Assembly (NCBI GenBank): GCA_049604415.1
Contig: JBMYTN010000006.1
Span: 65,107-129,106 of the forward strand
Source of the DNA: Rhodospirillaceae bacterium
GTDB lineage: Bacteria; Pseudomonadota; Alphaproteobacteria; Rhodospirillales; Rhodospirillaceae
Reading direction: 5' to 3'
Length of the DNA stretch: 64,000 bases
A model generated the notes under the pieces. That model saw only the letters and a list, made by a program, of their open reading frames with translations. It ran no database searches and was not told where the DNA came from. Of this stretch, positions 1 through 64,000 are shown one piece after another; positions within the stretch are counted from its first letter, which is position 1, and each line of letters opens with the position of its first letter. Made by a program: the position numbers and the translations under genes.

Positions 1-1
1 G

Positions 2-1435
2 ATGGCGACCTCGGCCCGGGAAGTCGAAACCCTGGTCGGCTCCTTGCGCAAATGGATTTTTGAGGATGCCCGGGCCGCAGATCTCCAGGCCATGGAGCGC
101 TTGGGCACAGGGCCGATTTATGCCGGTCTGACCCAGGAAACCCAGACCATTTCCCGCAATCTGCCGATCATGGTCATTGGCGCGCAGCAGATCGTCATGC
201 TGGTCTGTGTCGGGGCTTATATGGCGATCCTCTCCACCGAGGCCTTTTTCGCCGCTGTGGGCTTTTTGATCATCGCCGTGGTGGTGCATATCAAGCGGAT
301 GGAGGTCCACAATGCCCGCATGGTCGACGCCCATCGCGAGGAGGCCAAGGTCTTCGCCGGGCTGGGGCATTTGCTGGATGGCTTTAAGGAAATCCGTGTC
401 AGCCGCGCCCGGGCCGAGGGCGTCATGGGCGATTTGGCCTTGGCGTCGGGCTCGACCCGGGTGATCAAAACCCAAATCAAGGCCGGTTGGGCCTTTGAAT
501 TCGTCCTGTTCCAATTGGCGTTTTATCTGTTGCTGGCGATCATGGTTTTCGTGGTGCCGATGTTCACCGAGGATTTCCACGATGTGATCGTCCCGGCCTC
601 CACCGCAGCTTTGTTCATGATCGGCCCCGTTGGCGTGGTCGCCCAGGCGATCCCGATGCTGGCAGATTCCGACCGGGCGGTGCGCAATGTGGAAGCCCTG
701 CGCGCCCATTTGAAACAGGCCCTGGCCGAGGGCGAAGACGAGGCGGCAGAGGAGATTGAGGGCCCGTTGCGCTCGGTCCGTCTGGAGGACGCCACTTTCA
801 GCTATGTGGATGGCCAGGGCCGGACCGGCTTTTCCGTCGGTCCGCTATCGGCGACCTTCACGGCGGGCAGCATCACCTTTGTTACCGGCGGCAATGGGTC
901 AGGCAAATCGACCATGATGCGCCTGGTGACCGCTTTGGCCCGCCCGCGCGAAGGCAGCATGCTGGTCAATGACACGCCCTTAAGGCCCGGGCAGCGCCAA
1001 GATTATCGTGACCGGATCGGTGCGATCTTTTCCGACTTCCATTTGTTCCGCCGCGCCTATGGCCTAGAAGACTCCGATCCAGATCTGGTGGCCAAGCTGC
1101 TTGAGGAGTTTGGCCTAAGCAAAAAAACCCGCTTTGAAGACGGTGCCTTTTCCACCATTGATCTGTCCACTGGCCAGCGCAAACGCCTTGCCCTGATCCA
1201 GGTCATGCTGGAGGACAAGGAAATGGTCGTGCTCGACGAATGGGCCGCCGACCAGGACCCGACCTTCCGCAAACGGTTTTACGAGGACTTGCTGCCGGAG
1301 CTGAAGGCCCGGGGCAAGATCGTGGTCTGCGTCACCCATGATGACCGCTGGTTTGGCATCGCCGACCAGATCCTGCATATGGATTATGGCCGCTTTGTCA
1401 CCGAGGGTTGGGGCAGTGACGGGGCTGCCCCGTGA
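2..1435 (+). CDS. ABC transporter fused permease/ATP-binding protein, cyclic-peptide (SyrD/YojI-like) exporter family; 5'-partial, N-terminus lies upstream of the window
   Basis: ORF is open to the window edge. TM-rich N-part is followed by an NBD with Walker A GGNGSGKST, signature-like LSTGQRKRLALI and Walker B VVLDEWAAD. The stop overlaps the next start (GTGA). Confidence 0.75.
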   Translation: MATSAREVETLVGSLRKWIFEDARAADLQAMERLGTGPIYAGLTQETQTISRNLPIMVIGAQQIVMLVCVGAYMAILSTEAFFAAVGFLIIAVVVHIKRMEVHNARMVDAHREEAKVFAGLGHLLDGFKEIRVSRARAEGVMGDLALASGSTRVIKTQIKAGWAFEFVLFQLAFYLLLAIMVFVVPMFTEDFHDVIVPASTAALFMIGPVGVVAQAIPMLADSDRAVRNVEALRAHLKQALAEGEDEAAEEIEGPLRSVRLEDATFSYVDGQGRTGFSVGPLSATFTAGSITFVTGGNGSGKSTMMRLVTALARPREGSMLVNDTPLRPGQRQDYRDRIGAIFSDFHLFRRAYGLEDSDPDLVAKLLEEFGLSKKTRFEDGAFSTIDLSTGQRKRLALIQVMLEDKEMVVLDEWAADQDPTFRKRFYEDLLPELKARGKIVVCVTHDDRWFGIADQILHMDYGRFVTEGWGSDGAAP

Positions 1436-2268
1436 CCGCAGCCCCCAAAAGCCCGGATCCGCAGCTCTCAAAAGCGTCCGCACCCTCATCTCCGGCCATA
1501 TCTTCTCCACAGCCTTCGCCTGAGGCCAAGCGCTCGCCCTGGCTGACCGCCTTCCGCCCGGTGGAAAACCCCCGGCTGCGCATCGTCTGCTTTCCCTATG
1601 CCGGGGCCGGGGCGTCGGCCTATCGCCTCTGGCCCGCTGCAGCGCCCGAAGACGTGGAGGTTTTGGCGGTTCAACTGCCAGGCCGGGAAAACCGGTTGCG
1701 CGATCCTGTGCTGACGGATGTGGCCAATGTGGTGCCGCCTTTGGTCAGGGCCCTGCGGCCCCTGGCGGACAAGGTGCCCATGGTGCTGTTTGGCCATTCC
1801 ATGGGCGCAGCCATCGCCCATGATGTGGCCCGCACCCTGATTGCCGGGGGCACGGCCCCGGCGGCGCTGGTGTTTTCCGGGCGGCGTCCGGGCCATTTGG
1901 GGCCGCAGAAGGACCCACTCCATCTGCTGGAGGAACCGGCTTTTCTGGAGGCCATCCGGCAAATGGGTGGCACCCCGAAAGAGGTTTTTGAGCATCCGGA
2001 ATTGCTTGAGGTTTTGATCCCGGTCCTGCGGGCGGATTTCCAAATGTCAGAAACCTATGCCCGCAGCCTGGGTCAGCCTTTCCCGATGCCGGTCTTGATC
2101 TTGGCCGGGGCGAAGGACCAAGAAGCCCCGCCGGAGACGGTGATGGCGTGGCAGGACCTCGCCGGGGGGACCGTCGAAAGCCATGTTTATGAGGACGGAC
2201 ATTTCTTCCTCCACCCCCATTGCGGTGACATTATCGCCCGAATTTTGCGTTTGATCGCTTCGGCTTGA
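1432..2268 (+). CDS. type II thioesterase (alpha/beta hydrolase, NRPS/PKS-associated editing thioesterase-like)
   Basis: Contains CFPYAGAGASAYRLW and the GHSMGAAIAH nucleophile elbow (GxSxG). About 280 aa. Translationally coupled to the upstream exporter. The N-terminal roughly 45 aa is Pro/Ser-rich, so the real start may be internal. Confidence 0.7.
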   Translation: MTAAPKSPDPQLSKASAPSSPAISSPQPSPEAKRSPWLTAFRPVENPRLRIVCFPYAGAGASAYRLWPAAAPEDVEVLAVQLPGRENRLRDPVLTDVANVVPPLVRALRPLADKVPMVLFGHSMGAAIAHDVARTLIAGGTAPAALVFSGRRPGHLGPQKDPLHLLEEPAFLEAIRQMGGTPKEVFEHPELLEVLIPVLRADFQMSETYARSLGQPFPMPVLILAGAKDQEAPPETVMAWQDLAGGTVESHVYEDGHFFLHPHCGDIIARILRLIASA

Positions 2269-2395
2269 CATAAAGCAATTTAACTTAAGCTAAAGGTCTG
2301 TATTTCATCCTGTCCGGGGTGCAGTGCGATTGACTCTACCCCTCCCCGCAAGTAGCGTTCGACCACGCTAACTCCAGAAAAAATAGGGGCAATTC

Positions 2396-3169
2396 ATGCG
2401 ATGCATCATCTCTAGACTTTTGACCCTAGGTTCACTCATTGGTCTGATGGTTGGACTGGGCTCTGCCAGCGCCCAGGCGTCTGACTCCCTGCGGATTCTG
2501 ACGGAGATTTTGCCGCCCTACCAATTCCAGGACGAGGCCCAGGCTGATCCGGTTTTGAAGGGCATCTCGATCGAGATCGTCCAGGCCATCCAAGAACGGG
2601 TGGGCGATGAAACACCCCACGAGGTGCTGCCTTGGAGCCGGGCGCTGAAACTGGTGAAGAAGAATCCGAATACCTTCCTGTTCTCCACCGCCCGGACGCC
2701 GGAGCGCGAAGAACAATTCAAATGGATTGGACCTCTGGCGCCGTTGGAAATGGTGTTCTTCATCAAAAAGGGCTCCGGGGTTGAAATCACATCAATGGAT
2801 CAAGCCAAAACCATTGACCGGATTGGTGTGACCAAGAATGTCGCCACCCACGAGATTCTGACGGAGATGGGATTTGAAAATCTGGATGTGATGCAAAGCG
2901 GCTCGGACGACAAAAACATCTCGCGTCTTGTGAAGGGCCGCATCGATACGTGGCCGACCGCCTATTACGCCGGGATCTACAGCGCCCGGCTTTATGGTGA
3001 GCTTGACCAGATCGAGGTGGTTCCCAATGTGACCATTCTCTCCGGATCGCTCTATATCGCGGTCAATAAGGAAACCCCGGACGCTTTGGTGCAAAAATGG
3101 CAAGACGCGCTGGATGCCCTGCGCGCCGAGGGTGTCGTCGAGGCCATCACCGCCCGGTATGACCGGTAA
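2396..3169 (+). CDS. periplasmic solute-binding protein, family 3 (amino-acid/polar solute binding fold) with signal peptide
   Basis: N-terminal hydrophobic signal (LLTLGSLIGLMVGLGSASA). Size and residue pattern are typical of SBP_bac_3. It sits directly upstream of a sensor that itself contains an SBP_bac_3-like domain. Confidence 0.6.
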   Translation: MRCIISRLLTLGSLIGLMVGLGSASAQASDSLRILTEILPPYQFQDEAQADPVLKGISIEIVQAIQERVGDETPHEVLPWSRALKLVKKNPNTFLFSTARTPEREEQFKWIGPLAPLEMVFFIKKGSGVEITSMDQAKTIDRIGVTKNVATHEILTEMGFENLDVMQSGSDDKNISRLVKGRIDTWPTAYYAGIYSARLYGELDQIEVVPNVTILSGSLYIAVNKETPDALVQKWQDALDALRAEGVVEAITARYDR

Positions 3170-3175
3170 GGAGCG

Positions 3176-6100
3176 TTGATGACCCCCTCTGGGCGATCTT
3201 TTCCAGCCGGTAGCCTGGCACTGCTTGGCCCTGTGCTTAGCACCGTGATGGCGCGCAGCCTTATGGTGCTGATGGCGGTGCTGTGGCTGGGTATGGGCAC
3301 GCCTGGGGATGGTTTTGCCCAAACAACCGGATCGCCGGAGCAAACCCAAGCCAGCGCGGGTGACGCGCTCGCCGAAAGCCTCGCCCGATTTACCGCGCGC
3401 GCCATCTACAATCTGGACAATGACCAACTGCGCGCGGTTGTGGACCCCTTCCTGGAGCAGAATCAAAACATTAGGGGTTTGCGGGTCATCGAAAGCATCG
3501 ATGACGAGCTGATGCTCAGCTATTACCGCGATCTCGACAGCGGGGCAGTGGTTTTTGACGATGTCCTGCCGTCCAATGTGATGGAGTTGGACCGCTTCAG
3601 CGCCAAAAGCGTTTTTGAAGGCGAGGTGATCGGGACGATCCAGATCTGGGTCGAGGTCGCCAATGAGCTGGGTTTGACGCCTGCGGAACTGGCCTGGATC
3701 AGGGACAATCCGGTGATCCGGGTCCACAATGAGACCAATTGGCCGCCCTTCAATTTTGCCATTGGTGGCAACCCCAGGGGCCTATCCATCGATGTGATGA
3801 ACCTGCTGGCGGAAAAAACCGGCCTTCAGGTGGAGTATGTCACCGGTCCGAGCTGGAGTGACTTTTTGCAGATGATGCGGGCGGGCGAGTTGGACGTCAT
3901 GCTCAACATCGTCAAGACCGAAGAGCGGCAAACCTATCTGCTCTACACACCACCTTACATGTCCAACCCCAATGCGATCCTCAGCCGTCGAGATCAGCGT
4001 TTCACCGATGTGGAAAGCTTAAACGGCAAGACCGTCGCGGTGCCCAAAGGGTTCTTTTTTGAAGAGGTGCTGGCCCGGGATTATCCTGATATCAAGCTGC
4101 TTACCGTGGTTGATATTCTGGCCGGGATGAAGGCGGTGGCCTTTGGCGATGCCGATGCCGCCTTTGGCGAACTGGCGGTGCTGCAATATCTGCTGGCGGA
4201 AAACATGCTCGGCGATCTGGTGATCTCCGGCGAGGTTGAGCTGGGCAATCCGGAATATTCTCTGCTGAACATCGCCACCCGGATCGATAGCCCGGAGCTG
4301 GCTTCGATCCTGACCAAAGCAGTGCGGTCCCTGACACCGGAGACCATGGGACCGCTGCGGGACCGTTGGCTCACCTTTGGCAGCGAAATCGACGCCCAGG
4401 ATCCGGACGCTGGCAAAAGCCCGGCGGTGCTGGTCCAGGAACAATTGGCCCAGGAGACCCAGGCCAGCGCCTATCAGGATCTGCTGATCATCGTCATGGT
4501 CCTGGGCGGCATTCTGGTGGCCCTGTTGGTCCTGGGCCGCTTTGTCGCGAAGGGCAATCCGACCCGGCTTTATCGGTCTCGGCCGCTGTTGATCATGGGC
4601 GTTGGCGTGGTGCTGCTGGTGCTGGGCGGGGTTGTGGTCGGCACCAAATTGGCGCTGGATGTGCTGGAGCGCCAGACCCGGGACCGGATCGCAGGTAGTT
4701 TGATCACCACGGTGGATGGCCGACGCGCCCATGTGGAATCCTGGATCGGCCACCACCTTTTGGTGGGCAAGCAACTGGCCGAAGACCGAGAGCTGCGCCG
4801 GATCGCTATGGAGGTCGCCGAAAGCCCGGATCCGGCGGACAATCTCTATCGCCTGACCTCCTATTTCACGGATCTGGGGGTGGATCACTTTGTCTTTTTG
4901 GATGCCCAGGGCCAAACCTTGGTCGGCGATATTGTCGACAGCCATGCGGTGCCGCTCGACTGGCCGAAAGTGGCCCCCCGGGTGCTGCAAACCCTGGAAA
5001 CCGATCTGGCGCTGTTCCTGGGCACCATTAAGGTTTCGACCATCCAGCGTCCCTTGACCCGTCCGATGCCGTTTTTCTCCGTGCCCTTGCCGGGCGTGAG
5101 TTCCGCAAATGCGGAACAAGGCGGCGTGCCTCGGGTCCTGATCATCTCTGCGGCAGAGGGCGAACGCCTCAGCCGGATCATGGCCTTCGGCCAGCTGTTC
5201 TCCACCGGGGAGACCTACGCGTTCTCTGAAGATGGCTTGATGCTCAGCGCCAGCCGCTTTGGCGATCAATTGGTCGAGATGGGGCTGATCCGATCACCGG
5301 GGGATGAGGTGCTGAATTTGCGGGTGGCGGATCCGGAGGTCGACCTGACCACCGGGGCGCAAAGCCCCCTTGCGCCCGAAGACCGGACCTTGACCAAAAT
5401 GGTTCAATCCGCCCTCCGTGATGGCAGCGGCTTTGATGTCGATGGCACCGGCTATCGGGATTATCGCGGCGTGCCGGTGTTTGGTGCCTGGCAGTGGATC
5501 GCTTCCTCGCAAATTGGCATCACCACCGAAGTGGATGTGGCCGAAGCCTTAGGGCCTTATCAGGAAACCCGGCTGATCCTGCTGTCCTTGGTCGGCGGTG
5601 TGGTGGCCATCGGCCTGGGCTTGACCGGGGTCTCGATCTGGACCGGACGCAGTGCATCGCGCAATTTGTGGGTGGCCAATCAGGAACTGGAGCAGCGGGT
5701 GGAAGAGCGCGCCCAGGACGCGGTCACCAGCGAACGCCGGATGCGCGCCATCATCGACAATGCGGTCGATGGCATCATCACCATTGATGACCAAGGCACC
5801 GTCGAAGACTTTTCCGCCGCCGCCGGTCAGATCTTTGGCTATACGCCGCAAGAGGTCATCGGCCAGAACATCAAAATGCTGATGGCCCCAGAGATCGCCC
5901 GGGAGCATGACGGCTATCTGTCCGCCTATCGGGCGGGCGGGCGGCCCCATGTGGTGGGCAAAAACCGCGAGGTAACCGGGCGCAAAAAGGATGGCACCAC
6001 TTTCCCGATGGACTTGGCGGTGGGCGAAATCCTGATCGAGGGCCGGAAAACCTTCACCGGCATTGTCCGCGACATCAGTGCCCGGAAAAAGGCTGGCGAG

Positions 6101-7690
6101 GCGCTGACCCTATCCGAAGAGCGCACCCGGTTGATCCTGGAATCCGTCGGTGAAGGGGTGTTCGGGGTCGATCTGGACGGACGCATTACCTTCGTCAACC
6201 AATCGGCAGAAAAGCTGCTCGGCTTCCTGGCTCGGGAAATGATCGGCCAAAAAGCCCACCCGCTGTTCCACCATCACAGGCGGGATGGCTCGGTCTATCC
6301 GGTCCATGACTGTTGGATGTTCAAATCCTTCACCGAGGGCGAATCCTATCGGATCGACAATGAGGTGCTGTGGCGCAAGGACCGCAAGCCGTTGGAGGTG
6401 GAGTATTTCGCCACCCCAATCCGCAAGGATGGGGCCATTGTCGGGGCTGTGGTCTCCTTCTCCGACATCTCCAAACGCCGGGATGCGGAACGCAAGTTGA
6501 AACAGGCCTTCCGCCTGTCGCAAAAGACCCTGCGCGAGATGGATGCGGTGCTGGAAGCCATCGATTACGGCATTTGCTTCATGGACAAGGATCTGCGGGT
6601 CCGGGTGATGAACCAGGCCTTCATGACCCAATGGCATTTCGATCCGGATGTTTTGGCCGCCAAGCCGACCATGGAAGAGTTGATCCGGCGCAACCGCTAT
6701 AACGGTCTCTATTATCTGGCCGATCCATCAGACGACGACGCCTTTGATGTCTATGTCCAGGAACGGGTCGAGGCGGTGCGCGAGGGTGGGTTCCCGGCGG
6801 TGGAAATGACCCGGGCTGACGGCAAGGTGCTGATCTATCAGTGCTTCTCTTTGCCCGATGGCGAGCGGATGTTGACCTATTTCGACATTTCGGAGCAGAA
6901 GCAGGCCGAAGGCAAACTGAAGGACGCTTACGAGGTCATCTCCGGCTCGATCGATTATGCCGCCCGGATCCAACGCTCGGTCTTGCCCGATCCGGCCATG
7001 CTGCGGGCCTTCTTCACCGACCATTTCGTCATTTGGGAACCCCGCGATACGGTGGGCGGTGACATTTATTGGGCCAAGATGTGGAAGGACAGCATCCTGC
7101 TGATCCTCGGCGATTGCACCGGCCATGGGGTGCCCGGGGCGTTTATGACCCTGATCTCCTCCGGCGCCCTGGAGCGGGCGATGCTGGAATGCGTCTCCGG
7201 CGATCTCTCCCAACTGATCTCGGAACTGCACCGCTCGATCCAGATCACCTTGGGCCAGCATGGTGTTTCCGGGGAGTCCGATGACGGCCTGGAGCTTGGA
7301 GCCTGCCTGATCAGCCCGGATATGACGGAGATGACCTATGTCGGGGCTCGGTTCTCCTTGTTTATTGTTGAGGATGGGGCGGTCAGCGAGGTCAAAGGCA
7401 CCCGCAAAGGCCTGGGCTATCGCCGCACCCCGGCCTCGCAAACATTCGACGCTCACCGCATCGAGGTCCGCGACGGCATGCGGTTCTTTATGACCTCTGA
7501 CGGAATGATTGACCAAATTGGCGAAAAGACCCGCCGCAGCTATGGAAAGAAACGATTTATACAGTTATTACAGGAGGTGGGGGCGGATGAGATGAGTGAC
7601 CAGAAAGCCGCCATGCAGCACAGTCTGCAAATGTTCCAAGGACTCGAGCCACGCCGGGATGATGTATCCGTCATCGGGTTCAGATTATGA
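3176..7690 (+). CDS. multidomain membrane sensor Ser/Thr phosphatase, PP2C/SpoIIE (RsbU/SiaA-like). Domain order: periplasmic region - SBP_bac_3-like domain - TM - second sensor region - TM - 3x PAS - PP2C
   Basis: 1504 aa. Signal/TM at the N-terminus. SBP_bac_3-like segment (IRVHNETNWPPFNF...). Hydrophobic TM stretches around aa 455-510 and 795-815. PAS-like blocks (IIDNAVDGIITIDDQG..., LILESVGEGVFGVDLDG...). C-terminal SpoIIE/PP2C signature GGDIYW...LILGDCTGHGVPGAFMT. The stop overlaps the next start (ATGA). Confidence 0.8.
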   Translation: MMTPSGRSFPAGSLALLGPVLSTVMARSLMVLMAVLWLGMGTPGDGFAQTTGSPEQTQASAGDALAESLARFTARAIYNLDNDQLRAVVDPFLEQNQNIRGLRVIESIDDELMLSYYRDLDSGAVVFDDVLPSNVMELDRFSAKSVFEGEVIGTIQIWVEVANELGLTPAELAWIRDNPVIRVHNETNWPPFNFAIGGNPRGLSIDVMNLLAEKTGLQVEYVTGPSWSDFLQMMRAGELDVMLNIVKTEERQTYLLYTPPYMSNPNAILSRRDQRFTDVESLNGKTVAVPKGFFFEEVLARDYPDIKLLTVVDILAGMKAVAFGDADAAFGELAVLQYLLAENMLGDLVISGEVELGNPEYSLLNIATRIDSPELASILTKAVRSLTPETMGPLRDRWLTFGSEIDAQDPDAGKSPAVLVQEQLAQETQASAYQDLLIIVMVLGGILVALLVLGRFVAKGNPTRLYRSRPLLIMGVGVVLLVLGGVVVGTKLALDVLERQTRDRIAGSLITTVDGRRAHVESWIGHHLLVGKQLAEDRELRRIAMEVAESPDPADNLYRLTSYFTDLGVDHFVFLDAQGQTLVGDIVDSHAVPLDWPKVAPRVLQTLETDLALFLGTIKVSTIQRPLTRPMPFFSVPLPGVSSANAEQGGVPRVLIISAAEGERLSRIMAFGQLFSTGETYAFSEDGLMLSASRFGDQLVEMGLIRSPGDEVLNLRVADPEVDLTTGAQSPLAPEDRTLTKMVQSALRDGSGFDVDGTGYRDYRGVPVFGAWQWIASSQIGITTEVDVAEALGPYQETRLILLSLVGGVVAIGLGLTGVSIWTGRSASRNLWVANQELEQRVEERAQDAVTSERRMRAIIDNAVDGIITIDDQGTVEDFSAAAGQIFGYTPQEVIGQNIKMLMAPEIAREHDGYLSAYRAGGRPHVVGKNREVTGRKKDGTTFPMDLAVGEILIEGRKTFTGIVRDISARKKAGEALTLSEERTRLILESVGEGVFGVDLDGRITFVNQSAEKLLGFLAREMIGQKAHPLFHHHRRDGSVYPVHDCWMFKSFTEGESYRIDNEVLWRKDRKPLEVEYFATPIRKDGAIVGAVVSFSDISKRRDAERKLKQAFRLSQKTLREMDAVLEAIDYGICFMDKDLRVRVMNQAFMTQWHFDPDVLAAKPTMEELIRRNRYNGLYYLADPSDDDAFDVYVQERVEAVREGGFPAVEMTRADGKVLIYQCFSLPDGERMLTYFDISEQKQAEGKLKDAYEVISGSIDYAARIQRSVLPDPAMLRAFFTDHFVIWEPRDTVGGDIYWAKMWKDSILLILGDCTGHGVPGAFMTLISSGALERAMLECVSGDLSQLISELHRSIQITLGQHGVSGESDDGLELGACLISPDMTEMTYVGARFSLFIVEDGAVSEVKGTRKGLGYRRTPASQTFDAHRIEVRDGMRFFMTSDGMIDQIGEKTRRSYGKKRFIQLLQEVGADEMSDQKAAMQHSLQMFQGLEPRRDDVSVIGFRL

Positions 7691-8265
7691 GCGAGGGGCA
7701 AGGCATGCTGGCAAAGGACATGTATGACTTACGCAGCGATTTGGCAGAGCGCGGCGTCATGTTTTGCTACAGTGGGTTTATGACCGAGCAGGTGCTGACC
7801 GCCATTGGTTCAGCCCTGCGGACCAAATTGGAATTGGACAAGACGGATCGGCAGAGGGCGAAGAACCTGTTTTCGGTCTTTGTCGAACAGGTCCAAAACA
7901 TCATCCGTTATTCCGCCGAACGGGAAATCGGCGACAATGGCGACGAGGACAGCGACAAGGAACTGCGCTATGGCGTGCTTTCGGTGGGTCGCGAAGACCA
8001 AAGGCTGTTCGTCTCCTGCGGCAATCTGATCGTCCAGAAGGACGTGGATCGTCTGCGCAATTCCCTCGACCACATCAAGTCCTTGGATCGCAAGGCTTTG
8101 ATGAAACTCCATAAAGAGACCCTGCGCGGTGCCCGGCCTGAGGGCAGCAAAGGCGCGGGCGTCGGCTTTATTGATATCGCACGTCAAGCGTCGCACGGCT
8201 TTGATTTTGATTTCATGCCGATCAGCGACCAGCACTCCTATTTCTGCCTTAAGGCCTATCTCTGA
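7687..8265 (+). CDS. small GHKL-type Ser/Thr protein kinase, partner-switch kinase (SiaB/RsbW-like)
   Basis: 192 aa. N-box-like FVEQVQNIIRYS and G2-box-like GSKGAGVGFIDIAR resemble anti-sigma-factor-type HATPase kinases. It sits between a PP2C phosphatase and a DUF1987-like protein, the same position as siaB in siaABCD. Confidence 0.55.
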   Translation: MSEGQGMLAKDMYDLRSDLAERGVMFCYSGFMTEQVLTAIGSALRTKLELDKTDRQRAKNLFSVFVEQVQNIIRYSAEREIGDNGDEDSDKELRYGVLSVGREDQRLFVSCGNLIVQKDVDRLRNSLDHIKSLDRKALMKLHKETLRGARPEGSKGAGVGFIDIARQASHGFDFDFMPISDQHSYFCLKAYL

Positions 8266-8273
8266 GAGGACCC

Positions 8274-8666
8274 ATGGCCATGGACAGCATCCAAATCGCC
8301 GCCACACAGCGCACCCCAGACGTTCAATTCAACTTTGATGCCAATGAGTTTAGCATCACGGGCGAGTCCTATCCGGAGAACGTCACCGACTTCTATGGCT
8401 CCCTGATGGAAGCCTTGGAAACCCATCTGGAAAGCCAGGAGGGGGCGAAAGTCACCTTCAAATTCGAGCTGGTCTATATCAACAGTTCGACGGCCAAGAT
8501 CGTGATGGAAATCTTTGATCTGCTTGACCAGACCGGCGAGCGGGGCAATGAGGTGACCATCATCTGGCGCATCGAAGAAGAAGACGACAATATGCAGGAG
8601 CTGGGCGAGGAATTCGCCGAGGACCTGGAGTCGGTCACCTTCACCATTGAAACGTTCTCGGGCTGA
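8274..8666 (+). CDS. SiaC-like (DUF1987) partner-switch phosphoprotein
   Basis: 130 aa. Contains ITGESYPEN and the LVYINSSTAKIVMEIFDLLD block, which I recognise as the conserved core of DUF1987/SiaC proteins. Acidic C-terminus. Operon position matches siaC. Confidence 0.6.
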   Translation: MAMDSIQIAATQRTPDVQFNFDANEFSITGESYPENVTDFYGSLMEALETHLESQEGAKVTFKFELVYINSSTAKIVMEIFDLLDQTGERGNEVTIIWRIEEEDDNMQELGEEFAEDLESVTFTIETFSG

Positions 8667-8671
8667 CGCTT

Positions 8672-9715
8672 GTGGAAAACTCCAAGATCTTCAAACGCGA
8701 AGAAAAGATTGTCGCCGATGCCGAGGCCCTGCTGGCCTCGGATGCCTTGCCGGATGGCGAGGGGCGGGAGTCTTTTGACGCCTTGCTCAAGGCCTATCGC
8801 AAGCTGCTGCGCACGACGTCGAAGCTGGTGAAGATCTCGGACCGCAATGAGGCTGAACTGAACCGGGTCGCCAACACCCTTGATGAGAAGAGCACCATGC
8901 TCGAGGGGCTGTCACAGAACCTGTCAAAATATCTCTCGCCGCAGATTTATGATCAGATCTTCACCGGGGCTCAAGGGGTCGAGCTGAAAACGGCGCGGAA
9001 AAAGCTGACGGTGTTCTTCAGCGATTTGAAGGACTTCACCCAGACCACCGAGGATCTGCAGCCGGAAGATCTGACCTATTTGCTGAACAAATATTTCAGC
9101 GAAATGTCGAAGATCGCCCTGAAACATGGCGCCACCATCGACAAGTTCATTGGCGATGCGATGGTGATGTTCTTTGGCGATCCCAACTCCAAGGGGGTGT
9201 TGGAAGACGCCAAATCCTGTGTCCGCATGGCTATCGAGATGCAGCGGCGCATGGAGGATCTGCGCGAGATTTGGAACGCCAAGGGCTATGAGCATCCGTT
9301 CCAAATGCGCATTGGCATCAACACCGGCTTTTGCAATGTGGGCAATTTCGGCAGTGATGCCCGGATGGATTACACCATCATCGGCAACGAGGTGAATTTG
9401 GCCGCCAGGCTGGAAGGCAAGGCCGAGCCGGGCGGCATCCTGATGTCTTATGAAACCTACGCCCTGGTCCGCGACATTGTTCATGCGGAGCCGCGTGAGC
9501 CGATCCAGGTCAAGGGCATCCGCCGCGATGTGGTGCCCTATGATGTGCGCGGAATCCTTGAGGGCATGGACAGCTCCCGGCGTTTCCTGCGCCATGTGGA
9601 GGAGGGCGTTTTGATGGTGCTCGACCTCGACAAAATGAGTGTCGAAGACAAGCGCCGGACCTTAGAAAAGGTCGAAGGCATGGCCAGCCGCCTGAAGCAA
9701 GAGGTCGGGGAGTAG
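8672..9715 (+). CDS. class III nucleotidyl cyclase (CHD domain), probably an adenylate cyclase, with an N-terminal coiled-coil of about 100 aa
   Basis: KLTVFFSDLKDFT (metal-binding Asp), DKFIGDAMVMFFGDP (Lys before IGD suggests adenine specificity) and NEVNLAARLEG (transition-state Asn/Arg). GTG start 5 nt after the SiaC-like stop. An alternative internal ATG exists. Confidence 0.8.
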   Translation: MENSKIFKREEKIVADAEALLASDALPDGEGRESFDALLKAYRKLLRTTSKLVKISDRNEAELNRVANTLDEKSTMLEGLSQNLSKYLSPQIYDQIFTGAQGVELKTARKKLTVFFSDLKDFTQTTEDLQPEDLTYLLNKYFSEMSKIALKHGATIDKFIGDAMVMFFGDPNSKGVLEDAKSCVRMAIEMQRRMEDLREIWNAKGYEHPFQMRIGINTGFCNVGNFGSDARMDYTIIGNEVNLAARLEGKAEPGGILMSYETYALVRDIVHAEPREPIQVKGIRRDVVPYDVRGILEGMDSSRRFLRHVEEGVLMVLDLDKMSVEDKRRTLEKVEGMASRLKQEVGE

Positions 9716-9769
9716 GGGCGGCTGTCTCTATCGGTCTGCTGTCGGTCTGCGCGTCAGTCGCGCCGTCGG

Positions 9770-11890
9770 TCAGTCCTCTGCCAAATCACCAAAAAACTCT
9801 GAGCCGGGGGCCACGCCCGAGATCGTCAACCGCTCCCGAGCCCGGGTGCAGGCGACATAAAACAGCTGGCGTTCGGTTTCATAGACCTCATCCAGCTCCA
9901 CCTCATCGGCCACGGTTTCGATCCGGTCCTGATCGGGCAGCACCTCCTCGTCACAGGCCATCACCACCACATGGCGGAACTCCAGGCCCTTGGCCAAATG
10001 CATCACGCCAATGGCCACCCGCCCGGTGCGATCCTCAATGCGGTCGGACAGCTCAAGGGCCTGAGCCCCAGCCTCCTGAACCGCCGCGCGGGCCCGGGGC
10101 AGTTCGGTATCGGAGCGGACAAAGACCCCGATTTCCTCAGGCGGGATGCCCTCATCCAGGGTCTCAAACAAGGCCAGACCGATGGCGGTGATTTCGTCTT
10201 CGGGGCTGTCGGCCACATGCACCACGGGATCGGGACCGTTAAACACCGAGATCGTGCCGCGCCGGTCTTCCTCAATGCCGTCCACATCCCGCACCATGCT
10301 GGGCAACAGCCGATCCGCTGCGCGGCGGATCTGGTGCGAGGTGCGGTAATTGACCTTCAGGGTGTGGGAGCGCCCGCGAATATCGATCCCCAGCCCGAGC
10401 CAGGAAAACGGTTCCTGAAAAATCCGCTGGCCCAAATCGCCAGCAAAGAACAATGCGTCGGGGGTTTTCGGGGCAATGGCGGCCAGCATTTTCAGCGCCG
10501 GGACGCCCAAATCCTGTGCCTCATCGACCAGGATATGATCGAAGGGCTTGTCTGCTCGGTCTTTGTAATGGGCCGTGACCGCGCCAAACACCATGGCCGG
10601 GGTCAGGCTCATTTGGGCCTGTAAGCGCTCCCGGACCTCGGCAAACACCGGCCAGAGCCGTTCCCTCTGCTTGCTGCCCAGCCGGTTTTTCCGGCCCAGG
10701 CGTGGCACCCGGGCATAGGCCTCAAGGCTTTCGATCTGCCAGGCATCAACCACATGACGCCATTCGGACAGCAAGAACCGGTCGGTAAAGCCCTGCAGGC
10801 CTTGGGCTTCAGCGGCCTGGAGCAAGGTCGACCGCACGGTCTCCGGGCTGACGAGGCGCGGCTCATAGCCCTTGATCAAGGTGAACAGCTGCTGTGCGGC
10901 GCCGTCAAAGGGTGCGATGCTGACCCGGTCGGTCAGGATCTGGTCATTGCCGACCAGCAGCCGCAGCTTTTGCCGCAAGGCGTTGCAGAGCGGACTGGAA
11001 AAGCTGGTCAGCAGCAATTTGCTGGCCGGGGCGGTGCGCAGCAAATGGCTGGTCCGGTGCAAAGCCACCACAGTTTTGCCGGTGCCTGCGGATCCGGCAA
11101 TCCGAACCGGGCCGGAGGCGGGGGCCTCTACCAGTTTCTCCTGGTCCGGATGCAGAAAAATCGCCCAGCGATCCCAGGGCGCGTTCAGCGCGTTTTCCAG
11201 GGCCGCGACATTGTCCATGACCCGGAACCGTCGCAGGGCATCGGGATGGCTGAAGGGATCGATCCCCGGCAATTGCTGCTCCGGCGGGCGCAACACCCCG
11301 TCGGCGACATAGCCCAGCAGAGCTTCCATGGCTTCCGCCGGGATATGGTCTGCCAGATCGAGGAAATTGTTTTCCGAAGCATTGTGGACATCGCGCAGCC
11401 AGTCTTCCGGCACCCCGATGCCCAGCAGATCTTCCTCGGTCAATTGCAGGAACAGGGGCGGGTAATAGGGGTCTTGGTCCTCCTCGGCGGCCTCGGCCAT
11501 GGGCGGGGGCAGCGTCGATGTCGGGCCGTCGACGAAGGCCGGGCCGAAGATGGTCTCGACCCGCTCCCGGATTTCCACCAGCTGTGCGGCCCCGGTGCGC
11601 GGATGGGTGTCGATGCGCCGCCGCTCGGCCCAGCGATAGGCCGCGTCATGGTGATCGACATAGGCGATCAGGAAGCTGGACGCGGTTTTATGGACGATCA
11701 ACCGGATGTCGCGATTGACCCGCACCGACCAGAAATTCGGATCCTTGGCGTTTTCGATTCGATGAAACTTTAGGCCCGGATTGGAGGGGTCTTGCTGCAG
11801 GTCAAACACGGTCAGCTTGACCGCCTTTTGCGCCGCATTGGGCAGTTTGGCCAAGGCTGTCTGAAAGCTGTCGGCGAGCAGGAAGATCAT
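9770..11890 (-). CDS. UvrD/REP-family superfamily-I helicase with an N-terminal RelE/ParE-like (toxin-fold-like) domain
   Basis: Walker A GSAGTGKTVVALHR and C-terminal UvrD_C-like LFYVACTRARERLTISG. N-terminal 100 aa (PGLKFHRIENAKDPNFWSVRVNRDIRLIVHKTASSFLIAYVDHHDAAYRWA) matches the RelE/ParE toxin sequence pattern. Confidence 0.75.
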   Translation of the reverse strand: MIFLLADSFQTALAKLPNAAQKAVKLTVFDLQQDPSNPGLKFHRIENAKDPNFWSVRVNRDIRLIVHKTASSFLIAYVDHHDAAYRWAERRRIDTHPRTGAAQLVEIRERVETIFGPAFVDGPTSTLPPPMAEAAEEDQDPYYPPLFLQLTEEDLLGIGVPEDWLRDVHNASENNFLDLADHIPAEAMEALLGYVADGVLRPPEQQLPGIDPFSHPDALRRFRVMDNVAALENALNAPWDRWAIFLHPDQEKLVEAPASGPVRIAGSAGTGKTVVALHRTSHLLRTAPASKLLLTSFSSPLCNALRQKLRLLVGNDQILTDRVSIAPFDGAAQQLFTLIKGYEPRLVSPETVRSTLLQAAEAQGLQGFTDRFLLSEWRHVVDAWQIESLEAYARVPRLGRKNRLGSKQRERLWPVFAEVRERLQAQMSLTPAMVFGAVTAHYKDRADKPFDHILVDEAQDLGVPALKMLAAIAPKTPDALFFAGDLGQRIFQEPFSWLGLGIDIRGRSHTLKVNYRTSHQIRRAADRLLPSMVRDVDGIEEDRRGTISVFNGPDPVVHVADSPEDEITAIGLALFETLDEGIPPEEIGVFVRSDTELPRARAAVQEAGAQALELSDRIEDRTGRVAIGVMHLAKGLEFRHVVVMACDEEVLPDQDRIETVADEVELDEVYETERQLFYVACTRARERLTISGVAPGSEFFGDLAED

Positions 11891-12434
11891 CTGAGTTGGG
11901 ACCGTATTGCCTTTACTATTTCCGCCACTCTAAGATTTAGGCATGCCTAAGGCCTCGTGTGACTTTGACTCTCCTGAAAGGGGTCTCGATTTTGTCGCAC
12001 AAATGCCAAAAGTGGAAAAAGGTCTCGACTGCATACAAGATTATGGGATGTTCGCGTTGCGAGTATAGTATCAGAAATTATGTGCGAAGCAGTAAAATCC
12101 AGAAGGTGTGTTTCAAAAACAAGACAGCCTGCTGTGTCTTGAGCGGCACTTCAGCACCCTCAGGAACGGCTATTCCGATGAATAAGTCCACTTGCCGAGC
12201 GGAAAGCAGAGCCCGGAACACGAAAATCAGAAAACGAAACCGATAGCCGCTGAAAGGGGACCTGAACGCGCTGCGGAAGTCAGGCGATTGCAATCCTAAT
12301 ACAGCAGCATAAAGTCGAACGCTCGCAGATTGATTATGCGTTGAAACTCCACTATTTTCTTATCCTGTTGTGGTCCTGCAGAGCGGGTTTCAAGACTGAA
12401 TTGATCGGCAGGGCAAAAGCTAAGGGGCAGGGCA

Positions 12435-15400
12435 ATGGGGACGACATTTTATGATCAGCCAATTCTGAACTCCCCTTACGAGGAGCCGTCTCGTCATCAC
12501 GCGCTGGATGATGAGGGGCAGCCAACAGATGATGAGCCGGTTCTCGGTCGACGGAAATCGGATCTTACAACCCCAATGGTCCCAGGCAATCGTCGTCAGC
12601 GGGCGAATGAGGCTGCAGGTCAAACATCTTTGGGTCTTGGGATTGACGCGGGCGATGAGGGAGATGATCAGCAATATGATCCAACCCCAATCATCAACGA
12701 AATTCGATCCAAGGTCGCGGAATGGCGAAGGCTCCCGAGTACCACGGATTGGGGTGTGACACCAGCAACAGCGCGCTTGTTGAAGCATTGGCGGGACTAT
12801 GACTATTCGGGTATTCGCCCCTTCTTTTGTCAAATCGAAGCGGTGGAAACGATTATCTGGCTGACAGAAGTCGCCCGGAAGCAAAAGACAGGCGGGCATT
12901 TCTGGCGTCATATTGAGAGCGCGAACAGGGTCGCAAACCCCGATTTGCTGCGGCTGGCTATGAAAATGGCGACTGGGTCAGGCAAGACCACGGTCATGGC
13001 GATGTTGATTGCATGGCAGACCGTGAATGCGGTGCGGTCACCCACAAGCAAGTTATTTTCTCGCGGTTTTTTAATTGTTTCGCCCGGCATTACGATCCGG
13101 GATCGCCTTCGCGTTCTCATGCCGAACGATCCGCAGGGCTATTACAAGACCCGTGAACTCGTCCCGGCCGACATGCTGGAAGACATCAATAAAGCAAAGA
13201 TTGTCATCACCAACTATCATGCTTTCCAACTCAAGGAACTGATGGACACCAACAAAGTTGGGCGATCTTTGTTACAAGGACGTGGTGAGGAGCTGAAGAC
13301 CAAAGAAAACGAAGGGCAGATGGTCCGTCGGGTTGCAGAAGAGCTCATGGGGATGAAGAACGTCGTCGTGATCAATGACGAGGCTCACCATTGCTATCGG
13401 GAGAAACCGGGCAATGATGACATCCAGGAGCTCAAAGGCGATGAAAAGAAAGCAGCCGAGGAGGAAAATAAGGCGGCGCGCCTTTGGATCAACGGCATCG
13501 AAGCCTTCAAAAAGAAACTTGGTGTTCGATTTGTTTTTGACCTTTCAGCCACACCCTTTTTTCTTAGCGGTTCCGGCTGGCGGGAAGGGGCATTGTTTCC
13601 CTGGACGGTGAGCGACTTTTCCCTGATCGATGCGATTGAGTGTGGCATCGTCAAGTTGCCTCGTGTTCCTGTGGCGGACAATGCACTGATCCCTGGCAAC
13701 GAAATGCCGGTCTACCGAGAACTTTGGAGGCATATCGGTAAGGAGATGCCCAAAAAGGGTCGGGGCAAAGGGGGGGGCGACGCAAATCCGATGGACATCC
13801 CGGACATGCTGAAAACCGCTCTGTTCGCGCTCTACAAACATTACGCGGAAACCTTTGAACAATGGAAACGAGCGGGGATTGAAACGCCGCCTGTTTTTAT
13901 CGTCGTGTGCAATAACACCTCGACGTCAAAATTGGTGCAGGAGTGGATATCGGGCTGGGAGCGGCCCAATGAAGACGACGAAATGGTCTTTGAACATAAT
14001 GGGCATCTGGAGCTCTTTCGGAACTACGACAACAATGGAATCCTGCTCCATAGGCCCAATACGCTTTTGATCGACAGCATGCAAATCGAAAGCGGAGAGG
14101 CGCTGGACGATAACTTTAAAAAGATTGCGGCCAAGGAAATTGAGCTCTTCCAACGCGAGCGGAAAGAACGCGGGGAGCACGGTGATATCACCGATAGCGA
14201 ATTGCTTCGCGAAGTCATGAATACTGTCGGCAAAAAAGGTCGACTGGGTGAGCAGGTCCGTTGCGTTGTTTCTGTCTCCATGCTGACGGAAGGGTGGGAC
14301 GCCAACACCGTGACACACATTCTGGGCATTCGCGCTTTCGGCACCCAGTTGCTGTGCGAACAGGTCGTGGGTCGGGCACTGCGCCGGTATTCTTATGACC
14401 TCAACGACGCCTCTCTGTTCAATGTCGAATACGCCGACATCATGGGGATTCCTTTTAATTTCACGGCCAAGCCGCAGGTCGCTCCGCCAAAACCGCCAAA
14501 AAAGACGGAACGGGTGATGGCCATGAAGGAACGCTCCAACCTAGAGATCATCTTTCCGCGCGTCGCGGGATATCGGGTTGACCTTCCGGAAGAACGATTG
14601 CCTGTCAAATTTACCGAGAACTCCAGCTACACCCTGACGCCCGAGGAGGTTGGTCCGGGTCAGGTGTTGATGGAAGGTATTGTCGGTGAAAGTGTTTTGA
14701 TCTCGGCGGGAGAAGCGCAGAAACTTCGCCTCAGCACCATTTCATTCAATCTCGCCAAACACGTCATGCTTAAATATTTCAAGGACGAGGATGGCGAGCC
14801 GAAGCTGCATCTGTTTGGCCAAATCAAGCGCATCGTCAGGCTATGGCTGGATGGCGGCTATTTCGAAGCCAAGGGTGATACCGGGACGTGGATGCTGGCC
14901 TCCTATCCGAATGTGCAAGCGCAAGCGGGGGAGAGGATTTACAATGCCATCGTCAATGGCATGAACGCCGAAGAGGAAGCCGGTGACCTGGAACCCCGCG
15001 TAAAAGCGGTTCTCGACCCTTATAATCCGAAGGGCTCAACCGCCCATGTCGGCTTCCAAACGACGAAATCTTTGTTCAAAACGTCGCCTGTCAAATGCCA
15101 CATAAACTATGTTGTGGCCGATAGTGGATGGGAAGATCAGTTCGCGATCGCCGCTGAAGCAAACCCCAAAGTCTTGTGTTATGTGAAAAACCAAGGGCTC
15201 GGCCTGGAGGTGCCATATAAGGATGGTTCGAATGCCAGGGTTTATATCCCGGATTTCATTGTTCAAATCGATGACGGCCATGGTTCCGACGACCCGTTAA
15301 ACCTGATCGTCGAGGTCAAGGGATATCGGAATGAAAACGTCAAGCTGAAATCTGAAACAATGAACACCCAATGGGTCCCTGGCGTGAACAACCTCGGCCA

Positions 15401-15536
15401 GTGGGGGCGGTGGGCCTTTGTCGAGTTCCAGGACGCTTGGTCGATGCCGAATGAATTTCAGGAGCTGATCGAAAAGTTTCTCGACAAAGTGATTGGCGAC
15501 TTCGTTGATCAGAATGCCGATGGGGAGGCTGCTTAG
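12435..15536 (+). CDS. Type III restriction enzyme Res-like subunit (SF2 helicase + C-terminal PD-(D/E)xK nuclease)
   Basis: 1033 aa. Walker A MATGSGKTTVMAM, DEAH box VINDEAHHC, helicase motif VI-like QVVGRALRR. C-terminal YIPDFIV...LIVEVKGY is a PD-ExK nuclease motif. AAGGGG Shine-Dalgarno upstream. Confidence 0.8.
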   Translation: MGTTFYDQPILNSPYEEPSRHHALDDEGQPTDDEPVLGRRKSDLTTPMVPGNRRQRANEAAGQTSLGLGIDAGDEGDDQQYDPTPIINEIRSKVAEWRRLPSTTDWGVTPATARLLKHWRDYDYSGIRPFFCQIEAVETIIWLTEVARKQKTGGHFWRHIESANRVANPDLLRLAMKMATGSGKTTVMAMLIAWQTVNAVRSPTSKLFSRGFLIVSPGITIRDRLRVLMPNDPQGYYKTRELVPADMLEDINKAKIVITNYHAFQLKELMDTNKVGRSLLQGRGEELKTKENEGQMVRRVAEELMGMKNVVVINDEAHHCYREKPGNDDIQELKGDEKKAAEEENKAARLWINGIEAFKKKLGVRFVFDLSATPFFLSGSGWREGALFPWTVSDFSLIDAIECGIVKLPRVPVADNALIPGNEMPVYRELWRHIGKEMPKKGRGKGGGDANPMDIPDMLKTALFALYKHYAETFEQWKRAGIETPPVFIVVCNNTSTSKLVQEWISGWERPNEDDEMVFEHNGHLELFRNYDNNGILLHRPNTLLIDSMQIESGEALDDNFKKIAAKEIELFQRERKERGEHGDITDSELLREVMNTVGKKGRLGEQVRCVVSVSMLTEGWDANTVTHILGIRAFGTQLLCEQVVGRALRRYSYDLNDASLFNVEYADIMGIPFNFTAKPQVAPPKPPKKTERVMAMKERSNLEIIFPRVAGYRVDLPEERLPVKFTENSSYTLTPEEVGPGQVLMEGIVGESVLISAGEAQKLRLSTISFNLAKHVMLKYFKDEDGEPKLHLFGQIKRIVRLWLDGGYFEAKGDTGTWMLASYPNVQAQAGERIYNAIVNGMNAEEEAGDLEPRVKAVLDPYNPKGSTAHVGFQTTKSLFKTSPVKCHINYVVADSGWEDQFAIAAEANPKVLCYVKNQGLGLEVPYKDGSNARVYIPDFIVQIDDGHGSDDPLNLIVEVKGYRNENVKLKSETMNTQWVPGVNNLGQWGRWAFVEFQDAWSMPNEFQELIEKFLDKVIGDFVDQNADGEAA

Positions 15537-16724
15537 GTGTCTCCTCGAAATGTCATAGAGGCACCAGAATTCTCGGAATTTGCCTTTGGCTTTTGCGTTA
15601 CTCAGGGGGTCGTAAATCTTCGCTTTGGTCAGTTTAGCCCATTTGGTGCTTCTGTCCGATTTGCCGCTCGGCACCGGGCAATACTATGGGATTGGGGTCA
15701 TTTGCACTATGAGTTGATACATGATTTTGGTCTTAGTCCGAAACAAGCCCGAGCCGTGCTCAACGAAACAGGTGCTCCCTTCCATCCGACGCAGAGTCAA
15801 GAAGCTACCTTCCCGATTGATGTCGCTATGACGAGCAACGGGGTCGCGTGCTTCTTTCAGTATAAGCGATGTGACTGCGTGACTGGCTCCCATAGCTCTT
15901 TGACTGAAGTAACGCAGGGAAGCTTTAGCAGCTTAGAGAAGCCATTCTATCGAGTGAATTTCAAGTGGACGGCACCTAATCCAAAAAAACCAAACTGTGG
16001 CGGTGATTTTAATCAGAGAGAGCAATTAGAGAGACTAGAAAACGCGTTATCCCATATTCCTTCAGCGTTGGTCCGCTATGTGGTCCCGGCATTCCATAAA
16101 TCGGAAGAGTTGGATATCGTTCAACAGGATGGCGTCGCTGCGCGATCAGATGGAGAACCGCTTGTCCTTTGTTTTCCAGCCAGCGCATTTTCGTTGCCTG
16201 CGGGGACAAATCACCATGTGAGCTTCGATAGAGCCTGCACCGCTTTTCGGCATTCCAAAGGGTCAGAGCCAGTGCAAGGATTTAGCCCGCTTGAAGACGA
16301 AATTGAGCGCTCGTCCGAAGAAACCAAACAGCCAGTGTTCAAGACCATACATAGTCTGCGCAAGGACCTTGATGCGTTTGCATCGAATTTAGGCGTTCCG
16401 GATCCGCCGGAACAGATCGATGATCAAAATTTGCTTCGGTTCTTTGGGATATGGCCTCGCCGCAAGCCCCGCGCATCAGATCAAGATTACTTGCGATTTT
16501 TTGCCGACGTCGAAGAGACACCGACAGAGATTTCGGACCTGTCGACAGGCCTCCGCAAGCTCTTAAAGCAACCGCTCGACAAATCACTCGTTGCTCTAAA
16601 GAATTATTCGCCCATGTCTTTTGTGGAAGATTGGTTTGCTGCGGATTTTCGCTGCCGACAGATCATTGGGCAGCCCTTGGGGGTAAACATAATGAGCTTA
16701 GGGGGCGGGCAAAATGGCGCGTAA
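15537..16724 (+). CDS. hypothetical protein encoded between Res-like and Mod-like genes (no recognisable motifs)
   Basis: 395 aa. GTG start immediately after the Res stop and 3' end overlapping the Mod start by 11 nt, so it is translationally coupled within the operon. AT-richer codon usage than the flanking genes. Confidence 0.5.
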   Translation: MSPRNVIEAPEFSEFAFGFCVTQGVVNLRFGQFSPFGASVRFAARHRAILWDWGHLHYELIHDFGLSPKQARAVLNETGAPFHPTQSQEATFPIDVAMTSNGVACFFQYKRCDCVTGSHSSLTEVTQGSFSSLEKPFYRVNFKWTAPNPKKPNCGGDFNQREQLERLENALSHIPSALVRYVVPAFHKSEELDIVQQDGVAARSDGEPLVLCFPASAFSLPAGTNHHVSFDRACTAFRHSKGSEPVQGFSPLEDEIERSSEETKQPVFKTIHSLRKDLDAFASNLGVPDPPEQIDDQNLLRFFGIWPRRKPRASDQDYLRFFADVEETPTEISDLSTGLRKLLKQPLDKSLVALKNYSPMSFVEDWFAADFRCRQIIGQPLGVNIMSLGGGQNGA

Positions 16725-19686
16725 ACCAAAGGCGCCGAAACAGGTCGAGACGCTGACCCATGCGGAAGCAAAACGGAAGAATATCCCGACGGCAGAATTG
16801 CAATCGGCTGCGGAGCGGATTGAGGAGCTATCCCCCTTTGAGCCCGTGACCTATCCGCGCGCGCACCCATTGGCCGAAGGTGAAACGAGAGAGCGAGACG
16901 AAGATTTGGACCCGCAGATTATTTGGAAGGGGGCGACCCTTTCGCTTACGCCCGAGCAGGTCGAGGAATTGACAACGACCGGCAAGCTCGAAATCGGCGA
17001 GGCGCAACTGACTTGGCGCGGCAAGGATACGCAGGACTGGTCGGACCTCGTGGTTCAAGCACCACCGCTCTACATCCAGGAAAAGGTTCATCCAAAAGCG
17101 ATCATCGAAGACCTCAAGCGTAAGTCGGAAAAACGCGCGAAGGAAAAAACCGACGCGCCCGACCTCTTCGATATGTTTGGGGATTTCAACGGCATCGACC
17201 CGGAAGCCAAGACCGAGTTCTACCAGCACGATCAGAACTGGCAGAACCGTATGATCCTGGGCGATAGCCTTCAGGTCATGGCGAGTCTGGCAGAACGTGA
17301 GGGCCTACGGGGCAAGGTTCAGTGCATTTATTTTGACCCTCCGTATGGGATCAAGTTTGGTTCAAATTGGCAAGTTTCAACCAGATCGCGTGATGTCAAA
17401 GACGGCAAGTTAGATCAAATCAGTCGCGAACCTGAGCAAGTAAAGGCGTTTCGCGACACTTGGGCTGATGGTATTCACTCTTATCTGACCTACTTGAGAG
17501 ACCGGTTTACGCTTATGAGAGATCTGCTCTCTGAAACTGGCTCAATATTTGTGCAGATAGGGGATGAAAACGCTCATAGAGTGCGATCTCTTTTGGATGA
17601 AGTTTTTGGCGAAGAGAACTTTCTCAATACTATTTTTTACAGAACTACTGGGGGGCTCGCTACAAAAGGGCTTAGCAGGGTTGGTGACATTGTTCTCTGG
17701 TATGCGAAAGATTTGCCGAGAGCTAAATTGAGAAAACTGTATTCAGAAAAATTACCATCTGAAGACAAGAATTACAGGATGCTCGATCTTGGGGGCTTCC
17801 AGATTAGAGGACTCGATGCTGAAGAACAGGCTGGCTTGAAGAGAATTCCAGACCGAAGTCGAGTGTTCAGGTATGACAACCTCACTGGTCAAGGTAGCTC
17901 TGATCACGAGACCCCCCTTCAGCTTGGCGGCAAAATCTATTATCCGCCCAAAAACACGCATTGGAAAGCCAACTATCCTGATGGGATGATGAGACTTTTA
18001 AGGTCTAATAGGCTTCATGCAGGCGGAAATACAGTTAGCTATAAAAGGTATTTAGATGACTATTTGGTAAAACCGATTGTATCCGTTTGGATGGATACTG
18101 GTGTATCTGGTTTTTCCTCAGACAAGCTATACGTGGTTCAAACTTTGCCAGATGTTATCAAGCGATGCATTTTGATGACCAGCGATCCTGGCGATATAGT
18201 TTTTGATCCAACATGCGGATCGGGGACCACCGCATATGTTGCCGAGCAATGGGGACGACGGTGGATTACAATAGACACCTCTCGCGTCTCTCTTGCTCTC
18301 GCTCGGTCGCGCATCATGGGCGCGCGTTATCCATATTATTTGCTCGCTGACAGTCCTGATGGCAAAGATAAAGAGCAGGATATTACCGGAGCGTTTCAAC
18401 CCGACACGCCAACCCGCTACGATATTCGACATGGCTTCGTCTACGAACGCGCCCCGCACATTACCCTCAAATCCATTGCTAACAATGCCGAGATCGACGT
18501 CATTTGGGAAAATTGTCAGGAGGAGCTGGAACTACTTCGCGAACGCTTGAACTCCGCGCTCGGCAAGTCTTGGGAAGAATGGGAAATACGACGCGAGGTC
18601 GATGGCGGCTGGTCCAAAGACGCCAAGGATGCGCACGCCAAGTGGTGGGAGTTGCGGATTGCCCGCCAAGCAGAGATCGACAAATCCATTGCTCAAAAAG
18701 CAGATGTGGAGTTGCTCTACGACCGACCCTACGAGGACAATTCAAAGGTCCGTGTGGCTGGGCCTTTCACAGTCGAAAGTCTGTCGCCGCACCGGGTTGT
18801 TCCCGCAGATGAGGAAGAACTGATTGATTTGGTTGATGCTGCAGAGGGCCATCGGGATCGCTCGAATGCACCGCAAAAAGACTTTACGGCGATGATCCTG
18901 GAGAACTTGAAATCCGCAGGGGTCCATCAGGCCGCAAAAGAAGACCGCATCAGCTTTAACAGTATTGATGGTTGGCCGGGCACATATATCGCCGCCGAAG
19001 GGTATTTTCAGGATGGCGGGCAAGAGGCGAGAAGCGGCGAAGCCGCGACAGGGAAACAACAAGGCATTGAGAAGCGGGCGGCGATCTTTGTCGGACCGGA
19101 ATTCGGCACCGTAACCCGTGCCGACCTAACAGCGGCAGCCCGCGAAGCCAATGATGCTCGGTTCGACGTCTTGATCGCTTGCGGGTTCAATTTTGATGCG
19201 CATTCATCAGAGCTGACTCGCATGGGGCCGTTGCCGATCCTGAAGGCCAAGATGAACCAAGACCTCCATATGTCCGACGAGCTCAAGAATACCGGCAAGG
19301 GCAATCTGTTCACGATCATTGGCGAGCCGGATATTGACTGGAACTTCGATGATGACGGCAATATCGTCGTCGAGGTCCTTGGTCTGGATGTCTTCGATCT
19401 TAGAACCAGTGAGGTGCGGGCCAGCGAGAAGGATGATATTGCGGCCTGGTTTATCGACACCGACTACAACGAAGAAAGCTTCTTTGTCCGCCACGCCTAT
19501 TTCCTCGGGGCGAACGATCCCTACAAGGCCCTGAAGACCAGCCTGAAAGCCGAGATCGACAAGGAAGCCTGGGAATCCCTCTATCGCGACGTGTCGCGCC
19601 CGTTCCCCAAACCGGAAACGGGTCGCTTTGCCGTCAAAGTTATCAACCACTTCGGCGACGAAGTGATGAAGGTGTTTTCGGTGTAG
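16714..19686 (+). CDS. beta-class DNA amino-methyltransferase (N6-adenine or N4-cytosine), Type III Mod-like, with a 150-aa N-terminal and roughly 430-aa C-terminal extension
   Basis: 990 aa. Motif X-like NRMILGDSLQVMASL, motif IV DPPYG (CIYFDPPYGIKF), then about 280 aa (target recognition region), then motif I VFDPTCGSGTT. The order IV then I indicates beta class. The C-terminal 430 aa has no recognisable motif. Confidence 0.8.
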   Translation: MARKPKAPKQVETLTHAEAKRKNIPTAELQSAAERIEELSPFEPVTYPRAHPLAEGETRERDEDLDPQIIWKGATLSLTPEQVEELTTTGKLEIGEAQLTWRGKDTQDWSDLVVQAPPLYIQEKVHPKAIIEDLKRKSEKRAKEKTDAPDLFDMFGDFNGIDPEAKTEFYQHDQNWQNRMILGDSLQVMASLAEREGLRGKVQCIYFDPPYGIKFGSNWQVSTRSRDVKDGKLDQISREPEQVKAFRDTWADGIHSYLTYLRDRFTLMRDLLSETGSIFVQIGDENAHRVRSLLDEVFGEENFLNTIFYRTTGGLATKGLSRVGDIVLWYAKDLPRAKLRKLYSEKLPSEDKNYRMLDLGGFQIRGLDAEEQAGLKRIPDRSRVFRYDNLTGQGSSDHETPLQLGGKIYYPPKNTHWKANYPDGMMRLLRSNRLHAGGNTVSYKRYLDDYLVKPIVSVWMDTGVSGFSSDKLYVVQTLPDVIKRCILMTSDPGDIVFDPTCGSGTTAYVAEQWGRRWITIDTSRVSLALARSRIMGARYPYYLLADSPDGKDKEQDITGAFQPDTPTRYDIRHGFVYERAPHITLKSIANNAEIDVIWENCQEELELLRERLNSALGKSWEEWEIRREVDGGWSKDAKDAHAKWWELRIARQAEIDKSIAQKADVELLYDRPYEDNSKVRVAGPFTVESLSPHRVVPADEEELIDLVDAAEGHRDRSNAPQKDFTAMILENLKSAGVHQAAKEDRISFNSIDGWPGTYIAAEGYFQDGGQEARSGEAATGKQQGIEKRAAIFVGPEFGTVTRADLTAAAREANDARFDVLIACGFNFDAHSSELTRMGPLPILKAKMNQDLHMSDELKNTGKGNLFTIIGEPDIDWNFDDDGNIVVEVLGLDVFDLRTSEVRASEKDDIAAWFIDTDYNEESFFVRHAYFLGANDPYKALKTSLKAEIDKEAWESLYRDVSRPFPKPETGRFAVKVINHFGDEVMKVFSV

Positions 19687-19695
19687 TAGGCAGAA

Positions 19696-20061
19696 ATGGC
19701 ACGGAAATTAACGTCTGACCAGGAAATCGATACTTTTATCGCCAAGGTTATTAGGGAGGCGCAGCATCACGCTCCTGATGTCGCGCAAATCATCATGCCT
19801 CTGTCGAAGGTGGTGAGGGCCCGGCTCAATTTGACCCAGGACCGCGTCGAAGTTTATGAGCGGAAGGGGCAGATGGCACGGACTTGTTGGGTAACAATTT
19901 CCGGAAAAAGATATGTGTTTTCATACAATTATAAGAATCATAAAATTGATTTGCGAGAAAAATCAATTCAAGGCACTTCGAAATATCAGTTTGATAACGA
20001 GACCGATTTAGACAAATTTGAAAGTGATTTTTTCGAGTATGTGAAGGCTGTTGGATATTAG
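19696..20061 (+). CDS. small hypothetical protein (121 aa) at the distal end of the R-M island
   Basis: Starts 10 nt after the Mod stop. AT-rich 3' half. No motifs recognised. Confidence 0.4.
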   Translation: MARKLTSDQEIDTFIAKVIREAQHHAPDVAQIIMPLSKVVRARLNLTQDRVEVYERKGQMARTCWVTISGKRYVFSYNYKNHKIDLREKSIQGTSKYQFDNETDLDKFESDFFEYVKAVGY

Positions 20062-20166
20062 ATAATGCAATTGAATACTGCGGGCAGTTTTTAAAACTTC
20101 CTTCGTTCGGCTGAGTGCTCAGCAGTAGTCTGCAGCGAAATTCACCGGACTTTTCAGGGGAGCAGT

Positions 20167-21324
20167 TCAGGCACTCTCCGGCACCGGTCCCTCCGTGCAC
20201 AACAACAGCACCCGGGACTCTGAACCCAGCCCCACAGACGCAGACAAAGACTGATCCGCGCACAGCGCCCGCAGGCCGACCAGCCCGGCAATGCCCGTAT
20301 CCCCCGCCATCACCGCCGGATCGCCGCCTTGACCGGCCGCCAATCGCGCCATCGCCGGGTGGATATCGGTGTCCTCGACGGACAACGCCGCAATCGCCAT
20401 CTGGCGCATCAAGGCAAAGGCCGGGGTCGAGACCTCGCCGCAGGCCAAGCCCGCCATCTCCGTTTCTAGGCCGCCGCCCACCGCCTGAGAGGTTCCGGCG
20501 CGCAAAGAGGCCAGCATCGGCGCGGCTCGGGTCGGCTCGACGGTGATCACCTTGGGCAGCGCGGCAACCCCCATGGCCTGCAGCCAGCCGCCAATCACCG
20601 AAGCCGCCACCCCGCCAACACCGCATTGCGCCAGCACATGGGTCGGACCCTCCGGCCATTGCGCGGCCAGCTCCATTCCCGCCAGGGTGTAGCCGATCAT
20701 GGTGTCCCGGGCCGAAGGGATGCTGTCGCCATAATCCGTATCGGTGATCAAAAGCACCTGGGCCGGATCGGCAGCGGCCAGATCCTCCGCCGCGCGCACC
20801 GCATCGTCATAGGTGCCGGGCAGGATCACCACCTCCGCACCCTCTGCCCGGATCCGGGCTGCGCGGCGCGGGTCGGCCTCCCGGCCCATAAAGATTTTCG
20901 CTCGGCAGCCGAGCAAGGTCGCCGACCACGCCAGGGCAAGGCCGTGATTGCCATCGGTGGCCGCCACCGCCAACGGTTTGGCGTTTGGTGCAGCATCGGA
21001 GGTCGCGCGGCGCGCCAAGGCCCGGGCCAGGGCGATGGGCGCACCCAGGGCTTTCACCCCGCCTTTGCCCGCCCGTTGGCCCTCATCCTTGATGCGCAGA
21101 ACCCCAAGGCCCAGCTCGGCGGCCAGTCCAGGCAGGTCATAAAGCGGGGTCGGATCGCTGACCGCAGGCACCATGCTTTGGCGCAAGGCCTTGGCCTCGG
21201 CGATGTCATCCCGGGGCAGCCGCTGGTCGAGTGTCGCTTGCAGGGCGACGCTGTCGGGACCCGTTAAGGGCAGCGCTTCGGGACGAACCCAGTGATCGGT
21301 TGGCAGGGTGGGGTGCGTGGACAT
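20167..21324 (-). CDS. PLP-dependent fold-type II enzyme, diaminopropionate ammonia-lyase-like
   Basis: Contains ATDGNHGLALAW, a tryptophan-synthase-beta-superfamily PLP motif as in DAP ammonia-lyase or serine/threonine dehydratases. Start chosen at MSTHPTLP; the ORF extends 31 codons further upstream. Confidence 0.55.
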   Translation of the reverse strand: MSTHPTLPTDHWVRPEALPLTGPDSVALQATLDQRLPRDDIAEAKALRQSMVPAVSDPTPLYDLPGLAAELGLGVLRIKDEGQRAGKGGVKALGAPIALARALARRATSDAAPNAKPLAVAATDGNHGLALAWSATLLGCRAKIFMGREADPRRAARIRAEGAEVVILPGTYDDAVRAAEDLAAADPAQVLLITDTDYGDSIPSARDTMIGYTLAGMELAAQWPEGPTHVLAQCGVGGVAASVIGGWLQAMGVAALPKVITVEPTRAAPMLASLRAGTSQAVGGGLETEMAGLACGEVSTPAFALMRQMAIAALSVEDTDIHPAMARLAAGQGGDPAVMAGDTGIAGLVGLRALCADQSLSASVGLGSESRVLLLCTEGPVPESA

Positions 21325-21434
21325 GCGGATTGATTGTAAAAGACCAAGATGTATTGTCGGTTTGGGAGAAGAGCCCGATTGGGTATACTCCCGCTTCGGA
21401 GTTGGGCCATCGCCCAATTCGAACCTTGGGCCAA

Positions 21435-22904
21435 ATGGATAAAGGGATCAAGATGGCCGCCTGCTTTCCAGTGCGACAGATCAGCATTTCGGCCTTGGCC
21501 CTGATGGCCGCACTTCGTGTGTTTGATCCCAGCGCCCCCGCTTTGGCGCAATCGGCCCAGCCTCCTCCTGGTGCCAGTGCGGGTACCAATGCGGGCACCA
21601 GCTCCGGCACCAATGGCGCGTTGGATCCGGAGTCCGAGGCTCTGCTGGAAAAATTCGATGCGGAGGCGTCGGCCTATGAGGCCTCCCTGACCGCGATCCC
21701 GAATTTTGGCATGGCCGGGTCCGGACCGACCGGGGCGACCCGACCGCCGCAACCCTATTCCGATGGCACCATGCCCTATCAACCGGATTCGGTTCCGGCC
21801 TTCCAATATACCAAAGACGGCAATGGCAATTTCATGGACGACCCGATGAAGGTCGGTCCGGAAGAAGACTATTTCGCCGCGATCTATAGCGGTTCGACCC
21901 GGGGGACCTATTTCTACATCGCCGGGGCGATCTGCGCGACATTGCAGAACCGGATGGAAGAACCCAATGTCCGGGTCAATTGCACCCCGCTGCGCTCCGG
22001 TGGCGTCGGGGCCAATGTGGCCTTGCTGAAGGAAGGCCGGGCGCAATTCGCCATCGTCCAATCCGACACCAATTTTTATGCCTGGCAAAAACTGGCCCCG
22101 ATCCCGCGCACCCGGTCCGTCATGTCCTTGCATGACGAAATGGGCGTCTTCGTCACCCGCAATGGGGTCACCTTGGACAGCGTTGAGGATCTGAAGCGCT
22201 TGCGGGTCAATGTCGCCCGTCCGAGCACCGCCTCGCGCCAGCTATGGGACGATCTGCTCGGCGCCTATGAAATGACCGTCGATGACATTGGCCAGTATTT
22301 TGAGGTCTCCCAGGACTTCAATGTTCAAGGCATTTGCGGCAATCAGATCGACGCCTTCGCCTTGTGGATCGGCCATCCGGCGTCTCTGATCCAAGAGGCG
22401 ATTTCCGAATGCAATGCGGAGGTCAAAGGCATTTGGGGCGATCCAGTTGCCTCGATGATCTCAGCCCAACCCTATTTGTTCCGCTTGGAACTGCCCGAAG
22501 CGACCTACCATCCTTTTGCCCCAGGGGAAGACCCCTGCTCCCCGTCCGGCGAGGGCTATTTGGCCGCCGCCGCGACCCTGGATGCGGAATGCGAGGCCGC
22601 CCGACCGAAGCTGACCACCTATGGCTTTAAGGCTTCGCTGTTGGCTCGGGAAGAAGCCCGCCCGGATGTGGTCTATCACTTGGTCAAAACGGTCATCGAG
22701 CACACCGAATATTTCAAATCCCGCCATCCGGCCCTGGGCACGGTGAATATGTGCGACATGGTCAATAAGGGGAATTATCTCGAGTTCCATGAGGGCGCGG
22801 CACGGTATTATTGGGAGCGCGGCTGGTTGCCCCGGGGCTCCTATGATCCCCGCGATGCAGAATGCGGCGGCACCGTCCCAATGTTGCGCCTGCCCAGCCA
22901 ATAG
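21435..22904 (+). CDS. TAXI-family TRAP-type solute-binding protein with signal peptide and a long low-complexity linker
   Basis: GSTRGTYFYIAGAICATL...LRSGGVGANVALLKEGRAQFAIVQSDTNFYAWQ matches the TAXI consensus. N-terminal signal MAACFPVRQISISALALMAAL. No TRAP permease gene is adjacent. Confidence 0.6.
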   Translation: MDKGIKMAACFPVRQISISALALMAALRVFDPSAPALAQSAQPPPGASAGTNAGTSSGTNGALDPESEALLEKFDAEASAYEASLTAIPNFGMAGSGPTGATRPPQPYSDGTMPYQPDSVPAFQYTKDGNGNFMDDPMKVGPEEDYFAAIYSGSTRGTYFYIAGAICATLQNRMEEPNVRVNCTPLRSGGVGANVALLKEGRAQFAIVQSDTNFYAWQKLAPIPRTRSVMSLHDEMGVFVTRNGVTLDSVEDLKRLRVNVARPSTASRQLWDDLLGAYEMTVDDIGQYFEVSQDFNVQGICGNQIDAFALWIGHPASLIQEAISECNAEVKGIWGDPVASMISAQPYLFRLELPEATYHPFAPGEDPCSPSGEGYLAAAATLDAECEAARPKLTTYGFKASLLAREEARPDVVYHLVKTVIEHTEYFKSRHPALGTVNMCDMVNKGNYLEFHEGAARYYWERGWLPRGSYDPRDAECGGTVPMLRLPSQ

Positions 22905-22928
22905 TGTCCCAGTCCACAGGCTCTAGCT

Positions 22929-23684
22929 TTACACGCCTTCCCCGGATTCATAGCGCTCAATGAAAGCGTTGCCGACCTTGCGCGTGGTCGCGACCGCCGT
23001 GATGGTCGAGACCGCCAGCCCAGCGACAATCGCCAGCGGATTGGCTTTGCCCAGCACCGATAAGGTGACCGCTTCCGCCCCCATCGGCACCACCGCCCCG
23101 GCGACGGAATAGATTACGGCGCGAGCCCGATCCGGCTGGAACGGCTGGTCATAATGGGCGGCCAGCTTTTTCGCCAGGGACAGCTGGACGGCAAACACTG
23201 TGGCGGTGTCCAGGATCGGCATCGGCAAAAAACCGCCAATGCCGCCGAAGACCGCAAAACGCTCCACCAGGCTATGGGCCTTGGCCCGGCGCACCGCAAT
23301 CCGGGCGGCCTCGCGCTCATCCTGGACCGGAGAGGCTGCGTCTTCGCCAGGAGCGTCGCCAGCGTTCCCTGCGGGGGGCTCTGTTGGAGCGTCGGCAGCG
23401 ACCTCCTCAACAACCGGGGCCGCTTTGGCTTTGCTCCGCGACCGGCTCGGGCGTTTCGGCTTTGCGGCCGGGGGCTCCGAGGCAGTGGTTGCTTCGGGCG
23501 CGGCCGCCGTCGCCGCTTCGGTCTTGACCTCGGCGGCTTTGCTGGCGGCTTTGCGGGGCGCCCGGCGGCGCGGCGCAGGCTTTTCTGCTGTGGGCTCTGT
23601 CGCTGCAGCCGGATCGGCGACCGTGGTCTCGCCGGTCAGGTCTTTCATGGTTTTGGTCGTGGCCTTGGGGAGGCGGCGGGCCAT
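22929..23684 (-). CDS. DUF697-like protein with a Lys/Ala/Pro-rich (histone H1-like) N-terminal tail
   Basis: C-terminal domain FGGIGGFLPMPILDTATVFAVQLSLAKKLAAHYDQPF... is paralogous to the protein at 29821-30375. The N-terminal roughly 110 aa is basic and low-complexity (KPAPRRRAPRKAASKAA...KPKRPSRSRSKAKAA). It lies 18 nt downstream of a parA-like gene. Confidence 0.55.
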   Translation of the reverse strand: MARRLPKATTKTMKDLTGETTVADPAAATEPTAEKPAPRRRAPRKAASKAAEVKTEAATAAAPEATTASEPPAAKPKRPSRSRSKAKAAPVVEEVAADAPTEPPAGNAGDAPGEDAASPVQDEREAARIAVRRAKAHSLVERFAVFGGIGGFLPMPILDTATVFAVQLSLAKKLAAHYDQPFQPDRARAVIYSVAGAVVPMGAEAVTLSVLGKANPLAIVAGLAVSTITAVATTRKVGNAFIERYESGEGV

Positions 23685-23702
23685 GGAGCTCTCCTAACGG
23701 GC

Positions 23703-24356
23703 TTATTTGGTCGCGGCCAAGAGGCTGTCGACCTCCTTGGCGAGTTGGGCGATATCGCGGGCTGCAGCGCTTCTTGGTTGTAGCATGGACGGGGTGGCCC
23801 CGAACAGAGCCGCTTCGCCATGGACCACGCGATTGGTCAATTCGGTCTCGAACAACGGAAACCCGGCTTCGCTCAGCTCGCTGCGGATATGGCGGGCAAT
23901 GACGCTGTCCCGGGTGGTTTGGGTCAGCAGGCAGCGAAACAAGGGGGCCGCGCCTTTGACCTGCTGGATCAGGGTTTCGGCGGTGTCGGTCATGACATCC
24001 ACATCCAGCGGCGAGGCCTTCACCGGCACAATCACCAAATCGGCGGTGGACAGAGCATCCAAGGTCGCCTCGGCGCGAAAGCCCGGCGTATCGATGATCA
24101 CCGGCCCGGCGCTCTGCGCCAGCTCCTTGGCCACAACGCCCGGGGTGTCGGAGGCCCCATCCACGACCCGGACCCCGTTTAAGGCCTGCTCCCGGGCCGC
24201 CAGCCGGATCAAGGAGCGTTGCGGGTCCGCATCCAGCAGCACCGGGGCTTTGCCTTTGAGGGACCAATGCACCGCCAAACAGCTGGCCACAGTGCTTTTG
24301 CCACTGCCGCCCTTCAGGGTGGCGATGGCGAGAATGGGAAAAGGGGAGGTCGCCAT
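23703..24356 (-). CDS. ParA/MinD-family P-loop ATPase (orphan ParA-like)
   Basis: Deviant Walker A ATLKGGSGKSTVAS. 217 aa, the size of small ParA/CbiA-type ATPases. No parB or parS is obvious. Confidence 0.8.
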   Translation of the reverse strand: MATSPFPILAIATLKGGSGKSTVASCLAVHWSLKGKAPVLLDADPQRSLIRLAAREQALNGVRVVDGASDTPGVVAKELAQSAGPVIIDTPGFRAEATLDALSTADLVIVPVKASPLDVDVMTDTAETLIQQVKGAAPLFRCLLTQTTRDSVIARHIRSELSEAGFPLFETELTNRVVHGEAALFGATPSMLQPRSAAARDIAQLAKEVDSLLAATK

Positions 24357-24422
24357 GGATGCGGGGGGCTCCGATAAGGGCGATCAAGGACAGGTTGGTC
24401 TAAACACCTTTAGAATAACCGA

Positions 24423-25139
24423 TCACGGCGCTTGGTTGAAGCCGAGTTTGATCGCCTCACCTTCCGATTGGGCATCCAATGCGATGGCCTGTGCGCCTTT
24501 GGCGAAGAGGGCCTGTTGGGCGTCCAGATCCTCCAACCGAACCCAATGTAGAGTTGGTGGCGGTTCTGCGGGCGCGGTGCCATTTGCCCCTTTGATCGGA
24601 CCGAAGCCGACATAGCGCCAATGGCCGCCATATTTGCGCATCAAGCGCACCAGGGCCATGTCACCGCGCAGCACATTGGTGATGCTGGCTGGGTTGAACG
24701 GCGAGACATGGCTGATGGCAAACTGCCGTCCGCAGGCCAGTGCGCGGTGCAGGCGCAGCCGGGTCAAATGATGTTGCAGGCCCGCACCGCGCCAATCCGG
24801 ATGGACCACCGTGCCATCCATATGGGCAAGCAGTGTTGCCGTTGGTTTTGGGGTTCTGGGTGGCAGGTCGTTGAGGAAACTCTCCGCTGCGGTCCGGGGC
24901 AGGCCGAGCACACTATAGGCCACCAAATCGGAGCCTTTAAAGCTGCCAAAGGTTTCACCCCGCAGGCCGAGATGCTCGGGAAAATGCGCTGGGTCTTCCT
25001 CCGCCAAGACCCCCTCGGCAACCGAGGCCAAGCCAAGGCGATACAAGGTCAGCAGTGCCGGAAGGTCCGTCGCCGTCAAAGGGCGGGTGGTCAGACCGGC
25101 AGGGGGGCGCAGCAGCGGATCCTCGGCGCTGGCGGTCAA
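24423..25139 (-). CDS. GNAT-like N-acetyltransferase (tentative)
   Basis: VVHPDWRGAGLQHHLTRLRLHRALACG resembles GNAT motif A. Start overlaps the upstream SBP gene stop. Confidence 0.4.
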   Translation of the reverse strand: MTASAEDPLLRPPAGLTTRPLTATDLPALLTLYRLGLASVAEGVLAEEDPAHFPEHLGLRGETFGSFKGSDLVAYSVLGLPRTAAESFLNDLPPRTPKPTATLLAHMDGTVVHPDWRGAGLQHHLTRLRLHRALACGRQFAISHVSPFNPASITNVLRGDMALVRLMRKYGGHWRYVGFGPIKGANGTAPAEPPPTLHWVRLEDLDAQQALFAKGAQAIALDAQSEGEAIKLGFNQAP

Positions 25140-26179
25140 TCGACCACTTCCGCATAGTCCAACAGGGACAAAGGCGGATAGATCTTTAGCTTCAGCGCGA
25201 CGGGCAGTTTGATCAGATAGGTGAAGCGGTCCAGGGTCTCGATGGGGATCTCACTGGGCGGCGTTCCGTCCAGGACCTGCAGCACTTTGGAGGCCACCAA
25301 ACGTCCCACCAGATCATAGCGGCTGATCAGCCCGAACATGGCATCGCCATTGCGGATCTCGAACTGGGTGGCGCTGAAGGTCGGAATGCCATTTGCTGTG
25401 CTGTGATCGGTCAAGGACTGCCGATGCTCGCCGACAAAATTGTCCGGACCGATATAAATCACATCGGCATTCTGATCGGCCAATTGTTGCACCAGTCCGG
25501 GAATGGCAAGTGGGTCTGGCGCGCCATCGGCCCCCAGCGGCACTGGGGCTTCCAGAACCGTGTAATCCAGCTCCGAAGCATTGCGCTTCAGATCCGCCAC
25601 ATTGGTCCGGGAATTGTCTTCTTGCGGATTGTAAATGATCCCCAGGCGGCGCATGGGGCGCATGGCCCGCATCGCATTGATCTGGGCGCTTAAGGGCGCG
25701 ATATGCGAGGTTCCGGTCACATTGGGACGGCGCGGGCCATCCGGGGGCGGGGCGATTTTGGTCGGTCTGGGATAGGACACCAGGGTGAACACCACCGGGA
25801 TGTCGGTGATGTGGATGTCCGGATCGACGGCGTCATATTGGCCCACCGTGCCCATGGTGATCGAGGTGCCCCAGGTGTAGACCACATCGGGCCGCAGGGC
25901 CTTGGCCTCGGCAATGAAGCCCGGCAGCTTGGACTTATCCCGATCCACAGAGCGGATGATCAGGTTCAGATCCACCCCACGCTCGGCCATATAGGCTTTG
26001 AAGCCCTGCTCGACCTCAGTCTCGCCGCGCCACAGGATCATGAACACGGTTTTTTTGTCCGGGTCCAAGGTAACGGGGGCGGTTTGGGCCCCGGATTGCG
26101 CCCCGGTTTGCGCTGGGGCCTGTCCGGCGAACAGGATCGCGCTTACGGCAAGACCGATAAAAAGGCGCAGCAGGGTCAT
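25136..26179 (-). CDS. ABC-type periplasmic substrate-binding protein (PF04392-like family) with signal peptide
   Basis: Signal MTLLRLFIGLAVSAILFAGQAPA. Residue pattern of the uncharacterised-ABC SBP family. Start overlaps the upstream MFS gene stop (ATGA). Confidence 0.55.
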   Translation of the reverse strand: MTLLRLFIGLAVSAILFAGQAPAQTGAQSGAQTAPVTLDPDKKTVFMILWRGETEVEQGFKAYMAERGVDLNLIIRSVDRDKSKLPGFIAEAKALRPDVVYTWGTSITMGTVGQYDAVDPDIHITDIPVVFTLVSYPRPTKIAPPPDGPRRPNVTGTSHIAPLSAQINAMRAMRPMRRLGIIYNPQEDNSRTNVADLKRNASELDYTVLEAPVPLGADGAPDPLAIPGLVQQLADQNADVIYIGPDNFVGEHRQSLTDHSTANGIPTFSATQFEIRNGDAMFGLISRYDLVGRLVASKVLQVLDGTPPSEIPIETLDRFTYLIKLPVALKLKIYPPLSLLDYAEVVD

Positions 26180-28293
26180 CCGAGCGGTCCCTCGCCAGGG
26201 TTTTTGGATGGCGTGATCGACGCAGAGGATCCCGCACTGTTGGCCATGCGCTGCAGCAGCCGGTTTTCCTCGGCCATTTTCGTCGCCTCGTCGATCATCA
26301 CCACCAACATAAACAGCGCGGCGGAGGCCAGGCAATAGACCCCCAGCACGCCAATGGCGGTATAGAGCGAGGAATGGGCGGCGATGGCCGCCACCGCCAG
26401 CGGACCGATGGACCCGCCCAGGCGTTCAACCAGCCGCAAAACCGCCATCACCGGCCCTTGGCCATGTTTGGCGATCACATCTTCGGACATGGCCACGGCG
26501 GTGCTGACCTGGGCGGAGATCGACATGGCTTGGCCAATCCCGAGTGCCGCCACGCCCAGCAAAATGGCAATGGGTTCCGCGCCTTGGGAGGCGGGCAGGA
26601 CACCCCCCGCCGCGATCAAACAACCGACCCCGACCGTCGCGCCATGGCTGCGGATCTTATCGGTGATCTTGGCGAAAAACGGCCCCAGCACCACGGCCAA
26701 GATGCCATAGATCATGACCACCCGACCGATTTCGGATTCCGAGGTGTTCATATCCACCAGCGCCAGCGGCACCAGGAAAAACAAAAAGCCGGTCAGCAGC
26801 ATTTTCGACGGCACAGCAGCCAGGAACAGCAAGGCTAAGAACCGGCGATTGCTCAAGGTGTCGATGAAGGTGGCACGGGTCAGTTTTGGCGGCGCTTCCC
26901 GGTGATCGGTCAGCGGATCCATCAGCTTCATCACCAACAGGCCGGACAAGGCGGCCATGCTGGCCCCGACCAGGAAGGTTTCCGAATAGCCAATCCGGTC
27001 GGCGATGATGCCGCCAATGGCCGGGCCGCAAATATCGGCCAGCATGATGCCGCCGACAAACATCGCCGCCCCTTGGGTGCGGTTGTGGCTGCCGGTGCTT
27101 TCCAGCACGTAACCCTGACAGGCAACAAAGGCTAAGGCGTAGCCCGCCCCGGAAATGGCCCGCCAGAGCAACAGATCCCACAGCTCGACTGCATAGCCGG
27201 TGCCGACCAGGCCAATGGTCGCCAAGATTGCGCCCAGGGCATACATCCGTCGCCGCCCGACACGCTCATAAAGCAAGCTGCCAATGGGCATCACCAAGGC
27301 GATCATCGCCGTATGCAAGGTCATGATCAGGCCCGCAGACAGCTCCGGCGCGATCCCAGTGCCTTCGGTAAAGCTGCCGAAAAACACCGGCATGAAGGGG
27401 CGGGCCAGCTCCTCGGCAAACACAAACAGGAACGCCAGCAGACGCACCGCGATCAGCTTCGGTTCCCGAGTTGGTTTCGGTGTCTCCTGCGGCGTGGTGC
27501 GCGAGGCCCGGCGCACCTGTTCGTTCAAATGCCGGGCAAAGCGGCCCAGATCATCGCGGGTGATTTGGCCATGCAGCTTGGTGAAATGCCGTTGGGCGAT
27601 TTCTTTCAGCACCTGAGTCGCCGTGCGGATCGGCAGCACCAGGTTCACTGTCAACACCAGGATCATCAATTCAAAGGACAGGAACAGGCAGACAATCAAA
27701 ACAATGCCGATGTCTTCCAGGTTTTCTGCCACCGGGGCCAGCAGGGCAGCCCGGTCATAGGCGACAACCAGCACCCCTTCGCCATCGGGGAAGGTTTCGC
27801 TGATACCAACCCGGGCGAAGGCGGCCAACAGGTCTCCTTGTAAAGCGGAATAAAGCGGGGCTGCGGTATCCAGGGTTGCCGGGGCGGCCTCGCCAAACTC
27901 AGCAGCCATCGATCCTGAAGTCACCGCCTGGGTCGGCAAGGCCAATTGCCGAGCGATCTCCGGTTCCGGCAGGCCATAGGACATCAAGATCCGGCCCCCG
28001 GCGTCCGTCAGGGCCATGAACAACAAATCGGGATCGTTTTTGCGCACCGTATCTGCAAAGGCTTCGAAGCCCGCTAGTTTGTCCAGCGGGATGCCCAGCT
28101 CCAGGGCGCGGTCGATCCGGCTCCGAGCGCTGTCGGCCTGCAATTCTGCTTTGCCCGCCAGTTCCGGCATCAAGGTCTGTTCATTGACCTCAACGGCAAT
28201 GAACGAGACCGTGCCAAGAGCACACATCACCGCAATGGCGGTGACGATCAACAGGCGGGCGACGGGGCCAGAGAGCAAACGGCGCAGCATCAC
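26176..28293 (-). CDS. MFS transporter fused to an N-terminal sensor-like module (TM - periplasmic domain - TM - HAMP-like), roughly 280 aa
   Basis: 705 aa. C-terminal 420 aa has 12-TM MFS character. The N-terminal module resembles the separate upstream protein (GIPLDKLAGFEAF versus GIDLGLPLTALETL). Confidence 0.65.
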   Translation of the reverse strand: MMLRRLLSGPVARLLIVTAIAVMCALGTVSFIAVEVNEQTLMPELAGKAELQADSARSRIDRALELGIPLDKLAGFEAFADTVRKNDPDLLFMALTDAGGRILMSYGLPEPEIARQLALPTQAVTSGSMAAEFGEAAPATLDTAAPLYSALQGDLLAAFARVGISETFPDGEGVLVVAYDRAALLAPVAENLEDIGIVLIVCLFLSFELMILVLTVNLVLPIRTATQVLKEIAQRHFTKLHGQITRDDLGRFARHLNEQVRRASRTTPQETPKPTREPKLIAVRLLAFLFVFAEELARPFMPVFFGSFTEGTGIAPELSAGLIMTLHTAMIALVMPIGSLLYERVGRRRMYALGAILATIGLVGTGYAVELWDLLLWRAISGAGYALAFVACQGYVLESTGSHNRTQGAAMFVGGIMLADICGPAIGGIIADRIGYSETFLVGASMAALSGLLVMKLMDPLTDHREAPPKLTRATFIDTLSNRRFLALLFLAAVPSKMLLTGFLFFLVPLALVDMNTSESEIGRVVMIYGILAVVLGPFFAKITDKIRSHGATVGVGCLIAAGGVLPASQGAEPIAILLGVAALGIGQAMSISAQVSTAVAMSEDVIAKHGQGPVMAVLRLVERLGGSIGPLAVAAIAAHSSLYTAIGVLGVYCLASAALFMLVVMIDEATKMAEENRLLQRMANSAGSSASITPSKNPGEGPLG

Positions 28294-29153
28294 ACGCTCT
28301 CCGGGGTCGGACTGGTGGCCGGTTTTTTGCCATCGGGTTTGTGGCCATCAGGTTTCTCTGGGCTGTCCCCAGCACCCTCAGCTTCGGGAGGATGCTTCTG
28401 TGCCATCTCCAGCAGGACCGGGCGGGCGGCCAAATAGGCTTCAGACAGCTCCGGCAAGGTTTGCTTGGTTTGCGCCACCAGCTTTTGATCCGGTTCGGCC
28501 TCTGCCTTGCCCAGGGCGACATTGGCCAGATCGACTTCCAAGGAGCGCAAGGCCCGCCGCCGACCCATAAAGACGCCGGAAACCAACAGGACAGCGGGCA
28601 GGGCGACGGCGGCGGAGATCGCGGCCCCCCGGATCATCCGGTCCAGGGCAGCATCGCGGGAGGCGACATAGGCATCCGGGCTGTGGAACACCGCCACGCC
28701 GCCCGCACAATCGCCCAAGCTGTCGGTGAAGCTGCGCCCGACGGCCACGATCTCATCGGTAAAAAAGCGCCAGCGATCGCGCTGTAGCAAGGCGTCCGTC
28801 AGTGCCAGCTCTTCGGGCACGACCCCGACCTGGGCCACCGGGGCAAAGCTGCAATCATGGGCCAACACCCCGGTGATTTCCGGATCGCGGGCCATTTGCC
28901 GCTCCATGGCAGGCGGGAGGGTTTCCAACGCCGTCAGTGGCAAACCCAAGTCAATGCCGGTCACGGCGGTTTCGGCGACCTCAGCCGCGACAATCGACAG
29001 CCGGTTTTCCACCAGCCGGGAATAGGTTTCTTCGAAGCGCAAATAGTTGAGAAGGGTGGTCAAGCATAGGGCCAACACGATGACGGTCACCATGGCGCCG
29101 CCAATCTTATATGTCAGCAAGGAGTGCATATCCGGGCCTTTTCTGGCGCGCAC
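28290..29153 (-). CDS. membrane protein with periplasmic sensor-like domain and cytoplasmic coiled-coil/Pro-Lys-rich tail
   Basis: Two TM segments flank a roughly 160-aa domain. Stop overlaps the MFS start. A likely alternative start is MHSLLTYK at 29129. Confidence 0.5.
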   Translation of the reverse strand: MRARKGPDMHSLLTYKIGGAMVTVIVLALCLTTLLNYLRFEETYSRLVENRLSIVAAEVAETAVTGIDLGLPLTALETLPPAMERQMARDPEITGVLAHDCSFAPVAQVGVVPEELALTDALLQRDRWRFFTDEIVAVGRSFTDSLGDCAGGVAVFHSPDAYVASRDAALDRMIRGAAISAAVALPAVLLVSGVFMGRRRALRSLEVDLANVALGKAEAEPDQKLVAQTKQTLPELSEAYLAARPVLLEMAQKHPPEAEGAGDSPEKPDGHKPDGKKPATSPTPESV

Positions 29154-29820
29154 CGGCCATTAGACTTTGGTCCAGGCCCACGCTTCACAACTGATACAAG
29201 AGCAGAGAGTTGTCCTGCGGTCCGCAGACGTCAATGCAATAGTTGGAAAAAACGCACTTTCCGTTAAATTTTATCAGTCTCAAGGACCAAATCTCCACAA
29301 TCTTCGCGGAGTCTGCAAAACCATTGTGGGAAACCGATAATCCGAGGCGAAGCGGGCGCGCCTGCCTTGGCACGGAAAGGTTTTCTCTTCCCCTCCCCGC
29401 GACTCAAGAAGGGGCGGTTGGAAGACTGGACGATGCGAACCCTCTGCACTCCTGAACCGGTCAGAGCAGGTGCGCAGAGAGAGGGTGGGACGGGGATAGC
29501 ACCGGTTAAATAGTTGACTTATGGGAAAAGGTTTGACCCGCTTTGGGTGTAAACATATAGTTTGGACAGCTTTTGGGGTTAGGCCTTGGCGCGGGGTCGG
29601 ATCTCGCAGGTCTCTTTTGGGTCTCAAGAGGGCCGTTTCTTATCGGTCGAGCAGCTTTTTCGCGCCGAGCCTTATGGTAGAAACGGACAATCTCCTATAT
29701 CCTCTGGGAAGGATGTGCCAAAGTCCTGCCATATCGATTTGATTTAAGGTTTCCGGAGCCCCAGAGGGCCCGGGTCCCAGCATCCGCCACCCGCTTCGCA
29801 CAACATTAAGGAAGTCACCC

Positions 29821-30375
29821 ATGGCCGAAAAGCCCGATGACACCACCGCCACCGCCGCTGATGCCCCCGAAACGGACGCTCCGGAGGCCGATGCTGCGGT
29901 TGAGGAAACCTCTAAAAAGGACGAAGCCCTGAAGCTCGTTCGCCGCTTCAGCTATTGGGGCATTGGGGCCAGCGCCATCCCCGTGATGGTCGTCGACACC
30001 GCTGCTCTGCTCGCCGTGCAACTGCGTATGGTGCAGAAGTTGTCCGAGCATTATGAGGTTGAGTTCAAAGAGAACGTCGTCAAATCCGTGATCACGGCGG
30101 TTGCTGGCAGCACGGCAGCGGGCATCATTGGCCATTCCGTTGTGGGCCGTGTCCTCGGCGGCATTCCGACCGTTGGTCCGGTGCTGAAACTGGCCAGCGC
30201 GCCGGTGGTCGGTGGGGCCTTCACCTATGCGGTTGGCAAAATGTTCACCGAGCATTTCGAATCCGGCGGCACCTTGCTGACCTTGGACACCGCCAAGGCC
30301 AAGTTGCGTTGCAAAAAGATCATGGAAGAAGAATCCTCTTCCTCCGATGACGCTGCGGCCCAAGCCGCCGCCTAA
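29821..30375 (+). CDS. DUF697-like protein paralog with acidic N- and C-terminal tails
   Basis: WGIGASAIPVMVVDTAALLAVQLRMVQKLSEHYEVEF... is collinear with 22929-23684. AGGAAG Shine-Dalgarno upstream. Followed by an intrinsic terminator. Confidence 0.55.
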   Translation: MAEKPDDTTATAADAPETDAPEADAAVEETSKKDEALKLVRRFSYWGIGASAIPVMVVDTAALLAVQLRMVQKLSEHYEVEFKENVVKSVITAVAGSTAAGIIGHSVVGRVLGGIPTVGPVLKLASAPVVGGAFTYAVGKMFTEHFESGGTLLTLDTAKAKLRCKKIMEEESSSSDDAAAQAAA

Positions 30376-30444
30376 CACTGTCTTCAGGCCCGGCCCCACC
30401 TTCGGGTGATCAGGTCCGACTTTGAGGTTTGATCATTTCGGGCA

Positions 30445-30486
30445 GGGGCGACGATCACGGATTTGGATCGCCGCCCCTTTCCTTTG
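30445..30486 (+). terminator. rho-independent terminator
   Basis: GGGGCGACGATC-loop-GATCGCCGCCCC followed by TTTCCTTTG. Confidence 0.55.
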
Positions 30487-30813
30487 CGTAGCCTGTTGTC
30501 CCTCTCCTTGTTCCTTCCCTCCGATCCTGTCTCATCGATCCATCCCACCGATCACGCCCCGGCATCCTGGCATTGGGCTGTTCGCCTAAGCGCTTTTTGC
30601 GGCAGTTAACGCAGGAAAATTCCGCCATTGGCTGTGCTAGGTTTGCGCTGCGGTGGAGGGACCTGTATGATCCCCCTCTCTATTGGTTGCGAACCAGGAC
30701 ATGAAGCCAGGGTTTGCCGGATCGATCTGACAGTCTTCCGGCCTCTGTTGTCCTGTCCGGTTCATCCCTATGTCGCACCACCCCGATCCTGTTGTCCCGC
30801 CAGAGGCGCCCCC

Positions 30814-31065
30814 ATGCTGTTCATGTTATTTGCCCTCTATGTGACTGGGTGCATTGCCGTCGGCATATTGGGCCGCAATGGGCGGTTGGGGTTTTTTGGC
30901 CATTTCTTTATCGGGCTTTTGTTCACCCCGTTTGGGGATCTGCTGGTCCAGTCCATCGCCTCCCGGATGAGCCTGCGCAAGGCCCAGGAGGAGGCTGACG
31001 ACTGGGACGACGAAGACAGCGACGAGGAAGAAGATCCCTCGTCTTCTTCCCGGTTCTCCTCGTGA
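30814..31065 (+). CDS. small membrane protein with acidic C-tail, possible NfeD-like partner of the downstream SPFH protein (tentative)
   Basis: MLFMLFALYVTGCIAVGILG...FFIGLLFTPF are two TM segments, then DDWDDEDSDEEEDP. Ends 2 nt before the SPFH gene. The longer ORF from 30628 looks like an artefactual extension. Confidence 0.35.
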   Translation: MLFMLFALYVTGCIAVGILGRNGRLGFFGHFFIGLLFTPFGDLLVQSIASRMSLRKAQEEADDWDDEDSDEEEDPSSSSRFSS

Positions 31066-31066
31066 T

Positions 31067-32917
31067 GTGCGCAAAGGGTCGATGATGGTTTTTGGCTTTA
31101 AAAAGCGCAAAAAGGCACAGGAGACAGCGGCCTCGCAGGAGAGCGATGCGGCTGCGACGGCGTCTCCGTCTCCGTCCCCTGCGGAAGACCCGTCCAACGG
31201 TGATCGCGCTGCGGAGACGGTGCCCAGTGATGCCCCAGACGCTGCTGCTTCCGCTGCTGAACCGGCTGAGAATGGAGCAGACGGTGCAAACGGGGCGGAG
31301 GCTGCCGAAGCGGTTGCTCCGGAGAGCCCGAAAGCTGAGGAGCCGAAAACGGCCAAGCAAACCCGGGCCGAGGCACGCAAAGAGCGTAAAGCCCGGGGCC
31401 GGAAGACCAAGGCCAATGGCAATGGGCGCGGCAATGGCAACGGGCATGGGAACGGCAATGGAAATGGCCATGGCAAGCCGCCCCGCAAGCGCGGCATTTT
31501 TGCTCGGATTTTCGGTTTCCTGTTTGGCTGGTTGTTCCGCTGGTTCAACCGTCACGCCATTTCTCTGACCCTGCTGTTTTTGCTGGCCTTGCTCGGCGTT
31601 GGCTTGTTGGCACCCAGGATCTTCATCACCATCCCGGCGGGTCATGTGGGTGTGTTGTGGGAGCGTTTCCTGGGCGGGACTGACACCGACAAATTTTATA
31701 CCGAAGGGGTGACGGTTATCTTCCCCTGGGATGAGATGTATATTTATGACGCCCGCTTGCAGAATGATGCGCGGACCTATGACACCATCTCCTCCAACGG
31801 CCTGAGCCTGCAGGTCGAAATCGCCACCCGCTATCGGCTCAATCAGGAAAATGTCGGTCTGCTGCACAAGCTGGTCGGGCCGAAATATCCGGAAATCCTG
31901 GTCTATCCGGAAATCGGCTCCCATGCCCGTGACATCATCGCGCGCTACACCCCTGAACAGCTCTATTCCGATATCCGGTCCTTCATTCAGGCCCAGATTC
32001 TGGAGCGCATGGTGACCGAATTGGGGGCCTCGCTGGTGAACCAATCGGTGCGCGGCAAGCTGATTGAGGTCGAAGATGTCCTGATCCGCTCTGTGGTGCT
32101 GCCCGAAACGGTGCAAAAGGCCATTGAGCGCAAGGCCGAGCAATATCAGGCCATGTTGGAATATGATTTCCGTCTCGCCCGGGAAGAGAAGGAAAAGGTC
32201 CGCAAGTCCATTGAGGCGGAAGGGATCGCGGCGTTCCAGGCCAAGGTGGCCGACAGCATCACCGATGAGTATCTGCGTCTGCGCGGCATTGAAGCGACGG
32301 TGGCCCTGGCGGCCTCGCGCAACAGCAAGATGGTGATCATTGGTGGCAAGGATGGTCTGCCGTTGATCCTGAACACCGGTGAGACGCCGCTAGACGCTAC
32401 CGGCGGTGGCGGGGCGACGGGCGCGGGCACGAACGCTGGGGGGCTGGACAATCCGGTCTTTAGCCGCACGCCGCAAAATGCCCGGATTGATGAATTCACC
32501 CCGGCCAATTCGGCAATGCCAGATGCCTCCACGGGCTTTGGCAGCAGTGGTGGGGCCACAACGACCGGCCAATCGCAGGGCGGGTCCACCGGAACCGGCC
32601 GTCCCAGCGCGCCGGGCAGTGCCTTGGCCCCGTCTGGGGATGGGGGCACCGCAGCCCGGGAAGCCCCACAAGCGCCCAATGAAATGACCGGCATGGCGCC
32701 GTCGGAGCGCAGCCAGTCTGCCGGGTCGGGCATGAACGAGACGCCGGGCAATGTGCAGGCTCAACCGAGCCAGCCCCAGACCGGGGCAGCTCAATCAGGC
32801 CAAAGCACGCCGCAGGATGGCCAACGGGCGTCCGAGATCAATCGCGGGGCTTTGAACCAGGATATCCCCTCGACGCTGAATTCCTTCGCCGATCGCTATC
32901 GGTTGGGCACAAATTAA
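31067..32917 (+). CDS. SPFH/band-7 (prohibitin/stomatin/HflKC-like) domain membrane protein with disordered N- and C-terminal low-complexity regions
   Basis: TM after a basic stretch, then an SPFH-like core (IPAGHVGVLWERFLGG...QAMLEYDFRLAREEKEK...). Contains an (AATGGC)n-encoded NG repeat and a G/S/T/Q-rich C-tail. Confidence 0.7.
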   Translation: MRKGSMMVFGFKKRKKAQETAASQESDAAATASPSPSPAEDPSNGDRAAETVPSDAPDAAASAAEPAENGADGANGAEAAEAVAPESPKAEEPKTAKQTRAEARKERKARGRKTKANGNGRGNGNGHGNGNGNGHGKPPRKRGIFARIFGFLFGWLFRWFNRHAISLTLLFLLALLGVGLLAPRIFITIPAGHVGVLWERFLGGTDTDKFYTEGVTVIFPWDEMYIYDARLQNDARTYDTISSNGLSLQVEIATRYRLNQENVGLLHKLVGPKYPEILVYPEIGSHARDIIARYTPEQLYSDIRSFIQAQILERMVTELGASLVNQSVRGKLIEVEDVLIRSVVLPETVQKAIERKAEQYQAMLEYDFRLAREEKEKVRKSIEAEGIAAFQAKVADSITDEYLRLRGIEATVALAASRNSKMVIIGGKDGLPLILNTGETPLDATGGGGATGAGTNAGGLDNPVFSRTPQNARIDEFTPANSAMPDASTGFGSSGGATTTGQSQGGSTGTGRPSAPGSALAPSGDGGTAAREAPQAPNEMTGMAPSERSQSAGSGMNETPGNVQAQPSQPQTGAAQSGQSTPQDGQRASEINRGALNQDIPSTLNSFADRYRLGTN

Positions 32918-32941
32918 GCATTTCGGCCCTGCCAAAAATAT

Positions 32942-33086
32942 GGGCGATCTTCAGGATCGCCCCTTCCGCACATACAAAAAAGAAGGGCGATCAAAAAAAT
33001 CGCCCCAATCGCCGCCATAAGGCGGGCGGTCTTCAGAATCGCTCCTTCTGCACACACAAAAAAAAGGGCGATCAAGAAGATCGCCC
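32942..33086. repeat. tandem array, 2 units of about 80 bp, each containing two GC-stem hairpins (GGGCGATC..GATCGCCC)
   Basis: Hairpins at 32942-32962, 32985-33005, 33024-33045 and 33066-33086, with a conserved spacer CTTCCGCACATACAAAAAAGAA / CTTCTGCACACACAAAAAAAAG. Lies immediately 3' of the SPFH gene. Confidence 0.6.
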
Positions 33087-33363
33087 GTGAGGTGCAAGTG
33101 GAAGTGAAGGCTAAAGACACCGAACGAAGGAGAGATCCCGAGGAGCCCTCCTTCAGAAGGCATGTTGTTGATAAAGTTTGATCTGCTGCCCTGCAACAAG
33201 AAAATTAAAAACGACGTGATTCCGAAATAAAATTACTCAAAATTTTCTCTTTGAGAGAATTGCTCGGATGCGATGCACCAATGCAGAGCCTAAATCCTAA
33301 CGGTGAGCCATTCAGGCAAAAGCGATGGCTGCGGACTCGGAGGGCTTCGTCTGGAGTCGGTCT

Positions 33364-33406
33364 AGGCCGTAAACTCATAAACGTCCCGTTTATGAGTCTA
33401 AGGCCT
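33364..33406. repeat. 43-bp palindromic intergenic element, copy 1 (AGGCCGTAAACTCATAAACG TCC CGTTTATGAGTCTAAGGCCT)
   Basis: Near-perfect inverted repeat. Copies also at 36558-36600 and 58751-58793, all between convergent genes. Confidence 0.6.
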
Positions 33407-33483
33407 AATACGGCTTTCCCGTTTCAGCTTTCGCCGGTAAGCCTTCAGGACCAAGCCTTTGTCCGGCGATCGTGACGTGCGTT

Positions 33484-34887
33484 TCAACGCCGGAAGAGCA
33501 CGATAAGACGATCAGGATCCTCCGAGTCGAGGGCCGGGATATCGATGGCATGCAGAGGTAAAAGCTTTCGGCTGACCTCTGGTGACAGGTCCAGTGTGGG
33601 AGCGGGTCCGGATAGAACGATCAACGCATAGTCGGTTTCCTGGTCAAGGGCCCACCGGGCGACGGCTTCGGCATTGCTTTGGCTTTGATTGGCACGTTCC
33701 AGATCGTGTTCCAAAACCTTGCCCGGACGATCGGGTAACGGCCAAAGCCTGCTCCAGCCATCTGGGTCCAAGGCAATGCTGCTCCCTGGCATGATGGCAC
33801 TGTCTAAGCTTTCTATGGCCGCGCGTTGCCCCGCGTGGATTTGACGATGGAAACCGGGCTGCTTTGCCAGCAGTGCTTTGCCAGAGCAAACCAATAAAAC
33901 GGTGCCAGCAGCCATGGCCAATGCGGGGCCAAATGGATCGGGCAGCGGGCTGATCAACAGATTTCCTGCCAGAGCCGCAGCCAAGAGAAGCAAGTGTTTC
34001 AGCCATAGGGGCTGAAGCAACGCAGTCCAGCGAAAGATCCTGTCTGCTCCGAGAGGACCAGCGGGGATCAGTCTTGATAGGGTATCCCGCCAAGTGGTCG
34101 AGGACCACCGGCACTGGTCCAAGCTCCAGCGGCGCAGAATGCCGAGATGGAGGGTTTCCAAGGCAAGCATGGAGGCGAAGCCAAGGACAACTGCCAGAAG
34201 CAGGTCTCCTGGTGAACTGCCGAGCATAAAGCTTAAGAGGAGGACCAGAGTCAGCGCAAAGGCGGCAAAAGCGGGATGGAACAGGATGATCACACTTACC
34301 AAGATCGCAAGAGTGATGTGGTTGGCGAGAAACAGGTCGGGCCCCCAGGTTGCGCAAGCCAAAATCCCGAGCAGGGCTGGGGTGACGATGGTTTCGGGCA
34401 GCAGCAAGGGCTGGTTCAGGAACTGGTCTATGTTGATCAGAAAGACCAAGGCCAAACACCAGCCCCAGGGGGAGGGGGCGAGGGTTACAAGCAGCAATGC
34501 TGTTAGCAGATTGGAGATGAAACAGAGCGGCACGGTGACGGCCCGCAGGGCGTTTGGCGAGGGCCCAAAAAAACGTATGGCCAAGGCCGCCAAAGCGGAT
34601 GTTCCCAGCCCCCACTGGGCTGAGGGTGGAACGGCGCTCCGTTGGGAGCGGATCTCTGCCAACCGGCCCTGCAATAGGGACATGGCATCCTGGCAAACCA
34701 AGCCTTGATCCCGCAATCGATTGCGAAAAGAGGGATCGATCCGAGCGATGCCGACGCCGATCTCTAACTTTAACCCAAACCGGTCAAGCTTCAGCTCAGA
34801 TTGAAGGAACGCGAGACCAAGGCAGAGAGAGCCCAACACCAGAAACGGGATCCAATCTGTGATCCCTGCGAAATCGATCATGCCCAC
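33484..34887 (-). CDS. large polytopic integral membrane protein (at least 10 predicted TM), function unknown
   Basis: 467 aa, mostly hydrophobic helices. No catalytic motif recognised. Confidence 0.5.
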   Translation of the reverse strand: MGMIDFAGITDWIPFLVLGSLCLGLAFLQSELKLDRFGLKLEIGVGIARIDPSFRNRLRDQGLVCQDAMSLLQGRLAEIRSQRSAVPPSAQWGLGTSALAALAIRFFGPSPNALRAVTVPLCFISNLLTALLLVTLAPSPWGWCLALVFLINIDQFLNQPLLLPETIVTPALLGILACATWGPDLFLANHITLAILVSVIILFHPAFAAFALTLVLLLSFMLGSSPGDLLLAVVLGFASMLALETLHLGILRRWSLDQCRWSSTTWRDTLSRLIPAGPLGADRIFRWTALLQPLWLKHLLLLAAALAGNLLISPLPDPFGPALAMAAGTVLLVCSGKALLAKQPGFHRQIHAGQRAAIESLDSAIMPGSSIALDPDGWSRLWPLPDRPGKVLEHDLERANQSQSNAEAVARWALDQETDYALIVLSGPAPTLDLSPEVSRKLLPLHAIDIPALDSEDPDRLIVLFRR

Positions 34888-34979
34888 ATGTCCACTGGTC
34901 CTATATTCTGTCTGTGGTGTTATGGCCTGGGTGCGGCCATTGTTCCAGCTTTGGGTTAGACAATCGACACAGAGGCATT

Positions 34980-36545
34980 ATGGAGGTTTTCGCGATCATT
35001 CTGGCCCTGGCCTGTGTGGTTCCGGTGATAGTGCTTTGCTGTTGGGCGTGTCATTGGGACGGGCCAGCACCGTTTTTCAACACGGTGCGAAGAGACCGGC
35101 TGGACCATTGGTTCCTGCATCATTGTGAAAAAATCACCATGACCGATGCCCGGGCTTGGCTGTGGCACCGGCGCTTGGGAACCCGATCAGAAGATTTGCG
35201 CCCCTATCCGCCGATTTATGCCTTTGGCTTGGCCTCGGCGCTGCCTTGCTTGCTCGGGTTTGCCAGTTTCGGGCTGACCAACCGGGGCATGCGCGTTCCA
35301 TTCTTGCTGATGAATGGCGCGGCTTGTGTTGGCATGGTGCTTTGCCTTCAGGCGATGATGCCCTGGTGGGCGGCTCTTACTGCGGCTGCGATCTTGCTGC
35401 TCAATGCCAATCAACTGCACTACATGATGGTCGGCGTGATCGAGCATGTGACCACCATTGCCCTTATTGCGCTGATTACTGTTTTGCTTCTGGTTCCGGC
35501 AACCCTCCTGGACCATCCTTGGATCATTGGCTTTGCCATTGGGGTGCTGATCTGGGTGAAGCAAACCTGCATGGGGATTGTGGCAGTTGCTTTTGTCGTT
35601 CTGTCCGCTGCCCTGGGGGGCTGGTTGGCAGGGCTGGTGGCAGCAGTGGCCTGCCTGCTTGGTGCGGTTTTGGCCGAAGCATTGCAGTTGCTTGTGATGG
35701 CCCGATTGGGCTGGGCCGGGAAACGGTTGCAAAACCTGCGGGAAGCCTTCGCTTTGTTTACCGGGCGCTCGGCGAACAAAGTGAATTCCGCCGTTATCCC
35801 GCTGAAAATGGCCAAACTACGGATCTACCCTTATCTGTTTCGCAATTTGGCAGAATGGTTGTGGTTCACAGGCCCCGATGGTGTCAAAGACCATGGAGTG
35901 ACCGCTTGGGTGGGGTGGGCGTTTTTGAGTGTTTTTAGTCTCACCGGCTTGCTTTGCCTGGTGATAAATGGGGTCAGTCACCCGGTTTCAGCCTTATTCC
36001 TGGCTTTGATGGTGATCATCGGTGCCCATGGTGCTTTTTCCTACTGGCTGAAGCGCAGCGCTCCCTTGTTTCTGCCGATCCTGCTCTGTCAGATTTTGTT
36101 GCTGGAGACCGTGGCGGTGGCTCTTATGGGGCAACCGGGCTGGTCTCTGGTGCCCCTTGCAGGATTGTTGGTTTTGCAGGTCATGCTGCATGGTCCGTTG
36201 CTGCGCAATTGGGTGCGCCAGCGTCGCACCATCACCAAAGACTTGGCTGATGGTCTCACTGATGTCGTGTCGGAAGAGACCATCTACGCCCATAATTACT
36301 GCCAGCGCTTTTTTTGGCAGGCCCCTGTGCGGTTTAAGGCCGGGGATGATCAGTGGTACCACAATCAGGACATTATTGAGTGGTTGGCCAAAGAGCGGGG
36401 AACCTATCTGATGACCTCGGCCTATGGTCGGGACGCGGTATTGCCGGACGGGTGTCGGGCGGAAAAACTGGGCGAGTGGCCATCAACCCCGGCCCATATG
36501 TCGGGCAATGACACCTATACCCTGTTCCGGATCACCTGGGTCTAA
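34980..36545 (+). CDS. large polytopic integral membrane protein with C-terminal soluble domain, function unknown
   Basis: AGAGG Shine-Dalgarno 6 nt before ATG at 34980 (the ORF track starts at 34914). Multiple TM helices, then a roughly 100-aa hydrophilic C-terminus. Divergent from 33484-34887. Confidence 0.5.
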   Translation: MEVFAIILALACVVPVIVLCCWACHWDGPAPFFNTVRRDRLDHWFLHHCEKITMTDARAWLWHRRLGTRSEDLRPYPPIYAFGLASALPCLLGFASFGLTNRGMRVPFLLMNGAACVGMVLCLQAMMPWWAALTAAAILLLNANQLHYMMVGVIEHVTTIALIALITVLLLVPATLLDHPWIIGFAIGVLIWVKQTCMGIVAVAFVVLSAALGGWLAGLVAAVACLLGAVLAEALQLLVMARLGWAGKRLQNLREAFALFTGRSANKVNSAVIPLKMAKLRIYPYLFRNLAEWLWFTGPDGVKDHGVTAWVGWAFLSVFSLTGLLCLVINGVSHPVSALFLALMVIIGAHGAFSYWLKRSAPLFLPILLCQILLLETVAVALMGQPGWSLVPLAGLLVLQVMLHGPLLRNWVRQRRTITKDLADGLTDVVSEETIYAHNYCQRFFWQAPVRFKAGDDQWYHNQDIIEWLAKERGTYLMTSAYGRDAVLPDGCRAEKLGEWPSTPAHMSGNDTYTLFRITWV

Positions 36546-36557
36546 ACGCCTGGAACC

Positions 36558-36600
36558 AGGCCGTTGACTCAAAAACGTCCCGTTTATGAGGCTACGGCCT
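36558..36600. repeat. 43-bp palindromic intergenic element, copy 2
   Basis: AGGCCGTTGACTCAAAAACGTCCCGTTTATGAGGCTACGGCCT, located between convergent genes. Confidence 0.6.
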
Positions 36601-36627
36601 AAAGGGCCAATACGGGTGGATTAGGCG

Positions 36628-38397
36628 TCAAGCGGCGCTATCTGTGGCAACTTGTTCAGGCGTTTTGCTCTGCCCTGGTGGCAGATCTTTGACCAGGCGG
36701 CGCAGTTGTTGGGTTGTGGCCCGGATCTGTGCGGCTTTTTTGGTTTCCGGAATTTCTTCCTCGCCATTGTTTTCATACCCCGCAGGCAGGATCATCTCGC
36801 CGGTGATCTCACCTTGGACGCTTTCGATATCGAAATCCGTCGGCTTCATATTGCCCGACTGGATCACCATGTTGGACCAGCCGTAGAGCCAAATTGAAAA
36901 CAGCTTCCCGACATTCTGGATCCGTTTGCGCCGAGACAGCAGCAACAGCAACCCCTTGGTTACAAAATAGACCCGCATCGGATGGAGCAAAAACCGTCCC
37001 ATGCGCAGACTTAAGGATGCCAGAACCAAGCGGTTGCGGATCACATTGCGCAGCAATTCGGCCAAGCTGCCATAGCCCGCCCCTTCCTGGGCGATGAAAT
37101 TGCCGGTTTCTAAATTTTCCACATAGTTCCGCAGCCGTCGATATTGGTGCCGTCCATCTGCGGATGACTTCATAAAATGCACATAGCCCTTAATCAGGGT
37201 TTCTGTCGGCAGCAAATAGCGGATGTTGGTCTGGAATTTGAAGCGACCGATATGGGCTGCTAAGGGGCGCAAGCGACCGCTCAGCTTCATCCGGCGATAG
37301 AGCGGTGTGCCGGGCAAAGCGACCAGCAGGCCGGGGTTGGAGGTCAGCAAGCAGGACTCTTCCATGCCCTCCAGGGATTTGTCGAAGATTTCCGGCGTGT
37401 CGGAATCAAAGCCGAAGATCAGCCCTGGGGTCACGATGAAGCCATAAGATTGAATTTGACGCAGCGCCTCAGGCAGATCGAACTTCTTCGAGCGGTTTTG
37501 TACCTTGCTCATTTCCAGCAAGGTGTTGGTGTCGAAGGACTCCACACCGATGAACAGAACATCGAACCCAGCCTGGCGCAGCTTGACCATCAAGGCCGGG
37601 TCTTGGGCCAGATTGATGGTCAGCCAAGTGAAAAAGCTGGGTCGGTGACCGGTGCGCTCGCGCCATTCGATCATCTTGTCGGCCACTTCATGGGCCCAGC
37701 GGGGCTCGCCAATGAAGTTATCGCAACACAACATGAAGGACTTCACGCCCAAATTGGCTAGGCGATCCAAATCCTCAATGATCACATCGGGGTCTTTGTT
37801 GTGGGCCCGATTGTTGTCGGTCAAGATCCGGATATCGCAGAATTCGCATAGGAACGGACAGCCTCGGGAGACTTCCAACAGGGTGCCGTAATAGTGGTGG
37901 ACGTATTTTTTCAACAGCGCTTGGTCCATGGGCATGGAGCCGCCCATGTTGAAGCGTTGCGGGGCGCGAATGACACGGTCTTCTTCAGATTTGCCACGCA
38001 CCGCATCCAGCAAGCGGTTGATGATCAGCTCGCCATCGCCAATGCAGATGTAATCGAAAGGGGTGAATTCGTTCAGCCAACCAGCTTGGTCAAAGGACCA
38101 TGTGATCGGGCCGCCAATGGCGAATTTGGCTTTCGGATAGCGGGCTTTCAGGCGCTCTGCCACCCCGCGCATATAGTCCAGATCCTGGTTTAGCGCGCTA
38201 AACAAAAAAGCGTCCGCTTCACCAATCTCATCTTCAGAGCAGATGCGGGTGTCAAACAGATCATAGGTTATGGAGGCGCGGTCTTCTATGAACGGCGCGA
38301 TCACCATCGCCCAGAGCGGGGTATAGGCATTGCCGAAATTCTGCCTTGCCTGATAGACCGGATCGGGCGCGTGAATAAAGTGGACGCGGTAAGACAT
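36628..38397 (-). CDS. B12-binding domain radical SAM protein (class B radical SAM family)
   Basis: N-terminal Rossmann-like cobalamin-binding region (FAIGGPITW), radical SAM cluster motif CPFLCEFC (CxxxCxxC), C-terminal extension. Start chosen at MSYRVHF, which has a better Shine-Dalgarno than the 38445 start. Confidence 0.8.
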   Translation of the reverse strand: MSYRVHFIHAPDPVYQARQNFGNAYTPLWAMVIAPFIEDRASITYDLFDTRICSEDEIGEADAFLFSALNQDLDYMRGVAERLKARYPKAKFAIGGPITWSFDQAGWLNEFTPFDYICIGDGELIINRLLDAVRGKSEEDRVIRAPQRFNMGGSMPMDQALLKKYVHHYYGTLLEVSRGCPFLCEFCDIRILTDNNRAHNKDPDVIIEDLDRLANLGVKSFMLCCDNFIGEPRWAHEVADKMIEWRERTGHRPSFFTWLTINLAQDPALMVKLRQAGFDVLFIGVESFDTNTLLEMSKVQNRSKKFDLPEALRQIQSYGFIVTPGLIFGFDSDTPEIFDKSLEGMEESCLLTSNPGLLVALPGTPLYRRMKLSGRLRPLAAHIGRFKFQTNIRYLLPTETLIKGYVHFMKSSADGRHQYRRLRNYVENLETGNFIAQEGAGYGSLAELLRNVIRNRLVLASLSLRMGRFLLHPMRVYFVTKGLLLLLSRRKRIQNVGKLFSIWLYGWSNMVIQSGNMKPTDFDIESVQGEITGEMILPAGYENNGEEEIPETKKAAQIRATTQQLRRLVKDLPPGQSKTPEQVATDSAA

Positions 38398-38540
38398 TCT
38401 GTTTGCCCCGCCAAGCTGTTCCAGTTGGGACTGATCACTCCGCATTCTGCGAAGCCTATATTAGAATGCCAATTGGTTAATTTCTTTTTAAGACGCAAGC
38501 CAATTCGGTCTCAAAGGTCGGGTTTTCGTCAACTGGCGCA

Positions 38541-39632
38541 CTATGCTTGGGCCTTGGCCAGCTTTTTCGCCCGATTTTCCGCCCCGCGCCGGATGCGGTT
38601 GAACACACCGGTCAGCCCCATGGCTTTGCGCATGTCTTTCAGGGTGTTTTGGGCGATCGCTCGAACCTTTTCCGTACCCTCGGCAATGACCTCGTCCACA
38701 TAGCCAGTTTTGGCTTCGGCTTCGGCGGTGCGCTCCCGGATCGGGGTCAGGAAGCCTTCAATGGCTTCGGTCAGCAGGCCTTTAACTTCCGTATCGCCGA
38801 CCTTGCCAGCACGGTAGCGGGTCTTCAGCTCCTCGACCTGGTCTTTGTTCGGGTTGAAAATGTCGTGATAGATGAAGACCGGGTTGCCCTCGACCTTGCC
38901 TGGGATGTCGGCGCGGATCCGGTTCGGGTCGGTGAACATGGAGTTCACTTTTTTCGCCACGGTCTTGCTGTCATCGGACAGGAAGATGCAATTGCCCAGG
39001 GATTTGGACATTTTGGCCCCGCCATCCAAGCCAACCAATGACGGGGTCTCGCTGACCATCACATCGGGGATCGGGAACACTTCGCCATAGGTTTGGTTAA
39101 AGCGCCGAGCGATTTCCCGGGTGATCTCCACATGGGCCACATTGTCCTTGCCGACCGGCACCAGATGGGCCTTGGGCATCAAGATATCTGCCGATTGCAG
39201 CAACGGGTAAGAGATCAGGGCGAGGGGAATGGACTCTTCGGAAATCTGGGCATCCCGGGCCATATCCTTGATGCTCGGCAGCCGGGTCAGGCGATTGACG
39301 GTCACCAAATGGGACATCAGCAAGCTGATTTGCGGCACCTCAGGAATGGCCGATTGCAGGTAGATCGTGACTTTGGTCGGGTCGATCCCAGCCCCGATAT
39401 AGTCCATCACCATGCCCCGGGCATTGTCGGACACCTTATTGATATGCTCCGGCTCCGATTTGGTGGTCAGCATATGCAAATCGGCAATGATCAGGATGGT
39501 GTCATATTGATCCTGCAGGGCGGCACGGTTTTGCAGCGAGCCAACATAATGCCCCAAATGCAGCCGCCCTGTGGGGCGGTCGCCGGTCAAGATACGCTTC
39601 TTCTCTGGGGTCGAAACTGGGCTGTCGGTCAT
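38541..39632 (-). CDS. trpS: tryptophan--tRNA ligase
   Basis: HIGH-type motif TGDRPTGRLHLGHYVG, KMSKS motif GAKMSKSLGN, 363 aa. Confidence 0.85.
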   Translation of the reverse strand: MTDSPVSTPEKKRILTGDRPTGRLHLGHYVGSLQNRAALQDQYDTILIIADLHMLTTKSEPEHINKVSDNARGMVMDYIGAGIDPTKVTIYLQSAIPEVPQISLLMSHLVTVNRLTRLPSIKDMARDAQISEESIPLALISYPLLQSADILMPKAHLVPVGKDNVAHVEITREIARRFNQTYGEVFPIPDVMVSETPSLVGLDGGAKMSKSLGNCIFLSDDSKTVAKKVNSMFTDPNRIRADIPGKVEGNPVFIYHDIFNPNKDQVEELKTRYRAGKVGDTEVKGLLTEAIEGFLTPIRERTAEAEAKTGYVDEVIAEGTEKVRAIAQNTLKDMRKAMGLTGVFNRIRRGAENRAKKLAKAQA

Positions 39633-39771
39633 GGGAGGGCTCGCTAGGGAACAATGGGGACAGGAAGGCGCTTCCTGCTACCCCTCCGACCGCGCGATGT
39701 CCATAGCCAAATCAAGCGGGGCAGGGTCCCAAGGCTGATTCATGGCCTGGCTCCGGTGGCAGTCCAAGCAT

Positions 39772-41925
39772 TCACCGCCGTCGTGACCGCGCCTTGTTTT
39801 TCGCTTTCGCCTTGGCGCTGGACTTGGCCGCAGCACCACGCCCCCTGGCTGCGGAGGCGCGATAGGGGGCAACCGGGCCCGCATCGGCCAAGCCATCCGC
39901 TGGAACGCCCAGCTCCATGGCTTCCAGGCGTTTGATCTCATCACGCAGCCGGGCGGCTTCTTCGAATTCCAGGTCAGCCGCAGCGGCGCGCATGCTCTTT
40001 TCCAGCTCGGCAATATGGGTGCGCAGATTGTCGCCCGCCAAATATGGGTCTTGGCCATCACCATCCTGCAGCGCGTCGACGGTGACATAGTCCTGCTCAT
40101 ACACACTTTGCAACACATCGGAGATCCGGGAGCGCACCGTCTCCGGCGTGATGCCATGCAGGGCGTTATAGGCCTGCTGCTTTTCCCGGCGTCGGTTGGT
40201 CTCGCCAATGGCGTAGTCCAGGCTGTCGGTCATTTTGTCCGCATAGAGGATGACCCGGCCCTCCACATTCCGCGCCGCCCGGCCAATGGTCTGGACCAAG
40301 GAGGTTTTGGAGCGCAAAAAGCCCTCCTTATCCGCATCCAGGATCGCCACCAACCCGCATTCCGGAATGTCGAGGCCCTCGCGCAGCAGGTTGATCCCGA
40401 CCAGCACATCAAAGCTGCCCAGACGCAAATCGCGGATGATCTCGATCCGCTCCAGGGTGTCGACATCGGAGTGCATATAGCGCACCCGCACCCCCTGTTC
40501 GGTCAAATATTCCGTCAGGTCTTCGGCCATGCGCTTGGTCAGGGTGGTGCAGAGCACGCGCTGGCCCTTCTCGGCACAGAGCTTGGCCTCTGAGAGCAAA
40601 TCATCGACCTGGGTTTCCACCGGACGGATGATGCAAACCGGATCCACCAGGCCGGTGGGTCGGATGACCTGCTCGGTGACCACGCCCTGGGTGCGATCCA
40701 GCTCCCACCCGCCCGGCGTTGCCGAGACGAACAGGGATTGCGGGCGCATCACCTCCCACTCCTCGAATTTCAGCGGTCGGTTGTCGACGCAGGAAGGCAG
40801 CCGGAAGCCATAGTCCGCCAAGGTGCTTTTGCGTTGGAAGTCGCCCCGGAACATGCCACCGATTTGGGGCACCGCGACATGGCTTTCATCGACAAACAGC
40901 AAAGCGTCTTCCGGCAGATATTCAAACAGGGTCGGCGGCGGCATGCCCGGTTCGCGCCCGGTCAGATGGCGGGAATAGTTTTCGATGCTTTTGCAATGCC
41001 CGGTGGCCTCGATCATCTCCAGGTCAAAGCGGGTGCGCTGTTCCAGCCGTTGCGCTTCCAACAGCTTGCCTTGATTGGTCAGATTTTCCAGCTGCTGCTT
41101 CAGCTCGGTCTTGATGGTCCGAACCGCTTGGGACAAAGCTGGGCGCGGGGTGACATGGTGGCTGGCGGGATAGACCGTGACGCTTTCCAGGGTCGCCGTG
41201 GTCTCCCCGGTTAGGGGATCGAACTCCTTAATCGCCTCGATCTCATCGCCCCACAGGCCGACCCGCCAGGCCCGGTCCTCATAGTGGGCCGGGAAGATCT
41301 CCACACTGTCGCCCCGGACCCGGAAGCAGCCCCGGGCAAAACCGATGTCATTGCGGGTATATTGGATCTCGACCAGGGTGCGCAGCAGATCCTTGCGCTC
41401 CAAAGTCTGACCGGTTTCCAGCTTCAGGGTCATTTGGGCATAGGACTCGACGGCCCCGATGCCATAGATGCAAGAAACGGAGGCGACGATGACCACATCG
41501 CGTCGTTCCAGCAGCGCCCGGGTGGCGGCGTGGCGCATCCGGTCGATCTGCTCATTGATCGAGCTGTCCTTCTCGATATAGGTGTCGGTCCGGGGCACAT
41601 AGGCTTCAGGCTGGTAGTAGTCGTAATAGGAAACGAAATATTCCACCGCATTGTCCGGGAAGAAGCCTTTGAACTCGCCATAGAGCTGGGCGGCCAAGGT
41701 CTTGTTCGGGGCCAGGATCAGGGTGGGGCGGCCTTGGGCCTCGATGATTTTGGCCATTGTGAAGGTCTTGCCCGACCCGGTGACCCCCAGCAGCACCTGA
41801 TCTCGCTCACCGCCCAAAATGCCGTCATTCAGCTCGCCAATGGCTGTCGGCTGATCCCCGGCGGGTTGATAGTCCGAGGCCATGCGGAAGTCGGCCCGGG
41901 GACCGGCGGCAGGGCGGTTGAACAT
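39772..41925 (-). CDS. uvrB: excinuclease ABC subunit B
   Basis: N-terminal [14 protein letters not shown], Walker [15 protein letters not shown]-terminal UvrB/UvrC interaction motif [17 protein letters not shown]. Start chosen at MFNRP; the ORF is open to 42045. Confidence 0.9.
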
Positions 41926-42100
41926 CGGCAACAGAATGGGGGCGGAGGCGGTCATGGGGCAGGGACACTTGCGTCTGGAGGGCACAACGCGATGGGCTGT
42001 TAGAAGGTATGGTGAAATCTGCCAGATTGCAAAGGGCTGCCCCATATCCGGCGGATGGCTAGGGAGGATCCTGTCACGGCAATACGGGCATTATTTTTAG

Positions 42101-43447
<1,347 letters not shown>

Positions 43448-43475
43448 TCAACAGGCCCAATACCCTGATGGAACA

Positions 43476-43511
43476 GCCCTGCCCCCGAACGGGGGCAGGG
43501 CTTTTCTTTTG
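43476..43511 (+). terminator. rho-independent terminator
   Basis: GCCCTGCCCCCGAACGGGGGCAGGGC followed by TTTTCTTTTG. Confidence 0.65.
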
Positions 43512-43587
43512 CGCTGCGGCTTGAAGCGATCGGGGGAGATCGCTTTATGTCTTGCAACGGCAACACAAACGGCAGGAGCACCGGTCA

Positions 43588-44238
43588 ATGAAGCAGGCGG
43601 ATGGGTTTCCGACGGTCATGGTGGTCGACCACCCCTTGGTGCAGCATAAGCTGAGCCATATGCGCGACAAGGCGACCTCGACCCGCAAATTTCGCCAGCT
43701 GTTGCGGGAGATCGGTTTGCTGATGGGCTATGAGCTGACCCGCAGCCTGCCCATGACCACCACCAATATTGAAACCCCGCTGACCGACTATGACGCGCCG
43801 GTCATTGCCGGGCGCAAATTGGCGGTGGTGCCAATCCTACGCGCCGGGACCGGCATGGCCGATGGCTTGCTGGAGCTGGTGCCCGGGGCCCGGGTTGGCC
43901 ATGTCGGCAGCTATCGCGACCCGGTGACCAAACATCCGGTGGAATATCTGGTCAAGCTGCCCCAGCCCCAGGGCCGGACCTTCATCCTGGTCGATCCGAT
44001 GCTGGCCACCGGCCATTCCGCCGTCCATGCGGTCGAGGTGGTGAAGAAGCACGGCGTTAAGGGCGAGGATATCCGCTTCATGGCCCTGGTCACAGTGCCG
44101 GAGGGCCTAAAGGTCTTCACTGAAGCCCATCCGGATGTGGCGGTCTATGTGGCGGCCATCGACAGCCACCTTAATGAACATGCCTATATCGTGCCGGGTC
44201 TCGGCGATGCCGGGGATCGCTTGTTCGGCACCAAATAG
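43588..44238 (+). CDS. upp: uracil phosphoribosyltransferase
   Basis: [14 protein letters not shown] and DPMLATGHS (PRPP-binding). About 215 aa. Confidence 0.85.
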
Positions 44239-44465
44239 GGCCGTCCCGATAGCCCTCTGGCGAACCTGTGCGCTGCAGCAAGAATGGGCGTTATGCAGTC
44301 CATTTCTTGAGCAGAACGCTCAGACTTTGCGCGGTTCTGTTTCTGGAATGTGACAGAATGGACCTCCTCCGTGAGGCTCCGCCTCATCCCGGTTTTGTCA
44401 CTGATTTGGCATAAGGATTGCTGCGGCTGCGTCGGCCCTATTCCGAGACAGAACCAGGATATTCG

Positions 44466-45605
44466 ATGACAGACGCTGCTCTCGCCTCTGCCCGCCATAA
44501 AGGCGGTGTCGAACTGCTTGGGGTGACCAAGCGATATGGCGAGGCCGTAGCGGTCCATCAGATCTCCCTAAAGATCGCACCGGGATCCTATTGTTGTCTG
44601 TTGGGGCCATCGGGCTGCGGCAAAACCTCGACCCTGCGGATGATCGCCGGTCATGAGGAGGTGAGCGAGGGCGACATTCTCATCGATGGCCGCAATGTCA
44701 CCGAAGCCGCCCCGGCGGCCCGGGGCACGGCGATGATGTTCCAGAACTATGCCTTGTTTCCGCATTTGAACTGTCTGGACAATGTGGCATTTTCCCTGCG
44801 TATAAAAGGGGTTGCGAAGGCGGAGCGGCATCAGAAAGCCGCTGAGTTGCTTGCCCTGGTCCATATGTCTGATTACACCACGCGCATGCCCGCCCAACTG
44901 TCCGGTGGCCAGCAGCAGCGTGTGGCCTTGGCCCGGGCGCTGATCACCAATCCGGAGGTGCTGCTGCTTGATGAGCCGCTTTCGGCGCTGGATCCATTCC
45001 TGCGCACCCATATGCGCGCAGAGCTGCGCTCCCTGCAAAAAGAACTGGGCATCACCTTCATTCATGTGACCCACTCCCAGGACGAGGCCATGGCCCTGGC
45101 CGATATGGTGGTGGTGATGGAAGGCGGCCAAATCCGCCAGGCTGATCCGCCTAGAGTGTTGTTTAACCGTCCCGCCGACAGCTTTGTTGCGCGCTTTATC
45201 GGCGGTCACAATGTGCTGGAAGGCATTTTGACGGAGCCCCGCACCGATGGGGTTTATGTTGAGGGCGGCGCTGGGGCTTTCTATCCCGTCGCCAAAGATC
45301 CGACCGCCCTGTCCGGAACACAAACTGGAACGCGGCTGGCGTTCACAGTGCGGTCTGATGCCATCGACGTTCAAGCGGCAGAGCCTAGCGGGCCGGAGCA
45401 ACCCGCATCTGTCGCAGCGACTCTTTCGAGCATCGAATATGCTGGGGCACAGGTCCATTTGACCCTGTTGCTGGCCGATGGTCAGACCACCCTTAGCGCG
45501 GTTCAATCCGAAACGACCTTCTTTCAGACCCCTCTAGAGGCAGGACAGCCGGTTTTGGCGTCCTGGTCACCGGAGGGCGTCCATCTGCTGGCCGCCACGC
45601 CATAA
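44466..45605 (+). CDS. ABC transporter ATP-binding protein (PotA/FbpC-like, with C-terminal TOBE-like domain)
   Basis: Walker [10 protein letters not shown], signature [15 protein letters not shown], Walker [12 protein letters not shown]. Confidence 0.8.
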
Positions 45606-45637
45606 CCTGCCTTCACAACCCGAACAGGAGTACTGCG

Positions 45638-46939
45638 ATGACCGATCAGACTGCAAAGCCTAAGGCTGGACTGAAACGCCGGGATTTCCTGAAGACCACC
45701 GCTGCGGCAGCCGGTGGGGTGGCCTTGGGATCCGGAGCCATTAAGGGCTTCCCCACGGTTTGGGCGCAAAACATCAAAGACGTCACCCTGCGCCAGTTTG
45801 GCACCGGGGTCTCAAACATCAATGAGATCGCGACCAAGGTGAAGGAAGATCTGGGCTTTACCCTGGAGATGACCGCCCTGGATACCGACACCACCGCCCA
45901 GCGGGTGGTGACCCAGCCGAAATCCTTCGATATCGCCGACATCGAGTATTTCACCGTGAAGAAAGTTTGGGGCGCGGGCAATCTGCAGCCCTTTGATGTC
46001 TCCAAGCTGACCAATTACGACAAGATCGTCGGGATTTTTAAGAACGGCAAGCTGACCCCGGACTCCACCATTGCCCAGGGCACCGCGCCGCATACGGTGG
46101 GCTTTGTCGCCGATCCCGATGCCAAGGATTTCGCCGGAGAAGAGACCAACTGGTACACCTTGGTCCCGACCATCTACAACGCCGACACCTTGGGCATCCG
46201 TCCGGATTTGATCGGTCGTCCCATTGGCAGCTGGACCGAGTTGCTGAATTCGGAATTCAAGGGCAAGGCCTCGATCCTGAACATTTCCTCCATCGGCATT
46301 ATGGACGCGGCCATGGTTTGCGAAGCCATGGGCGAGATCACCTATGGTGATAAAGGTAATATGACCACCGAAGAGATCGACAAGACCATGGCGATCTTTA
46401 CCGAGGCGAAAAAGGATGGCCAGTTCCGTGCCTTCTGGAAGACCTTTGATGAGTCGGTCAATCTGATGGCCTCGGGCGAGGTGGTGATTCAGTCCATGTG
46501 GTCCCCCGCGATCACCAAAGTGAAGTCCATGGGCTTCCCCTGCATCTATCAGCCGCTGAAAGAAGGCTATCGCTCATGGGGCGGCGGTTTGGGCCTGTCG
46601 CGCAATCTTTCCGGCCTCGAGCTGGAAGCGGCCTATGAATACATCAACTGGTATCTGTCCGGTTGGGTCGGCGGCTTGTTGATGCGCCAAGGCTATTACT
46701 CTGCGGCTCCGGAGACCTCCAAGCTGCATATGAGCGATGATGAATGGGGCTTCTGGTTTGAAGGCAAGCCTGCGGAAAGCGACATTGTCGATCCGTTCGG
46801 CAATGTGCTGGAGAAGGCCGGAGCAACCCGCGACGGCGGGTCGTTCTATGACCGGATGGGGGCTGTGGCCTGCTGGAATTCGGTCATGGATGAAAACCGC
46901 TACATGGTCAGAAAATGGAACGAATTCATCGCGGCATAA
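45638..46939 (+). CDS. ABC transporter periplasmic substrate-binding protein (PotD/PotF-like family), Tat-type signal
   Basis: RRDFLKTTAAAAGGVALG twin-arginine signal. Family-1 SBP size. First gene of the permease operon. Confidence 0.7.
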   Translation: MTDQTAKPKAGLKRRDFLKTTAAAAGGVALGSGAIKGFPTVWAQNIKDVTLRQFGTGVSNINEIATKVKEDLGFTLEMTALDTDTTAQRVVTQPKSFDIADIEYFTVKKVWGAGNLQPFDVSKLTNYDKIVGIFKNGKLTPDSTIAQGTAPHTVGFVADPDAKDFAGEETNWYTLVPTIYNADTLGIRPDLIGRPIGSWTELLNSEFKGKASILNISSIGIMDAAMVCEAMGEITYGDKGNMTTEEIDKTMAIFTEAKKDGQFRAFWKTFDESVNLMASGEVVIQSMWSPAITKVKSMGFPCIYQPLKEGYRSWGGGLGLSRNLSGLELEAAYEYINWYLSGWVGGLLMRQGYYSAAPETSKLHMSDDEWGFWFEGKPAESDIVDPFGNVLEKAGATRDGGSFYDRMGAVACWNSVMDENRYMVRKWNEFIAA

Positions 46940-47022
46940 AGCGGGTGTTCTGATCCTGTCTACCCTCCGTAGGACTTTGTGCCTGCGGGGGGTCGATTGG
47001 TTCACTGACCAAAGGGGATCCC

Positions 47023-47868
47023 ATGTCCGACTATCGGTCCTACCTGCAAGTTCTGCCTCTGGTCGCGATCCTGGGGCTGTTCCTGCTTGGACCGATTGTC
47101 TTGATTTTTATTGTCAGTTTTTGGGATTACTCCGAATTCGATTTGATCCCAGATTTTGTGTTCACCAATTACCGGGAGCTGTTTGAATCCTCGGTCACCT
47201 ATACGATTTACCTCAACACATTGAAATATGCGGCGCTGACCTGGGCCTTTACCCTGGGGATCGGCTTCACGGTGGCCTATTTCCTGGCCTTTCATGTCCG
47301 TAGCCTGAAATGGCAGATTGCCTTGTTTTTGATCTGCACCATCCCGTTTTGGACCTCGAACCTGATCCGCATGATTGCCTGGATCCCGGTTTTAGGCCGC
47401 GAAGGCTTGGTCAACACGGCCCTGCTAAACGCGGGACTGGTGTCCGAGCCGGTGGATTGGTTGCTGTTCAGCGACTTCACCGTCGTGCTGGCCTTTGTCC
47501 ATCTCTACACCCTGTTCATGGTCGTCCCGATTTTTAATTCCATGATGCGCATCGATCAGGCGGTGCTCGAGGCCGCCCGGGACGCCGGAGCCACCAGCTG
47601 GCAAACCGTGCGGCATGTGATCATCCCGCTCTGCCGCCCCGGCATCGCCATTGGCACCATCTTTGTGGTCAGTCTGGTGATGGGGGATTTTGTCACCGTT
47701 CAGGCCATGTCCGGTGGCCAAAGTGCCTCGGTTGGGGTGGCGATGAACAACAAGCGGGCCTTGCTGCAATATCCGGCCGCTGCAGCGGATGCGATGATTT
47801 TGCTGGCCTTTGTGTTGACCGTGGTGGCGATGCTGATGCGCTCGGTCAACATCCGCAAAGAGCTTTAG
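47023..47868 (+). CDS. ABC transporter permease (PotB/PotH-like)
   Basis: 6 TM. EAA-like loop (AARDAGATSWQTVRHVIIPL). Confidence 0.75.
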   Translation: MSDYRSYLQVLPLVAILGLFLLGPIVLIFIVSFWDYSEFDLIPDFVFTNYRELFESSVTYTIYLNTLKYAALTWAFTLGIGFTVAYFLAFHVRSLKWQIALFLICTIPFWTSNLIRMIAWIPVLGREGLVNTALLNAGLVSEPVDWLLFSDFTVVLAFVHLYTLFMVVPIFNSMMRIDQAVLEAARDAGATSWQTVRHVIIPLCRPGIAIGTIFVVSLVMGDFVTVQAMSGGQSASVGVAMNNKRALLQYPAAAADAMILLAFVLTVVAMLMRSVNIRKEL

Positions 47869-47877
47869 GGGCGGCAG

Positions 47878-48729
47878 ATGGCAGGACGGGTCGGGGAGAA
47901 ACGCGGGCGGAGTTTTTGGGTGCTGGCAGCCTTTTTCTGGCTGTTTGTGTTGTTCCTCTATGGGCCGATCCTGGCCATCGTCACCTTATCCTTCCAGGGA
48001 CCGGATGGCGGTTTGACCTTCCCGATGAATGGGGTTTCGGTGCATTGGTTCGGCGCGTTGTTCGAGGAACAGCGGGTCGGTGATTTCAAGGGCTCCTTCT
48101 TGCGCTCCATCCTATTGGCGTTGTTGGTCATGGCGTTGACGGTGGTGATTTCCCTGTCTGCAGGGATGGCCTTCCGCCGCCCCTTCAAGGGGGCAGGGGT
48201 GGTGTTTTATGTCACCGTGGCCAGCCTGATCGTGCCCTCCATCCTGATCACTTTGGGCATCGGTTTGCTGTTTGACCGGCTAGACTTGGAAAGCACCTGG
48301 TACACATCCGGTCTGGGAGCCCACCTAACCTGGACTCTCCCCTTTGGCCTGCTGATCATGTTTGCGGTCTTCAACCGATTCGATAAGTCCTATGAGGAGG
48401 CGGCGCGGGATTTGGGCGCCTCGCCCTGGCAAGTGCTGCGCCATGTCATTGTGCCGATCATCGGGCCAAGCCTGATTGGGGTGGGGCTGTTTGGCTTTAC
48501 CCTCAGCTTCGACGAGTTTGCCCGCTCCCTATTGTCGGTGGGCTCGAAGAACACATTGCCATTGGAAATCTTTGGCATGACGACCACCGTGACCACGCCC
48601 ACGCTTTACGCGCTCGGGACCCTAACCACGGCAGTTTCCTTTCTGATCATCGCGCTGGCCTTTGCGGCCATATCCCTGCTGCATCGCCGTCGCCGAGGCG
48701 ATGGCCGTAAAAACGGGGAGGGTGTATGA
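47878..48729 (+). CDS. ABC transporter permease (PotC/PotI-like)
   Basis: 6 TM. EAA-like loop (AARDLGASPWQVLRHVIVPI). Confidence 0.75.
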   Translation: MAGRVGEKRGRSFWVLAAFFWLFVLFLYGPILAIVTLSFQGPDGGLTFPMNGVSVHWFGALFEEQRVGDFKGSFLRSILLALLVMALTVVISLSAGMAFRRPFKGAGVVFYVTVASLIVPSILITLGIGLLFDRLDLESTWYTSGLGAHLTWTLPFGLLIMFAVFNRFDKSYEEAARDLGASPWQVLRHVIVPIIGPSLIGVGLFGFTLSFDEFARSLLSVGSKNTLPLEIFGMTTTVTTPTLYALGTLTTAVSFLIIALAFAAISLLHRRRRGDGRKNGEGV

Positions 48730-49460
48730 GCCGCAGCATTTTGTTGGTCAATCCAAACACAACAACGGCGATGACAGAGCGCATGGCAGGTGCCGCCCAG
48801 ACGGTGATGCCTGACGGGGTGGCGTTGCTGGCGAAGACCGTGCCATACGGGGCTCCCAGCATTGAAGGCTATTATGATGAGGTTTTTGCTGTTCCACCGC
48901 TGCTGGAGGTGGTTGCAGAGCATCAGGGCCAGTTTGATGGCGTGGTGGTCGGGTGCTTTGATGATACTGGTGTTGATGCCCTGCGATGTGTCACTGACCG
49001 ACCCGTCATCGGTCTGTGCCAAGCGGGCATGCAGGCGGCCTCGGTGCTGGCCAATGGGTTTTCGGTGATCACCACCCTGTCCCGCTCGGTCCCAGCCCTG
49101 GAGCATTTGGCGGAGAAATACGGCTTTGGCCGTTTATGCCGTCGGATCCGGGCCGCAGAGGTTCCGGTGCTCGACCTGGAAGATCCGGCCAGTCCGGCCT
49201 TGTCGCGCATCGAAGTCGAGATTGAACGCGCCTTGGCGGAGGATCGCACCGAAGCCATCCTGTTGGGCTGCGCCGGGATGGTCGATCTGACCCACAGCCT
49301 GTCTGAAAAGTATGGGGTCCCGGTGATTGAGGGGGTGACGGCAGCCGCTGCCCAGGTCGAGGCCCTGTCCCGTCTTGGTTTGAAAACCGCCAAAACCGGC
49401 GGCTATGCGACGCCACGCAGGAAAACCTTCTCAGGGCTGTTTGACCGCTTTTCCCCTTAA
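48726..49460 (+). CDS. Asp/Glu/hydantoin racemase family protein
   Basis: ILLVNPNTT...GCFDDTG...LLGCAGM pattern with the two catalytic Cys regions of this family. Start overlaps the permease stop. Confidence 0.55.
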   Translation: MSRSILLVNPNTTTAMTERMAGAAQTVMPDGVALLAKTVPYGAPSIEGYYDEVFAVPPLLEVVAEHQGQFDGVVVGCFDDTGVDALRCVTDRPVIGLCQAGMQAASVLANGFSVITTLSRSVPALEHLAEKYGFGRLCRRIRAAEVPVLDLEDPASPALSRIEVEIERALAEDRTEAILLGCAGMVDLTHSLSEKYGVPVIEGVTAAAAQVEALSRLGLKTAKTGGYATPRRKTFSGLFDRFSP

Positions 49461-50311
49461 GCGGTCGCGCCTTCTTGGGTGCGATCAACCGCCTCAATGA
49501 CATGGCGCAGTAACAGGGCGGTGGTCACCGGCCCGACACCGCCCGGCACCGGGGTCAGGGCTCCCGCAATCGGGGCCACCGAGTCCGGATCCACATCGCC
49601 GACCAAACCGCCCTCGGGGGTCGGGTTGGTGCCCACATCAATGATTACCGCGTCTTTGCGCACATAATCTGCGGTCAGAAGCTGTGGCCGACCCACCGCA
49701 GCCACCAGAATGTCGGCTTGGCGGCACAGACCCGGCAGATCCCGGCTGCGGGAATGGCAGACGGTGACCGTGGCGTCCTCGGCAGTCAGCAACAGGGCTG
49801 CAGGCTTGCCAACCACCATGGAGCGGCCAACCACCACCACATTGGCCCCAGAGAGCGGGATTTTTTCTGCCTTCAGAATGTCGAGCACCGCTTGGGCCGT
49901 GGCCGGGGCGAAGGTCGGCAGACCCGCCGCCAGTCGGCCAATGCTTTGCGGATTGGTGCCGTCAATGTCCTTTTCCGGGACAATGTGACCAGCGACATCC
50001 AACAAAGTGACTCCCTCGGGCAGGGGGGTCTGACAAATAATGCCATGCACCGTGGGATCGGCGGACAGCCGGTCCAGCGCCGCACAGATCTGCGGACCGG
50101 TGGAACCGGTCAAAGTTTCGATGTCACATAGCAAGCCAAGCCGCTCCGCTGCACGTTTGATGGAGCGCACATACCACGCCGTGGATTCGTCGTCGGTGGG
50201 CACGGCGATGGCCAGCTTTGGCGTGGTGCCAGCCTCGGTCAGGCGGGCGGCATCGACCTTGGTGGCCGCATTCAGTTTCTTCGCGATGGCCTTGCCGTCG
50301 ATCAGTCTCAT
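49457..50311 (-). CDS. folD: bifunctional methylenetetrahydrofolate dehydrogenase / methenyl-THF cyclohydrolase
   Basis: MRLIDGKAIAKK...GVTLLDVAGH...VVVGRSMVVGKP...DVGTNPT are typical FolD blocks. 284 aa. Confidence 0.85.
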   Translation of the reverse strand: MRLIDGKAIAKKLNAATKVDAARLTEAGTTPKLAIAVPTDDESTAWYVRSIKRAAERLGLLCDIETLTGSTGPQICAALDRLSADPTVHGIICQTPLPEGVTLLDVAGHIVPEKDIDGTNPQSIGRLAAGLPTFAPATAQAVLDILKAEKIPLSGANVVVVGRSMVVGKPAALLLTAEDATVTVCHSRSRDLPGLCRQADILVAAVGRPQLLTADYVRKDAVIIDVGTNPTPEGGLVGDVDPDSVAPIAGALTPVPGGVGPVTTALLLRHVIEAVDRTQEGATA

Positions 50312-50973
50312 TTGGCAATCCTTTCGCGGACAATTCCGGCCACCTGATCGGCTTTGGCGCCGGCCGCCTTAAAGCCCTCCAGGGCCTCAACGGTTTGGCG
50401 GCACCAGTCGGGATCCTTCACCGAGGCCAGATTGATCTCCACATTGACCATCGAGGAGTCGAGCGCCGCCCGGGCCGCATAGGCCGCGACGGCAATGTCC
50501 GAGGCCACACTGGAATTGGTGTTGTCCAGGATGCTTTCCGCCAGATCGATCACCGCCACAGCGGTTCGGGCGGTTTCAAGCGGCACCTCGGCGGCCTGTT
50601 TCAGTGCGGTTTGGATCGCCGCTTTGCGTGCGGCTTTGTCCGCATCGGTGGCCTTGGGCAGTTTATAGGCCGCGATCACGCCGTCGAAGGCGGTGGCGTC
50701 GGCAGCGGCCAGGCGCAGGGCATCGGCGCGCAAGGCCTTGGTCTGGTCCATCACCGCCAGCAAGCTGTCCCGATGGGCGGCGAATTTGGGCTTATCGATC
50801 GTCAGGGCACAGACCATTTCCACCAGACTGGCACCGATGGAGGCGCTAACCGCGCCAGCAGCCCCACCGCCTGGGGCCGGGGCTGAGGACGCCAATGCCT
50901 CCAGCCAGGTTTCAAGGGAGCCATCGGTGCCTTGGGGGCCACCATTGGCCTCGGTCTCAGCGCTATCGGTCAT
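50308..50973 (-). CDS. methenyltetrahydrofolate cyclohydrolase / formiminotransferase-cyclodeaminase C-domain family protein (FchA-like)
   Basis: APAPGGGAAGAVSASIGASLVEMVCALT and the helical pattern of cyclodeaminase/cyclohydrolase proteins. Overlaps folD (coupled). Start chosen at MTDSAE. Confidence 0.7.
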   Translation of the reverse strand: MTDSAETEANGGPQGTDGSLETWLEALASSAPAPGGGAAGAVSASIGASLVEMVCALTIDKPKFAAHRDSLLAVMDQTKALRADALRLAAADATAFDGVIAAYKLPKATDADKAARKAAIQTALKQAAEVPLETARTAVAVIDLAESILDNTNSSVASDIAVAAYAARAALDSSMVNVEINLASVKDPDWCRQTVEALEGFKAAGAKADQVAGIVRERIAK

Positions 50974-51091
50974 GCTGCGGTAAGTCTTCTGATGTTCGGG
51001 GAGGGAAAATTCCGGCGCGGACAGTAGCACCGGCGGGCCTGCTGCGGCAATATGGATCCAAAGTCGCATTAAGCCTGAAAGTGAACCAAGC

Positions 51092-52012
51092 GTGTTATTC
51101 CAGGACCACCACCTTTGTGGACTGCATCTAGGGGCCTCCTGTCCCCTGCCGGACCTGCCGGTTGCCCAGGGCATGGCCGGGCAGGACCCCGAGATCACGC
51201 TCCTGGTGGAGGCTCTGGCCCCCATATTGCCCGAGGCGACCCATCGGGCACCGCTGTTTCAATTAAGGGGGCTCGAGGATTGCTTGTTCGACCTGCCCGG
51301 CCTCGGTCGGGCCTTGATCAGCCGTGGCAATCGGGTGGTCCTCGACCCCTTGGTCACCCTGCCGGAGGTCCTGTCGTCGTTCTGGGATGTGGTCTTGCCG
51401 CTTCTGAGCCTGCAAAGGGGCTGGGTGCCGTTTCGCGCCAGTGCTGTTGTTGGACCTGCCGGAGCGGTCTTGATCGTGGGGCATTCCGGGTCCGGCAAAT
51501 CCGTCGCGGCCGCACAACTGCTTAGTGGCGGGTTTTCTTGCGCTGGGGATGGCGTTGTGCCGGTGGACCTGTCCGGATCGGTGCCCATGTTGCGCCCGAC
51601 ATCCGGAACGCTTCGGCTTTGGCCAGCAATGGCCGACCTCTTCACCGGACAGGCGGAAACCCATTCGGACCATTCCGGTCGGGTGTGCATGCCAACAGCA
51701 TTGCCGCAGACCGCGCCCATACCCGTGCGGGGGATTGTGCGGCTCAGGGTCAGGGCCGGAGGGATTGAGATGGGGAGCCAGGATGAAACCGGGGTCGATG
51801 CTTTGGCCTTGGTCCAGGAGGCGGTCGCGGCCCAGGCCGTCGCCCGGTTGACGGGCCAATTGAGCAAGATTTTTGCCGCCAACGCCACCATGGTGCAGAC
51901 GGTTCCTTGTGTCACTTTGGTGCGGGATACGGTGATAGGGTCTTTGCCCGCATGGCAAGCCCTGTTGGAACGCTCAGTGCGGCATCTCTTGGGGCAGGAG
52001 GGGCAGCCATGA
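51092..52012 (+). CDS. HPr-kinase-C-domain-like (HprK-related) kinase, lasso-peptide-cluster type
   Basis: AVLIVGHSGSGKSVAAAQLLSGGFSCAGDGVV matches the HprK P-loop/C-domain pattern. Stop overlaps the sulfotransferase start (ATGA). Start could instead be 51170. Confidence 0.65.
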   Translation: MLFQDHHLCGLHLGASCPLPDLPVAQGMAGQDPEITLLVEALAPILPEATHRAPLFQLRGLEDCLFDLPGLGRALISRGNRVVLDPLVTLPEVLSSFWDVVLPLLSLQRGWVPFRASAVVGPAGAVLIVGHSGSGKSVAAAQLLSGGFSCAGDGVVPVDLSGSVPMLRPTSGTLRLWPAMADLFTGQAETHSDHSGRVCMPTALPQTAPIPVRGIVRLRVRAGGIEMGSQDETGVDALALVQEAVAAQAVARLTGQLSKIFAANATMVQTVPCVTLVRDTVIGSLPAWQALLERSVRHLLGQEGQP

Positions 52013-52854
52013 CCGCCCGGATCGTTTGGCTCGCCTCCTATCCCAAATCCGGCAATACCTGGCTGCGGTTCTTGCTCGACAGTCTGCTGCGCGGTGGGGC
52101 ACCGGTAGACATCAATCATGTCCGCCTGCCCGAGGCCCATGCCGCCAACCGGCATTTGTTCCGCAGCATTCTTGATGTGGAGGCCAGCAGTTTCGATCCC
52201 ACGACCGCCGATACCCTTCGACCCGTGCTCTATCGGCACTGGGTGAAGGACCGCCAAGGGCTGCTGTTTAGCAAAACCCATGATCGCTATCGCCGGGTCG
52301 CCGATGGATCGCCCTTGTTTCCGGCAGACATTTCCCATGGGGTTATCCATTTGATCCGAGATCCCCGGGATGTCGCTGTCTCCTTATCCCACCAGTTGGG
52401 GTTAGACCTTGGTCGGGCTGCGGACTGGGTTTGCTCCCGGCCATTGGAGCGGATCGGTCCTTCCCATGACATTTTATACGCCCAATTGCCGGAGGTGATC
52501 GGCGACTGGGCCGGGCACAGCGAAAGCTGGCGCGAGACCCCACTGCCTCGGCTGGTGGTGCGCTATGAGGATTTGGTCACCGACCCTCGGGCATCTCTTG
52601 GGGCCGTGGCCGGTTTTCTCCAGCTATCCCCATCGCGCGACATACTGGACGCTGCGATTGGGCAGTGCCGTCTGGAACGCTTGCAGGCCCAGGAACAAGG
52701 GGATGGATTTCGCGAGGCGTCCGGCGTGCGGTTTTTTCGCAGCGGACGTATTGGCCAGGGACGCGTGACCCTTTCGGCGCAGCACTTGACCCGTATTGAG
52801 GCCTGTCTTGGCCCCGAGATGGCCTGCCATGGCTATGAGGGTTCTGGAGACTGA
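52009..52854 (+). CDS. sulfotransferase family protein
   Basis: PAPS 5'-phosphosulfate-binding motif SYPKSGNTWLR, 3'-phosphate region RDPRDVAVS. Confidence 0.75.
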   Translation: MTARIVWLASYPKSGNTWLRFLLDSLLRGGAPVDINHVRLPEAHAANRHLFRSILDVEASSFDPTTADTLRPVLYRHWVKDRQGLLFSKTHDRYRRVADGSPLFPADISHGVIHLIRDPRDVAVSLSHQLGLDLGRAADWVCSRPLERIGPSHDILYAQLPEVIGDWAGHSESWRETPLPRLVVRYEDLVTDPRASLGAVAGFLQLSPSRDILDAAIGQCRLERLQAQEQGDGFREASGVRFFRSGRIGQGRVTLSAQHLTRIEACLGPEMACHGYEGSGD

Positions 52855-52958
52855 ATTTCCCCATAGGGTGAGTAATAATTTTGACAATCGCATATATCGT
52901 TTTTTATACAATAGGGATAATAAACCCACTTATTGAGATCATAAATAGGACGCTGCCC
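52855..52958 (+). promoter_or_regulatory. AT-rich putative promoter region for the lasso precursor gene
   Basis: 104-bp markedly AT-rich segment (TTGACAATCGCATATATCGTTTTTTATACAATAGGGATAATAAA) immediately upstream of the precursor ORF, in an otherwise GC-rich context. Confidence 0.35.
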
Positions 52959-53120
52959 ATGACTGACCATTCTGATCATCGTGAGTTGGCCGCCGATGCG
53001 GCTCAAACCGGTCAAAAGCAAGCTTGGTCCAAACCCTGCCTGAATGTCTTGGATATCTCCGAGACGTCAGGGGGGACCGCGCTGGATACCTCGGAAACAG
53101 CCTTTACCCGAGCATCCTAA
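52959..53120 (+). CDS. lasso peptide precursor (A gene), 53 aa; predicted leader MTDHSDHRELAADAAQTGQKQAWSKPCLNVLDISETS and core GGTALDTSETAFTRAS
   Basis: Small ORF immediately 5' of the Asn-synthetase-like cyclase. Leader has a WxxPxL motif and Thr at position -2. Core starts with Gly and has Glu at position 9 (9-membered ring possible; Asp6 is too short). Ser/Thr-rich core with a C-terminal Ser. Confidence 0.55.
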   Translation: MTDHSDHRELAADAAQTGQKQAWSKPCLNVLDISETSGGTALDTSETAFTRAS

Positions 53121-55046
53121 ATGGTCGCATTGGCCGGGGTGGTGGCCGAGGAAGATCGGCCCCCCTTCGCGCCTTTGCAAACACAGTTCAACGCCTCACC
53201 AACCCTCACCTGGGCTTGTTGTCCTGGGGCCTCTGCACAGTGCGTTATGGGAACCCTTCTTGCGAATGGCTCGCCAGAGCCGGTGGGACGGAGCATGGCA
53301 CATCATGCCCCCACCGGTGTCATGGTGGTGGCCGATGCTTGGTTACCCCCAGATCCTCATTGCCGAGTCCATGGGGCAGCGGAGCGGGTCGCCCAGCTTT
53401 ATCTTGCCCATGGTTCGGATGCGTTTGAGCGCTTGGAAGGCGAGTTTGCCATTGCGCTTTGGGATCCTCGGACCCGGTGCTTGCTGTTGCTCCGGGATGG
53501 TTTTGGCTGTCGACCGCTCTATTACCGGCTTTGGCCCGATGGTCGTTTGGCCTTCAGCAGCTTGATCGCACCGTTGATCGGTTTTGAGGAGGCGGCTCCG
53601 GGGGTCAATCCGGATTGGATTGCTGACTACCTGACCCGCAGCGAAAGCGATCCGGAGATCACGCCCTATCTGGGCGTCTCCCGCCTGCCCCCAGGACATC
53701 TGCTGACATGGCACGCGGGCAGGCTGTTCACGCGCCGGGTCTTCTACTTTGACCCTCCGGACCCGCTCGACTGGTCCGCAGCCCGCATCCAAGACGCTTT
53801 TGCCGCCCATCTGGAGCGGGCCGTCAGAGACCGCTTAACCCCAGGGATCCAATCTTTCGGGGCTGAACTCAGCGGCGGTCTGGACAGCAGCGCCGTGGTT
53901 AGCATCGCCGCTGCAGGGCTGCCCGTTGGGACGCTGTCCTCCCCGCTGCGGACCTATTGCCACGGCCTAAGCCCACAGGAGCGCGGCACGGTCTGGCCGT
54001 TTGAAGACGAAACCGCCCATGCGGCTTTGGTGGCGAACCATCTTGGGCTGACAGAGACCCATCACATCGTTCCGTCCCAGGGGCATAGTTTTTTGGACCA
54101 TGCGGATCGCATCCAAGCGGTTCATGGCGGGCCCTTGGTCGATGGGTTCGCCTGCCATTCCGATCCGGTGCTGCGACAGGCCCAAGCCGATGGCGTTGGG
54201 GTGATGCTCTCCGGTCAAGGCGGCGATCAATATGCCTCCGCGCCCTGCGGCATGGTGATTGGCGAATATGCCCAATCCCGGGCGTGGCGGGCGCTCTGGC
54301 GGGAATGTCGCGCTGCGGGGCAGGCCAGAGCTCCCGGGGCGCATGAAGCGTCCTGGCGTACCTTTCTCCGGGCAAGCCTTCGGGCGGAATTCGGTGCCCT
54401 CTATGGCTGGCTGCGCCCTAGGGCGGACCACGTGCCGTTTGGCCAGGAGGTTTTGGCGTCTCTGACGGTGCCGCAGTCGTTTTATCAGGAGATGGATTTG
54501 GCGGGGCGGGTTGATCGCGCCAGCCAGCAAGGGCGGTTTCGCAGCGTTGCGGCCCAGCAAGCCAGCTGGGTCGGGCAAGCCCCCTTTAGCCTTCGTTTGG
54601 AAAGCTCCTGGGTCGCCGGTTTTGTCCATGGCGTGACCTATCGCTACCCGTTGTTGGATTTGGCCTTGGTCCGCTTTGTGCTGTCGATCCCGGTGCAGCA
54701 CAGAGTGTTTCGTGGTCAAGGCCGGTTGCTGATGCATCGATTTCTCCAAAAGCGCCTTCCGGCCTCCATCGCTTGGCGGCGGGACAAGGCCCAGACCGCT
54801 TTGCCCGGCGTTGCCGCTCGCATGCGCCGCGCCATGCCCGTTTTACGCCAGCGCCTTGAGGAGATCCAAAGCGGTCCCCTCGCGGCGTCTTACATCGATT
54901 TTGCCGCGCTGTTTGCGCAGATGGCGCGATTGGGCGAGGGGGAGACGGCGTTGGATCAACCGGTCGACCGGGCGGCTCTGATCAATCTGCAGCGGGTGGT
55001 GATGTTGGGTTTGTTTTTGCAGCAGCAGGAGAAGAGGGGGCCATGA
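53121..55046 (+). CDS. lasso peptide isopeptide-bond-forming cyclase (asparagine synthetase-like, C protein)
   Basis: AsnB-like N-domain remnants (FAIALWDPRTRCLLLLRDGFGCRPLYY) and PP-loop ATP pyrophosphatase motif SGGLDSS. ATG directly follows the precursor stop. Stop overlaps the PqqD start. Confidence 0.75.
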   Translation: MVALAGVVAEEDRPPFAPLQTQFNASPTLTWACCPGASAQCVMGTLLANGSPEPVGRSMAHHAPTGVMVVADAWLPPDPHCRVHGAAERVAQLYLAHGSDAFERLEGEFAIALWDPRTRCLLLLRDGFGCRPLYYRLWPDGRLAFSSLIAPLIGFEEAAPGVNPDWIADYLTRSESDPEITPYLGVSRLPPGHLLTWHAGRLFTRRVFYFDPPDPLDWSAARIQDAFAAHLERAVRDRLTPGIQSFGAELSGGLDSSAVVSIAAAGLPVGTLSSPLRTYCHGLSPQERGTVWPFEDETAHAALVANHLGLTETHHIVPSQGHSFLDHADRIQAVHGGPLVDGFACHSDPVLRQAQADGVGVMLSGQGGDQYASAPCGMVIGEYAQSRAWRALWRECRAAGQARAPGAHEASWRTFLRASLRAEFGALYGWLRPRADHVPFGQEVLASLTVPQSFYQEMDLAGRVDRASQQGRFRSVAAQQASWVGQAPFSLRLESSWVAGFVHGVTYRYPLLDLALVRFVLSIPVQHRVFRGQGRLLMHRFLQKRLPASIAWRRDKAQTALPGVAARMRRAMPVLRQRLEEIQSGPLAASYIDFAALFAQMARLGEGETALDQPVDRAALINLQRVVMLGLFLQQQEKRGP

Positions 55047-55330
55047 CCATCACCCTAACGTCGACGGTTCGAAAGTCAGAAGGTCCGGTCGAGGCCTCCA
55101 TGGATGGGCGCACGGTCATGCTGAACATGGCCTCGGGCAAATATTTTGGCTTGGATGATATCGGGACCGATGTCTGGTCCCGGTTGGAAGGCTCGGTTGC
55201 GGTGATGGCTCTGGTGGATGCCTTGGAGGCCCTCTATGACGCGCCCAGGGCGACCTTGGAAGCCGACGTGTTGGAGTTTTTGCGCGCCCTGGAAACGGAA
55301 GGGCTGGTCGAAGCCGTGCCAAGCGCCTAA
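55043..55330 (+). CDS. PqqD-family RiPP recognition element (lasso B1 protein)
   Basis: 95 aa. Pattern DGRTVMLNMASGKYFGLDDIGTDVWSRL...LVDAL...DVLEFLRALETEGLV is typical of PqqD/RRE. Confidence 0.7.
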   Translation: MTITLTSTVRKSEGPVEASMDGRTVMLNMASGKYFGLDDIGTDVWSRLEGSVAVMALVDALEALYDAPRATLEADVLEFLRALETEGLVEAVPSA

Positions 55331-55369
55331 ACAGCCCAAACCGGTTTTTGAGATGGGAGAGGGCGCGGT

Positions 55370-55981
55370 ATGGCACCGACGGTCGTGGTTTTTGACATTG
55401 GCGGAGTCCTGGTGGATTGGAACCCGAACCACCTTTATCGCAAGCTGATCCCGTCGGATGCCGAGCGCGAAGCCTTCCTGCGCGACATTTGCTCCCCGGC
55501 CTGGAACCACCAATTCGATGCGGGAGTGTCCTTCACCGCTGGTGTGGATGCGCTCTCGGCCCAGCATCCCGACAAAGCCGATTTGATTGCCGCCTATCGC
55601 GACCGCTGGGTCGAAATGCTGGAGGGCTCGTTCGAAGACACGGTCCGTCTGCTCCGGCGTTTGCAGGCTGCCGGTGTGCCGCTGCATGCCATCACCAATT
55701 GGTCGATGGAGACCTTCCCCATCGCCCAGCAGCGCTTTGACTTTTTGCAAGGCTTCGATGTCCTGGTGGTTTCCGGGGCGGAAAACATGGCCAAGCCCGA
55801 CCCGGCGATTTTCCGCCTGTTCCTAGAGCGGGCTGGGGAGACGGCGCAGAACTGCCTGTTCATTGATGACAATGCAGCCAATATCGAAAGCGCTTCGGCG
55901 CTCGGCTTCCACACCCATCATTTCAAACAGGCTGCGGCCCTTGAGGCGGATCTTTTGGCCTATGGCCTGCTCAAGGCCTGA
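55370..55981 (+). CDS. HAD-superfamily hydrolase (subfamily IA-like)
   Basis: Motif I VVFDIGGVL (DxG), motif III region K, motif IV FIDDNAANIESA. Confidence 0.75.
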   Translation: MAPTVVVFDIGGVLVDWNPNHLYRKLIPSDAEREAFLRDICSPAWNHQFDAGVSFTAGVDALSAQHPDKADLIAAYRDRWVEMLEGSFEDTVRLLRRLQAAGVPLHAITNWSMETFPIAQQRFDFLQGFDVLVVSGAENMAKPDPAIFRLFLERAGETAQNCLFIDDNAANIESASALGFHTHHFKQAAALEADLLAYGLLKA

Positions 55982-56113
55982 CATCCAAGGTCCGCTTTCC
56001 GATAACGGCTTTTGTTTTGAAGGGCCTTTCAGTATAACAGCCCCCTTCCCAAAACGGGCCGAAACAGACCCACGCGCGCAGCCGCCTGCGCGCCCCTTCT
56101 CAGAGTGAATTCC

Positions 56114-58714
56114 ATGAAAGACTTCCCGCAGAAATACAAAGCCAGCGCCGTCGAGGACGAGGTCAAAGCCTTCTGGGGAAGCAGCGATGTGTATACCTGG
56201 GATCCGGAGCTGCCGTCCGAGACCAATTACGTCATTGATACCCCGCCGCCGACCGTGTCGGGCACCTTGCATGTGGGTCATGTCTACTCCTACACCCAGG
56301 CCGACATCGTGGCGCGCTATTTCCGGATGCGCGGGCGCAATGTGCTCTATCCCATCGGCTGGGACGACAATGGCCTGCCCACCGAACGGCTGGTGGAAAA
56401 GGTCCGCAAGGTCCGGGGTGGGGCCATGGGCCGGGAAGAGTTCATTGCCATCTGCAATGATGTGATCCCGAAATATGAGGAACAGTTCCGCGATCTGTTT
56501 TCGACCCTGGCGCTCAGCGTTGATTGGAGCCGGGAATACCAGACCATCAGCCCGGAAAGCCGGGCGATCTCGCAATTGTCCTTCATCGATCTCTATGAAA
56601 AAGGCCTGATCGAACAGCGCCTGGAGCCGTCCCTGTGGGATCCGGCGGACCGCACCGCCATCGCCCAGGCCGAGATGGAAGAAATGGAGCGCGACAGCTT
56701 CATGAACACCATCACCTTTGCCATTGAGGGCGAGGGGGAGGGCGGAGCCGGGATCCAGATTGCCACCACCCGGCCCGAGCTGATCGCTGGCTGCGGCGCG
56801 GTGATGATCCACCCGGAACATCCCCGGGCGGCTGAGCTGTTGGGCCGCAATGCGGTGACCCCGCTTTATGGGGTGCCCGTGCCCTTCATCGCCGATGAGC
56901 ATGTGGACCCGGAAAAGGGCACCGGCATGGTGATGTGCTGTACCTTCGGGGATGTCACCGACATCCAATGGTACAAGACCCATGGATTGCCGCTGCGCGT
57001 CGTGATCGACAATGCGGGCAAGATGAAATCCGATCTTCCCATTGGCAGCGATCCGGCTTGGCCGTCCGTGGATGCGGCCCAGGCCCAAGCCACCGTAGAG
57101 GCCCTGCAGGGCAAGAAGGTCAATGAAGCCCGCAAGCTGATCCTAGAGCAACTCCAGGAGGCCGGGGTGCTCAACGGTCAGGAAAAGATCCGCCAGGTGG
57201 TGCCGGTGGCCGAACGCTCCGGCGCGCCGCTGGAGATCATCGTCACCCCGCAATGGTTCATCCGCACCCTGGAATACCGCGACCAGATCCTGGCCAAGGG
57301 TCAGGAGATCACCTGGCATCCCGAATACATGTTCAACCGCTTTGAAACTTGGGTCCAAGGCCTGAAATGGGATTGGTGCATTTCCCGCCAACGCCATTTC
57401 GGCGTGCCGATCCCGGTGTGGATTTCCCAGCGCGCGGGCGAGGAAGGCAAGGTGCTGCTGCCCGCCGCCGATGCTCTGCCGGTTGATCCGCTGGTGGATC
57501 TGCCCGAGGGCTATAGCCGCGATGAAGTTGAGCCGGTCAAGGATGTGATGGACACTTGGGCGACCTCGTCCCTGACGCCCCAGCTGACCACCCGCTCCAT
57601 CACCCCGGAGCGCGGCTATGACCTTGCCGCCCATGAGCGGCTGTTCCCGTCCTCCATGCGGCCCCAGGCCCATGAAATCATCCGGACTTGGGCCTTCTAC
57701 ACCATCGTCAAAGCACTCCATCACCAGAATGATGTGCCCTGGCGGGACATCTGTATCTCCGGCTGGTGCTTGGCCTCCGATGGCTCGAAAATGTCCAAAT
57801 CCAAGGGCAACATCATCGATCCGCTGCGGCTGATTGCCGATAATGGGGTTGATCCGGTGCGCTATTGGACCGGCACTTCGCGTTTGGGCAATGACACTGC
57901 CCTGTCGCCCAACACTCTGAAGCAGGGGCGACGTCTGGTGACCAAGCTGTGGAATGCCGCCCGGCTGGCCCATATGTCCTTGGGCGGCAGCGCGCCGCAA
58001 GGAACCTTGGAAGAAGCCCTGCAGAGCAAAGACATCAGCCATCCGATTGATCTCTGGCTGATTGGCGAGCTGGCCCGCACCGCTTCCGAAGCCACCGAGG
58101 CCTTTGATCGCTATGAATATGCCCAGGCCCTGAAGGGCATCGAAACCTTCTTCTGGAGCGTGTTCTGCGACAATTATCTGGAGCTGGTGAAATGGCGCAC
58201 CGGGCCGGAGAGTGCGGCTTCAGAAGCCGATCAGGCCTCCGCCCGCACCACCTTGTATTTCGCCACCACCGCCGTGTTGCGGCTGTTTGCGCCCTTCGTG
58301 CCCTATGTCACCGAGAAGGTCTATGACCTGTTCGTCAATGAAGAGGGCGGGGAGCGGGCTTCTGTTCATGCCCGGGGTGCCTGGCCGGAATTTGACGCCG
58401 CAGCCCTGCCGCCAGCCTGTCCGTTCGCCGACGCTTTGCTGGACGTGATGACCGCCGTGCGCAAGATCAAATCGGATCTGGGTGTTTCGATCAAAACCCC
58501 GCTGGGCGCGGTGCATGTCACCCCGGATCCGGAGGCCGGATCGCCGGTGGATTTGGCAGCCCTAGAGCCGGTGCTGGAAGATCTGCGTCGGGTGTTGAAT
58601 GTGGAAGCGATTGTGTTCACCGCCGCCCAGGGCAATGCCGATGATCTTGTCGCCGCCTCGTCCGGTGGGTTGACCGCTACGGCGCAAAAGCCCGCCGAAG
58701 CTCCGGCGGACTGA
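56114..58714 (+). CDS. valS: class I aminoacyl-tRNA ligase of the Val/Ile/Leu subgroup, most consistent with valine--tRNA ligase
   Basis: PPPTVSGTLHVGH (HIGH region, ValRS-like PPP), KMSKSKGN. About 866 aa. GWDDNGLPTE after HIGH is somewhat IleRS-like, so specificity is not fully certain. Confidence 0.55.
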   Translation: MKDFPQKYKASAVEDEVKAFWGSSDVYTWDPELPSETNYVIDTPPPTVSGTLHVGHVYSYTQADIVARYFRMRGRNVLYPIGWDDNGLPTERLVEKVRKVRGGAMGREEFIAICNDVIPKYEEQFRDLFSTLALSVDWSREYQTISPESRAISQLSFIDLYEKGLIEQRLEPSLWDPADRTAIAQAEMEEMERDSFMNTITFAIEGEGEGGAGIQIATTRPELIAGCGAVMIHPEHPRAAELLGRNAVTPLYGVPVPFIADEHVDPEKGTGMVMCCTFGDVTDIQWYKTHGLPLRVVIDNAGKMKSDLPIGSDPAWPSVDAAQAQATVEALQGKKVNEARKLILEQLQEAGVLNGQEKIRQVVPVAERSGAPLEIIVTPQWFIRTLEYRDQILAKGQEITWHPEYMFNRFETWVQGLKWDWCISRQRHFGVPIPVWISQRAGEEGKVLLPAADALPVDPLVDLPEGYSRDEVEPVKDVMDTWATSSLTPQLTTRSITPERGYDLAAHERLFPSSMRPQAHEIIRTWAFYTIVKALHHQNDVPWRDICISGWCLASDGSKMSKSKGNIIDPLRLIADNGVDPVRYWTGTSRLGNDTALSPNTLKQGRRLVTKLWNAARLAHMSLGGSAPQGTLEEALQSKDISHPIDLWLIGELARTASEATEAFDRYEYAQALKGIETFFWSVFCDNYLELVKWRTGPESAASEADQASARTTLYFATTAVLRLFAPFVPYVTEKVYDLFVNEEGGERASVHARGAWPEFDAAALPPACPFADALLDVMTAVRKIKSDLGVSIKTPLGAVHVTPDPEAGSPVDLAALEPVLEDLRRVLNVEAIVFTAAQGNADDLVAASSGGLTATAQKPAEAPAD

Positions 58715-58750
58715 TTGGATATCTCGGAGGGGTTAGGGCGAGTTTCTCTT

Positions 58751-58793
58751 AGGCCGTAAACTCAAAAACGTCCCGTTTATGAGTTTACGGCCT
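58751..58793. repeat. 43-bp palindromic intergenic element, copy 3 (near-perfect palindrome); overlaps the stop codon of the convergent ABC ATPase gene
   Basis: AGGCCGTAAACTCAAAAACGTCCCGTTTATGAGTTTACGGCCT. Confidence 0.65.
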
Positions 58794-59580
58794 ACGCCTC
58801 TCCATGGAGCAGGGCGTGGTAATGGTTGAACGCCCCTTCCACATCGCCGAAATGCACCATTCTGCCTTTGTGCAGCAGCATGGCTTTGTTGCACCAGCGA
58901 CGGATGATGTTGTCATCATGGCTGGCAACAACGACGATCCCGGCGCTGGTCATGAAGCTTTCAAAGCGCTCTGAGGCCTTTTCCATAAAGGCCGCATCTC
59001 CGGCCCCAATGGCCTCATCCATGATCAGGATGTCCGGGCGCACGGAGGTCGCCATGCCGAAGGCCAGGCGCACCAGCATGCCTTGGGAATAGGTCCGGAT
59101 CGGCATTTCCAGATATTCGCCCAGCTCGGTGAACTCGGCCATTTCCCGGATCAGGGAATCTGCTTCCTGCTCACGCAACCCCATCAGCAGGGCGCGGGTT
59201 TTCACCGCCGCCAGCCCGCTTGCATTGGGGTCATAGCCTTCCATCAGGTCGAACACCGGGGTCAAAGAGCCTTCGACGGTCAGATGGCCTCCGGTGGGTT
59301 CATAGATCCCGGCGAGCATTTTCAGCATGGTGCTTTTGCCCGCCCCATTATGGCCGATAATGCCCAGGCGGTCGCCATTGACCAGCTCGAAATTGATGTC
59401 ATCCAGCGCCTTAATGACCACCCGGTTGCCGCCTTGCTTGGTGATGGTGCCACCAACCATTTTGGCTTGGCCGGAAAACACCGACTTCATCGGATTGATC
59501 AGAACCGCATGCCGCAGGGAGCGGTTTTGGTCATAAATCGGGAAGTCGACGACGATGTCTTCAGCTTTGATATACGCCAT
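58792..59580 (-). CDS. ABC transporter ATP-binding protein, KpsT/Wzt/TagH-like (polysaccharide-type exporter)
   Basis: Walker A GIIGHNGAGKSTMLKMLAG, signature YSQGMLVRLAFG, Walker B ILIMDEAIGAGD. Start at MAYIKAEDI; the ORF is open to 59601. Confidence 0.75.
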   Translation of the reverse strand: MAYIKAEDIVVDFPIYDQNRSLRHAVLINPMKSVFSGQAKMVGGTITKQGGNRVVIKALDDINFELVNGDRLGIIGHNGAGKSTMLKMLAGIYEPTGGHLTVEGSLTPVFDLMEGYDPNASGLAAVKTRALLMGLREQEADSLIREMAEFTELGEYLEMPIRTYSQGMLVRLAFGMATSVRPDILIMDEAIGAGDAAFMEKASERFESFMTSAGIVVVASHDDNIIRRWCNKAMLLHKGRMVHFGDVEGAFNHYHALLHGEA

Positions 59581-59591
59581 GGGGGCGGCCT

Positions 59592-60431
59592 TCAGATCCA
59601 ATAGGTGATGCGGGCGCGGAACTTGGAAAAGAACACCAAGGCCGCAAGCGAGCCGACCACCGCAGCAATGGTGCAGACCAGGTAGTTCAGCATGGAGGCC
59701 GGTTCACCCATCAAAGGCGAGCGCACGACTTCCATCAAATGGGTCAGCGGATTGAAGTTCAGGAAATAGGCATGCTCGCCCAACTGCTCCGGATAATAAA
59801 TCACCGGGGTCAGCCAGAAGGCGGCGTTGATCAGATTGGTCACAATCATCGGCACATCCCGGAAGCGGACCGCCAGGATCGCCAGGATGGTCAACAGCCA
59901 AGTGCAATTGATCACCAGCAAGAAGATCCCAACCAGCAGCAGGGCCAAGCCGCTGAAAATATCCAGGGTGCCGCCAATGCCGGGCAAGGTGCCGTAAATC
60001 ATCCCGATGACAATGTAGATCGGCGACACATGCAGCCAGATCACGATGGTTCGCCACATCGCCAGCAGCACATAGAGGAACCGGGGTCGGTTATGCGAGG
60101 TCAGATGGCTGTGAGAACTGATAAAGATCATCACCGCTTCGGTGGCGACCGTGGTGATCAGGTTCCAAACCAGCAGGGAGGCGCTGAGATAGGGCAAATA
60201 GCGCGGCAGGGGCAGGTTGAACATGATCCCAACCAAGACCCCCATGGTCAGGATGGTCACCAGCATGCTGGCGGTGAGCCAGAACGGACCCAGGGTCGAG
60301 CGGCTGTAGCGTTGCTTCAGCTCCAGCATGGTCAGATGATGCCAGACGAACCATTGCTGAAAGGCGGCCTGGATGTCGCGCACCGCAAGGGTGAGGGATG
60401 ACGGAGGCTGGGACATGAGAAACACGCTCAC
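59592..60431 (-). CDS. ABC-2 type transporter permease (KpsM/Wzm-like)
   Basis: 279 aa, 6 TM, ABC-2 family pattern, immediately upstream of the ATPase. Confidence 0.7.
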   Translation of the reverse strand: MSVFLMSQPPSSLTLAVRDIQAAFQQWFVWHHLTMLELKQRYSRSTLGPFWLTASMLVTILTMGVLVGIMFNLPLPRYLPYLSASLLVWNLITTVATEAVMIFISSHSHLTSHNRPRFLYVLLAMWRTIVIWLHVSPIYIVIGMIYGTLPGIGGTLDIFSGLALLLVGIFLLVINCTWLLTILAILAVRFRDVPMIVTNLINAAFWLTPVIYYPEQLGEHAYFLNFNPLTHLMEVVRSPLMGEPASMLNYLVCTIAAVVGSLAALVFFSKFRARITYWI

Positions 60432-60767
60432 GCAGAAGAGACAGGAAAGTTCAGTTCTGTCCTCCTCGGACCATCCCGCAACGCTGTGCCAAGCGGTCCA
60501 TTTTCGTTTTTATTTTGACAGCCAGGAGGGCGGGGGCTGTTGCCAAGGCTTCTGATCCTTCGGCTGGCGTGGAATAGCGCTCCGGCTGGGTGCGGTCAAG
60601 AGGCGCGGCAAAAACACGCCGCTTTGTTGTAATGCGGTGACCTTATTTGCGTTTGCTAATCAACCTTAGCTTCCCCAAGGCTCCAGTTTCGGAGTACCCT
60701 CTTTCGTCGATGGGTGTTTGAGGCGCACGGAGCCAAAATTAGAAGTGCGGGGAGTATCGTCGTTACA

Positions 60768-62276
60768 ATGAAGCGCATGATCGCAAACCATTTGGGCCAG
60801 CAGCGCTTTGTCCTGATCACGGCCGCCCTGTTGGTGGTCGGCTTCCTGGCCACCAGTCTGGCCAGTTATTTTGTCTCCGTGACCAAAGTGCGTGGCTTGA
60901 TCATGACCGACGAGCTGCCGCTGACCTCGGACAATATTTACACGGAAATTCAGAAGGACCTCGTCCGCCCGGTCTTGGTCTCCGCCATGATGGCGTCGGA
61001 CACCTTTTTGCGCGATTGGGTCATTGACGGTGAGCAAGACACCGATCCGATCGTCAAATATCTGACCGACGTCATGGCCCGCAATGATGCCATCTCGGCC
61101 TTTTTCATCTCCGAGCAGACCAAAAACTATTACCATCCCAAGGGCATTGTGCAGCAGGTCTCGGAGGATGATCCGGACGACATCTGGTATTTCCGCGCCC
61201 GGGACATGTCGCTGCCCTATGAAATCAATGTCGATACCGACCAGGCCAATGCACGCCAACTGACGATCTTCATCAATTACCGGGTGTTGGACTATGAGGG
61301 CGACTTCCTCGGCATTGCCGGGGTTGGCCTGCAGGTCGATACGGTCCAACAGGAGATCCAGGGCTATCAGGACCGCTTCGACCGCAATGTCTATTTCCTG
61401 GATATTGGCGGCAATCCGGTGCTGACCGGGGATAAGGGCATTGGCAGCCAAGAGGGTCTGGACACGGTCCGCGATCAGATCATCGTCAATGATGCGGGGT
61501 CGTTTGAATATCAGGCCAATGGCGAGACCTATTTGCTCAGCACCCGCTTTGTCCAGGAATTGAGCTGGTTTCTGGTGGTGGAACAGGCCGAAGGAGCCAC
61601 CCTGACCGGCTTGAGGCAGACGCTCTATCTGAACATTGGGATCTGCATCCTGATCAGCGTGGCGATCCTGTTGATATTCACCAGGGTGCTGCGCAATCAC
61701 CAATCCAAATTGCTGACCATGGCGACCACGGACAAGCTGACCGGCTTGCTGAACCGCCAAGCCTTTGAAGCGATCTTTGAAACCGAGATCGCCAATGTCC
61801 GGCGTAGCGGCGAGCCACTCTCGATCCTGCTGTTCGATGTCGACGACTTCAAGCGGGTCAATGACCATTTCGGCCATTTGGGCGGCGATGAGGTGATCCG
61901 AAGGGTCGCCGATCAGACCGCCACTGCGGTGCGCGAGGCCGACAATGTCTGCCGCTGGGGTGGCGAGGAATATATCGTCCTGTTGCGCCGTTGCGGCCTG
62001 GAAGACGCTGGCGAGATTGCCGAGAAGATCCGGCTTCGGATTGCCGAAGGGGCTGGCGAGAAGTCGTCTTCTGTGGCGGGCGACACACCGGAGTCCGTAA
62101 CCGTTACAGTCAGCTTAGGCGGCGCCCAATTCCAAGACGGCGATACCCGGGAATCCCTGGTCTCTCGGGCCGATGAAGCGCTTTATCGCGCTAAACGCTC
62201 TGGCAAAAACCGGGCGGTGATGGCGGAGGGCACAATTCTGCCCATGGATCCCACCGCCGCCAGCCGCCGGGCTTAA
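60768..62276 (+). CDS. membrane diguanylate-cyclase-family protein: periplasmic Cache-like sensor + TM + GGDEF domain with variant GGEEY motif
   Basis: N-terminal TM, about 270-aa periplasmic region, second TM (LNIGICILISVAILLIF). GGDEF domain LTGLLNRQAFE...FDVDDFKRVNDHFGH...RWGGEEYIV. I-site-like RxxD is present (RVAD). Confidence 0.8.
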   Translation: MKRMIANHLGQQRFVLITAALLVVGFLATSLASYFVSVTKVRGLIMTDELPLTSDNIYTEIQKDLVRPVLVSAMMASDTFLRDWVIDGEQDTDPIVKYLTDVMARNDAISAFFISEQTKNYYHPKGIVQQVSEDDPDDIWYFRARDMSLPYEINVDTDQANARQLTIFINYRVLDYEGDFLGIAGVGLQVDTVQQEIQGYQDRFDRNVYFLDIGGNPVLTGDKGIGSQEGLDTVRDQIIVNDAGSFEYQANGETYLLSTRFVQELSWFLVVEQAEGATLTGLRQTLYLNIGICILISVAILLIFTRVLRNHQSKLLTMATTDKLTGLLNRQAFEAIFETEIANVRRSGEPLSILLFDVDDFKRVNDHFGHLGGDEVIRRVADQTATAVREADNVCRWGGEEYIVLLRRCGLEDAGEIAEKIRLRIAEGAGEKSSSVAGDTPESVTVTVSLGGAQFQDGDTRESLVSRADEALYRAKRSGKNRAVMAEGTILPMDPTAASRRA

Positions 62277-62290
62277 ACGGACCCGGATGC

Positions 62291-64000
62291 TTATCCCATG
62301 GAGAGCAACGCCGTGTTGCCCCCTGCGGCGGTGACATCGACGCAGAGATGACGTTCCAGCAGGCAATAATGTTCCGGATCGCCTTCGGTGACCAAGGGCA
62401 AGATGGGGCCGGAGCGGGCGGCCAAAGCTTGGCGTAGGCTTTGCGCCTCCGCAGAATTGCCCCACCAGACCACACCGCCAAACCCGTTCAGCCTGTCCAG
62501 CGCCTCGGCCGGTAGACCCTCCGGCAGCGCGATGGCGCGACCACCGGCGGCGATAATCTTTTGCCGTTGGGACTCGGCGGCCTCGGCCCCGGGACCTAAG
62601 CATAAGAAGGGATCGCGGGCATAGGTCGACAGGCGGTTGGACTCCCCGGTCGGACCGGGCATGTCCTGGGTCGACAGGGCGGTGGTGGCTTGATGGCCCA
62701 AATAGGTTAAGGCGTTTTGCAGCTGGTCCAGATCTGGGCTTGGCGTCGGAGTCACCGCGCTTGGCGCCTTGGCGGGGCCTTGCCCCTCTGCCGGGCTGGG
62801 GCCTTGGGTGAAGCGCAGCAAATATTGCGGACCTCCGGCTTTGGGGCCGGTGCCGGACAGGCCTTCGCCGCCAAAGGGCTGGGAGCCGACAATGGCTCCG
62901 ATCTGATTGCGGTTCACATAGAGATTGCCGACCTTAAGGCTGGCACTGACCTGCTCGACCCGCTGATCGATCCGGCTGTGCAACCCAAAGGTCAGGCCAA
63001 AGCCGCTGGCATTGATGTCCTGGAGGATCTTTGGCAGATCCTGGGCCGCATAGGGCACCAAATGCAGAACCGGGCCAAACACCTCCCGCTCCAATGCACC
63101 GATGCCGCTGGTTTTCAGGACGGTCGGGCCAACAAAGCAGCCGCGTTGCGGGGCTGCGATCTGATGCAACACCGCGCCTTGGGCTTTGAAGGTTTTGATA
63201 TGGGCTTCGATGCCTGCTCGGGCCTCGGCATCGATCACCGGTCCGATGTCAGTGTGCAGATCCCAGGGATCGCCGAGGACCAACCGGTCCATGGCCCCGC
63301 GCAGCATGTCCAGGAAGGGCTCGGCAATGTCCTCCTGGACATAGAGCACCCGCAAGGCCGAACAGCGCTGACCAGCCGATTGGAAGGCTGAGGCGATGAC
63401 ATCTTTGATCGCCTGCTCCGGCAGCGCGGTGGAATCCACGACCATGGCATTCAGGCCGCCGGTTTCGGCGATCAGCGGCGCGGCGGCGTTGCCAGTTGCC
63501 GCCATGGCCCGGTGAATGGCCTGGGCCGTGTCGGTGGAGCCGGTGAAGCACACCCCGGCCAGGCGCGGATCACCCACCAGGGCCGCGCCAAGGGTCGCGC
63601 CATCGCCGGGCAGCAGTTGCAGCACCGCACGCGGGACCCCGGCTTGGTGCAACAATTGGGTGGCCAGGAAGGCCGTGGCTGGGGTCTGCTCTGCCGGTTT
63701 GGCGATCACCCCATTCCCGCTGGCCAGGGCTGCCGCGATCTGGCCGGTGAAGATCGCCAGCGGAAAGTTCCAAGGCGAGATACAGGCAAACAGACCCCGG
63801 GCCGGACGCTGCGCCAAGGCCGGAGCGCCCTGGGCATAATAGCGCAGGAAATCTACCGCTTCGCGTAGCTCGGCATTGGCATCAGCTTGGGTTTTGCCGG
63901 CCTCCCGGGCGAGGAGGGCAAAGAAGGCTCCGAAATTTTGCTCATAAAGATCTGCCGCATTGCGCAGGATCGCTGACCGTGTCTCGGTGGGACAGTCCTG
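62291..64000 (-). CDS. putA: bifunctional proline dehydrogenase / L-glutamate gamma-semialdehyde dehydrogenase PutA, C-terminal part (5' end beyond the window)
   Basis: ALDH-domain blocks EAVDFLRYYA, ISPWNFPLAIF, IAETGGLNA (catalytic Cys region) and the PutA C-terminal domain. The reading frame is open upstream of the listed TTG to the window end. Confidence 0.8.
   Translation of the reverse strand, partial: QDCPTETRSAILRNAADLYEQNFGAFFALLAREAGKTQADANAELREAVDFLRYYAQGAPALAQRPARGLFACISPWNFPLAIFTGQIAAALASGNGVIAKPAEQTPATAFLATQLLHQAGVPRAVLQLLPGDGATLGAALVGDPRLAGVCFTGSTDTAQAIHRAMAATGNAAAPLIAETGGLNAMVVDSTALPEQAIKDVIASAFQSAGQRCSALRVLYVQEDIAEPFLDMLRGAMDRLVLGDPWDLHTDIGPVIDAEARAGIEAHIKTFKAQGAVLHQIAAPQRGCFVGPTVLKTSGIGALEREVFGPVLHLVPYAAQDLPKILQDINASGFGLTFGLHSRIDQRVEQVSASLKVGNLYVNRNQIGAIVGSQPFGGEGLSGTGPKAGGPQYLLRFTQGPSPAEGQGPAKAPSAVTPTPSPDLDQLQNALTYLGHQATTALSTQDMPGPTGESNRLSTYARDPFLCLGPGAEAAESQRQKIIAAGGRAIALPEGLPAEALDRLNGFGGVVWWGNSAEAQSLRQALAARSGPILPLVTEGDPEHYCLLERHLCVDVTAAGGNTALLSMG

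What the first reader, a model, noticed from the sequence alone, without database searches (positions are those of the whole stretch)
3176..9715. SiaABC-like partner-switch module wired to a class III nucleotidyl cyclase instead of a GGDEF enzyme
The four translationally coupled genes are a PP2C/SpoIIE sensor phosphatase, a small GHKL kinase, a DUF1987/SiaC-like protein (ITGESYPEN core) and an output enzyme. Order and sizes match siaA-siaB-siaC-siaD of Pseudomonas. There, SiaC binds and activates the diguanylate cyclase SiaD when it is dephosphorylated.

Here the fourth gene is not GGDEF. It is a CHD-type cyclase with adenylate-cyclase-like specificity residues (Lys before IGD) and an N-terminal coiled-coil extension that could be the SiaC docking site.

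This implies phospho-switch control of cAMP (or cGMP) synthesis by an extracellular ligand sensor. To my knowledge that output pairing is not described for DUF1987 systems.
Basis: partly seen in the sequence, partly recalled or inferred. Interest (0 to 1): 0.85.

Follow-up and report, generated by a model that had tools for sequence, protein, structure and literature searches.

The report
SiaABC phospho-switch driving an adenylate cyclase
Four tightly packed genes encode a membrane sensor phosphatase, a small kinase, the phospho-adaptor SiaC and a soluble adenylate cyclase whose N-terminal helix carries the SiaC-binding motif known from the Pseudomonas diguanylate cyclase SiaD, so this switch most likely controls cAMP rather than c-di-GMP, a pairing that recurs in many bacteria and that I could not find described.

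Summary
ORFs 3176-7690, 7687-8265, 8274-8666 and 8672-9715 are a SiaA-like sensor PP2C phosphatase, a SiaB-family kinase, a SiaC-family protein and a class III cyclase. All hits are far above thresholds.

The cyclase is a soluble class IIIb adenylate cyclase. Its catalytic domain is closest to P. aeruginosa CyaB, and all six catalytic and specificity residues are intact (Lys158/Thr235).

Its long N-terminal helix carries 'KLVKISDRNEAEL'. This aligns in register with the SiaC-binding motif of the SiaD stalk ('KVARISDRYQQM'). Ser56 and Asp57 are invariant in 115 homologues.

The pairing is not peculiar to this window. In 38 of the 80 species-representative loci with the closest SiaC relatives, the gene after SiaC is this cyclase type. 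All 6 cyclase homologues looked up have SiaB-SiaC directly upstream.

The same stalk also heads histidine kinases, HD-GYP and GGDEF proteins next to SiaC.

Most likely mechanism (inferred): dephospho-SiaC docks on the cyclase stalk and switches on cAMP synthesis, and phosphorylation of Ser71 by the kinase releases it.

No paper describing this wiring was found. Verdict: a new variant of a known system, well supported by computation but untested biochemically.

The parts
2396..3169 (+). Separate periplasmic solute-binding protein (257 aa, SBP_bac_3, hydrophobic N-terminus). It ends 6 nt before the sensor gene. The only sizeable intergenic gap (2269-2395) lies upstream of it, so it may be the first gene of a 5-gene operon. 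Membership in the system is uncertain.
   Evidence: It is only distantly related to the sensor's own SBP domain. It is not seen upstream of the sensor gene in the two related loci where that position could be read.
3176..7690 (+). SiaA-like membrane sensor phosphatase (1504 aa).
- Hydrophobic segments at aa 14-42, 430-460, 468-498 and 797-823.
- Periplasmic region 1 (aa 43-430) with SBP_bac_3 at aa 181-399 (nt 3716-4372).
- Periplasmic region 2 (aa 499-796, nt 4670-5563), of unknown family.
- Cytoplasmic PAS x3 (aa 855-1245, nt 5738-6910).
- PP2C/SpoIIE (aa 1305-1503, nt 7088-7684).
   Evidence: Pfam and NCBIfam. Hydropathy scan. The PP2C metal-binding motifs GGD, GDCTGHG, SDGMIDQ and RRDD are all conserved against P. 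aeruginosa SiaA (residue list from PMC7647112).
7687..8265 (+). SiaB-family serine/threonine kinase (192 aa, DUF6272). It overlaps the sensor gene by 4 nt.
   Evidence: NF038262 scores 189 bits against a cutoff of 85, and DUF6272 hits at 2.7e-41. The solved SiaB 6KKO_A matches at 1e-20. The predicted catalytic Glu (PA E61, 'YIEMTQN') is conserved as 'FVEQVQN', and the glycine-rich 'GAGVGFIDIAR' is conserved (PMC7647112).
8274..8666 (+). SiaC-family phospho-adaptor (130 aa). The predicted phospho-loop is N70-S71-S72 (nt 8481-8489). Ser71 aligns with Thr68 of P. aeruginosa SiaC.
   Evidence: PF09345 at 3e-40. Solved SiaC at 2e-19. Alignment A1. 10 of the 14 SiaC residues that contact SiaD are identical, against 41/126 overall (hypergeometric p about 0.002, contact list from PMC8457831).
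8672..9715 (+). Soluble class IIIb adenylate cyclase (347 aa, GTG start).
- Helix aa 5-22.
- Long stalk helix aa 30-86 (nt 8759-8929).
- Transducer-like helix aa 90-98, 'LSKYLSPQIYDQIF'.
- Catalytic domain aa 107-295 (nt 8990-9556).
- Conserved C-terminal extension aa 296-347 (nt 9557-9712).
   Evidence: PF00211 at 8e-28. CyaB 3R5G at 2e-67. AF2 model pLDDT 85.6 with the secondary structure listed here. Foldseek top hit CyaB, TM 0.92. D118, K158, D162, T235, N242 and R246 are invariant in 54 homologues.
8819..8860 (+). Predicted SiaC-docking motif on the cyclase stalk: aa 50-63, 'SKLVKISDRNEAEL'. There is one copy; SiaD has two.
   Evidence: In 115 homologues S56 and D57 are 100% conserved, R58 97%, E60 98% and L63 99%. 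The motif aligns in register with SiaD 76-89 'KVARISDRYQQMMR', so S56 pairs with S82 and E60 with Q86. BLASTP E=7e-4 pairwise; cyclase-stalk HMM against SiaD 12.5 bits, E 6e-6 at Z=1. The same motif is found in HD-GYP, GGDEF and histidine-kinase genes that follow SiaC.

Best explanation
This is a SiaABC-type partner switch whose output is cAMP synthesis.

Proposed pathway (inferred unless marked):
1. The membrane sensor reads periplasmic ligands through its solute-binding domain and a second periplasmic domain. It reads cytoplasmic cues through three PAS domains. Together these set the activity of its C-terminal PP2C phosphatase.
2. The phosphatase removes, and the SiaB-family kinase adds, a phosphate on Ser71 of the SiaC-like adaptor.
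3. Unphosphorylated SiaC docks as a pair onto the 'ISDRNE' motif of the parallel N-terminal stalk helices of the cyclase dimer.
4. Docking stabilises the stalk, and through the short transducer helix it stabilises the catalytically competent dimer of the class IIIb cyclase domains. cAMP is made.
5. Phosphorylated SiaC cannot bind, and the cyclase falls back to an inactive state.

Shown here: the identity and intactness of all four proteins and of their catalytic and phospho-acceptor residues; the shared stalk motif; and the conserved gene linkage.

Inferred by analogy with SiaC-SiaD: the physical binding, the 2:2 stoichiometry, activation rather than inhibition, and the direction of ligand control.
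For: - Domain identities.
- Catalytic residues are intact:
  - PP2C metal ligands.
  - SiaB catalytic Glu and glycine-rich loop.
  - Cyclase D118/D162 (metal), K158/T235 (adenine), N242/R246 (transition state), invariant in 54 homologues.
- The phospho-acceptor position is Ser in all SiaC proteins of the 80 related loci.
- SiaC residues that contact SiaD are preferentially conserved: 10/14 against 33% overall.
- The stalk motif aligns in register with the proximal SiaC-binding motif of SiaD. It sits in a 57-residue helix of the AF2 model and is the most conserved part of the N-terminus.
- Linkage:
  - In 38 of 80 species-representative loci this cyclase type follows SiaC. These span Alpha-, Beta- and Gammaproteobacteria, Magnetococcales and Desulfovibrionales.
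  - 6 of 6 cyclase homologues have DUF6272 and SiaC directly upstream.
  - The full four-gene order, with an SBP_bac_3/PAS phosphatase, recurs in a Desulfovibrio genome and in an SRA assembly.
- The published mechanism for SiaC-SiaD is stalk binding that is abolished by T68 phosphorylation (PMC8457831).
Against: - No binding or activity data exist for any member of this cyclase family, as far as the searches reach.
- The cyclase stalk has one motif, not two, and two SiaD-contact positions of SiaC differ (I71 to A, R103 to N). The geometry and stoichiometry may therefore differ.
- SiaD activation involves a pentamer-to-dimer change that need not apply to a CHD enzyme.
- Stalk similarity to SiaD is weak outside the motif. 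The BLASTP E-value of 7e-4 holds only for a two-sequence comparison, and a PDB-wide search with the stalk did not retrieve SiaD.
- NCBIfam equivalog models for SiaA, SiaB and SiaC all score below their cutoffs. These are family members, not orthologues.
- Class IIIb cyclases such as CyaB also respond to bicarbonate (my recollection of the CyaB literature), so SiaC need not be the only input.
Confidence: 0.65

Rival explanations
1. The wiring is the same but the sign is opposite. Unphosphorylated SiaC binds the stalk and holds the cyclase inactive, for example by locking a non-productive register, and phosphorylation releases active enzyme.
For: Nothing computed here fixes the sign. The single motif and the changed contact residues allow a different geometry. 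Coiled-coil register changes can switch class III cyclases either way (general knowledge of linker and transducer-element signalling).
Against: In the only characterised case SiaC is an activator that stabilises the productive parallel dimer (PMC8457831). CHD enzymes, like GGDEF enzymes, need a head-to-tail dimer for catalysis, so stalk stabilisation is the simpler route to activation.
Confidence: 0.15
2. The gene adjacency has no direct protein contact behind it. SiaC acts on another target elsewhere in the genome, and the cyclase is regulated independently, for example by bicarbonate or through its C-terminal extension.
For: The cyclase has an uncharacterised, conserved C-terminal extension. 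Its closest solved relative is CyaB, which as I recall is bicarbonate-responsive. Four of the 80 SiaC loci are orphans with no same-strand output gene, so SiaC can work at a distance.
Against: Linkage holds in 38/80 and 6/6 loci across several phyla. The stalk motif is invariant in the family and shared with the experimentally mapped SiaC site of SiaD. The same N-terminal module heads four unrelated output domains precisely when they follow SiaC. No other stalk-bearing protein is encoded in the 64-kb window.
Confidence: 0.1
3. The enzyme makes cGMP or another cyclic nucleotide rather than cAMP.
For: Pfam PF00211 covers both adenylate and guanylate cyclases. One of the closer solved relatives, Cya2 (2W01), is described as a guanylyl cyclase.
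Against: The specificity pair is Lys158/Thr235, as in the adenylate cyclases CyaC (K1057/T1139, from my own knowledge) and CyaB. It is not the Glu/Cys-Gly type of guanylate cyclases. The pair is invariant in 54 homologues. The catalytic domain is 56% identical over the structural alignment to CyaB, a cAMP-forming enzyme.
Confidence: 0.05

Closest known systems
SiaABCD of Pseudomonas aeruginosa (PA0172-PA0169): PP2C phosphatase SiaA, kinase SiaB, phospho-adaptor SiaC, diguanylate cyclase SiaD
   Same: - Same gene order (phosphatase, kinase, adaptor, output enzyme), tightly packed.
- SiaB and SiaC are homologous to the solved proteins (1e-20 and 2e-19).
- The PP2C catalytic residues are conserved.
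- The phospho-acceptor position is kept as Ser.
- The output enzyme has an N-terminal helical stalk with an 'ISDR' motif in register with the mapped SiaC-binding site.
- Both outputs are nucleotide cyclases that need dimerisation.
   Different: - The output is a class III (CHD) adenylate cyclase, not a GGDEF enzyme, so the product is cAMP rather than c-di-GMP.
- The stalk has one motif instead of two.
- The sensor is 1504 aa with SBP_bac_3, a second periplasmic domain, four membrane segments and three PAS domains, in place of HAMP-PP2C (663 aa).
- Thr68 is replaced by Ser.
- All three NCBIfam equivalog models score below cutoff, so these proteins are paralogous family members.
CyaB (PA3217) of P. 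aeruginosa, class IIIb adenylate cyclase (PDB 3R5G)
   Same: The catalytic domain is the closest solved relative: 2e-67 by sequence, Foldseek TM 0.92 and 56% identity. It has the same Lys/Thr specificity pair and the same catalytic residues.
   Different: CyaB is membrane-anchored through an N-terminal MASE2 domain and is controlled by the Chp/Pil system (my own knowledge). The window enzyme is soluble, has the SiaC-type stalk instead, and carries a 50-aa C-terminal extension.
STAS-based partner switches that control diguanylate cyclases (HptB-HsbR-HsbA/HsbD in P. aeruginosa; BgrSTUWV/BgrR in Sinorhizobium)
   Same: A phosphatase/kinase pair toggles a small STAS-like adaptor, which binds and regulates a second-messenger cyclase (cited in PMC8457831).
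   Different: Those systems use canonical STAS adaptors and GGDEF outputs. None is reported with a class III adenylate cyclase in the papers searched.
Coiled-coil/transducer-element-regulated class III cyclases (e.g. the phytochrome-linked cyclase 6FHT, photoactivated cyclases bPAC/OaPAC)
   Same: A long parallel helical linker followed by a short transducer helix feeds into a homodimeric CHD. 6FHT aligns from query residue 66, covering the linker.
   Different: In those enzymes the sensor is fused in cis. Here the signal would arrive in trans through a separate phospho-regulated adaptor.

Membership tests
SiaABC-type partner switch | Adaptor belongs to the SiaC/DUF1987 family (PF09345) | tested here: met
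   137 bits against a gathering score of 24.5. 2e-19 to solved SiaC.
SiaABC-type partner switch | Kinase belongs to the SiaB family (NF038262 / DUF6272), with the catalytic Glu and glycine-rich ATP-lid motif | tested here: met
   189 bits against a cutoff of 85. Aligns over 182 aa with 6KKO_A; 'FVEQVQN' and 'GAGVGFIDIAR' are conserved.
SiaABC-type partner switch | PP2C/SpoIIE phosphatase with intact metal-binding aspartates, encoded in the same cluster | tested here: met
   PF07228 scores 64 bits against 25. The equivalents of D457, D474, G477, D600, G601 and D653 are all conserved.
SiaABC-type partner switch | Phosphorylatable Ser/Thr at the start of SiaC helix alpha-2 (Thr68 in P. aeruginosa) | tested here: met
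   N70-S71-S72 aligns with N67-T68-S69, with Ser in place of Thr. The position is Ser in all 80 related loci.
SiaABC-type partner switch | Orthology to P. aeruginosa SiaA, SiaB and SiaC (NCBIfam equivalog cutoffs) | tested here: not met
   SiaA 205 against 700, SiaB 105.5 against 225, SiaC 93.8 against 150. These are family-level relatives, not orthologues.
SiaABCD system | Output enzyme is the GGDEF diguanylate cyclase SiaD | tested here: not met
   The fourth gene is PF00211 with no GGDEF hit.
SiaABCD system | Output enzyme carries the SiaC-binding stalk motif(s) | tested here: met
   One copy, 'KLVKISDRNEAEL', in register with SiaD S82/Q86. SiaD has two copies.
SiaABCD system | Phosphorylation-dependent binding of SiaC to the output enzyme, and its activation | not testable with these tools
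   This needs biochemistry or at least multimer modelling.
Class III nucleotidyl cyclase, subclass IIIb adenylate cyclase | CHD fold (PF00211) | tested here: met
   97.7 bits against 21.9. Foldseek TM 0.92 to CyaB.
Class III nucleotidyl cyclase, subclass IIIb adenylate cyclase | Two metal-binding Asp plus the transition-state Asn and Arg | tested here: met
   D118, D162, N242 and R246 align with the CyaC and CyaB residues and are invariant in 54 homologues.
Class III nucleotidyl cyclase, subclass IIIb adenylate cyclase | Substrate-specifying Lys plus Thr (Thr replaces the Asp of class IIIa) | tested here: met
   K158 in 'DKFIGD' and T235 in 'DYTIIG'. The subclass definition is from my own knowledge (Linder and Schultz classification).
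Class III nucleotidyl cyclase, subclass IIIb adenylate cyclase | ATP to cAMP activity as a homodimer | not testable with these tools
   Needs an enzyme assay.

The most novel reading that the evidence does not exclude
The roughly 70-residue N-terminal module is a general 'SiaC receiver'. It consists of a short helix plus a stalk helix, with the consensus Y..LL..Y.KL.....RLVR.SDR....LN. Evolution has fused it to at least four output chemistries: class III adenylate cyclase, GGDEF, GAF-HD-GYP and histidine kinases (soluble and hybrid). One Ser/Thr partner switch can therefore be plugged into cAMP, c-di-GMP or phosphorelay signalling.

In some genomes the switch could drive two outputs at once, for example cyclase plus HD-GYP in Magnetospira, or cyclase plus histidine kinase in Roseospirillum and Terasakiella. 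The window's operon would be the cAMP version, linking a periplasmic solute sensor to cAMP through serine phosphorylation.
Probability: 0.55. Interest if true: 0.78.

Novelty: new variant of a known kind. Interest (0 to 1): 0.68.

Why it matters
Bacterial class III adenylate cyclases are usually thought to be regulated by sensor domains fused in cis, or by small molecules such as bicarbonate. A trans-acting adaptor controlled by Ser/Thr phosphorylation would be a different input logic for cAMP.

It would also extend the SiaABC paradigm, known only for c-di-GMP and biofilm control in Pseudomonas, to a second messenger with different targets.

The comparative data turn this into a concrete, testable prediction with named residues: SiaC Ser71 and cyclase Ser56/Asp57/Glu60. 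Cultured organisms carry the same cluster: Ruegeria atlantica, Microvirga massiliensis, Limnohabitans, Magnetospira sp. QH-2, Roseospirillum parvum and Terasakiella.

The shared stalk across four output classes suggests an unannotated, portable docking module. Recognising it would improve annotation of several hundred signalling proteins currently labelled only by their catalytic domain.

Tried and rejected
- A PDB-wide sequence search with the cyclase N-terminus alone did not retrieve SiaD. The relationship became visible only after I fetched the SiaD sequence from a P. aeruginosa contig and compared the two directly.
- Looking up the window's own SiaC in the assembly index found nothing. Only a 312-aa fragment identical to the cyclase, from a Rhodospirillaceae MAG, is on record.
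- The promoter and terminator scan gave nothing useful: 0 promoter-like sites, and terminator-like sites at the shuffle expectation.
- Pfam on the second periplasmic region (aa 499-796) and on aa 43-180 gave only sub-threshold Cache/CHASE4 hints.
- A second SiaC-binding motif in the cyclase stalk was looked for and not found. 'LLASDAL' at aa 20-26 is in a loop and is not conserved.
- Guanylate-cyclase specificity was considered and rejected on the Lys/Thr pair.
- Chance adjacency was rejected on conserved synteny.
- Class-specific covariation between SiaC and stalk residues was looked at informally. I did not pursue it, because output class and phylogeny are confounded.
- Multimer modelling could not be run, because the structure tool takes single window-encoded chains only.
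- The window's free SBP protein is not a close paralogue of the sensor's SBP domain.


Full report
**1. What is in the sequence**

The region holds four same-strand ORFs with almost no spacing.
- 3176-7690: 1504 aa.
- 7687-8265: 192 aa, overlapping the first gene by ATGA.
- 8274-8666: 130 aa, after an 8-nt gap with a GAGGA ribosome-binding site.
- 8672-9715: 347 aa, GTG start, after a 5-nt gap.

No terminator-like site above the shuffle expectation and no sigma-70-like promoter lies inside the block. A 257-aa solute-binding protein gene (2396-3169) ends 6 nt before the first ORF. The only real intergenic gap (2269-2395) lies upstream of that gene, so the unit may have five genes. Downstream, a convergent UvrD-like helicase gene (9770-11890, minus strand) closes the unit.

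**2. Identity of the four proteins**

ORF1, the sensor phosphatase:
- Pfam finds SBP_bac_3 (aa 181-399), three PAS regions (aa 855-1245) and SpoIIE/PP2C (aa 1305-1503).
- NCBIfam SiaA matches its last 264 aa at 2e-60 but stays below the equivalog cutoff.
- A hydropathy scan finds four hydrophobic segments (aa 14-42, 430-460, 468-498, 797-823). This implies two periplasmic regions: aa 43-430 with the SBP domain, and aa 499-796 of unknown family. A cytoplasmic PAS x3-PP2C tail follows.
- The metal-binding motifs of the SiaA PP2C crystal structure (D457, D474, G477, D600, G601, D653; PMC7647112) are all conserved.

ORF2, the kinase:
- It is a SiaB-family kinase. NF038262 scores 189 bits against a cutoff of 85, DUF6272 hits at 2.7e-41, and solved SiaB 6KKO_A matches at 1e-20.
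- The predicted catalytic Glu and the glycine-rich loop are conserved.

ORF3, the adaptor:
- It is a SiaC-family protein. PF09345 scores 137 bits against 24.5, and solved SiaC matches at 2e-19.
- P. aeruginosa N67-T68-S69 aligns with N70-S71-S72, so the phospho-acceptor is Ser here.

ORF4, the output enzyme:
- It is a class III cyclase (PF00211, 8e-28).

**3. The cyclase in detail**

- Its catalytic domain is closest to the P. aeruginosa adenylate cyclase CyaB: 3R5G at 2e-67 by sequence, and Foldseek TM 0.92 with 56% identity.
- The alignments to CyaB and to Spirulina CyaC place the canonical residues as follows: D118 and D162 (metals), K158 and T235 (adenine recognition; Thr marks subclass IIIb), N242 and R246 (transition state).
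- All six are invariant in an alignment of 54 homologues. This predicts an active homodimeric adenylate cyclase. A guanylate specificity is unlikely.
- The protein has no hydrophobic segment.
- An AlphaFold2 model (mean pLDDT 85.6) shows:
  - a short helix (aa 5-22);
  - a 57-residue helix (aa 30-86);
  - a short helix (aa 90-98) over the conserved 'LSKYLSPQIYDQIF', which resembles the cyclase transducer element of class III enzymes (my own knowledge);
  - the catalytic domain (aa 107-295);
  - a conserved 50-aa C-terminal hairpin plus helix.

**4. The stalk carries the SiaC-binding motif**

The published SiaC-SiaD structure shows four SiaC molecules bound to two repeated motifs on the parallel stalk helices of a SiaD dimer. 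SiaC T68 inserts between the helices and bonds SiaD S82/Q86 (and S50/Q54 at the other motif). Phosphorylation of T68 abolishes binding (PMC8457831).

I fetched SiaD from a P. aeruginosa contig. Its motifs read 'LERIARISDGFQSM' and 'LEKVARISDRYQQM'. The window cyclase has 'SKLVKISDRNEAEL' at aa 50-63.

Evidence that these correspond:
- Direct BLASTP aligns cyclase 31-74 with SiaD 57-100 (E 7e-4 for the pair).
- An HMM of the cyclase stalk aligns SiaD 64-98 (12.5 bits, E 6e-6 at Z=1).
- Both alignments are in the register S56 to S82 and E60 to Q86.
- In 115 full-length homologues at about 55-75% identity, S56 and D57 are invariant. R58, E60 and L63 are at least 97% conserved. These are the best-conserved positions of the N-terminus.
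- On the SiaC side, 10 of the 14 residues listed as contacting SiaD are identical in the window protein, against 41/126 overall (p about 0.002).

Only one motif copy is present, so a 2:2 complex is the natural prediction.

**5. The linkage is conserved and widespread**

Full-length relatives of the cyclase (about 340 aa, 97% coverage) are abundant. They occur in Rhodospirillales, Terasakiella, Magnetospira, Magnetococcales, Desulfovibrio/Pseudodesulfovibrio and Roseospirillum.

All six that I looked up have DUF6272 and SiaC directly upstream. A Desulfovibrio genome and an SRA assembly repeat the complete order: SBP_bac_3/PAS/SpoIIE sensor, SiaB, SiaC, cyclase.

A scan of one genome per GTDB species with a SiaC alignment returned the 80 best of at least 230 loci. 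The gene following SiaC in those 80 loci is:

| Gene after SiaC | Loci |
|---|---|
| This cyclase type | 38 |
| Soluble histidine kinase of about 350 aa | 21 |
| GAF-HD-GYP protein | 9 |
| GGDEF protein | 5 |
| PP2C | 2 |
| No same-strand output gene (orphan) | 4 |
| Contig end | 1 |

The cyclase loci span:
- Alphaproteobacteria: Rhodospirillales, Methyloceanibacter, Microvirga and Ruegeria;
- Betaproteobacteria: Limnohabitans;
- Gammaproteobacteria;
- Magnetococcales;
- Desulfovibrionales.

The 80 loci are biased toward relatives of the window's SiaC. The fractions are therefore not family-wide frequencies.

**6. The stalk is a portable module**

In nearly all of the downstream proteins, whatever their catalytic domain, the motif '(R/K)(R/K)L(V/M)(R/K)(L/M/I/V)SDR..' sits about 55-65 residues from the predicted start.

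A search of 1.84 billion representative proteins with the first 105 residues found 184 clusters at E <= 0.001. Of the 66 hits that are at least 230 aa long and match at the N-terminus:
- 27 carry HATPase_c (25 of them also HisKA, 15 a receiver domain);
- 19 carry GGDEF;
- 17 carry the cyclase domain;
- 2 carry SpoIIE.

The consensus across these classes keeps E9, Y41 and D56 at 90% or more. Some loci encode two stalk-bearing outputs next to one SiaB-SiaC pair:
- cyclase plus HD-GYP in Magnetospira;
- cyclase plus histidine kinase in Roseospirillum and Terasakiella;
- cyclase plus hybrid kinase in L017 and L075.

No second stalk protein is encoded in this 64-kb window.

**7. Mechanism**

The best-supported reading is a SiaABC-type partner switch with cAMP as output. 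The sensor sets PP2C activity, and PP2C and SiaB set the phosphorylation of SiaC Ser71. Dephospho-SiaC docks on the cyclase stalk and stabilises the active dimer, and phospho-SiaC dissociates.

Shown here: intact catalytic machinery in all enzymes, the conserved phospho-acceptor, the shared docking motif and the conserved synteny.

Inferred: the binding itself, its stoichiometry, the sign of regulation, and which ligand acts on the sensor.

Rivals are inhibition instead of activation, independent regulation despite the adjacency, and a non-cAMP product. I rate all three as less likely, for the reasons given in the rival entries.

**8. Comparison with what is known, and novelty**

The system works like SiaABCD and passes the family-level tests for SiaB, SiaC and PP2C. 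It fails the orthologue-level NCBIfam cutoffs, and it fails the defining GGDEF output. I therefore file it as a variant of the SiaABC partner switch, not as SiaABCD.

Full-text searches for the following found no description of a SiaC- or DUF1987-controlled class III cyclase:
- SiaC with SiaB and adenylate cyclase;
- DUF1987 (one paper);
- DUF6272 (no papers);
- SiaABC with homologs and cyclase;
- the four Sia names together;
- partner-switching with adenylate cyclase and PP2C;
- SiaC with cAMP and phosphatase.

The eLife paper only suggests in general terms that DUF1987 proteins modulate adjacent proteins. The library misses most subscription-journal papers, so prior description cannot be excluded.

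Verdict: a new variant of a known kind. It is well supported by comparative evidence, experimentally untested, and it makes precise residue-level predictions.

Noticed in passing
L030:4227-5297, L040:7399-8448, L051:7395-8453, L063:7398-8444, L079:7405-8451 and 16 further loci: In Azospirillum, Magnetospirillum and relatives, the gene after SiaB-SiaC is a soluble HisKA/HATPase_c histidine kinase of about 350 aa. It has the same N-terminal stalk motif ('RLVRVSDRLQ'). This suggests a Ser/Thr partner switch feeding a two-component phosphorelay.
   Followed up: partly
L001:5927-7990 and 8001-9035; L003:8001-9074 and 9104-9970; L085:7001-8029 and 8029-9036; L017:8557-10737; L075:8436-10607; L050:2915-4960: Several loci encode two stalk-bearing outputs beside one SiaB-SiaC pair: cyclase plus GAF-HD-GYP, or cyclase plus a histidine or hybrid kinase. 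One adaptor might therefore drive two outputs, for example cAMP synthesis and c-di-GMP hydrolysis.
   Followed up: partly
window 9557-9712 (cyclase aa 296-347): The cyclase family has a conserved C-terminal extension of about 50 aa (consensus RF.R.E..G..LFLD.DKL). The model predicts a beta-hairpin plus helix. The only hit is a sub-threshold SepF match (E 0.002). Its function is unknown.
   Followed up: no
window 4670-5563 (sensor aa 499-796) and 3302-3715 (aa 43-180): The sensor has a second periplasmic region of about 300 aa between membrane segments 3 and 4, and a stretch of about 140 aa before the SBP domain. Neither matches a Pfam family; only faint CHASE4/dCache hints at E 0.06-0.13 were seen.
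   Followed up: partly
window 9770-11890 (-) and 12435-19686 (+): A UvrD-like helicase with a faint N-terminal HigB-like hit is followed by a low-GC block (about 0.52, against about 0.62 nearby). The block encodes a ResIII helicase/endonuclease (1033 aa), an unassigned 395-aa protein and an N6_N4 DNA methylase (990 aa). It looks like a restriction-modification or defence island.
   Followed up: no
window 7500-9500: GC content dips to 0.54-0.56 over siaB-siaC-cyclase, against 0.58-0.63 in the sensor gene and flanks. This might reflect separate acquisition of the kinase-adaptor-output cassette.
   Followed up: no
L033:7393-8688 and L039:1190-2491: In two gammaproteobacterial MAGs the SiaC-linked cyclase is longer (431-433 aa). 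Pfam finds a C-terminal 'sugar diacid recognition' domain (PF05651) in L033; L039 was not scanned.
   Followed up: no
L044:6687-8864: In a Granulosicoccaceae MAG the gene order is PP2C, SiaC, SiaB, cyclase. The kinase and adaptor are swapped, but the cassette is still linked to the cyclase.
   Followed up: no
window 2-2268: Upstream of the unit lie an ABC-transporter ATPase (partial, 477 aa) and a type II thioesterase-like protein (278 aa). They are probably unrelated to the signalling genes.
   Followed up: no

What the first reader, a model, noticed from the sequence alone, without database searches (positions are those of the whole stretch)
12435..20061. Type III-like R-M operon with atypical order and an inserted unknown gene (Res - X - Mod - small ORF) on a low-GC island
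Canonical Type III systems are mod-res with a Mod of about 650 aa. Here a Res-like helicase-nuclease comes first (Walker A, DEAH, C-terminal PD-ExK). It is followed, with overlapping or abutting start/stop codons, by a 395-aa protein with no recognisable motifs.

Next comes a 990-aa beta-class amino-MTase carrying a 150-aa N-terminal and a roughly 430-aa C-terminal extension, and then a 121-aa ORF.

The tight coupling implies the unknown protein is a stoichiometric component such as a specificity, regulatory or third catalytic subunit. Together with the extended Mod, this may be an undescribed Type III-like defence variant. Local AT-richness indicates horizontal acquisition.
Basis: partly seen in the sequence, partly recalled or inferred. 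Interest (0 to 1): 0.7.

Follow-up and report, generated by a model that had tools for sequence, protein, structure and literature searches.

The report
Restriction operon with embedded nuclease gene
This is a member of an already catalogued, widespread Type III-like restriction-modification operon (Res, Mod and a UvrD-like helicase), and the "unknown" gene between Res and Mod is a rare, uncharacterised nuclease-fold passenger, one of many unrelated genes found at that spot in related operons.

Summary
The four ORFs, their tight coupling and the low-GC island are real. The core is not undescribed. Res scores 1264.6 bits against NCBIfam NF046055, "BPTD_3080 family restriction endonuclease" (cutoff 800). 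Mod matches PADLOC MTase_III model PDLC03632 end to end. Res-before-Mod order holds in every related locus examined.

It follows Mod in most complete related loci; here it lies upstream and divergent (9770-11890, minus strand).

X (395 aa) is not a stoichiometric core subunit. In 26 Res-seeded related loci, 11 have Res and Mod abutting, 15 carry at least 12 unrelated inserts there, and none carries X. Inserts include PADLOC candidates PDC-S11 and PDC-S15, NYN, REase-ARP, DUF3883 and a toxin-antitoxin pair. The Mod|UvrD junction is a second cargo site (GmrSD, CBASS, HNH).

Best reading: X is an embedded accessory defence nuclease, co-translated with the R-M genes. That kind of arrangement is known; the protein family is new. 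Moderate interest.

The parts
9770..11890 (-). UvrD-like SF1 helicase (706 aa). This is the conserved third gene of the operon family; here it is inverted relative to Res-Mod and has host-like GC (0.628).
   Evidence: Pfam UvrD-helicase, UvrD_C and AAA_19. PADLOC GajB-like UvrD models. Homologues of 50-74% identity lie downstream of Mod on the same strand in 22 of the 34 distinct related loci that carry both genes. PGAP names it "3'-5' exonuclease" or "UvrD-helicase domain-containing protein". The N-terminal ~90 aa give a sub-threshold HigB/RelE-like hit (E 6e-4, 20.7 bits against a cutoff of 27).
11891..12434 (.). Divergent intergenic region (544 bp, GC 0.483) between the UvrD-like gene and Res. 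It is the presumed promoter region and the left edge of the low-GC block.
   Evidence: No credible small regulator ORF was found. Promoter and terminator scans did not exceed shuffled expectation.
12435..15536 (+). Res: SF2 helicase-like ATPase with a C-terminal PD-(D/E)xK endonuclease (1033 aa), BPTD_3080 family.
   Evidence: NCBIfam NF046055 equivalog at 1264.6 bits (cutoff 800) over residues 7-1011. Pfam ResIII and RE_endonuc. Only weak, partial hits to canonical Type III Res models: PRK15483 at 21.6 bits against 564, and PADLOC REase_III at E 2e-5. Motifs conserved in 32 homologues.
15537..16724 (+). X: embedded cargo gene (395 aa) in slot 1. Predicted PD-(D/E)xK-fold nuclease of an uncatalogued family. 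The catalytic-type motif E89...D95...Q108-x-K110 is encoded at 15801-15866.
16714..19686 (+). Mod: beta-class amino-methyltransferase (990 aa). It has a conserved N-terminal region, a catalytic domain, a variable target-recognition region and a conserved ~450-aa C-terminal region of unknown fold.
   Evidence: PADLOC PDLC03632 MTase_III at 1194 bits, covering 6-989 of the protein and 8-982 of the 983-position model. Pfam N6_N4_Mtase 202-524. Nearest solved relatives are Type III Mods 6k0w and EcoP15I 4zcf. The C-terminal region has at least 8000 homologous clusters. Its AF2 model was poor (pLDDT 60, pTM 0.34).
17617..18147 (+). Hypervariable segment of Mod (about residues 302-478) between motif IV (DPPY) and motif I (DPTCGSGTT). 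This is the presumed target-recognition domain.
   Evidence: In alignment A3 the three Mods are over 85% identical outside this segment and almost unalignable inside it.
19696..20061 (+). 121-aa ORF in the position of slot 2 (directly after Mod), GC 0.429. Second cargo gene of unknown function.
   Evidence: Pfam PF18315 VCH_CASS14 "integron cassette protein" at E 7e-13. phrog_5959, unknown function, at E 4e-7. No PADLOC or NCBIfam hit. No homologue in the related loci.

Best explanation
The locus belongs to a widespread, already catalogued Type III-like restriction-modification family whose conserved core is Res (BPTD_3080 family) -> Mod (~990 aa) -> UvrD-like helicase.

**How the core probably works (inferred from family knowledge).** Mod methylates an asymmetric site set by its variable target-recognition segment. 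Res uses its ATPase to communicate between unmodified sites and cuts with its C-terminal PD-ExK domain. The role of the UvrD-like protein is unknown.

**Cargo sites (shown).** The family has two internal cargo sites, Res|Mod (slot 1) and Mod|UvrD (slot 2). In different genomes these are empty or hold unrelated, mostly nuclease-type or known-defence genes.

**What X is.** X occupies slot 1 here, and the 121-aa ORF sits in the slot 2 position. X is an optional, fast-evolving, compositionally distinct passenger with a PD-(D/E)xK nuclease fold. It is expressed with Res and Mod by translational coupling. Its optional status and fold are shown; its function is inferred.

**Most likely role (inferred).** X is a second-layer defence nuclease embedded in the R-M operon. 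It either acts on its own or is held in check by, or guards, the R-M complex, as PrrC does in EcoprrI or BrxU in BREX. It is not a specificity or catalytic subunit of the R-M enzyme.

**This locus is rearranged (shown).** The low-GC Res-X-Mod-ORF block is inverted relative to a host-GC UvrD-like gene whose closest relatives differ from those of Res. This points to module replacement by recombination.
For: **Core identity**
- NF046055 at 1264.6 bits against a cutoff of 800.
- Full-length PADLOC MTase_III model PDLC03632.
- Res-Mod-UvrD collinear in related genomes and plasmids.

**X is optional**
- Of 26 Res-seeded loci, 11 are compact, with Res stop and Mod start abutting or overlapping (gaps of -1 to +7 nt in nine of them; 38 and 44 nt in L009 and L061).
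- The other 15 carry other inserts, and none carries X.

**Slot 1 inserts are mutually unrelated**
- DUF6119, NOV_C/DUF3883, REase-ARP/PDDEXK_13, NYN, FRG and an IS transposase.
- PADLOC phage-defence candidates PDC-S11 (E 1.6e-74) and PDC-S15 (E 1.2e-62).
- A UPF0175+DUF3368 pair in PCC 7002 pAQ5.

**Slot 2 inserts**
- HTH+GmrSD, HNH_2, DUF4062 and a metallo-beta-lactamase-fold protein.
- A CBASS phospholipase plus nucleotidyltransferase directly after Mod in L047, a locus with no UvrD-like gene.

**Swapping and loss**
- Near-identical Res genes (L016, L017) flank different cargo.
- X-bearing loci are interleaved with empty ones on a Res NJ tree.

**X behaves as a separate module**
- X has lower GC than its flanking Res and Mod in every locus.
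- X diverges about twice as fast: 42% identity where Res and Mod are ~73%.
- More distant X relatives sit in other defence contexts: next to an AAA_15/21/23 ATPase, between an MmeI-type MTase and GmrSD-HNH, and next to DUF499+DUF3780.

**Nuclease assignment:**

[quoted passage not shown] PrrC is embedded in a Type IC locus (PMC12707154).
Against: - Within the X clade (at least 36% identity), all 9 independent contexts are, or were, the Res|Mod slot. The apparently free copy, L038, still carries the first 7 codons of Mod. So functional dependence on Res/Mod is not excluded, and X identity tracks Res identity, which suggests co-inheritance.
- The second acidic residue of the nuclease motif is an invariant glutamine, so catalytic competence is unproven.
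- Foldseek against the PDB gave no significant hit (best Hjc, E 0.13).
- No experiment or methylome is available.
- Published embedding surveys did not cover Type III systems.
- The tree is a quick NJ tree without support values.
Confidence: 0.6

Rival explanations
1. X is a genuine lineage-specific third subunit of the R-M enzyme. It binds Res and/or Mod and supplies a second cleavage activity or alters target selection.
For: - Translational coupling on both sides.
- Every member of the X clade lies between Res and Mod.
- X identity tracks Res identity across loci.
- Many slot 1 occupants in other loci are also REase-fold proteins, which could mean the slot holds interchangeable nuclease modules that work with the complex.
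Against: - Res keeps its own intact PD-ExK domain.
- 11 of 26 related loci have nothing between Res and Mod, and others carry non-nucleases such as FRG or a toxin-antitoxin pair.
- X-bearing loci are not a single clade of Res.
- Distant X relatives occur without Res or Mod.
Confidence: 0.17
2. X and other slot occupants are selfish elements that have colonised a conserved intergenic junction. They would be free-standing homing-endonuclease-like or addiction genes that spread by cleavage and repair or by post-segregational killing, rather than contributing to defence.
For: - The slots also contain HNH_2 and a weak GIY-YIG hit, a toxin-antitoxin pair and IS or Tn3 elements.
- Insertion is exactly at the stop/start junction between highly conserved flanks.
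Against: - Slot genes include recognised defence modules: GmrSD, CBASS, PDC-S11 and PDC-S15.
- X relatives elsewhere sit in defence islands.
- X is absent from the phage and plasmid collections.
- X co-diverges with Res rather than showing recent horizontal spread.
Confidence: 0.08
3. X is a catalytically dead or non-defence protein, for example a DNA-binding regulator or scaffold derived from a nuclease fold. It would modulate expression or activity of the R-M genes.
For: - Glutamine replaces the second acidic residue of the (D/E)xK motif in all 52 relatives.
- About 220 residues of helical N- and C-terminal regions have no assignable function.
- No regulator gene lies upstream of Res in this window, whereas other loci have HTH or XRE genes there.
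Against: - E89, D95 and K110 are strictly invariant, and the D-13-QxK spacing matches the Hjc-type hairpin. Such conservation is more typical of an active site.
- QxK and other substitutions are tolerated in active PD-(D/E)xK enzymes (general knowledge, not tested here).
Confidence: 0.08

Closest known systems
Classical Type III R-M (EcoP15I, EcoP1I)
   Same: - Two-gene logic: a beta-class Mod with an internal variable recognition region, and a Res with an SF2 ATPase plus a C-terminal PD-(D/E)xK domain.
- The nearest solved Mod relatives are Type III Mods 6k0w and 4zcf.
   Different: - Gene order is res->mod.
- Mod is ~990 aa, with a conserved ~450-aa C-terminal region absent from EcoP15I Mod (644 aa).
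- Res fails the canonical Type III Res models (21.6 bits against 564; PADLOC E 2e-5, partial).
- A UvrD-like helicase is a conserved third gene.
- The family has two internal cargo slots.
RefSeq triad [quoted passage not shown], e.g. Pseudomonas avellanae plasmid p1NCPPB4222
   Same: Same three protein families in the same Res->Mod order (57%, 55% and 51% identity). The window's Res passes the curated equivalog cutoff.
   Different: The reference locus is compact, with no gene between Res and Mod. In the window X is inserted, a 121-aa ORF follows Mod, and the UvrD-like gene is inverted upstream with a different GC.
Genes embedded in multi-gene defence systems (guilt-by-embedding; HEC/PDC candidates; BrxU in BREX)
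   Same: - A co-oriented gene nested inside a defence operon that also exists without it.
- The same slot holds known defence genes in other genomes.
- Two slot occupants in related loci are PADLOC candidates PDC-S11 and PDC-S15.
   Different: - The published survey covered Hma, BREX, DISARM and Type I R-M, not Type III-like systems.
- X matches none of the PADLOC v2 models.
- The X clade is so far seen only in this host operon.
PrrC anticodon nuclease in the EcoprrI Type IC R-M locus
   Same: A nuclease gene embedded between R-M genes and almost exclusively found in that context. This offers a model in which the R-M complex silences the passenger until a phage anti-restriction factor disables it (PMC12707154).
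   Different: There is no sequence or domain similarity: PrrC is an ABC-ATPase plus HEPN-type RNase, whereas X is a PD-(D/E)xK fold. Interaction with and activation by the R-M complex are untested.
Hjc / RecU / VRR-NUC / I-Ssp6803I type PD-(D/E)xK nucleases
   Different: - X is three times larger, with extra helical N- and C-terminal regions.
- Glutamine replaces the second acidic residue.
- No Pfam membership, and Foldseek was not significant.
Type III systems with an extra helicase gene (UvrD-Cas4 next to Mod/Res; m4C Type III with an SF2 ATPase)
   Same: Comparative genomics has already linked extra helicases to Type III Mod/Res loci (PMC5704561; PMC8259958).
   Different: The helicase here has no Cas4 domain; it ends with UvrD_C and has an unassigned ~245-aa N-terminal region. 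It is SF1, not the SF2 ATPase placed 5' of mod that Murray et al. describe.

Membership tests
Type III restriction-modification (EcoP15I-like) | Mod is a beta-class N6A/N4C methyltransferase: motif IV DPPY, then the recognition region, then motif I FxGxG | tested here: met
   DPPY at residues 208-211 and DPTCGSGTT at 498-506, with a hypervariable segment between them. Pfam N6_N4_Mtase. Best solved relatives are Type III Mods.
Type III restriction-modification (EcoP15I-like) | Res has SF2 helicase-like ATPase motifs plus a C-terminal PD-(D/E)xK nuclease | tested here: met
   Pfam ResIII and RE_endonuc. Walker A, DEAH, motif VI and PD...ExK are conserved in 32 homologues.
Type III restriction-modification (EcoP15I-like) | Sequence membership of Res in the canonical Type III Res models | tested here: not met
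   NCBIfam PRK15483 at 21.6 bits against a cutoff of 564. PADLOC REase_III models matched only at E 2e-5 to 8e-4 over ~50 residues. No PDB relative by sequence.
Type III restriction-modification (EcoP15I-like) | Operon order mod then res, with two genes only | tested here: not met
   Order is res->mod in the window and in every related locus that has both genes. A UvrD-like third gene is conserved.
Type III restriction-modification (EcoP15I-like) | Hemimethylation of an asymmetric site, with ATP-dependent cleavage needing two inversely oriented unmodified sites | not testable with these tools
   Needs a methylome and biochemistry.
BPTD_3080-family Res / long Mod / UvrD-like operon | Res passes the NCBIfam NF046055 equivalog cutoff | tested here: met
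   1264.6 bits against 800, covering residues 7-1011 of the protein and 2-969 of the 970-position model.
BPTD_3080-family Res / long Mod / UvrD-like operon | Partner Mod of ~980-1000 aa with the conserved C-terminal region | tested here: met
   PADLOC PDLC03632 at 1194 bits, full length. 46-74% identity to Mods of related loci. The C-terminal region has at least 8000 homologous clusters.
BPTD_3080-family Res / long Mod / UvrD-like operon | UvrD-like helicase downstream of Mod on the same strand | tested here: inconclusive
   An intact homologue (50-74% identity) is present, but upstream, divergent and with different GC. A few family loci lack it nearby.
Embedded (nested) defence gene | Lies between genes of a multi-gene defence system, on the same strand | tested here: met
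   Coordinates and coupling.
Embedded (nested) defence gene | The host system also exists without it, and the same site holds other, unrelated genes including known defence genes | tested here: met
   11 of 26 loci are compact and 15 of 26 carry other cargo.
Embedded (nested) defence gene | Homologues also occur outside the host system | tested here: inconclusive
   Relatives at 33% identity or less do occur elsewhere (L052, L053, L055, L056). All members at 36% identity or more are in the slot or are a decayed slot (L038).
Embedded (nested) defence gene | Confers phage resistance | not testable with these tools
   Needs plaque assays.
PD-(D/E)xK nuclease superfamily (for X) | Alpha/beta restriction-endonuclease-like core fold | tested here: met
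   [not shown]
PD-(D/E)xK nuclease superfamily (for X) | Catalytic E / D / (D/E)xK residues | tested here: inconclusive
   E89, D95 and K110 are invariant, but position 108 is an invariant glutamine. Active-site geometry and activity were not tested.
DISARM / BREX | Signature proteins: DrmA/B/C or PglZ/BrxC/PglX | tested here: not met
   The PADLOC scan of all four proteins gave only R-M methyltransferase and REase hits, plus a weak mad2 hit.
Integron gene cassette (for the 121-aa ORF and X) | attC recombination site flanking the ORF, with an integrase nearby | tested here: not met
   Genes abut or overlap, leaving no room for attC. No flanking repeats were found. The Pfam name reflects where the family was first crystallised.

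The most novel reading that the evidence does not exclude
The BPTD_3080-type Res-Mod-UvrD operon may be a dedicated carrier. Under this reading its two gene junctions are recombination hot spots where diverse effector nucleases are exchanged, and the effectors are functionally wired to the R-M complex.

X would then be a new family of guard-type effector. Res/Mod would hold it inactive, and it would be released to degrade DNA, perhaps branched or replicating DNA given its Hjc-like fold, when a phage anti-restriction factor disables the R-M enzyme. That would make it a Type III counterpart of PrrC/EcoprrI.
Probability: 0.2. Interest if true: 0.65.

Novelty: new member of a known kind. Interest (0 to 1): 0.42.

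Why it matters
- **The core is unstudied despite being common.** It belongs to a very large Type III-like family (at least 8000 Mod clusters). Apart from a curated name, I found no paper describing its function, and no role has been assigned to its conserved UvrD-like partner.
- **Its two junctions could be mined for new defence genes.** Because they act as cargo slots, the guilt-by-embedding approach could be extended from Type I R-M, BREX and DISARM to Type III-like systems.
- **X is a concrete candidate.** It is a rare nuclease-fold family with no database annotation and is tightly co-expressed with an R-M enzyme. It would be a good test of whether embedded genes act independently or as guards of their host system.
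- **Annotation.** The 340-aa call for X in the source MAG is probably 55 codons too short. The UvrD-like gene should be counted as part of the system.

Tried and rejected
- **DISARM, BREX or MADS membership.** The PADLOC scan shows only R-M-type hits.
- **Integron cassette origin of the 121-aa ORF or X.** There is no room for attC and no flanking repeats.
- **Repeats that could explain the inversion of the Res-to-ORF block relative to UvrD.** Only short matches of the kind the repeat tool warns are often chance.
- **Promoter and terminator scan.** Counts equal shuffled expectation.
- **A small regulator upstream of Res.** None is credible in the window.
- **L038 as proof that X occurs free of Res/Mod.** Rejected, because the first 7 codons of Mod (MERKPKA) follow X before an IS6 transposase, so it is a decayed slot.
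- **Structure of the Mod C-terminal 450 aa.**
  - An alignment from a database search gave a poor model (pLDDT 60, pTM 0.34), so no fold search was run on it.
- **Fold and sequence searches for X.**
  - The afdb50 fold library was unavailable.
  - Foldseek against the PDB was not significant.
  - Sequence profiles of X and of the UvrD N-terminus against the PDB found nothing meaningful.
  - X has no match in the plasmid or phage collections.
- **Literature.**
  - A search for "BPTD_3080" returned no papers.
  - A possible link between this family and the m4C Type III enzyme Bpe564I of B. pertussis (PMC8259958) could not be verified and remains only a lead.
- **Correction to an earlier estimate.** My figure of a 40-55 bp Res-Mod spacer in compact loci came from where the tblastn alignments ended. 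The true gaps are -1 to +7 nt in most.

Full report
**1. Observation**

The four ORFs exist exactly as described:
- Res, 12435-15536, 1033 aa
- X, 15537-16724, 395 aa, GTG start
- Mod, 16714-19686, 990 aa
- a 121-aa ORF, 19696-20061

All are on the + strand. The Res stop (TAG) is followed directly by the X start codon, with a GGGGAGG Shine-Dalgarno-like run 8-9 nt upstream. X overlaps the Mod ATG by 11 nt, again behind a purine-rich run. Nine nucleotides separate Mod from the last ORF.

GC is 0.528, 0.502, 0.520 and 0.429 for the four genes, against 0.59-0.60 for the rest of the window.

Res carries Pfam ResIII and RE_endonuc. Its Walker A, DEAH, motif VI and PD...EVK motifs are all present in the window's Res and, apart from the ExK lysine in two, conserved in 32 homologues. 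Mod has N6_N4_Mtase at 202-524, with DPPY ahead of the FxGxG-type motif, which is the beta-class arrangement of Type III Mods.

**2. The core is a known family, and the unit is larger than the finding**

Res scores 1264.6 bits (cutoff 800) against the NCBIfam equivalog NF046055, "BPTD_3080 family restriction endonuclease". It scores only 21.6 bits (cutoff 564) against the canonical Type III Res model. Mod matches PADLOC MTase_III model PDLC03632 over its whole length at 1194 bits.

I retrieved 30 related loci from reference genomes and examined nine plasmid loci. In all of them Res precedes Mod. In most, a ~700-aa UvrD-like helicase follows Mod on the same strand. PGAP annotates the compact triad as BPTD_3080 endonuclease, site-specific DNA-methyltransferase and "3'-5' exonuclease".

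The window does contain this helicase, at 9770-11890 on the minus strand, divergent from Res. It is intact and 50-74% identical to the others. Its GC is 0.628, like the host. In every other locus its GC is close to that of Res and Mod. Its best match (74%, L041) belongs to a locus whose Res is only 66% identical, whereas the best Res matches are L048 (92%) and L036 (78%). So the low-GC Res-X-Mod-ORF block and the helicase gene probably have different histories, consistent with inversion and/or module replacement. No repeats explaining this were found.

**3. X occupies a variable cargo slot**

The 26 loci found through Res rather than through X are 18 genome contigs and 8 plasmids with both genes. 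They divide as follows:
- 11 are compact. Res stop and Mod start overlap or abut, with gaps of -1 to +7 nt in nine; two have 38-44 nt.
- 15 carry something between Res and Mod.
- None carries X.

The slot 1 inserts are unrelated to each other by BLASTP. They include:
- DUF6119
- NOV_C/DUF3883
- REase-ARP/PDDEXK_13
- an NYN-domain protein
- an FRG-domain protein
- an IS transposase (for the six items above)
- a UPF0175 + DUF3368 pair in Picosynechococcus PCC 7002 pAQ5
- several unannotated proteins, some with weak REase-fold hints

Two insert families are PADLOC phage-defence candidates: PDC-S11 (E 1.6e-74) and PDC-S15 (E 1.2e-62).

The Mod|UvrD junction is a second slot. It holds:
- HTH+GmrSD
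- HNH_2, DUF4062 and a metallo-beta-lactamase-fold protein
- a CBASS phospholipase plus nucleotidyltransferase directly after Mod, in a locus with no UvrD-like gene
- several unknowns

The window's 121-aa ORF (Pfam VCH_CASS14, function unknown) sits in that position.

On a quick NJ tree of Res (no support values), X-bearing loci fall in at least four places, interleaved with compact loci and a DUF6119-bearing one. Nearly identical sphingomonad Res genes flank different cargo. The core therefore persists without X, and cargo turns over.

**4. What X is**

X hits nothing in Pfam, NCBIfam, PADLOC or PHROGs. It has only 7 homologues among 5.8 billion protein clusters. A profile search of 1.84 billion representatives found 18 full-length relatives (E<1e-30) and about 140 weaker hits, mostly ~260-aa proteins, that share its central domain. 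The ten relatives sampled had no Pfam match, and the seven sampled had no PADLOC match.

- NgoMIV and other restriction enzymes

Foldseek also ranks Hjc first, but not significantly (E 0.13).

The motif is E...D-(13 residues)-QxK, a PD-(D/E)xK pattern with glutamine in place of the second acidic residue. Helical regions of about 75 residues (N-terminal) and 145 residues (C-terminal) are unassigned.

The strongly conserved N-terminus (PEFSEFxFG from residue 10) supports the 395-aa reading over the 340-aa NCBI call.

**5. How tightly X is tied to the operon**

All relatives of at least 36% identity with readable flanks lie between Res and Mod: L001, L003, L036, L039, L041, L048, L049 and L051. 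L038 looked free-standing, but the first seven Mod codons survive after X before an IS6 transposase, so it is a decayed slot.

X identity to the window tracks Res identity but falls faster:

| X identity (%) | Res identity (%) |
|---|---|
| 78 | 92 |
| 73 | 87 |
| 42 | 73-78 |
| 40 | 66 |
| 37 | 64 |

X also has lower GC than its flanking genes in every locus.

More distant relatives occur in other settings, most of them defence-type:
- alone, near an AAA_15/21/23 ATPase
- next to glucokinase, a non-defence setting
- after a PsyrA/DprA-like gene, between an MmeI-type methyltransferase and a GmrSD-HNH protein
- between DUF6946 and DUF499+DUF3780

X has no match in the plasmid or phage collections.

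**6. Interpretation**

The pattern matches what has been described as genetic embedding. Co-oriented genes nested within Hma, BREX, DISARM and Type I R-M operons are mostly known or new defence genes. PrrC is an example found almost exclusively embedded (bioRxiv 10.1101/2024.01.29.577857; PMC12707154).

My best explanation (confidence about 0.6) is that X is an optional embedded defence nuclease, co-translated with a Type III-like R-M enzyme. It is not a subunit that defines a new R-M type.

Shown:
- family membership of the core
- the two slots
- that the core occurs without X
- the nuclease-type fold and motif

Inferred:
- that X is catalytically active
- that it defends against phage
- whether it acts alone or is controlled by Res/Mod

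The exclusive slot residence of the X clade keeps a PrrC-like guard relationship, or even true subunit status, alive as alternatives. I put the subunit rival at about 0.17. A selfish homing-endonuclease-like element and a catalytically dead regulator each get about 0.08.

**7. Relation to known systems and novelty**

In mechanism the core most resembles Type III R-M. It fails two membership features of the classical family: the Res sequence models and the mod->res two-gene layout. It is better filed under the curated BPTD_3080 family.

Extra helicases next to Type III genes have been noted before: UvrD-Cas4 (PMC5704561) and an SF2 ATPase in m4C systems (PMC8259958). The helicase here lacks a Cas4 domain and has only a sub-threshold HigB/RelE-like N-terminal match.

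I found no paper on the BPTD_3080 family. The embedding survey did not include Type III systems. The two-slot architecture in this family and the X protein family therefore appear undescribed in what I could search, but both are instances of known kinds.

Verdict: new member of a known kind, with moderate interest (0.42).

**8. Limits**

- There is no experimental or methylome evidence.
- The fold of the Mod C-terminal region could not be determined.
- The slot survey covers 26 loci out of thousands.
- The Res tree is unsupported NJ.
- The afdb50 fold library was unavailable.

Noticed in passing
window 9770-11890 (minus strand) versus 12435-20061: The UvrD-like gene has GC 0.628 (host-like), while Res, X and Mod have 0.50-0.53. 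It is divergent rather than downstream. Its closest homologue (74%, L041) comes from a different lineage than the closest Res (92% L048, 78% L036). This suggests module replacement or inversion by recombination. No mediating repeats were found.
   Followed up: partly
window 11620-11890 (residues 1-90 of the UvrD-like protein, minus strand): The N-terminus (…FWSVRVNRDIRLIVHKTASSFLIAYVDHHDAAY…) gives a sub-threshold Pfam HigB-like/RelE-like toxin hit (E 6e-4, 20.7 bits against a cutoff of 27) and a weaker ParE-like hit. A RelE-fold domain fused to an SF1 helicase would be unusual. It was not confirmed by a PDB sequence search.
   Followed up: partly
window 19696-20061: The 121-aa ORF (GC 0.429, the lowest in the block) belongs to Pfam PF18315 (VCH_CASS14, a Vibrio integron-cassette structural-genomics family) and to phrog_5959. 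Its function is unknown. It sits where other loci carry slot 2 cargo.
   Followed up: partly
window 15537-15701: The source MAG record annotates X as 340 aa (P0001). Residues 10-34 of the 395-aa reading are strongly conserved across relatives of 27-79% identity, so the annotated start is probably 55 codons too late.
   Followed up: yes
L047 (Methylomagnum ishizawai plasmid pRS11DPr6) 14681-17189: A two-gene CBASS module (cGAMP-activated phospholipase plus nucleotidyltransferase) sits directly after Mod in the slot 2 position. No UvrD-like gene follows it.
   Followed up: no
L055 6269-7689: A distant 258-aa X-like protein overlaps by 4 nt with an upstream 215-aa DprA/PsyrA-like protein (PADLOC PsyrA, E 4.8e-12). 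The pair lies between an MmeI-type methyltransferase and a GmrSD-HNH protein. It may be a two-gene module that uses the X-type nuclease domain.
   Followed up: partly
L038 1580-1660: After X, the first seven codons of Mod (MERKPKA) survive and are followed by an IS6-family transposase. Upstream, in place of Res, there is what looks by eye like the 3' end of a tRNA gene (GGTTCAAATCC...; ARAGORN finds no tRNA gene in L038). This is a decayed Res-X-Mod locus.
   Followed up: yes
L016 versus L017 (sphingomonad loci), slot 1: Nearly identical Res genes flank different slot 1 genes: a 340-aa NOV_C protein in one and an unrelated 304-aa protein in the other. This is direct evidence of recent cargo exchange between conserved flanks.
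   Followed up: partly
L051 9452-12106: In this X-bearing locus, gene calling splits Mod into 378-aa and 371-aa products separated by a ~400-bp gap. This is possibly a frameshifted or inactivated Mod next to an intact Res.
   Followed up: no
window 3176-9715: The host genes upstream form a signalling cluster resembling SiaABC. It comprises a 1504-aa SBP-PAS-SpoIIE phosphatase, a DUF6272 protein, a SiaC-family phosphoprotein, and an adenylate/guanylate cyclase where a diguanylate cyclase would be expected.
   Followed up: no
window 30001-31000, 35001-36000, 47001-49000: These 1-kb bins have strongly negative AT skew (-0.23 to -0.30), far from the window average. Only an ORF list and a tandem-repeat scan were run, which found a short 12-24-nt repeat array at 31414-31476. 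The cause was not established.
   Followed up: partly

What the first reader, a model, noticed from the sequence alone, without database searches (positions are those of the whole stretch)
51092..55981. Lasso-peptide biosynthetic cluster with HprK-like kinase and sulfotransferase tailoring genes
Gene order is: HprK-related kinase, PAPS-type sulfotransferase, 53-aa precursor, Asn-synthetase-like cyclase (C), PqqD RRE (B1), HAD hydrolase.

Kinase-containing lasso clusters are known (paeninodin type), where the kinase phosphorylates the precursor's C-terminal Ser. Proteobacterial versions with an added sulfotransferase have only been predicted bioinformatically, and no sulfated lasso peptide has been characterised as far as I know.

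The cluster is embedded among housekeeping genes (folD/fchA upstream, the valS-like ligase downstream).
Basis: partly seen in the sequence, partly recalled or inferred. Interest (0 to 1): 0.75.

Follow-up and report, generated by a model that had tools for sequence, protein, structure and literature searches.

The report
Minimal lasso-peptide cluster with sulfotransferase
This is a real but stripped-down gene cluster for a small knotted ("lasso") peptide that carries a sulfotransferase and a kinase-like gene; the cluster type is widespread and already noted in the literature, no product has been characterised, and this copy lacks the leader-cutting protease and two catalytic residues of the kinase.

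Summary
On the + strand lie an HprK-like gene (51092-52012), a PAPS-type sulfotransferase (52009-52854), a 53-aa precursor (52959-53120), a lasso cyclase (53121-55046) and a PqqD RRE (55043-55330). They are tightly packed between fchA/folD and a HAD gene plus valS.

The precursor is a typical paeninodin-type substrate: WSKPCL leader motif with Trp at -15, Thr at -2, a 16-aa core GGTALDTSETAFTRAS, Glu9 and a C-terminal Ser.

The sulfotransferase belongs to a large family: at least 569 matching stretches in species-representative genomes. In 80 fetched loci it is almost always preceded by, and apparently translationally coupled to, an HprK-like gene, with lasso C and B1 genes nearby.

- No B2 leader peptidase, ABC exporter or NTP-transferase lies anywhere in the 64 kb. 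This minimal layout recurs in 13 other genomes.
- The kinase-like protein folds confidently as HprK/PEPCK-like. It has Arg115 and Gly154 where 82 of 94 relatives, and HprK/P itself, have the catalytic His and Asp.
- The HAD gene is not conserved in related loci.

Verdict: a divergent minimal member of a predicted, uncharacterised cluster type. Moderate interest.

The parts
51092..52012 (+). K*: HprK/PEPCK-fold kinase-like protein, 306 aa. The P-loop GHSGSGKS (res 130-137) is intact. The catalytic His position is Arg115 (codon 51434-51436) and the second catalytic Asp position is Gly154 (codon 51551-51553).
   Evidence: BLASTP to related lasso-locus kinases. Family profile against PDB HprK/P. 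AF2 model pLDDT 94.3 with Foldseek hits to PEPCK and HprK/P. Catalytic tetrad census: HKDD in 82 of 94 relatives, RKDG here.
52009..52854 (+). ST: PAPS-dependent sulfotransferase, 281 aa. Its start overlaps the K stop (ATGA). Motifs: PKSGNTW (res 12-18), K89-x-H91-D92, RDPRD (117-121), S125.
   Evidence: Pfam Sulfotransfer_1, E 6e-19. All invariant family columns are present. It keeps 44 of 48 highly conserved sites. Closest solved structures to the family profile are Teg14, Teg12 and StaL, E about 1e-29 to 1e-25.
52855..52958 (+). AT-rich spacer before the precursor gene. It holds TTGACA (52881-52886), then TATACA 18 nt downstream, and AGGA 7 nt before the ATG. Candidate dedicated promoter and RBS.
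   Evidence: Read directly from the sequence. The consensus scanner did not call it, so this is a suggestion only.
52959..53120 (+). A: 53-aa precursor. The leader is residues 1-37 (52959-53069) with WSKPCL (Trp at -15) and Thr at -2. The core is GGTALDTSETAFTRAS (53070-53117): Gly1, Glu9, C-terminal Ser16.
   Evidence: NF033524 hit, E 2.4e-4. Same design as 50 candidate precursors in related loci. WxxP at W-15 is described as typical of paeninodin-like leaders in PMC13381572.
53121..55046 (+). C: lasso macrolactam synthetase (Asn-synthetase homologue), 641 aa. It starts on the base after the precursor stop codon. It lacks an N-terminal Cys nucleophile (MVALAG...). The SGGLDS ATP-binding motif is at 53871-53888.
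   Evidence: Pfam and NCBIfam hits. It keeps 23 of 24 highly conserved family sites. Nearest database relative is the cyclase of a Bacteroidales K-ST lasso locus, 27% identity. By contrast, 68 of the 120 top sequence hits are true AsnB enzymes starting MCG.
55043..55330 (+). B1: PqqD-type RiPP recognition element, 95 aa. It overlaps the C stop by 4 nt.
   Evidence: PqqD E 8e-19 and lasso_PqqD_Bac E 9e-20. 34-43% identity to B1 proteins of related loci.
55370..55981 (+). HAD-IA hydrolase, 203 aa. It is adjacent (39-nt gap) and on the same strand. Membership in the cluster is not supported.
   Evidence: Pfam Hydrolase and HAD_2. No homologue near the cluster genes in 80 related loci; one weak hit at the edge of L084.

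Best explanation
A compact five-gene cassette, K*-ST-A-C-B1, from an uncultured Rhodospirillaceae genome. It belongs to the large kinase- and sulfotransferase-associated branch of paeninodin-like lasso peptide clusters.

Proposed pathway:
1. B1 binds the WSKPCL motif of the 53-aa precursor.
2. The leader is cut after Thr-Ser (residues 36-37) by a B2-type cysteine peptidase that is not encoded here and must act in trans.
3. The cyclase joins Gly1 to the Glu9 side chain. This gives a 16-residue lasso: a 9-membered ring and a 7-residue tail, TAFTRAS.
4. The intact PAPS sulfotransferase adds sulfate to a hydroxyl of the peptide, most plausibly on the linear precursor and at or near the C-terminal Ser16. 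The core has no Tyr.
5. The HprK-like protein keeps its fold and P-loop but has lost the catalytic His and the Asp matching HprK/P Asp179. It is therefore most likely a poor or inactive kinase that serves as a partner or adaptor of the sulfotransferase with which it appears translationally coupled.

Shown: gene identities, precursor design, family membership, the missing genes and the substituted catalytic residues.
Inferred: ring position, sulfation site, order of steps, the non-catalytic role of K*, and trans-acting B2 and export.
For: - Domain assignments.
- Tight packing: K/ST and C/B1 overlap by 4 nt, and C starts directly after the A stop.
- The precursor matches the family design. Of 51 candidate precursors in 41 loci, 40 end in Ser, about 43 have D/E at position 8 or 9, and the modal core length is 16.
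- ST relatives sit in lasso loci. Among 89 sequences scanned with my HMMs (the window, a duplicate assembly of it, two unrelated AsnB loci and 85 related loci), K was found in 77, C in 64 and B1 in 70.
- 67 of 87 STs have K directly upstream on the same strand. In 58 of these the K stop lies within 40 nt of the ST's N-terminal motif.
- C, ST and B1 keep 23/24, 44/48 and 3/4 highly conserved sites, while K keeps 10/13. K's losses include H115R and D154G.
- These two positions align with His140 and Asp179 of L. casei HprK/P (residue numbering from my own knowledge).
- K folds with pLDDT 94, so it is not a decaying ORF.
- The B2-less, NTP-less layout recurs in 13 other loci with at least 8 kb of flank on both sides, including cultured Novispirillum, Sphingorhabdus, Ancylobacter and Sphingomonas.
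- Some loci with several K-ST-C sets show only one B1-B2 pair (L053, L057), which makes trans use of B2 plausible.
- The ST family profile's closest structures are the glycopeptide-tailoring enzymes Teg12, Teg14 and StaL.
Against: - No product is known for any cluster of this type, so the sulfation target is a guess.
- The Teg/StaL relatives sulfate phenols, and this core has no Tyr; 26 of 51 family cores do.
- H-to-R at the catalytic His position recurs independently in about 5% of relatives, so Arg might be a tolerated replacement and K* might retain activity.
- Degenerate kinases in other loci usually sit beside an intact paralogue (L023, L062, L076, L084). Here none is in view.
- Only 64 kb of the genome was available, so B2, a second kinase and an exporter may or may not exist elsewhere.
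- No close relative exists: best non-self identities are 27% for C and 31% for K. Selection on the cassette could therefore not be measured.
Confidence: 0.55

Rival explanations
1. Canonical reading. K is an active Ser kinase that (poly)phosphorylates the C-terminal Ser of the precursor, as PadeK, ThcoK and SyanK do. ST adds a sulfate as a second tailoring step. The product is a phospho- and sulfo-lasso peptide.
For: Homology and fold of K to HprK-like lasso kinases. The P-loop Lys136 and first Asp153 are retained. The precursor has the conserved C-terminal Ser. H-to-R variants recur convergently, which may mean that Arg is functional. Reviews report that proteobacterial SyanK phosphorylates C-terminal Ser (PMC8498205, PMC9266682).
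Against: Arg115 and Gly154 replace the His and second Asp of the His-Lys-Asp-Asp motif. A review reports these as essential by mutagenesis in lasso kinases (PMC9266682). They are present in 82 of 94 relatives and 123 of 149 top representatives. In every relative that lost the second Asp to G, S or A while keeping the first Asp, the His is also replaced. That is the pattern expected after loss of catalysis.
Confidence: 0.22
2. Relic cassette: a remnant of a fuller K-ST-A-C-B1-B2-NTP-D cluster that has lost its peptidase, exporter and kinase activity and makes no mature product.
For: No B2, D or NTP_transf_5 in 64 kb. Kinase catalytic residues are substituted. The only K in view is the degenerate one. 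All proteins are very divergent from every relative.
Against: All five ORFs are intact, with start/stop overlaps preserved. C, ST and B1 keep almost all conserved sites. The precursor keeps every recognition feature. K* models with very high confidence. GC3 is close to that of the flanks for K and B1 and lower for ST, C and the short precursor gene, which suggests long residence without decay. The same minimal layout occurs in 13 other genomes, all with at least one K that keeps the H-K-D-D residues.
Confidence: 0.18
3. Not a lasso system: the Asn-synthetase homologue is an ordinary amidotransferase and the small ORF is fortuitous.
For: The cyclase scores below the NCBIfam lasso cut-off (198 against 525 bits). 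Many of its sequence neighbours are AsnB enzymes in polysaccharide loci, for example L003.
Against: It lacks the Cys nucleophile. It is apparently translationally coupled to a PqqD RRE and directly follows a precursor with WxxPxL, Thr-2, Glu9 and a C-terminal Ser. Its best database hit is the cyclase of a complete K-ST-B1-B2 lasso locus.
Confidence: 0.03

Closest known systems
Paeninodin cluster of Paenibacillus dendritiformis C454 and its relatives ThcoK and SyanK (Zhu et al. 2016, as summarised in PMC8498205 and PMC9266682)
   Same: Split B1, Asn-synthetase-type cyclase, HprK-homologous gene, precursor with WxxP leader motif, Thr-2 and an invariant C-terminal Ser, and a 9-residue ring closed on an acidic residue.
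   Different: The window has no B2, no ABC exporter D and no NTP-transferase. It has a sulfotransferase apparently translationally coupled to the kinase gene. The kinase lacks the His and second Asp of the catalytic His-Lys-Asp-Asp motif. Sequence identity to any relative is 33% or less for K and about 27% for C.
Kinase-plus-sulfotransferase lasso clusters noted by genome mining (Letzel et al. 2014, PMC4289311; Zhu et al. 2016 via PMC8498205)
   Same: The same gene combination. My census shows that the K-ST pair is a conserved, apparently translationally coupled module in lasso loci of many phyla.
   Different: Those reports concern mainly Firmicutes and give no product or function. This copy is alphaproteobacterial, minimal and carries a degenerate kinase.
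Pseudomycoidin cluster of Bacillus pseudomycoides (Zyubko et al. 2019, via PMC8498205 and PMC9266682)
   Same: The C-terminal Ser is modified by a kinase and then by a second transferase acting on the phospho-Ser. The cyclase can work without leader and leader peptidase, which is a precedent for B2-independent cyclisation.
   Different: The second enzyme there is an NTP-transferase-like glycosyl-adding protein, not a sulfotransferase. B2 and D are present in that cluster.
Linear polyphosphorylated peptides, LPP (Popov et al. 2026, PMC13381572)
   Same: HprK-like kinase plus a discrete RRE acting on a ribosomal peptide, without B2.
   Different: [quoted passage not shown] The window has a cyclase, a WxxP leader and none of those genes.
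Glycopeptide sulfotransferases StaL, Teg12 and Teg14 (PDB 2ov8, 3mg9, 3nib)
   Same: Closest solved structures to the ST family profile (E 1e-25 to 1e-29). PAPS-dependent tailoring of peptide natural products, with the same 5'-PSB and 3'-PB motifs.
   Different: They sulfate phenolic hydroxyls of non-ribosomal glycopeptide aglycones. The window's core peptide has no Tyr.

Membership tests
Lasso peptide biosynthetic gene cluster | Precursor with a leader recognition motif (Y/WxxPxL), Thr at -2, a core starting with a small residue, and Asp or Glu at position 7-9 | tested here: met
   WSKPCL with Trp at -15, Thr at -2, Gly1, Glu9. Weak NF033524 hit.
Lasso peptide biosynthetic gene cluster | ATP-dependent macrolactam synthetase (Asn-synthetase homologue, C) | tested here: met
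   Asn_synthase E 2.7e-35. Best NCBIfam hit is the lasso cyclase model NF033535, at 198 bits, below its 525 cut-off. SGGLDS motif present and no Cys nucleophile. 23 of 24 conserved family sites kept.
Lasso peptide biosynthetic gene cluster | RiPP recognition element (PqqD-like B1, or the N-terminal part of B) | tested here: met
   PqqD E 8e-19; lasso_PqqD_Bac E 9e-20.
Lasso peptide biosynthetic gene cluster | Leader peptidase (transglutaminase-like Cys protease, B2 or the C-terminal part of B) | tested here: not met
   No hit anywhere in the 64 kb by tblastn with two B2 proteins, by an iterated B2 HMM at E<1e-3, or by Pfam scans of about 45 window ORFs. The rest of the genome could not be searched.
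Paeninodin-type phosphorylated lasso peptides | HprK-homologous kinase encoded in the cluster | tested here: met
   BLASTP E 2e-16 to related kinases. Family profile against 1jb1, E 2.6e-8. AF2 model with Foldseek hits to PEPCK and HprK/P.
Paeninodin-type phosphorylated lasso peptides | Catalytic His-Lys-Asp-Asp residues of the kinase | tested here: not met
   The window has Arg115-Lys136-Asp153-Gly154. 82 of 94 locus relatives and 123 of 149 top representatives have H-K-D-D. The positions align with the H, K, D, D of HprK/P in 1jb1.
Paeninodin-type phosphorylated lasso peptides | C-terminal Ser on the core peptide (the phosphorylation site) | tested here: met
   The core ends ...TRAS. 40 of 51 family precursors end in Ser.
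Paeninodin-type phosphorylated lasso peptides | Phosphorylated product | not testable with these tools
   Needs expression and mass spectrometry.
PAPS-dependent cytosolic-type sulfotransferases (Sulfotransfer_1) | 5'-phosphosulfate loop PKSGxTW, 3'-phosphate motif RDPxD...S, and a catalytic His | tested here: met
   PKSGNTW at residues 12-18, RDPRD at 117-121, S125, K89/H91/D92. All family-invariant columns are present. Pfam E 6e-19.
PAPS-dependent cytosolic-type sulfotransferases (Sulfotransfer_1) | Acceptor is the lasso precursor or the mature lasso peptide | not testable with these tools
   Supported only by conserved gene linkage.

The most novel reading that the evidence does not exclude
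The cassette makes a sulfated rather than phosphorylated lasso peptide. A catalytically dead HprK-like protein has been retained as a substrate-presenting partner of the sulfotransferase. The leader is removed without a dedicated cluster-encoded B2. If so, in the very widespread K-ST lasso family sulfation does not depend on prior phosphorylation, and pseudokinase adaptors are a recurrent, convergently evolved component of RiPP tailoring.
Probability: 0.18. Interest if true: 0.7.

Novelty: new variant of a known kind. Interest (0 to 1): 0.45.

Why it matters
Lasso peptides are sought-after stable scaffolds, and I found no sulfated example reported. The census made here shows that the kinase-sulfotransferase pair is one of the commonest accessory modules of lasso clusters. 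It gave at least 569 matching stretches in species-representative genomes, across Proteobacteria, Bacteroidota, Acidobacteriota, Chloroflexota, Actinomycetota and Firmicutes. Its chemistry is still unknown.

This window adds a natural experiment: an intact sulfotransferase next to a kinase-like protein that lacks two catalytic residues, in a layout without B2. That helps frame two testable questions. Does sulfation need phosphorylation? How are B2-less cassettes processed?

The window itself is a poor experimental handle, because it comes from an uncultured MAG and is incomplete. Cultured carriers of the same module are better starting points: Novispirillum itersonii DSM 11590, Sphingorhabdus soli, Ancylobacter rudongensis, Sphingomonas caeni, Sporomusa silvacetica and Mucilaginibacter rivuli.

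Tried and rejected
- **B2 search.** tblastn with B2 proteins from L002 and L005, an iterated B2 HMM over all six-frame ORFs of the window, and Pfam scans of about 45 window ORFs found nothing.
- **Alternative local peptidase.** Clustering unassigned ORFs of all loci gave no family enriched in B2-less loci. Only ABC transporters, a CysN-like gene (6 loci) and unrelated families came up.
- **Synteny test for the HAD gene and the insertion boundaries.** The metagenome scan with ValS returned only 42-43% identical relatives with no shared neighbours, so it was uninformative.
- **Close relatives for measuring selection or checking conservation of R115/G154.** None exist. The best non-self identity is 27% for C among 5.8 billion proteins and 31% for K among 1.84 billion representatives.
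- **A possible R/G kinase clade.** Rejected. The nearest neighbours of these variants are mostly H-K-D-D proteins, so the changes arose repeatedly.
- **Extending the window.** The right-end look-up found nothing on record. The left end added 3.7 kb holding only ABC transporter genes and a thioesterase gene.
- **SiaC/DUF6272/SpoIIE genes.** They occur both in the window and beside the Bacteroidales lasso locus L005. Tested as a possible link and found in no other locus, so this is coincidence.
- **Promoter/terminator scan.** Not above chance.
- **Primary literature.** The JBC 2016 paeninodin paper could not be read, so statements about it come from reviews.


Full report
**Observation**

Pfam and NCBIfam give clear assignments for four of them:
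- Sulfotransferase: Sulfotransfer_1, E 6e-19.
- Asn-synthetase homologue: Asn_synthase E 2.7e-35. Its best NCBIfam hit is the lasso cyclase model NF033535, at 198 bits, which is below that model's narrow cut-off of 525.
- PqqD protein: E 8e-19; lasso_PqqD_Bac E 9e-20.
- HAD hydrolase.

The 53-aa ORF hits the paeninodin-family precursor model weakly (E 2.4e-4). The first ORF hits Hpr_kinase_C only weakly (E 0.0085). Upstream on the minus strand lie fchA and folD, and downstream a genuine valS (NF009687, 994 bits).

The DNA comes from an uncultured 'Rhodospirillaceae bacterium' MAG. Three other public assemblies are 100% identical over their overlaps, and one of them (L001) spans the whole cluster.

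**Anatomy**

| Gene | Coordinates | Notes |
|---|---|---|
| K | 51092-52012 | HprK-like |
| ST | 52009-52854 | overlaps K by ATGA |
| A | 52959-53120 | 53-aa precursor |
| C | 53121-55046 | starts on the base after the A stop codon |
| B1 | 55043-55330 | overlaps C by 4 nt |

Gene callers start K at 51173.

A 104-nt AT-rich spacer precedes the precursor gene. It holds a perfect TTGACA, a TATACA 18 nt downstream, and an AGGA 7 nt before the ATG. GC3 of K and B1 (0.74) matches that of the flanking housekeeping genes (0.72-0.76), while ST (0.67), C (0.69) and the short precursor gene (0.56) are lower. There is no obvious sign of recent transfer.

**Precursor**

The sequence is MTDHSDHRELAADAAQTGQKQAWSKPCLNVLDISETS/GGTALDTSETAFTRAS. 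It carries WxxPxL with Trp at -15 and Thr at -2. This is the arrangement described for paeninodin-like leaders, with PbaA W-15 as the example (PMC13381572).

The 16-aa core starts with Gly, has Glu at position 9 and ends in Ser. Asp6 would give a ring smaller than any known, so Gly1-Glu9 is the likely isopeptide. That is the same ring size as paeninodin (this last comparison is from my own knowledge).

I extracted 51 candidate precursors from 41 related loci:
- 40 end in Ser.
- About 43 have Asp or Glu at position 8 or 9.
- 37 start with G, S or A.
- 16 aa is the commonest core length.

The window peptide is a typical member.

**Relatives**

The cyclase has no close relative among 5.8 billion proteins. 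Apart from itself, the best hit (27% identity) is the cyclase of a Bacteroidales MAG locus, L005. That locus carries B2, B1, ST, K, C and an NTP-transferase, plus a 40-aa precursor ending GGNPYAVGESIAYDS.

The ST belongs to a large family, with 5,079 hits at E<1e-10 and about 40% identity. The contexts of its top hits are again lasso loci.

I fetched 80 of these loci, from Alpha-, Beta-, Gamma- and Deltaproteobacteria, Bacteroidota, Acidobacteriota, Chloroflexota, Actinomycetota, Firmicutes, Cyanobacteria and others.

I built HMMs from the first loci and iterated them once. I scanned 89 sequences with them: the window, a duplicate assembly of it, two unrelated AsnB loci and 85 related loci. 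K was found in 77, C in 64, B1 in 70, B2 in about 50 and NTP_transf_5 in 35.

Of 87 ST genes, 67 have K immediately upstream on the same strand. In 58 of those the K stop lies within 40 nt of the ST's N-terminal PAPS loop. K-ST is therefore a conserved gene pair, apparently translationally coupled, within lasso clusters.

**Two architectures**

I took the 46 loci with at least 8 kb on both sides of the ST:
- 16 have K+ST+C+B1+B2, and 13 of these also have NTP_transf_5.
- 14, including the window, have K+ST+C+B1 with no B2, and 12 of these also lack NTP_transf_5.

The B2-less set includes Azospirillaceae, three Sphingomonas, Novispirillum itersonii DSM 11590, Sphingorhabdus soli, Ancylobacter rudongensis and Sporomusa silvacetica. 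No alternative peptidase family is enriched in these loci. Some loci with several K-ST-C sets show a single B1-B2 pair (L053, L057). Use of B2 in trans is therefore plausible.

In the window itself, no B2, MsbA-type exporter or NTP-transferase was found anywhere in the 64 kb.

The HAD gene has no counterpart near the cluster genes of the other loci. An ABC-2 exporter pair downstream of valS has no homologous permease in the other loci. I treat both as neighbours.

**The kinase-like protein**

A profile of the family aligns with L. casei HprK/P (1jb1) over the segment H...GxSGxGKS...DD at E 2.6e-8. The spacing (His, +21 Lys, +17/+18 Asp-Asp) matches His140, Lys161, Asp178 and Asp179. That numbering is from my own knowledge of HprK/P. 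A review states that lasso kinases share a His-Lys-Asp-Asp motif whose four residues are essential by mutagenesis (PMC9266682).

- In the fetched loci, 82 of 94 family members have H-K-D-D. The window protein has Arg115-Lys136-Asp153-Gly154.
- It keeps 10 of 13 highly conserved family positions. For comparison, C keeps 23/24, ST 44/48 and B1 3/4.
- An exhaustive search of 1.84 billion representatives found 3,843 relatives, none above 31% identity. Of the top 149, 123 have H-K-D-D. A minority carry R-K-D-D or R-K-D-G/S/A.
- These variants do not form a clade, so the substitutions arose repeatedly.
- In every relative that lost the second Asp to G, S or A while keeping the first Asp, the His is also replaced. 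That is the pattern expected once catalysis is lost.
- In other loci, degenerate copies usually accompany an intact paralogue (L023, L062, L076, L084). In the window the degenerate copy is the only one in view.
- The AlphaFold model is very confident (pLDDT 94.3, pTM 0.92). Its best structural matches are PEP carboxykinases and HprK/P. The protein is a well-formed member of the fold, not a decaying ORF.

**The sulfotransferase**

All family-invariant residues are present: PKSGNTW, K89/H91/D92, RDPRD and S125. The closest solved structures to the family profile are Teg14, Teg12 and StaL, which are PAPS-dependent tailoring enzymes of glycopeptide antibiotics. A CysN-like sulfate-activation gene lies in six of the related loci. 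Twenty-six of 51 family cores contain Tyr, but the window core has none. The acceptor here would therefore have to be a Ser or Thr hydroxyl.

**Most likely mechanism**

1. B1 binds the WSKPCL leader.
2. A B2-type peptidase encoded elsewhere cuts after Thr36-Ser37.
3. C closes Gly1-Glu9.
4. ST sulfates the peptide, probably as the linear precursor and near the C-terminal Ser.
5. K* acts as a weak or inactive kinase retained as a partner of ST.

The gene identities, the missing genes and the residue substitutions are shown by the data. The ring, the modification site, the order of steps and the adaptor role are inferences.

The last is very unlikely given the missing Cys nucleophile and the coupling to A and B1.

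**What is known**

HPr-kinase and sulfotransferase genes in lasso clusters were noted by genome mining in 2014 (PMC4289311) and in 2016 (summarised in PMC8498205). Kinase function was shown for PadeK, ThcoK and SyanK. A second transferase acting on the phospho-Ser was shown for pseudomycoidin (PMC9266682). Reviews from 2022 and 2026 list no sulfated lasso peptide (PMC9266682, PMC13352647), and my full-text searches found none. A 2026 paper describes HprK+RRE clusters without a cyclase, the LPPs (PMC13381572). The window differs from those in having a cyclase and a WxxP leader.

**Verdict**

The cluster type is common and has been noted before, its chemistry is uncharacterised, and this copy is a divergent minimal variant with a probably inactive kinase and no leader peptidase in view. 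Interest is moderate. The general question of what K-ST does to lasso peptides is open and testable, but it is better addressed in the cultured carriers identified here.

Noticed in passing
window 3176-9715 (+); L005 14236-15781: A SiaABC-like signalling module: a 1504-aa SBP_bac_3/PAS/SpoIIE phosphatase, DUF6272, SiaC, then an adenylate/guanylate cyclase. The same SiaC/DUF6272/SpoIIE trio sits beside the Bacteroidales K-ST lasso locus L005. It occurs in none of the other related loci, so the co-occurrence looks coincidental.
   Followed up: yes
window 12435-19686 (+): Three large genes: a ResIII/endonuclease protein (1033 aa), an unknown protein (395 aa) and an N6/N4 DNA methylase (990 aa). 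Their GC3 is below 0.62, against about 0.75 for neighbours. This looks like an acquired restriction-modification or defence island.
   Followed up: partly
window 33484-38445: Two large ORFs (467 and 543 aa, divergent) with no Pfam match, next to a B12-binding radical SAM protein with DUF4070.
   Followed up: no
window 52855-52958: The AT-rich spacer before the precursor gene has a perfect -35 hexamer (TTGACA) at 52881, a TATACA 18 nt downstream, and an AGGA 7 nt before the ATG. This may be a separate promoter for the precursor. The consensus scanner did not call it.
   Followed up: partly
window 58792-60431 (-): An ABC-2 type exporter pair (ATPase 269 aa, permease 279 aa) lies just downstream of valS. 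The permease has no homologue in the 80 related lasso loci, so it is probably not the lasso exporter.
   Followed up: yes
window 2-2268 (+) and L093 1-6005: The left edge of the window continues into two ABC transporter ATP-binding genes plus a thioesterase gene. This may be the tail of another secondary-metabolite locus.
   Followed up: partly
L023 (Novispirillum itersonii DSM 11590) 8782-16342; also L008, L039, L061, L081: Many related loci carry two or three HprK-like paralogues. In L023 one has H-K-D-D and two are degenerate (N-R-D-S and D-K-D-G), alongside two sulfotransferases. This suggests kinase/pseudokinase pairs are a recurring feature of the family.
   Followed up: partly
L063 9876-11087 and five other loci: A CysN-like (sulfate adenylyltransferase subunit 1 / GTPase) gene lies close to the K-ST lasso genes in six loci, consistent with a local PAPS supply.
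   Followed up: no
L028 11071-12957, L030 11151-12887, L079 6629-8854: In some Chloroflexota and Acidobacteriota loci, the B2 peptidase match lies in a roughly 580-740-aa ORF, apparently fused to another domain. An ABC transporter is my guess; I did not check it.
   Followed up: no
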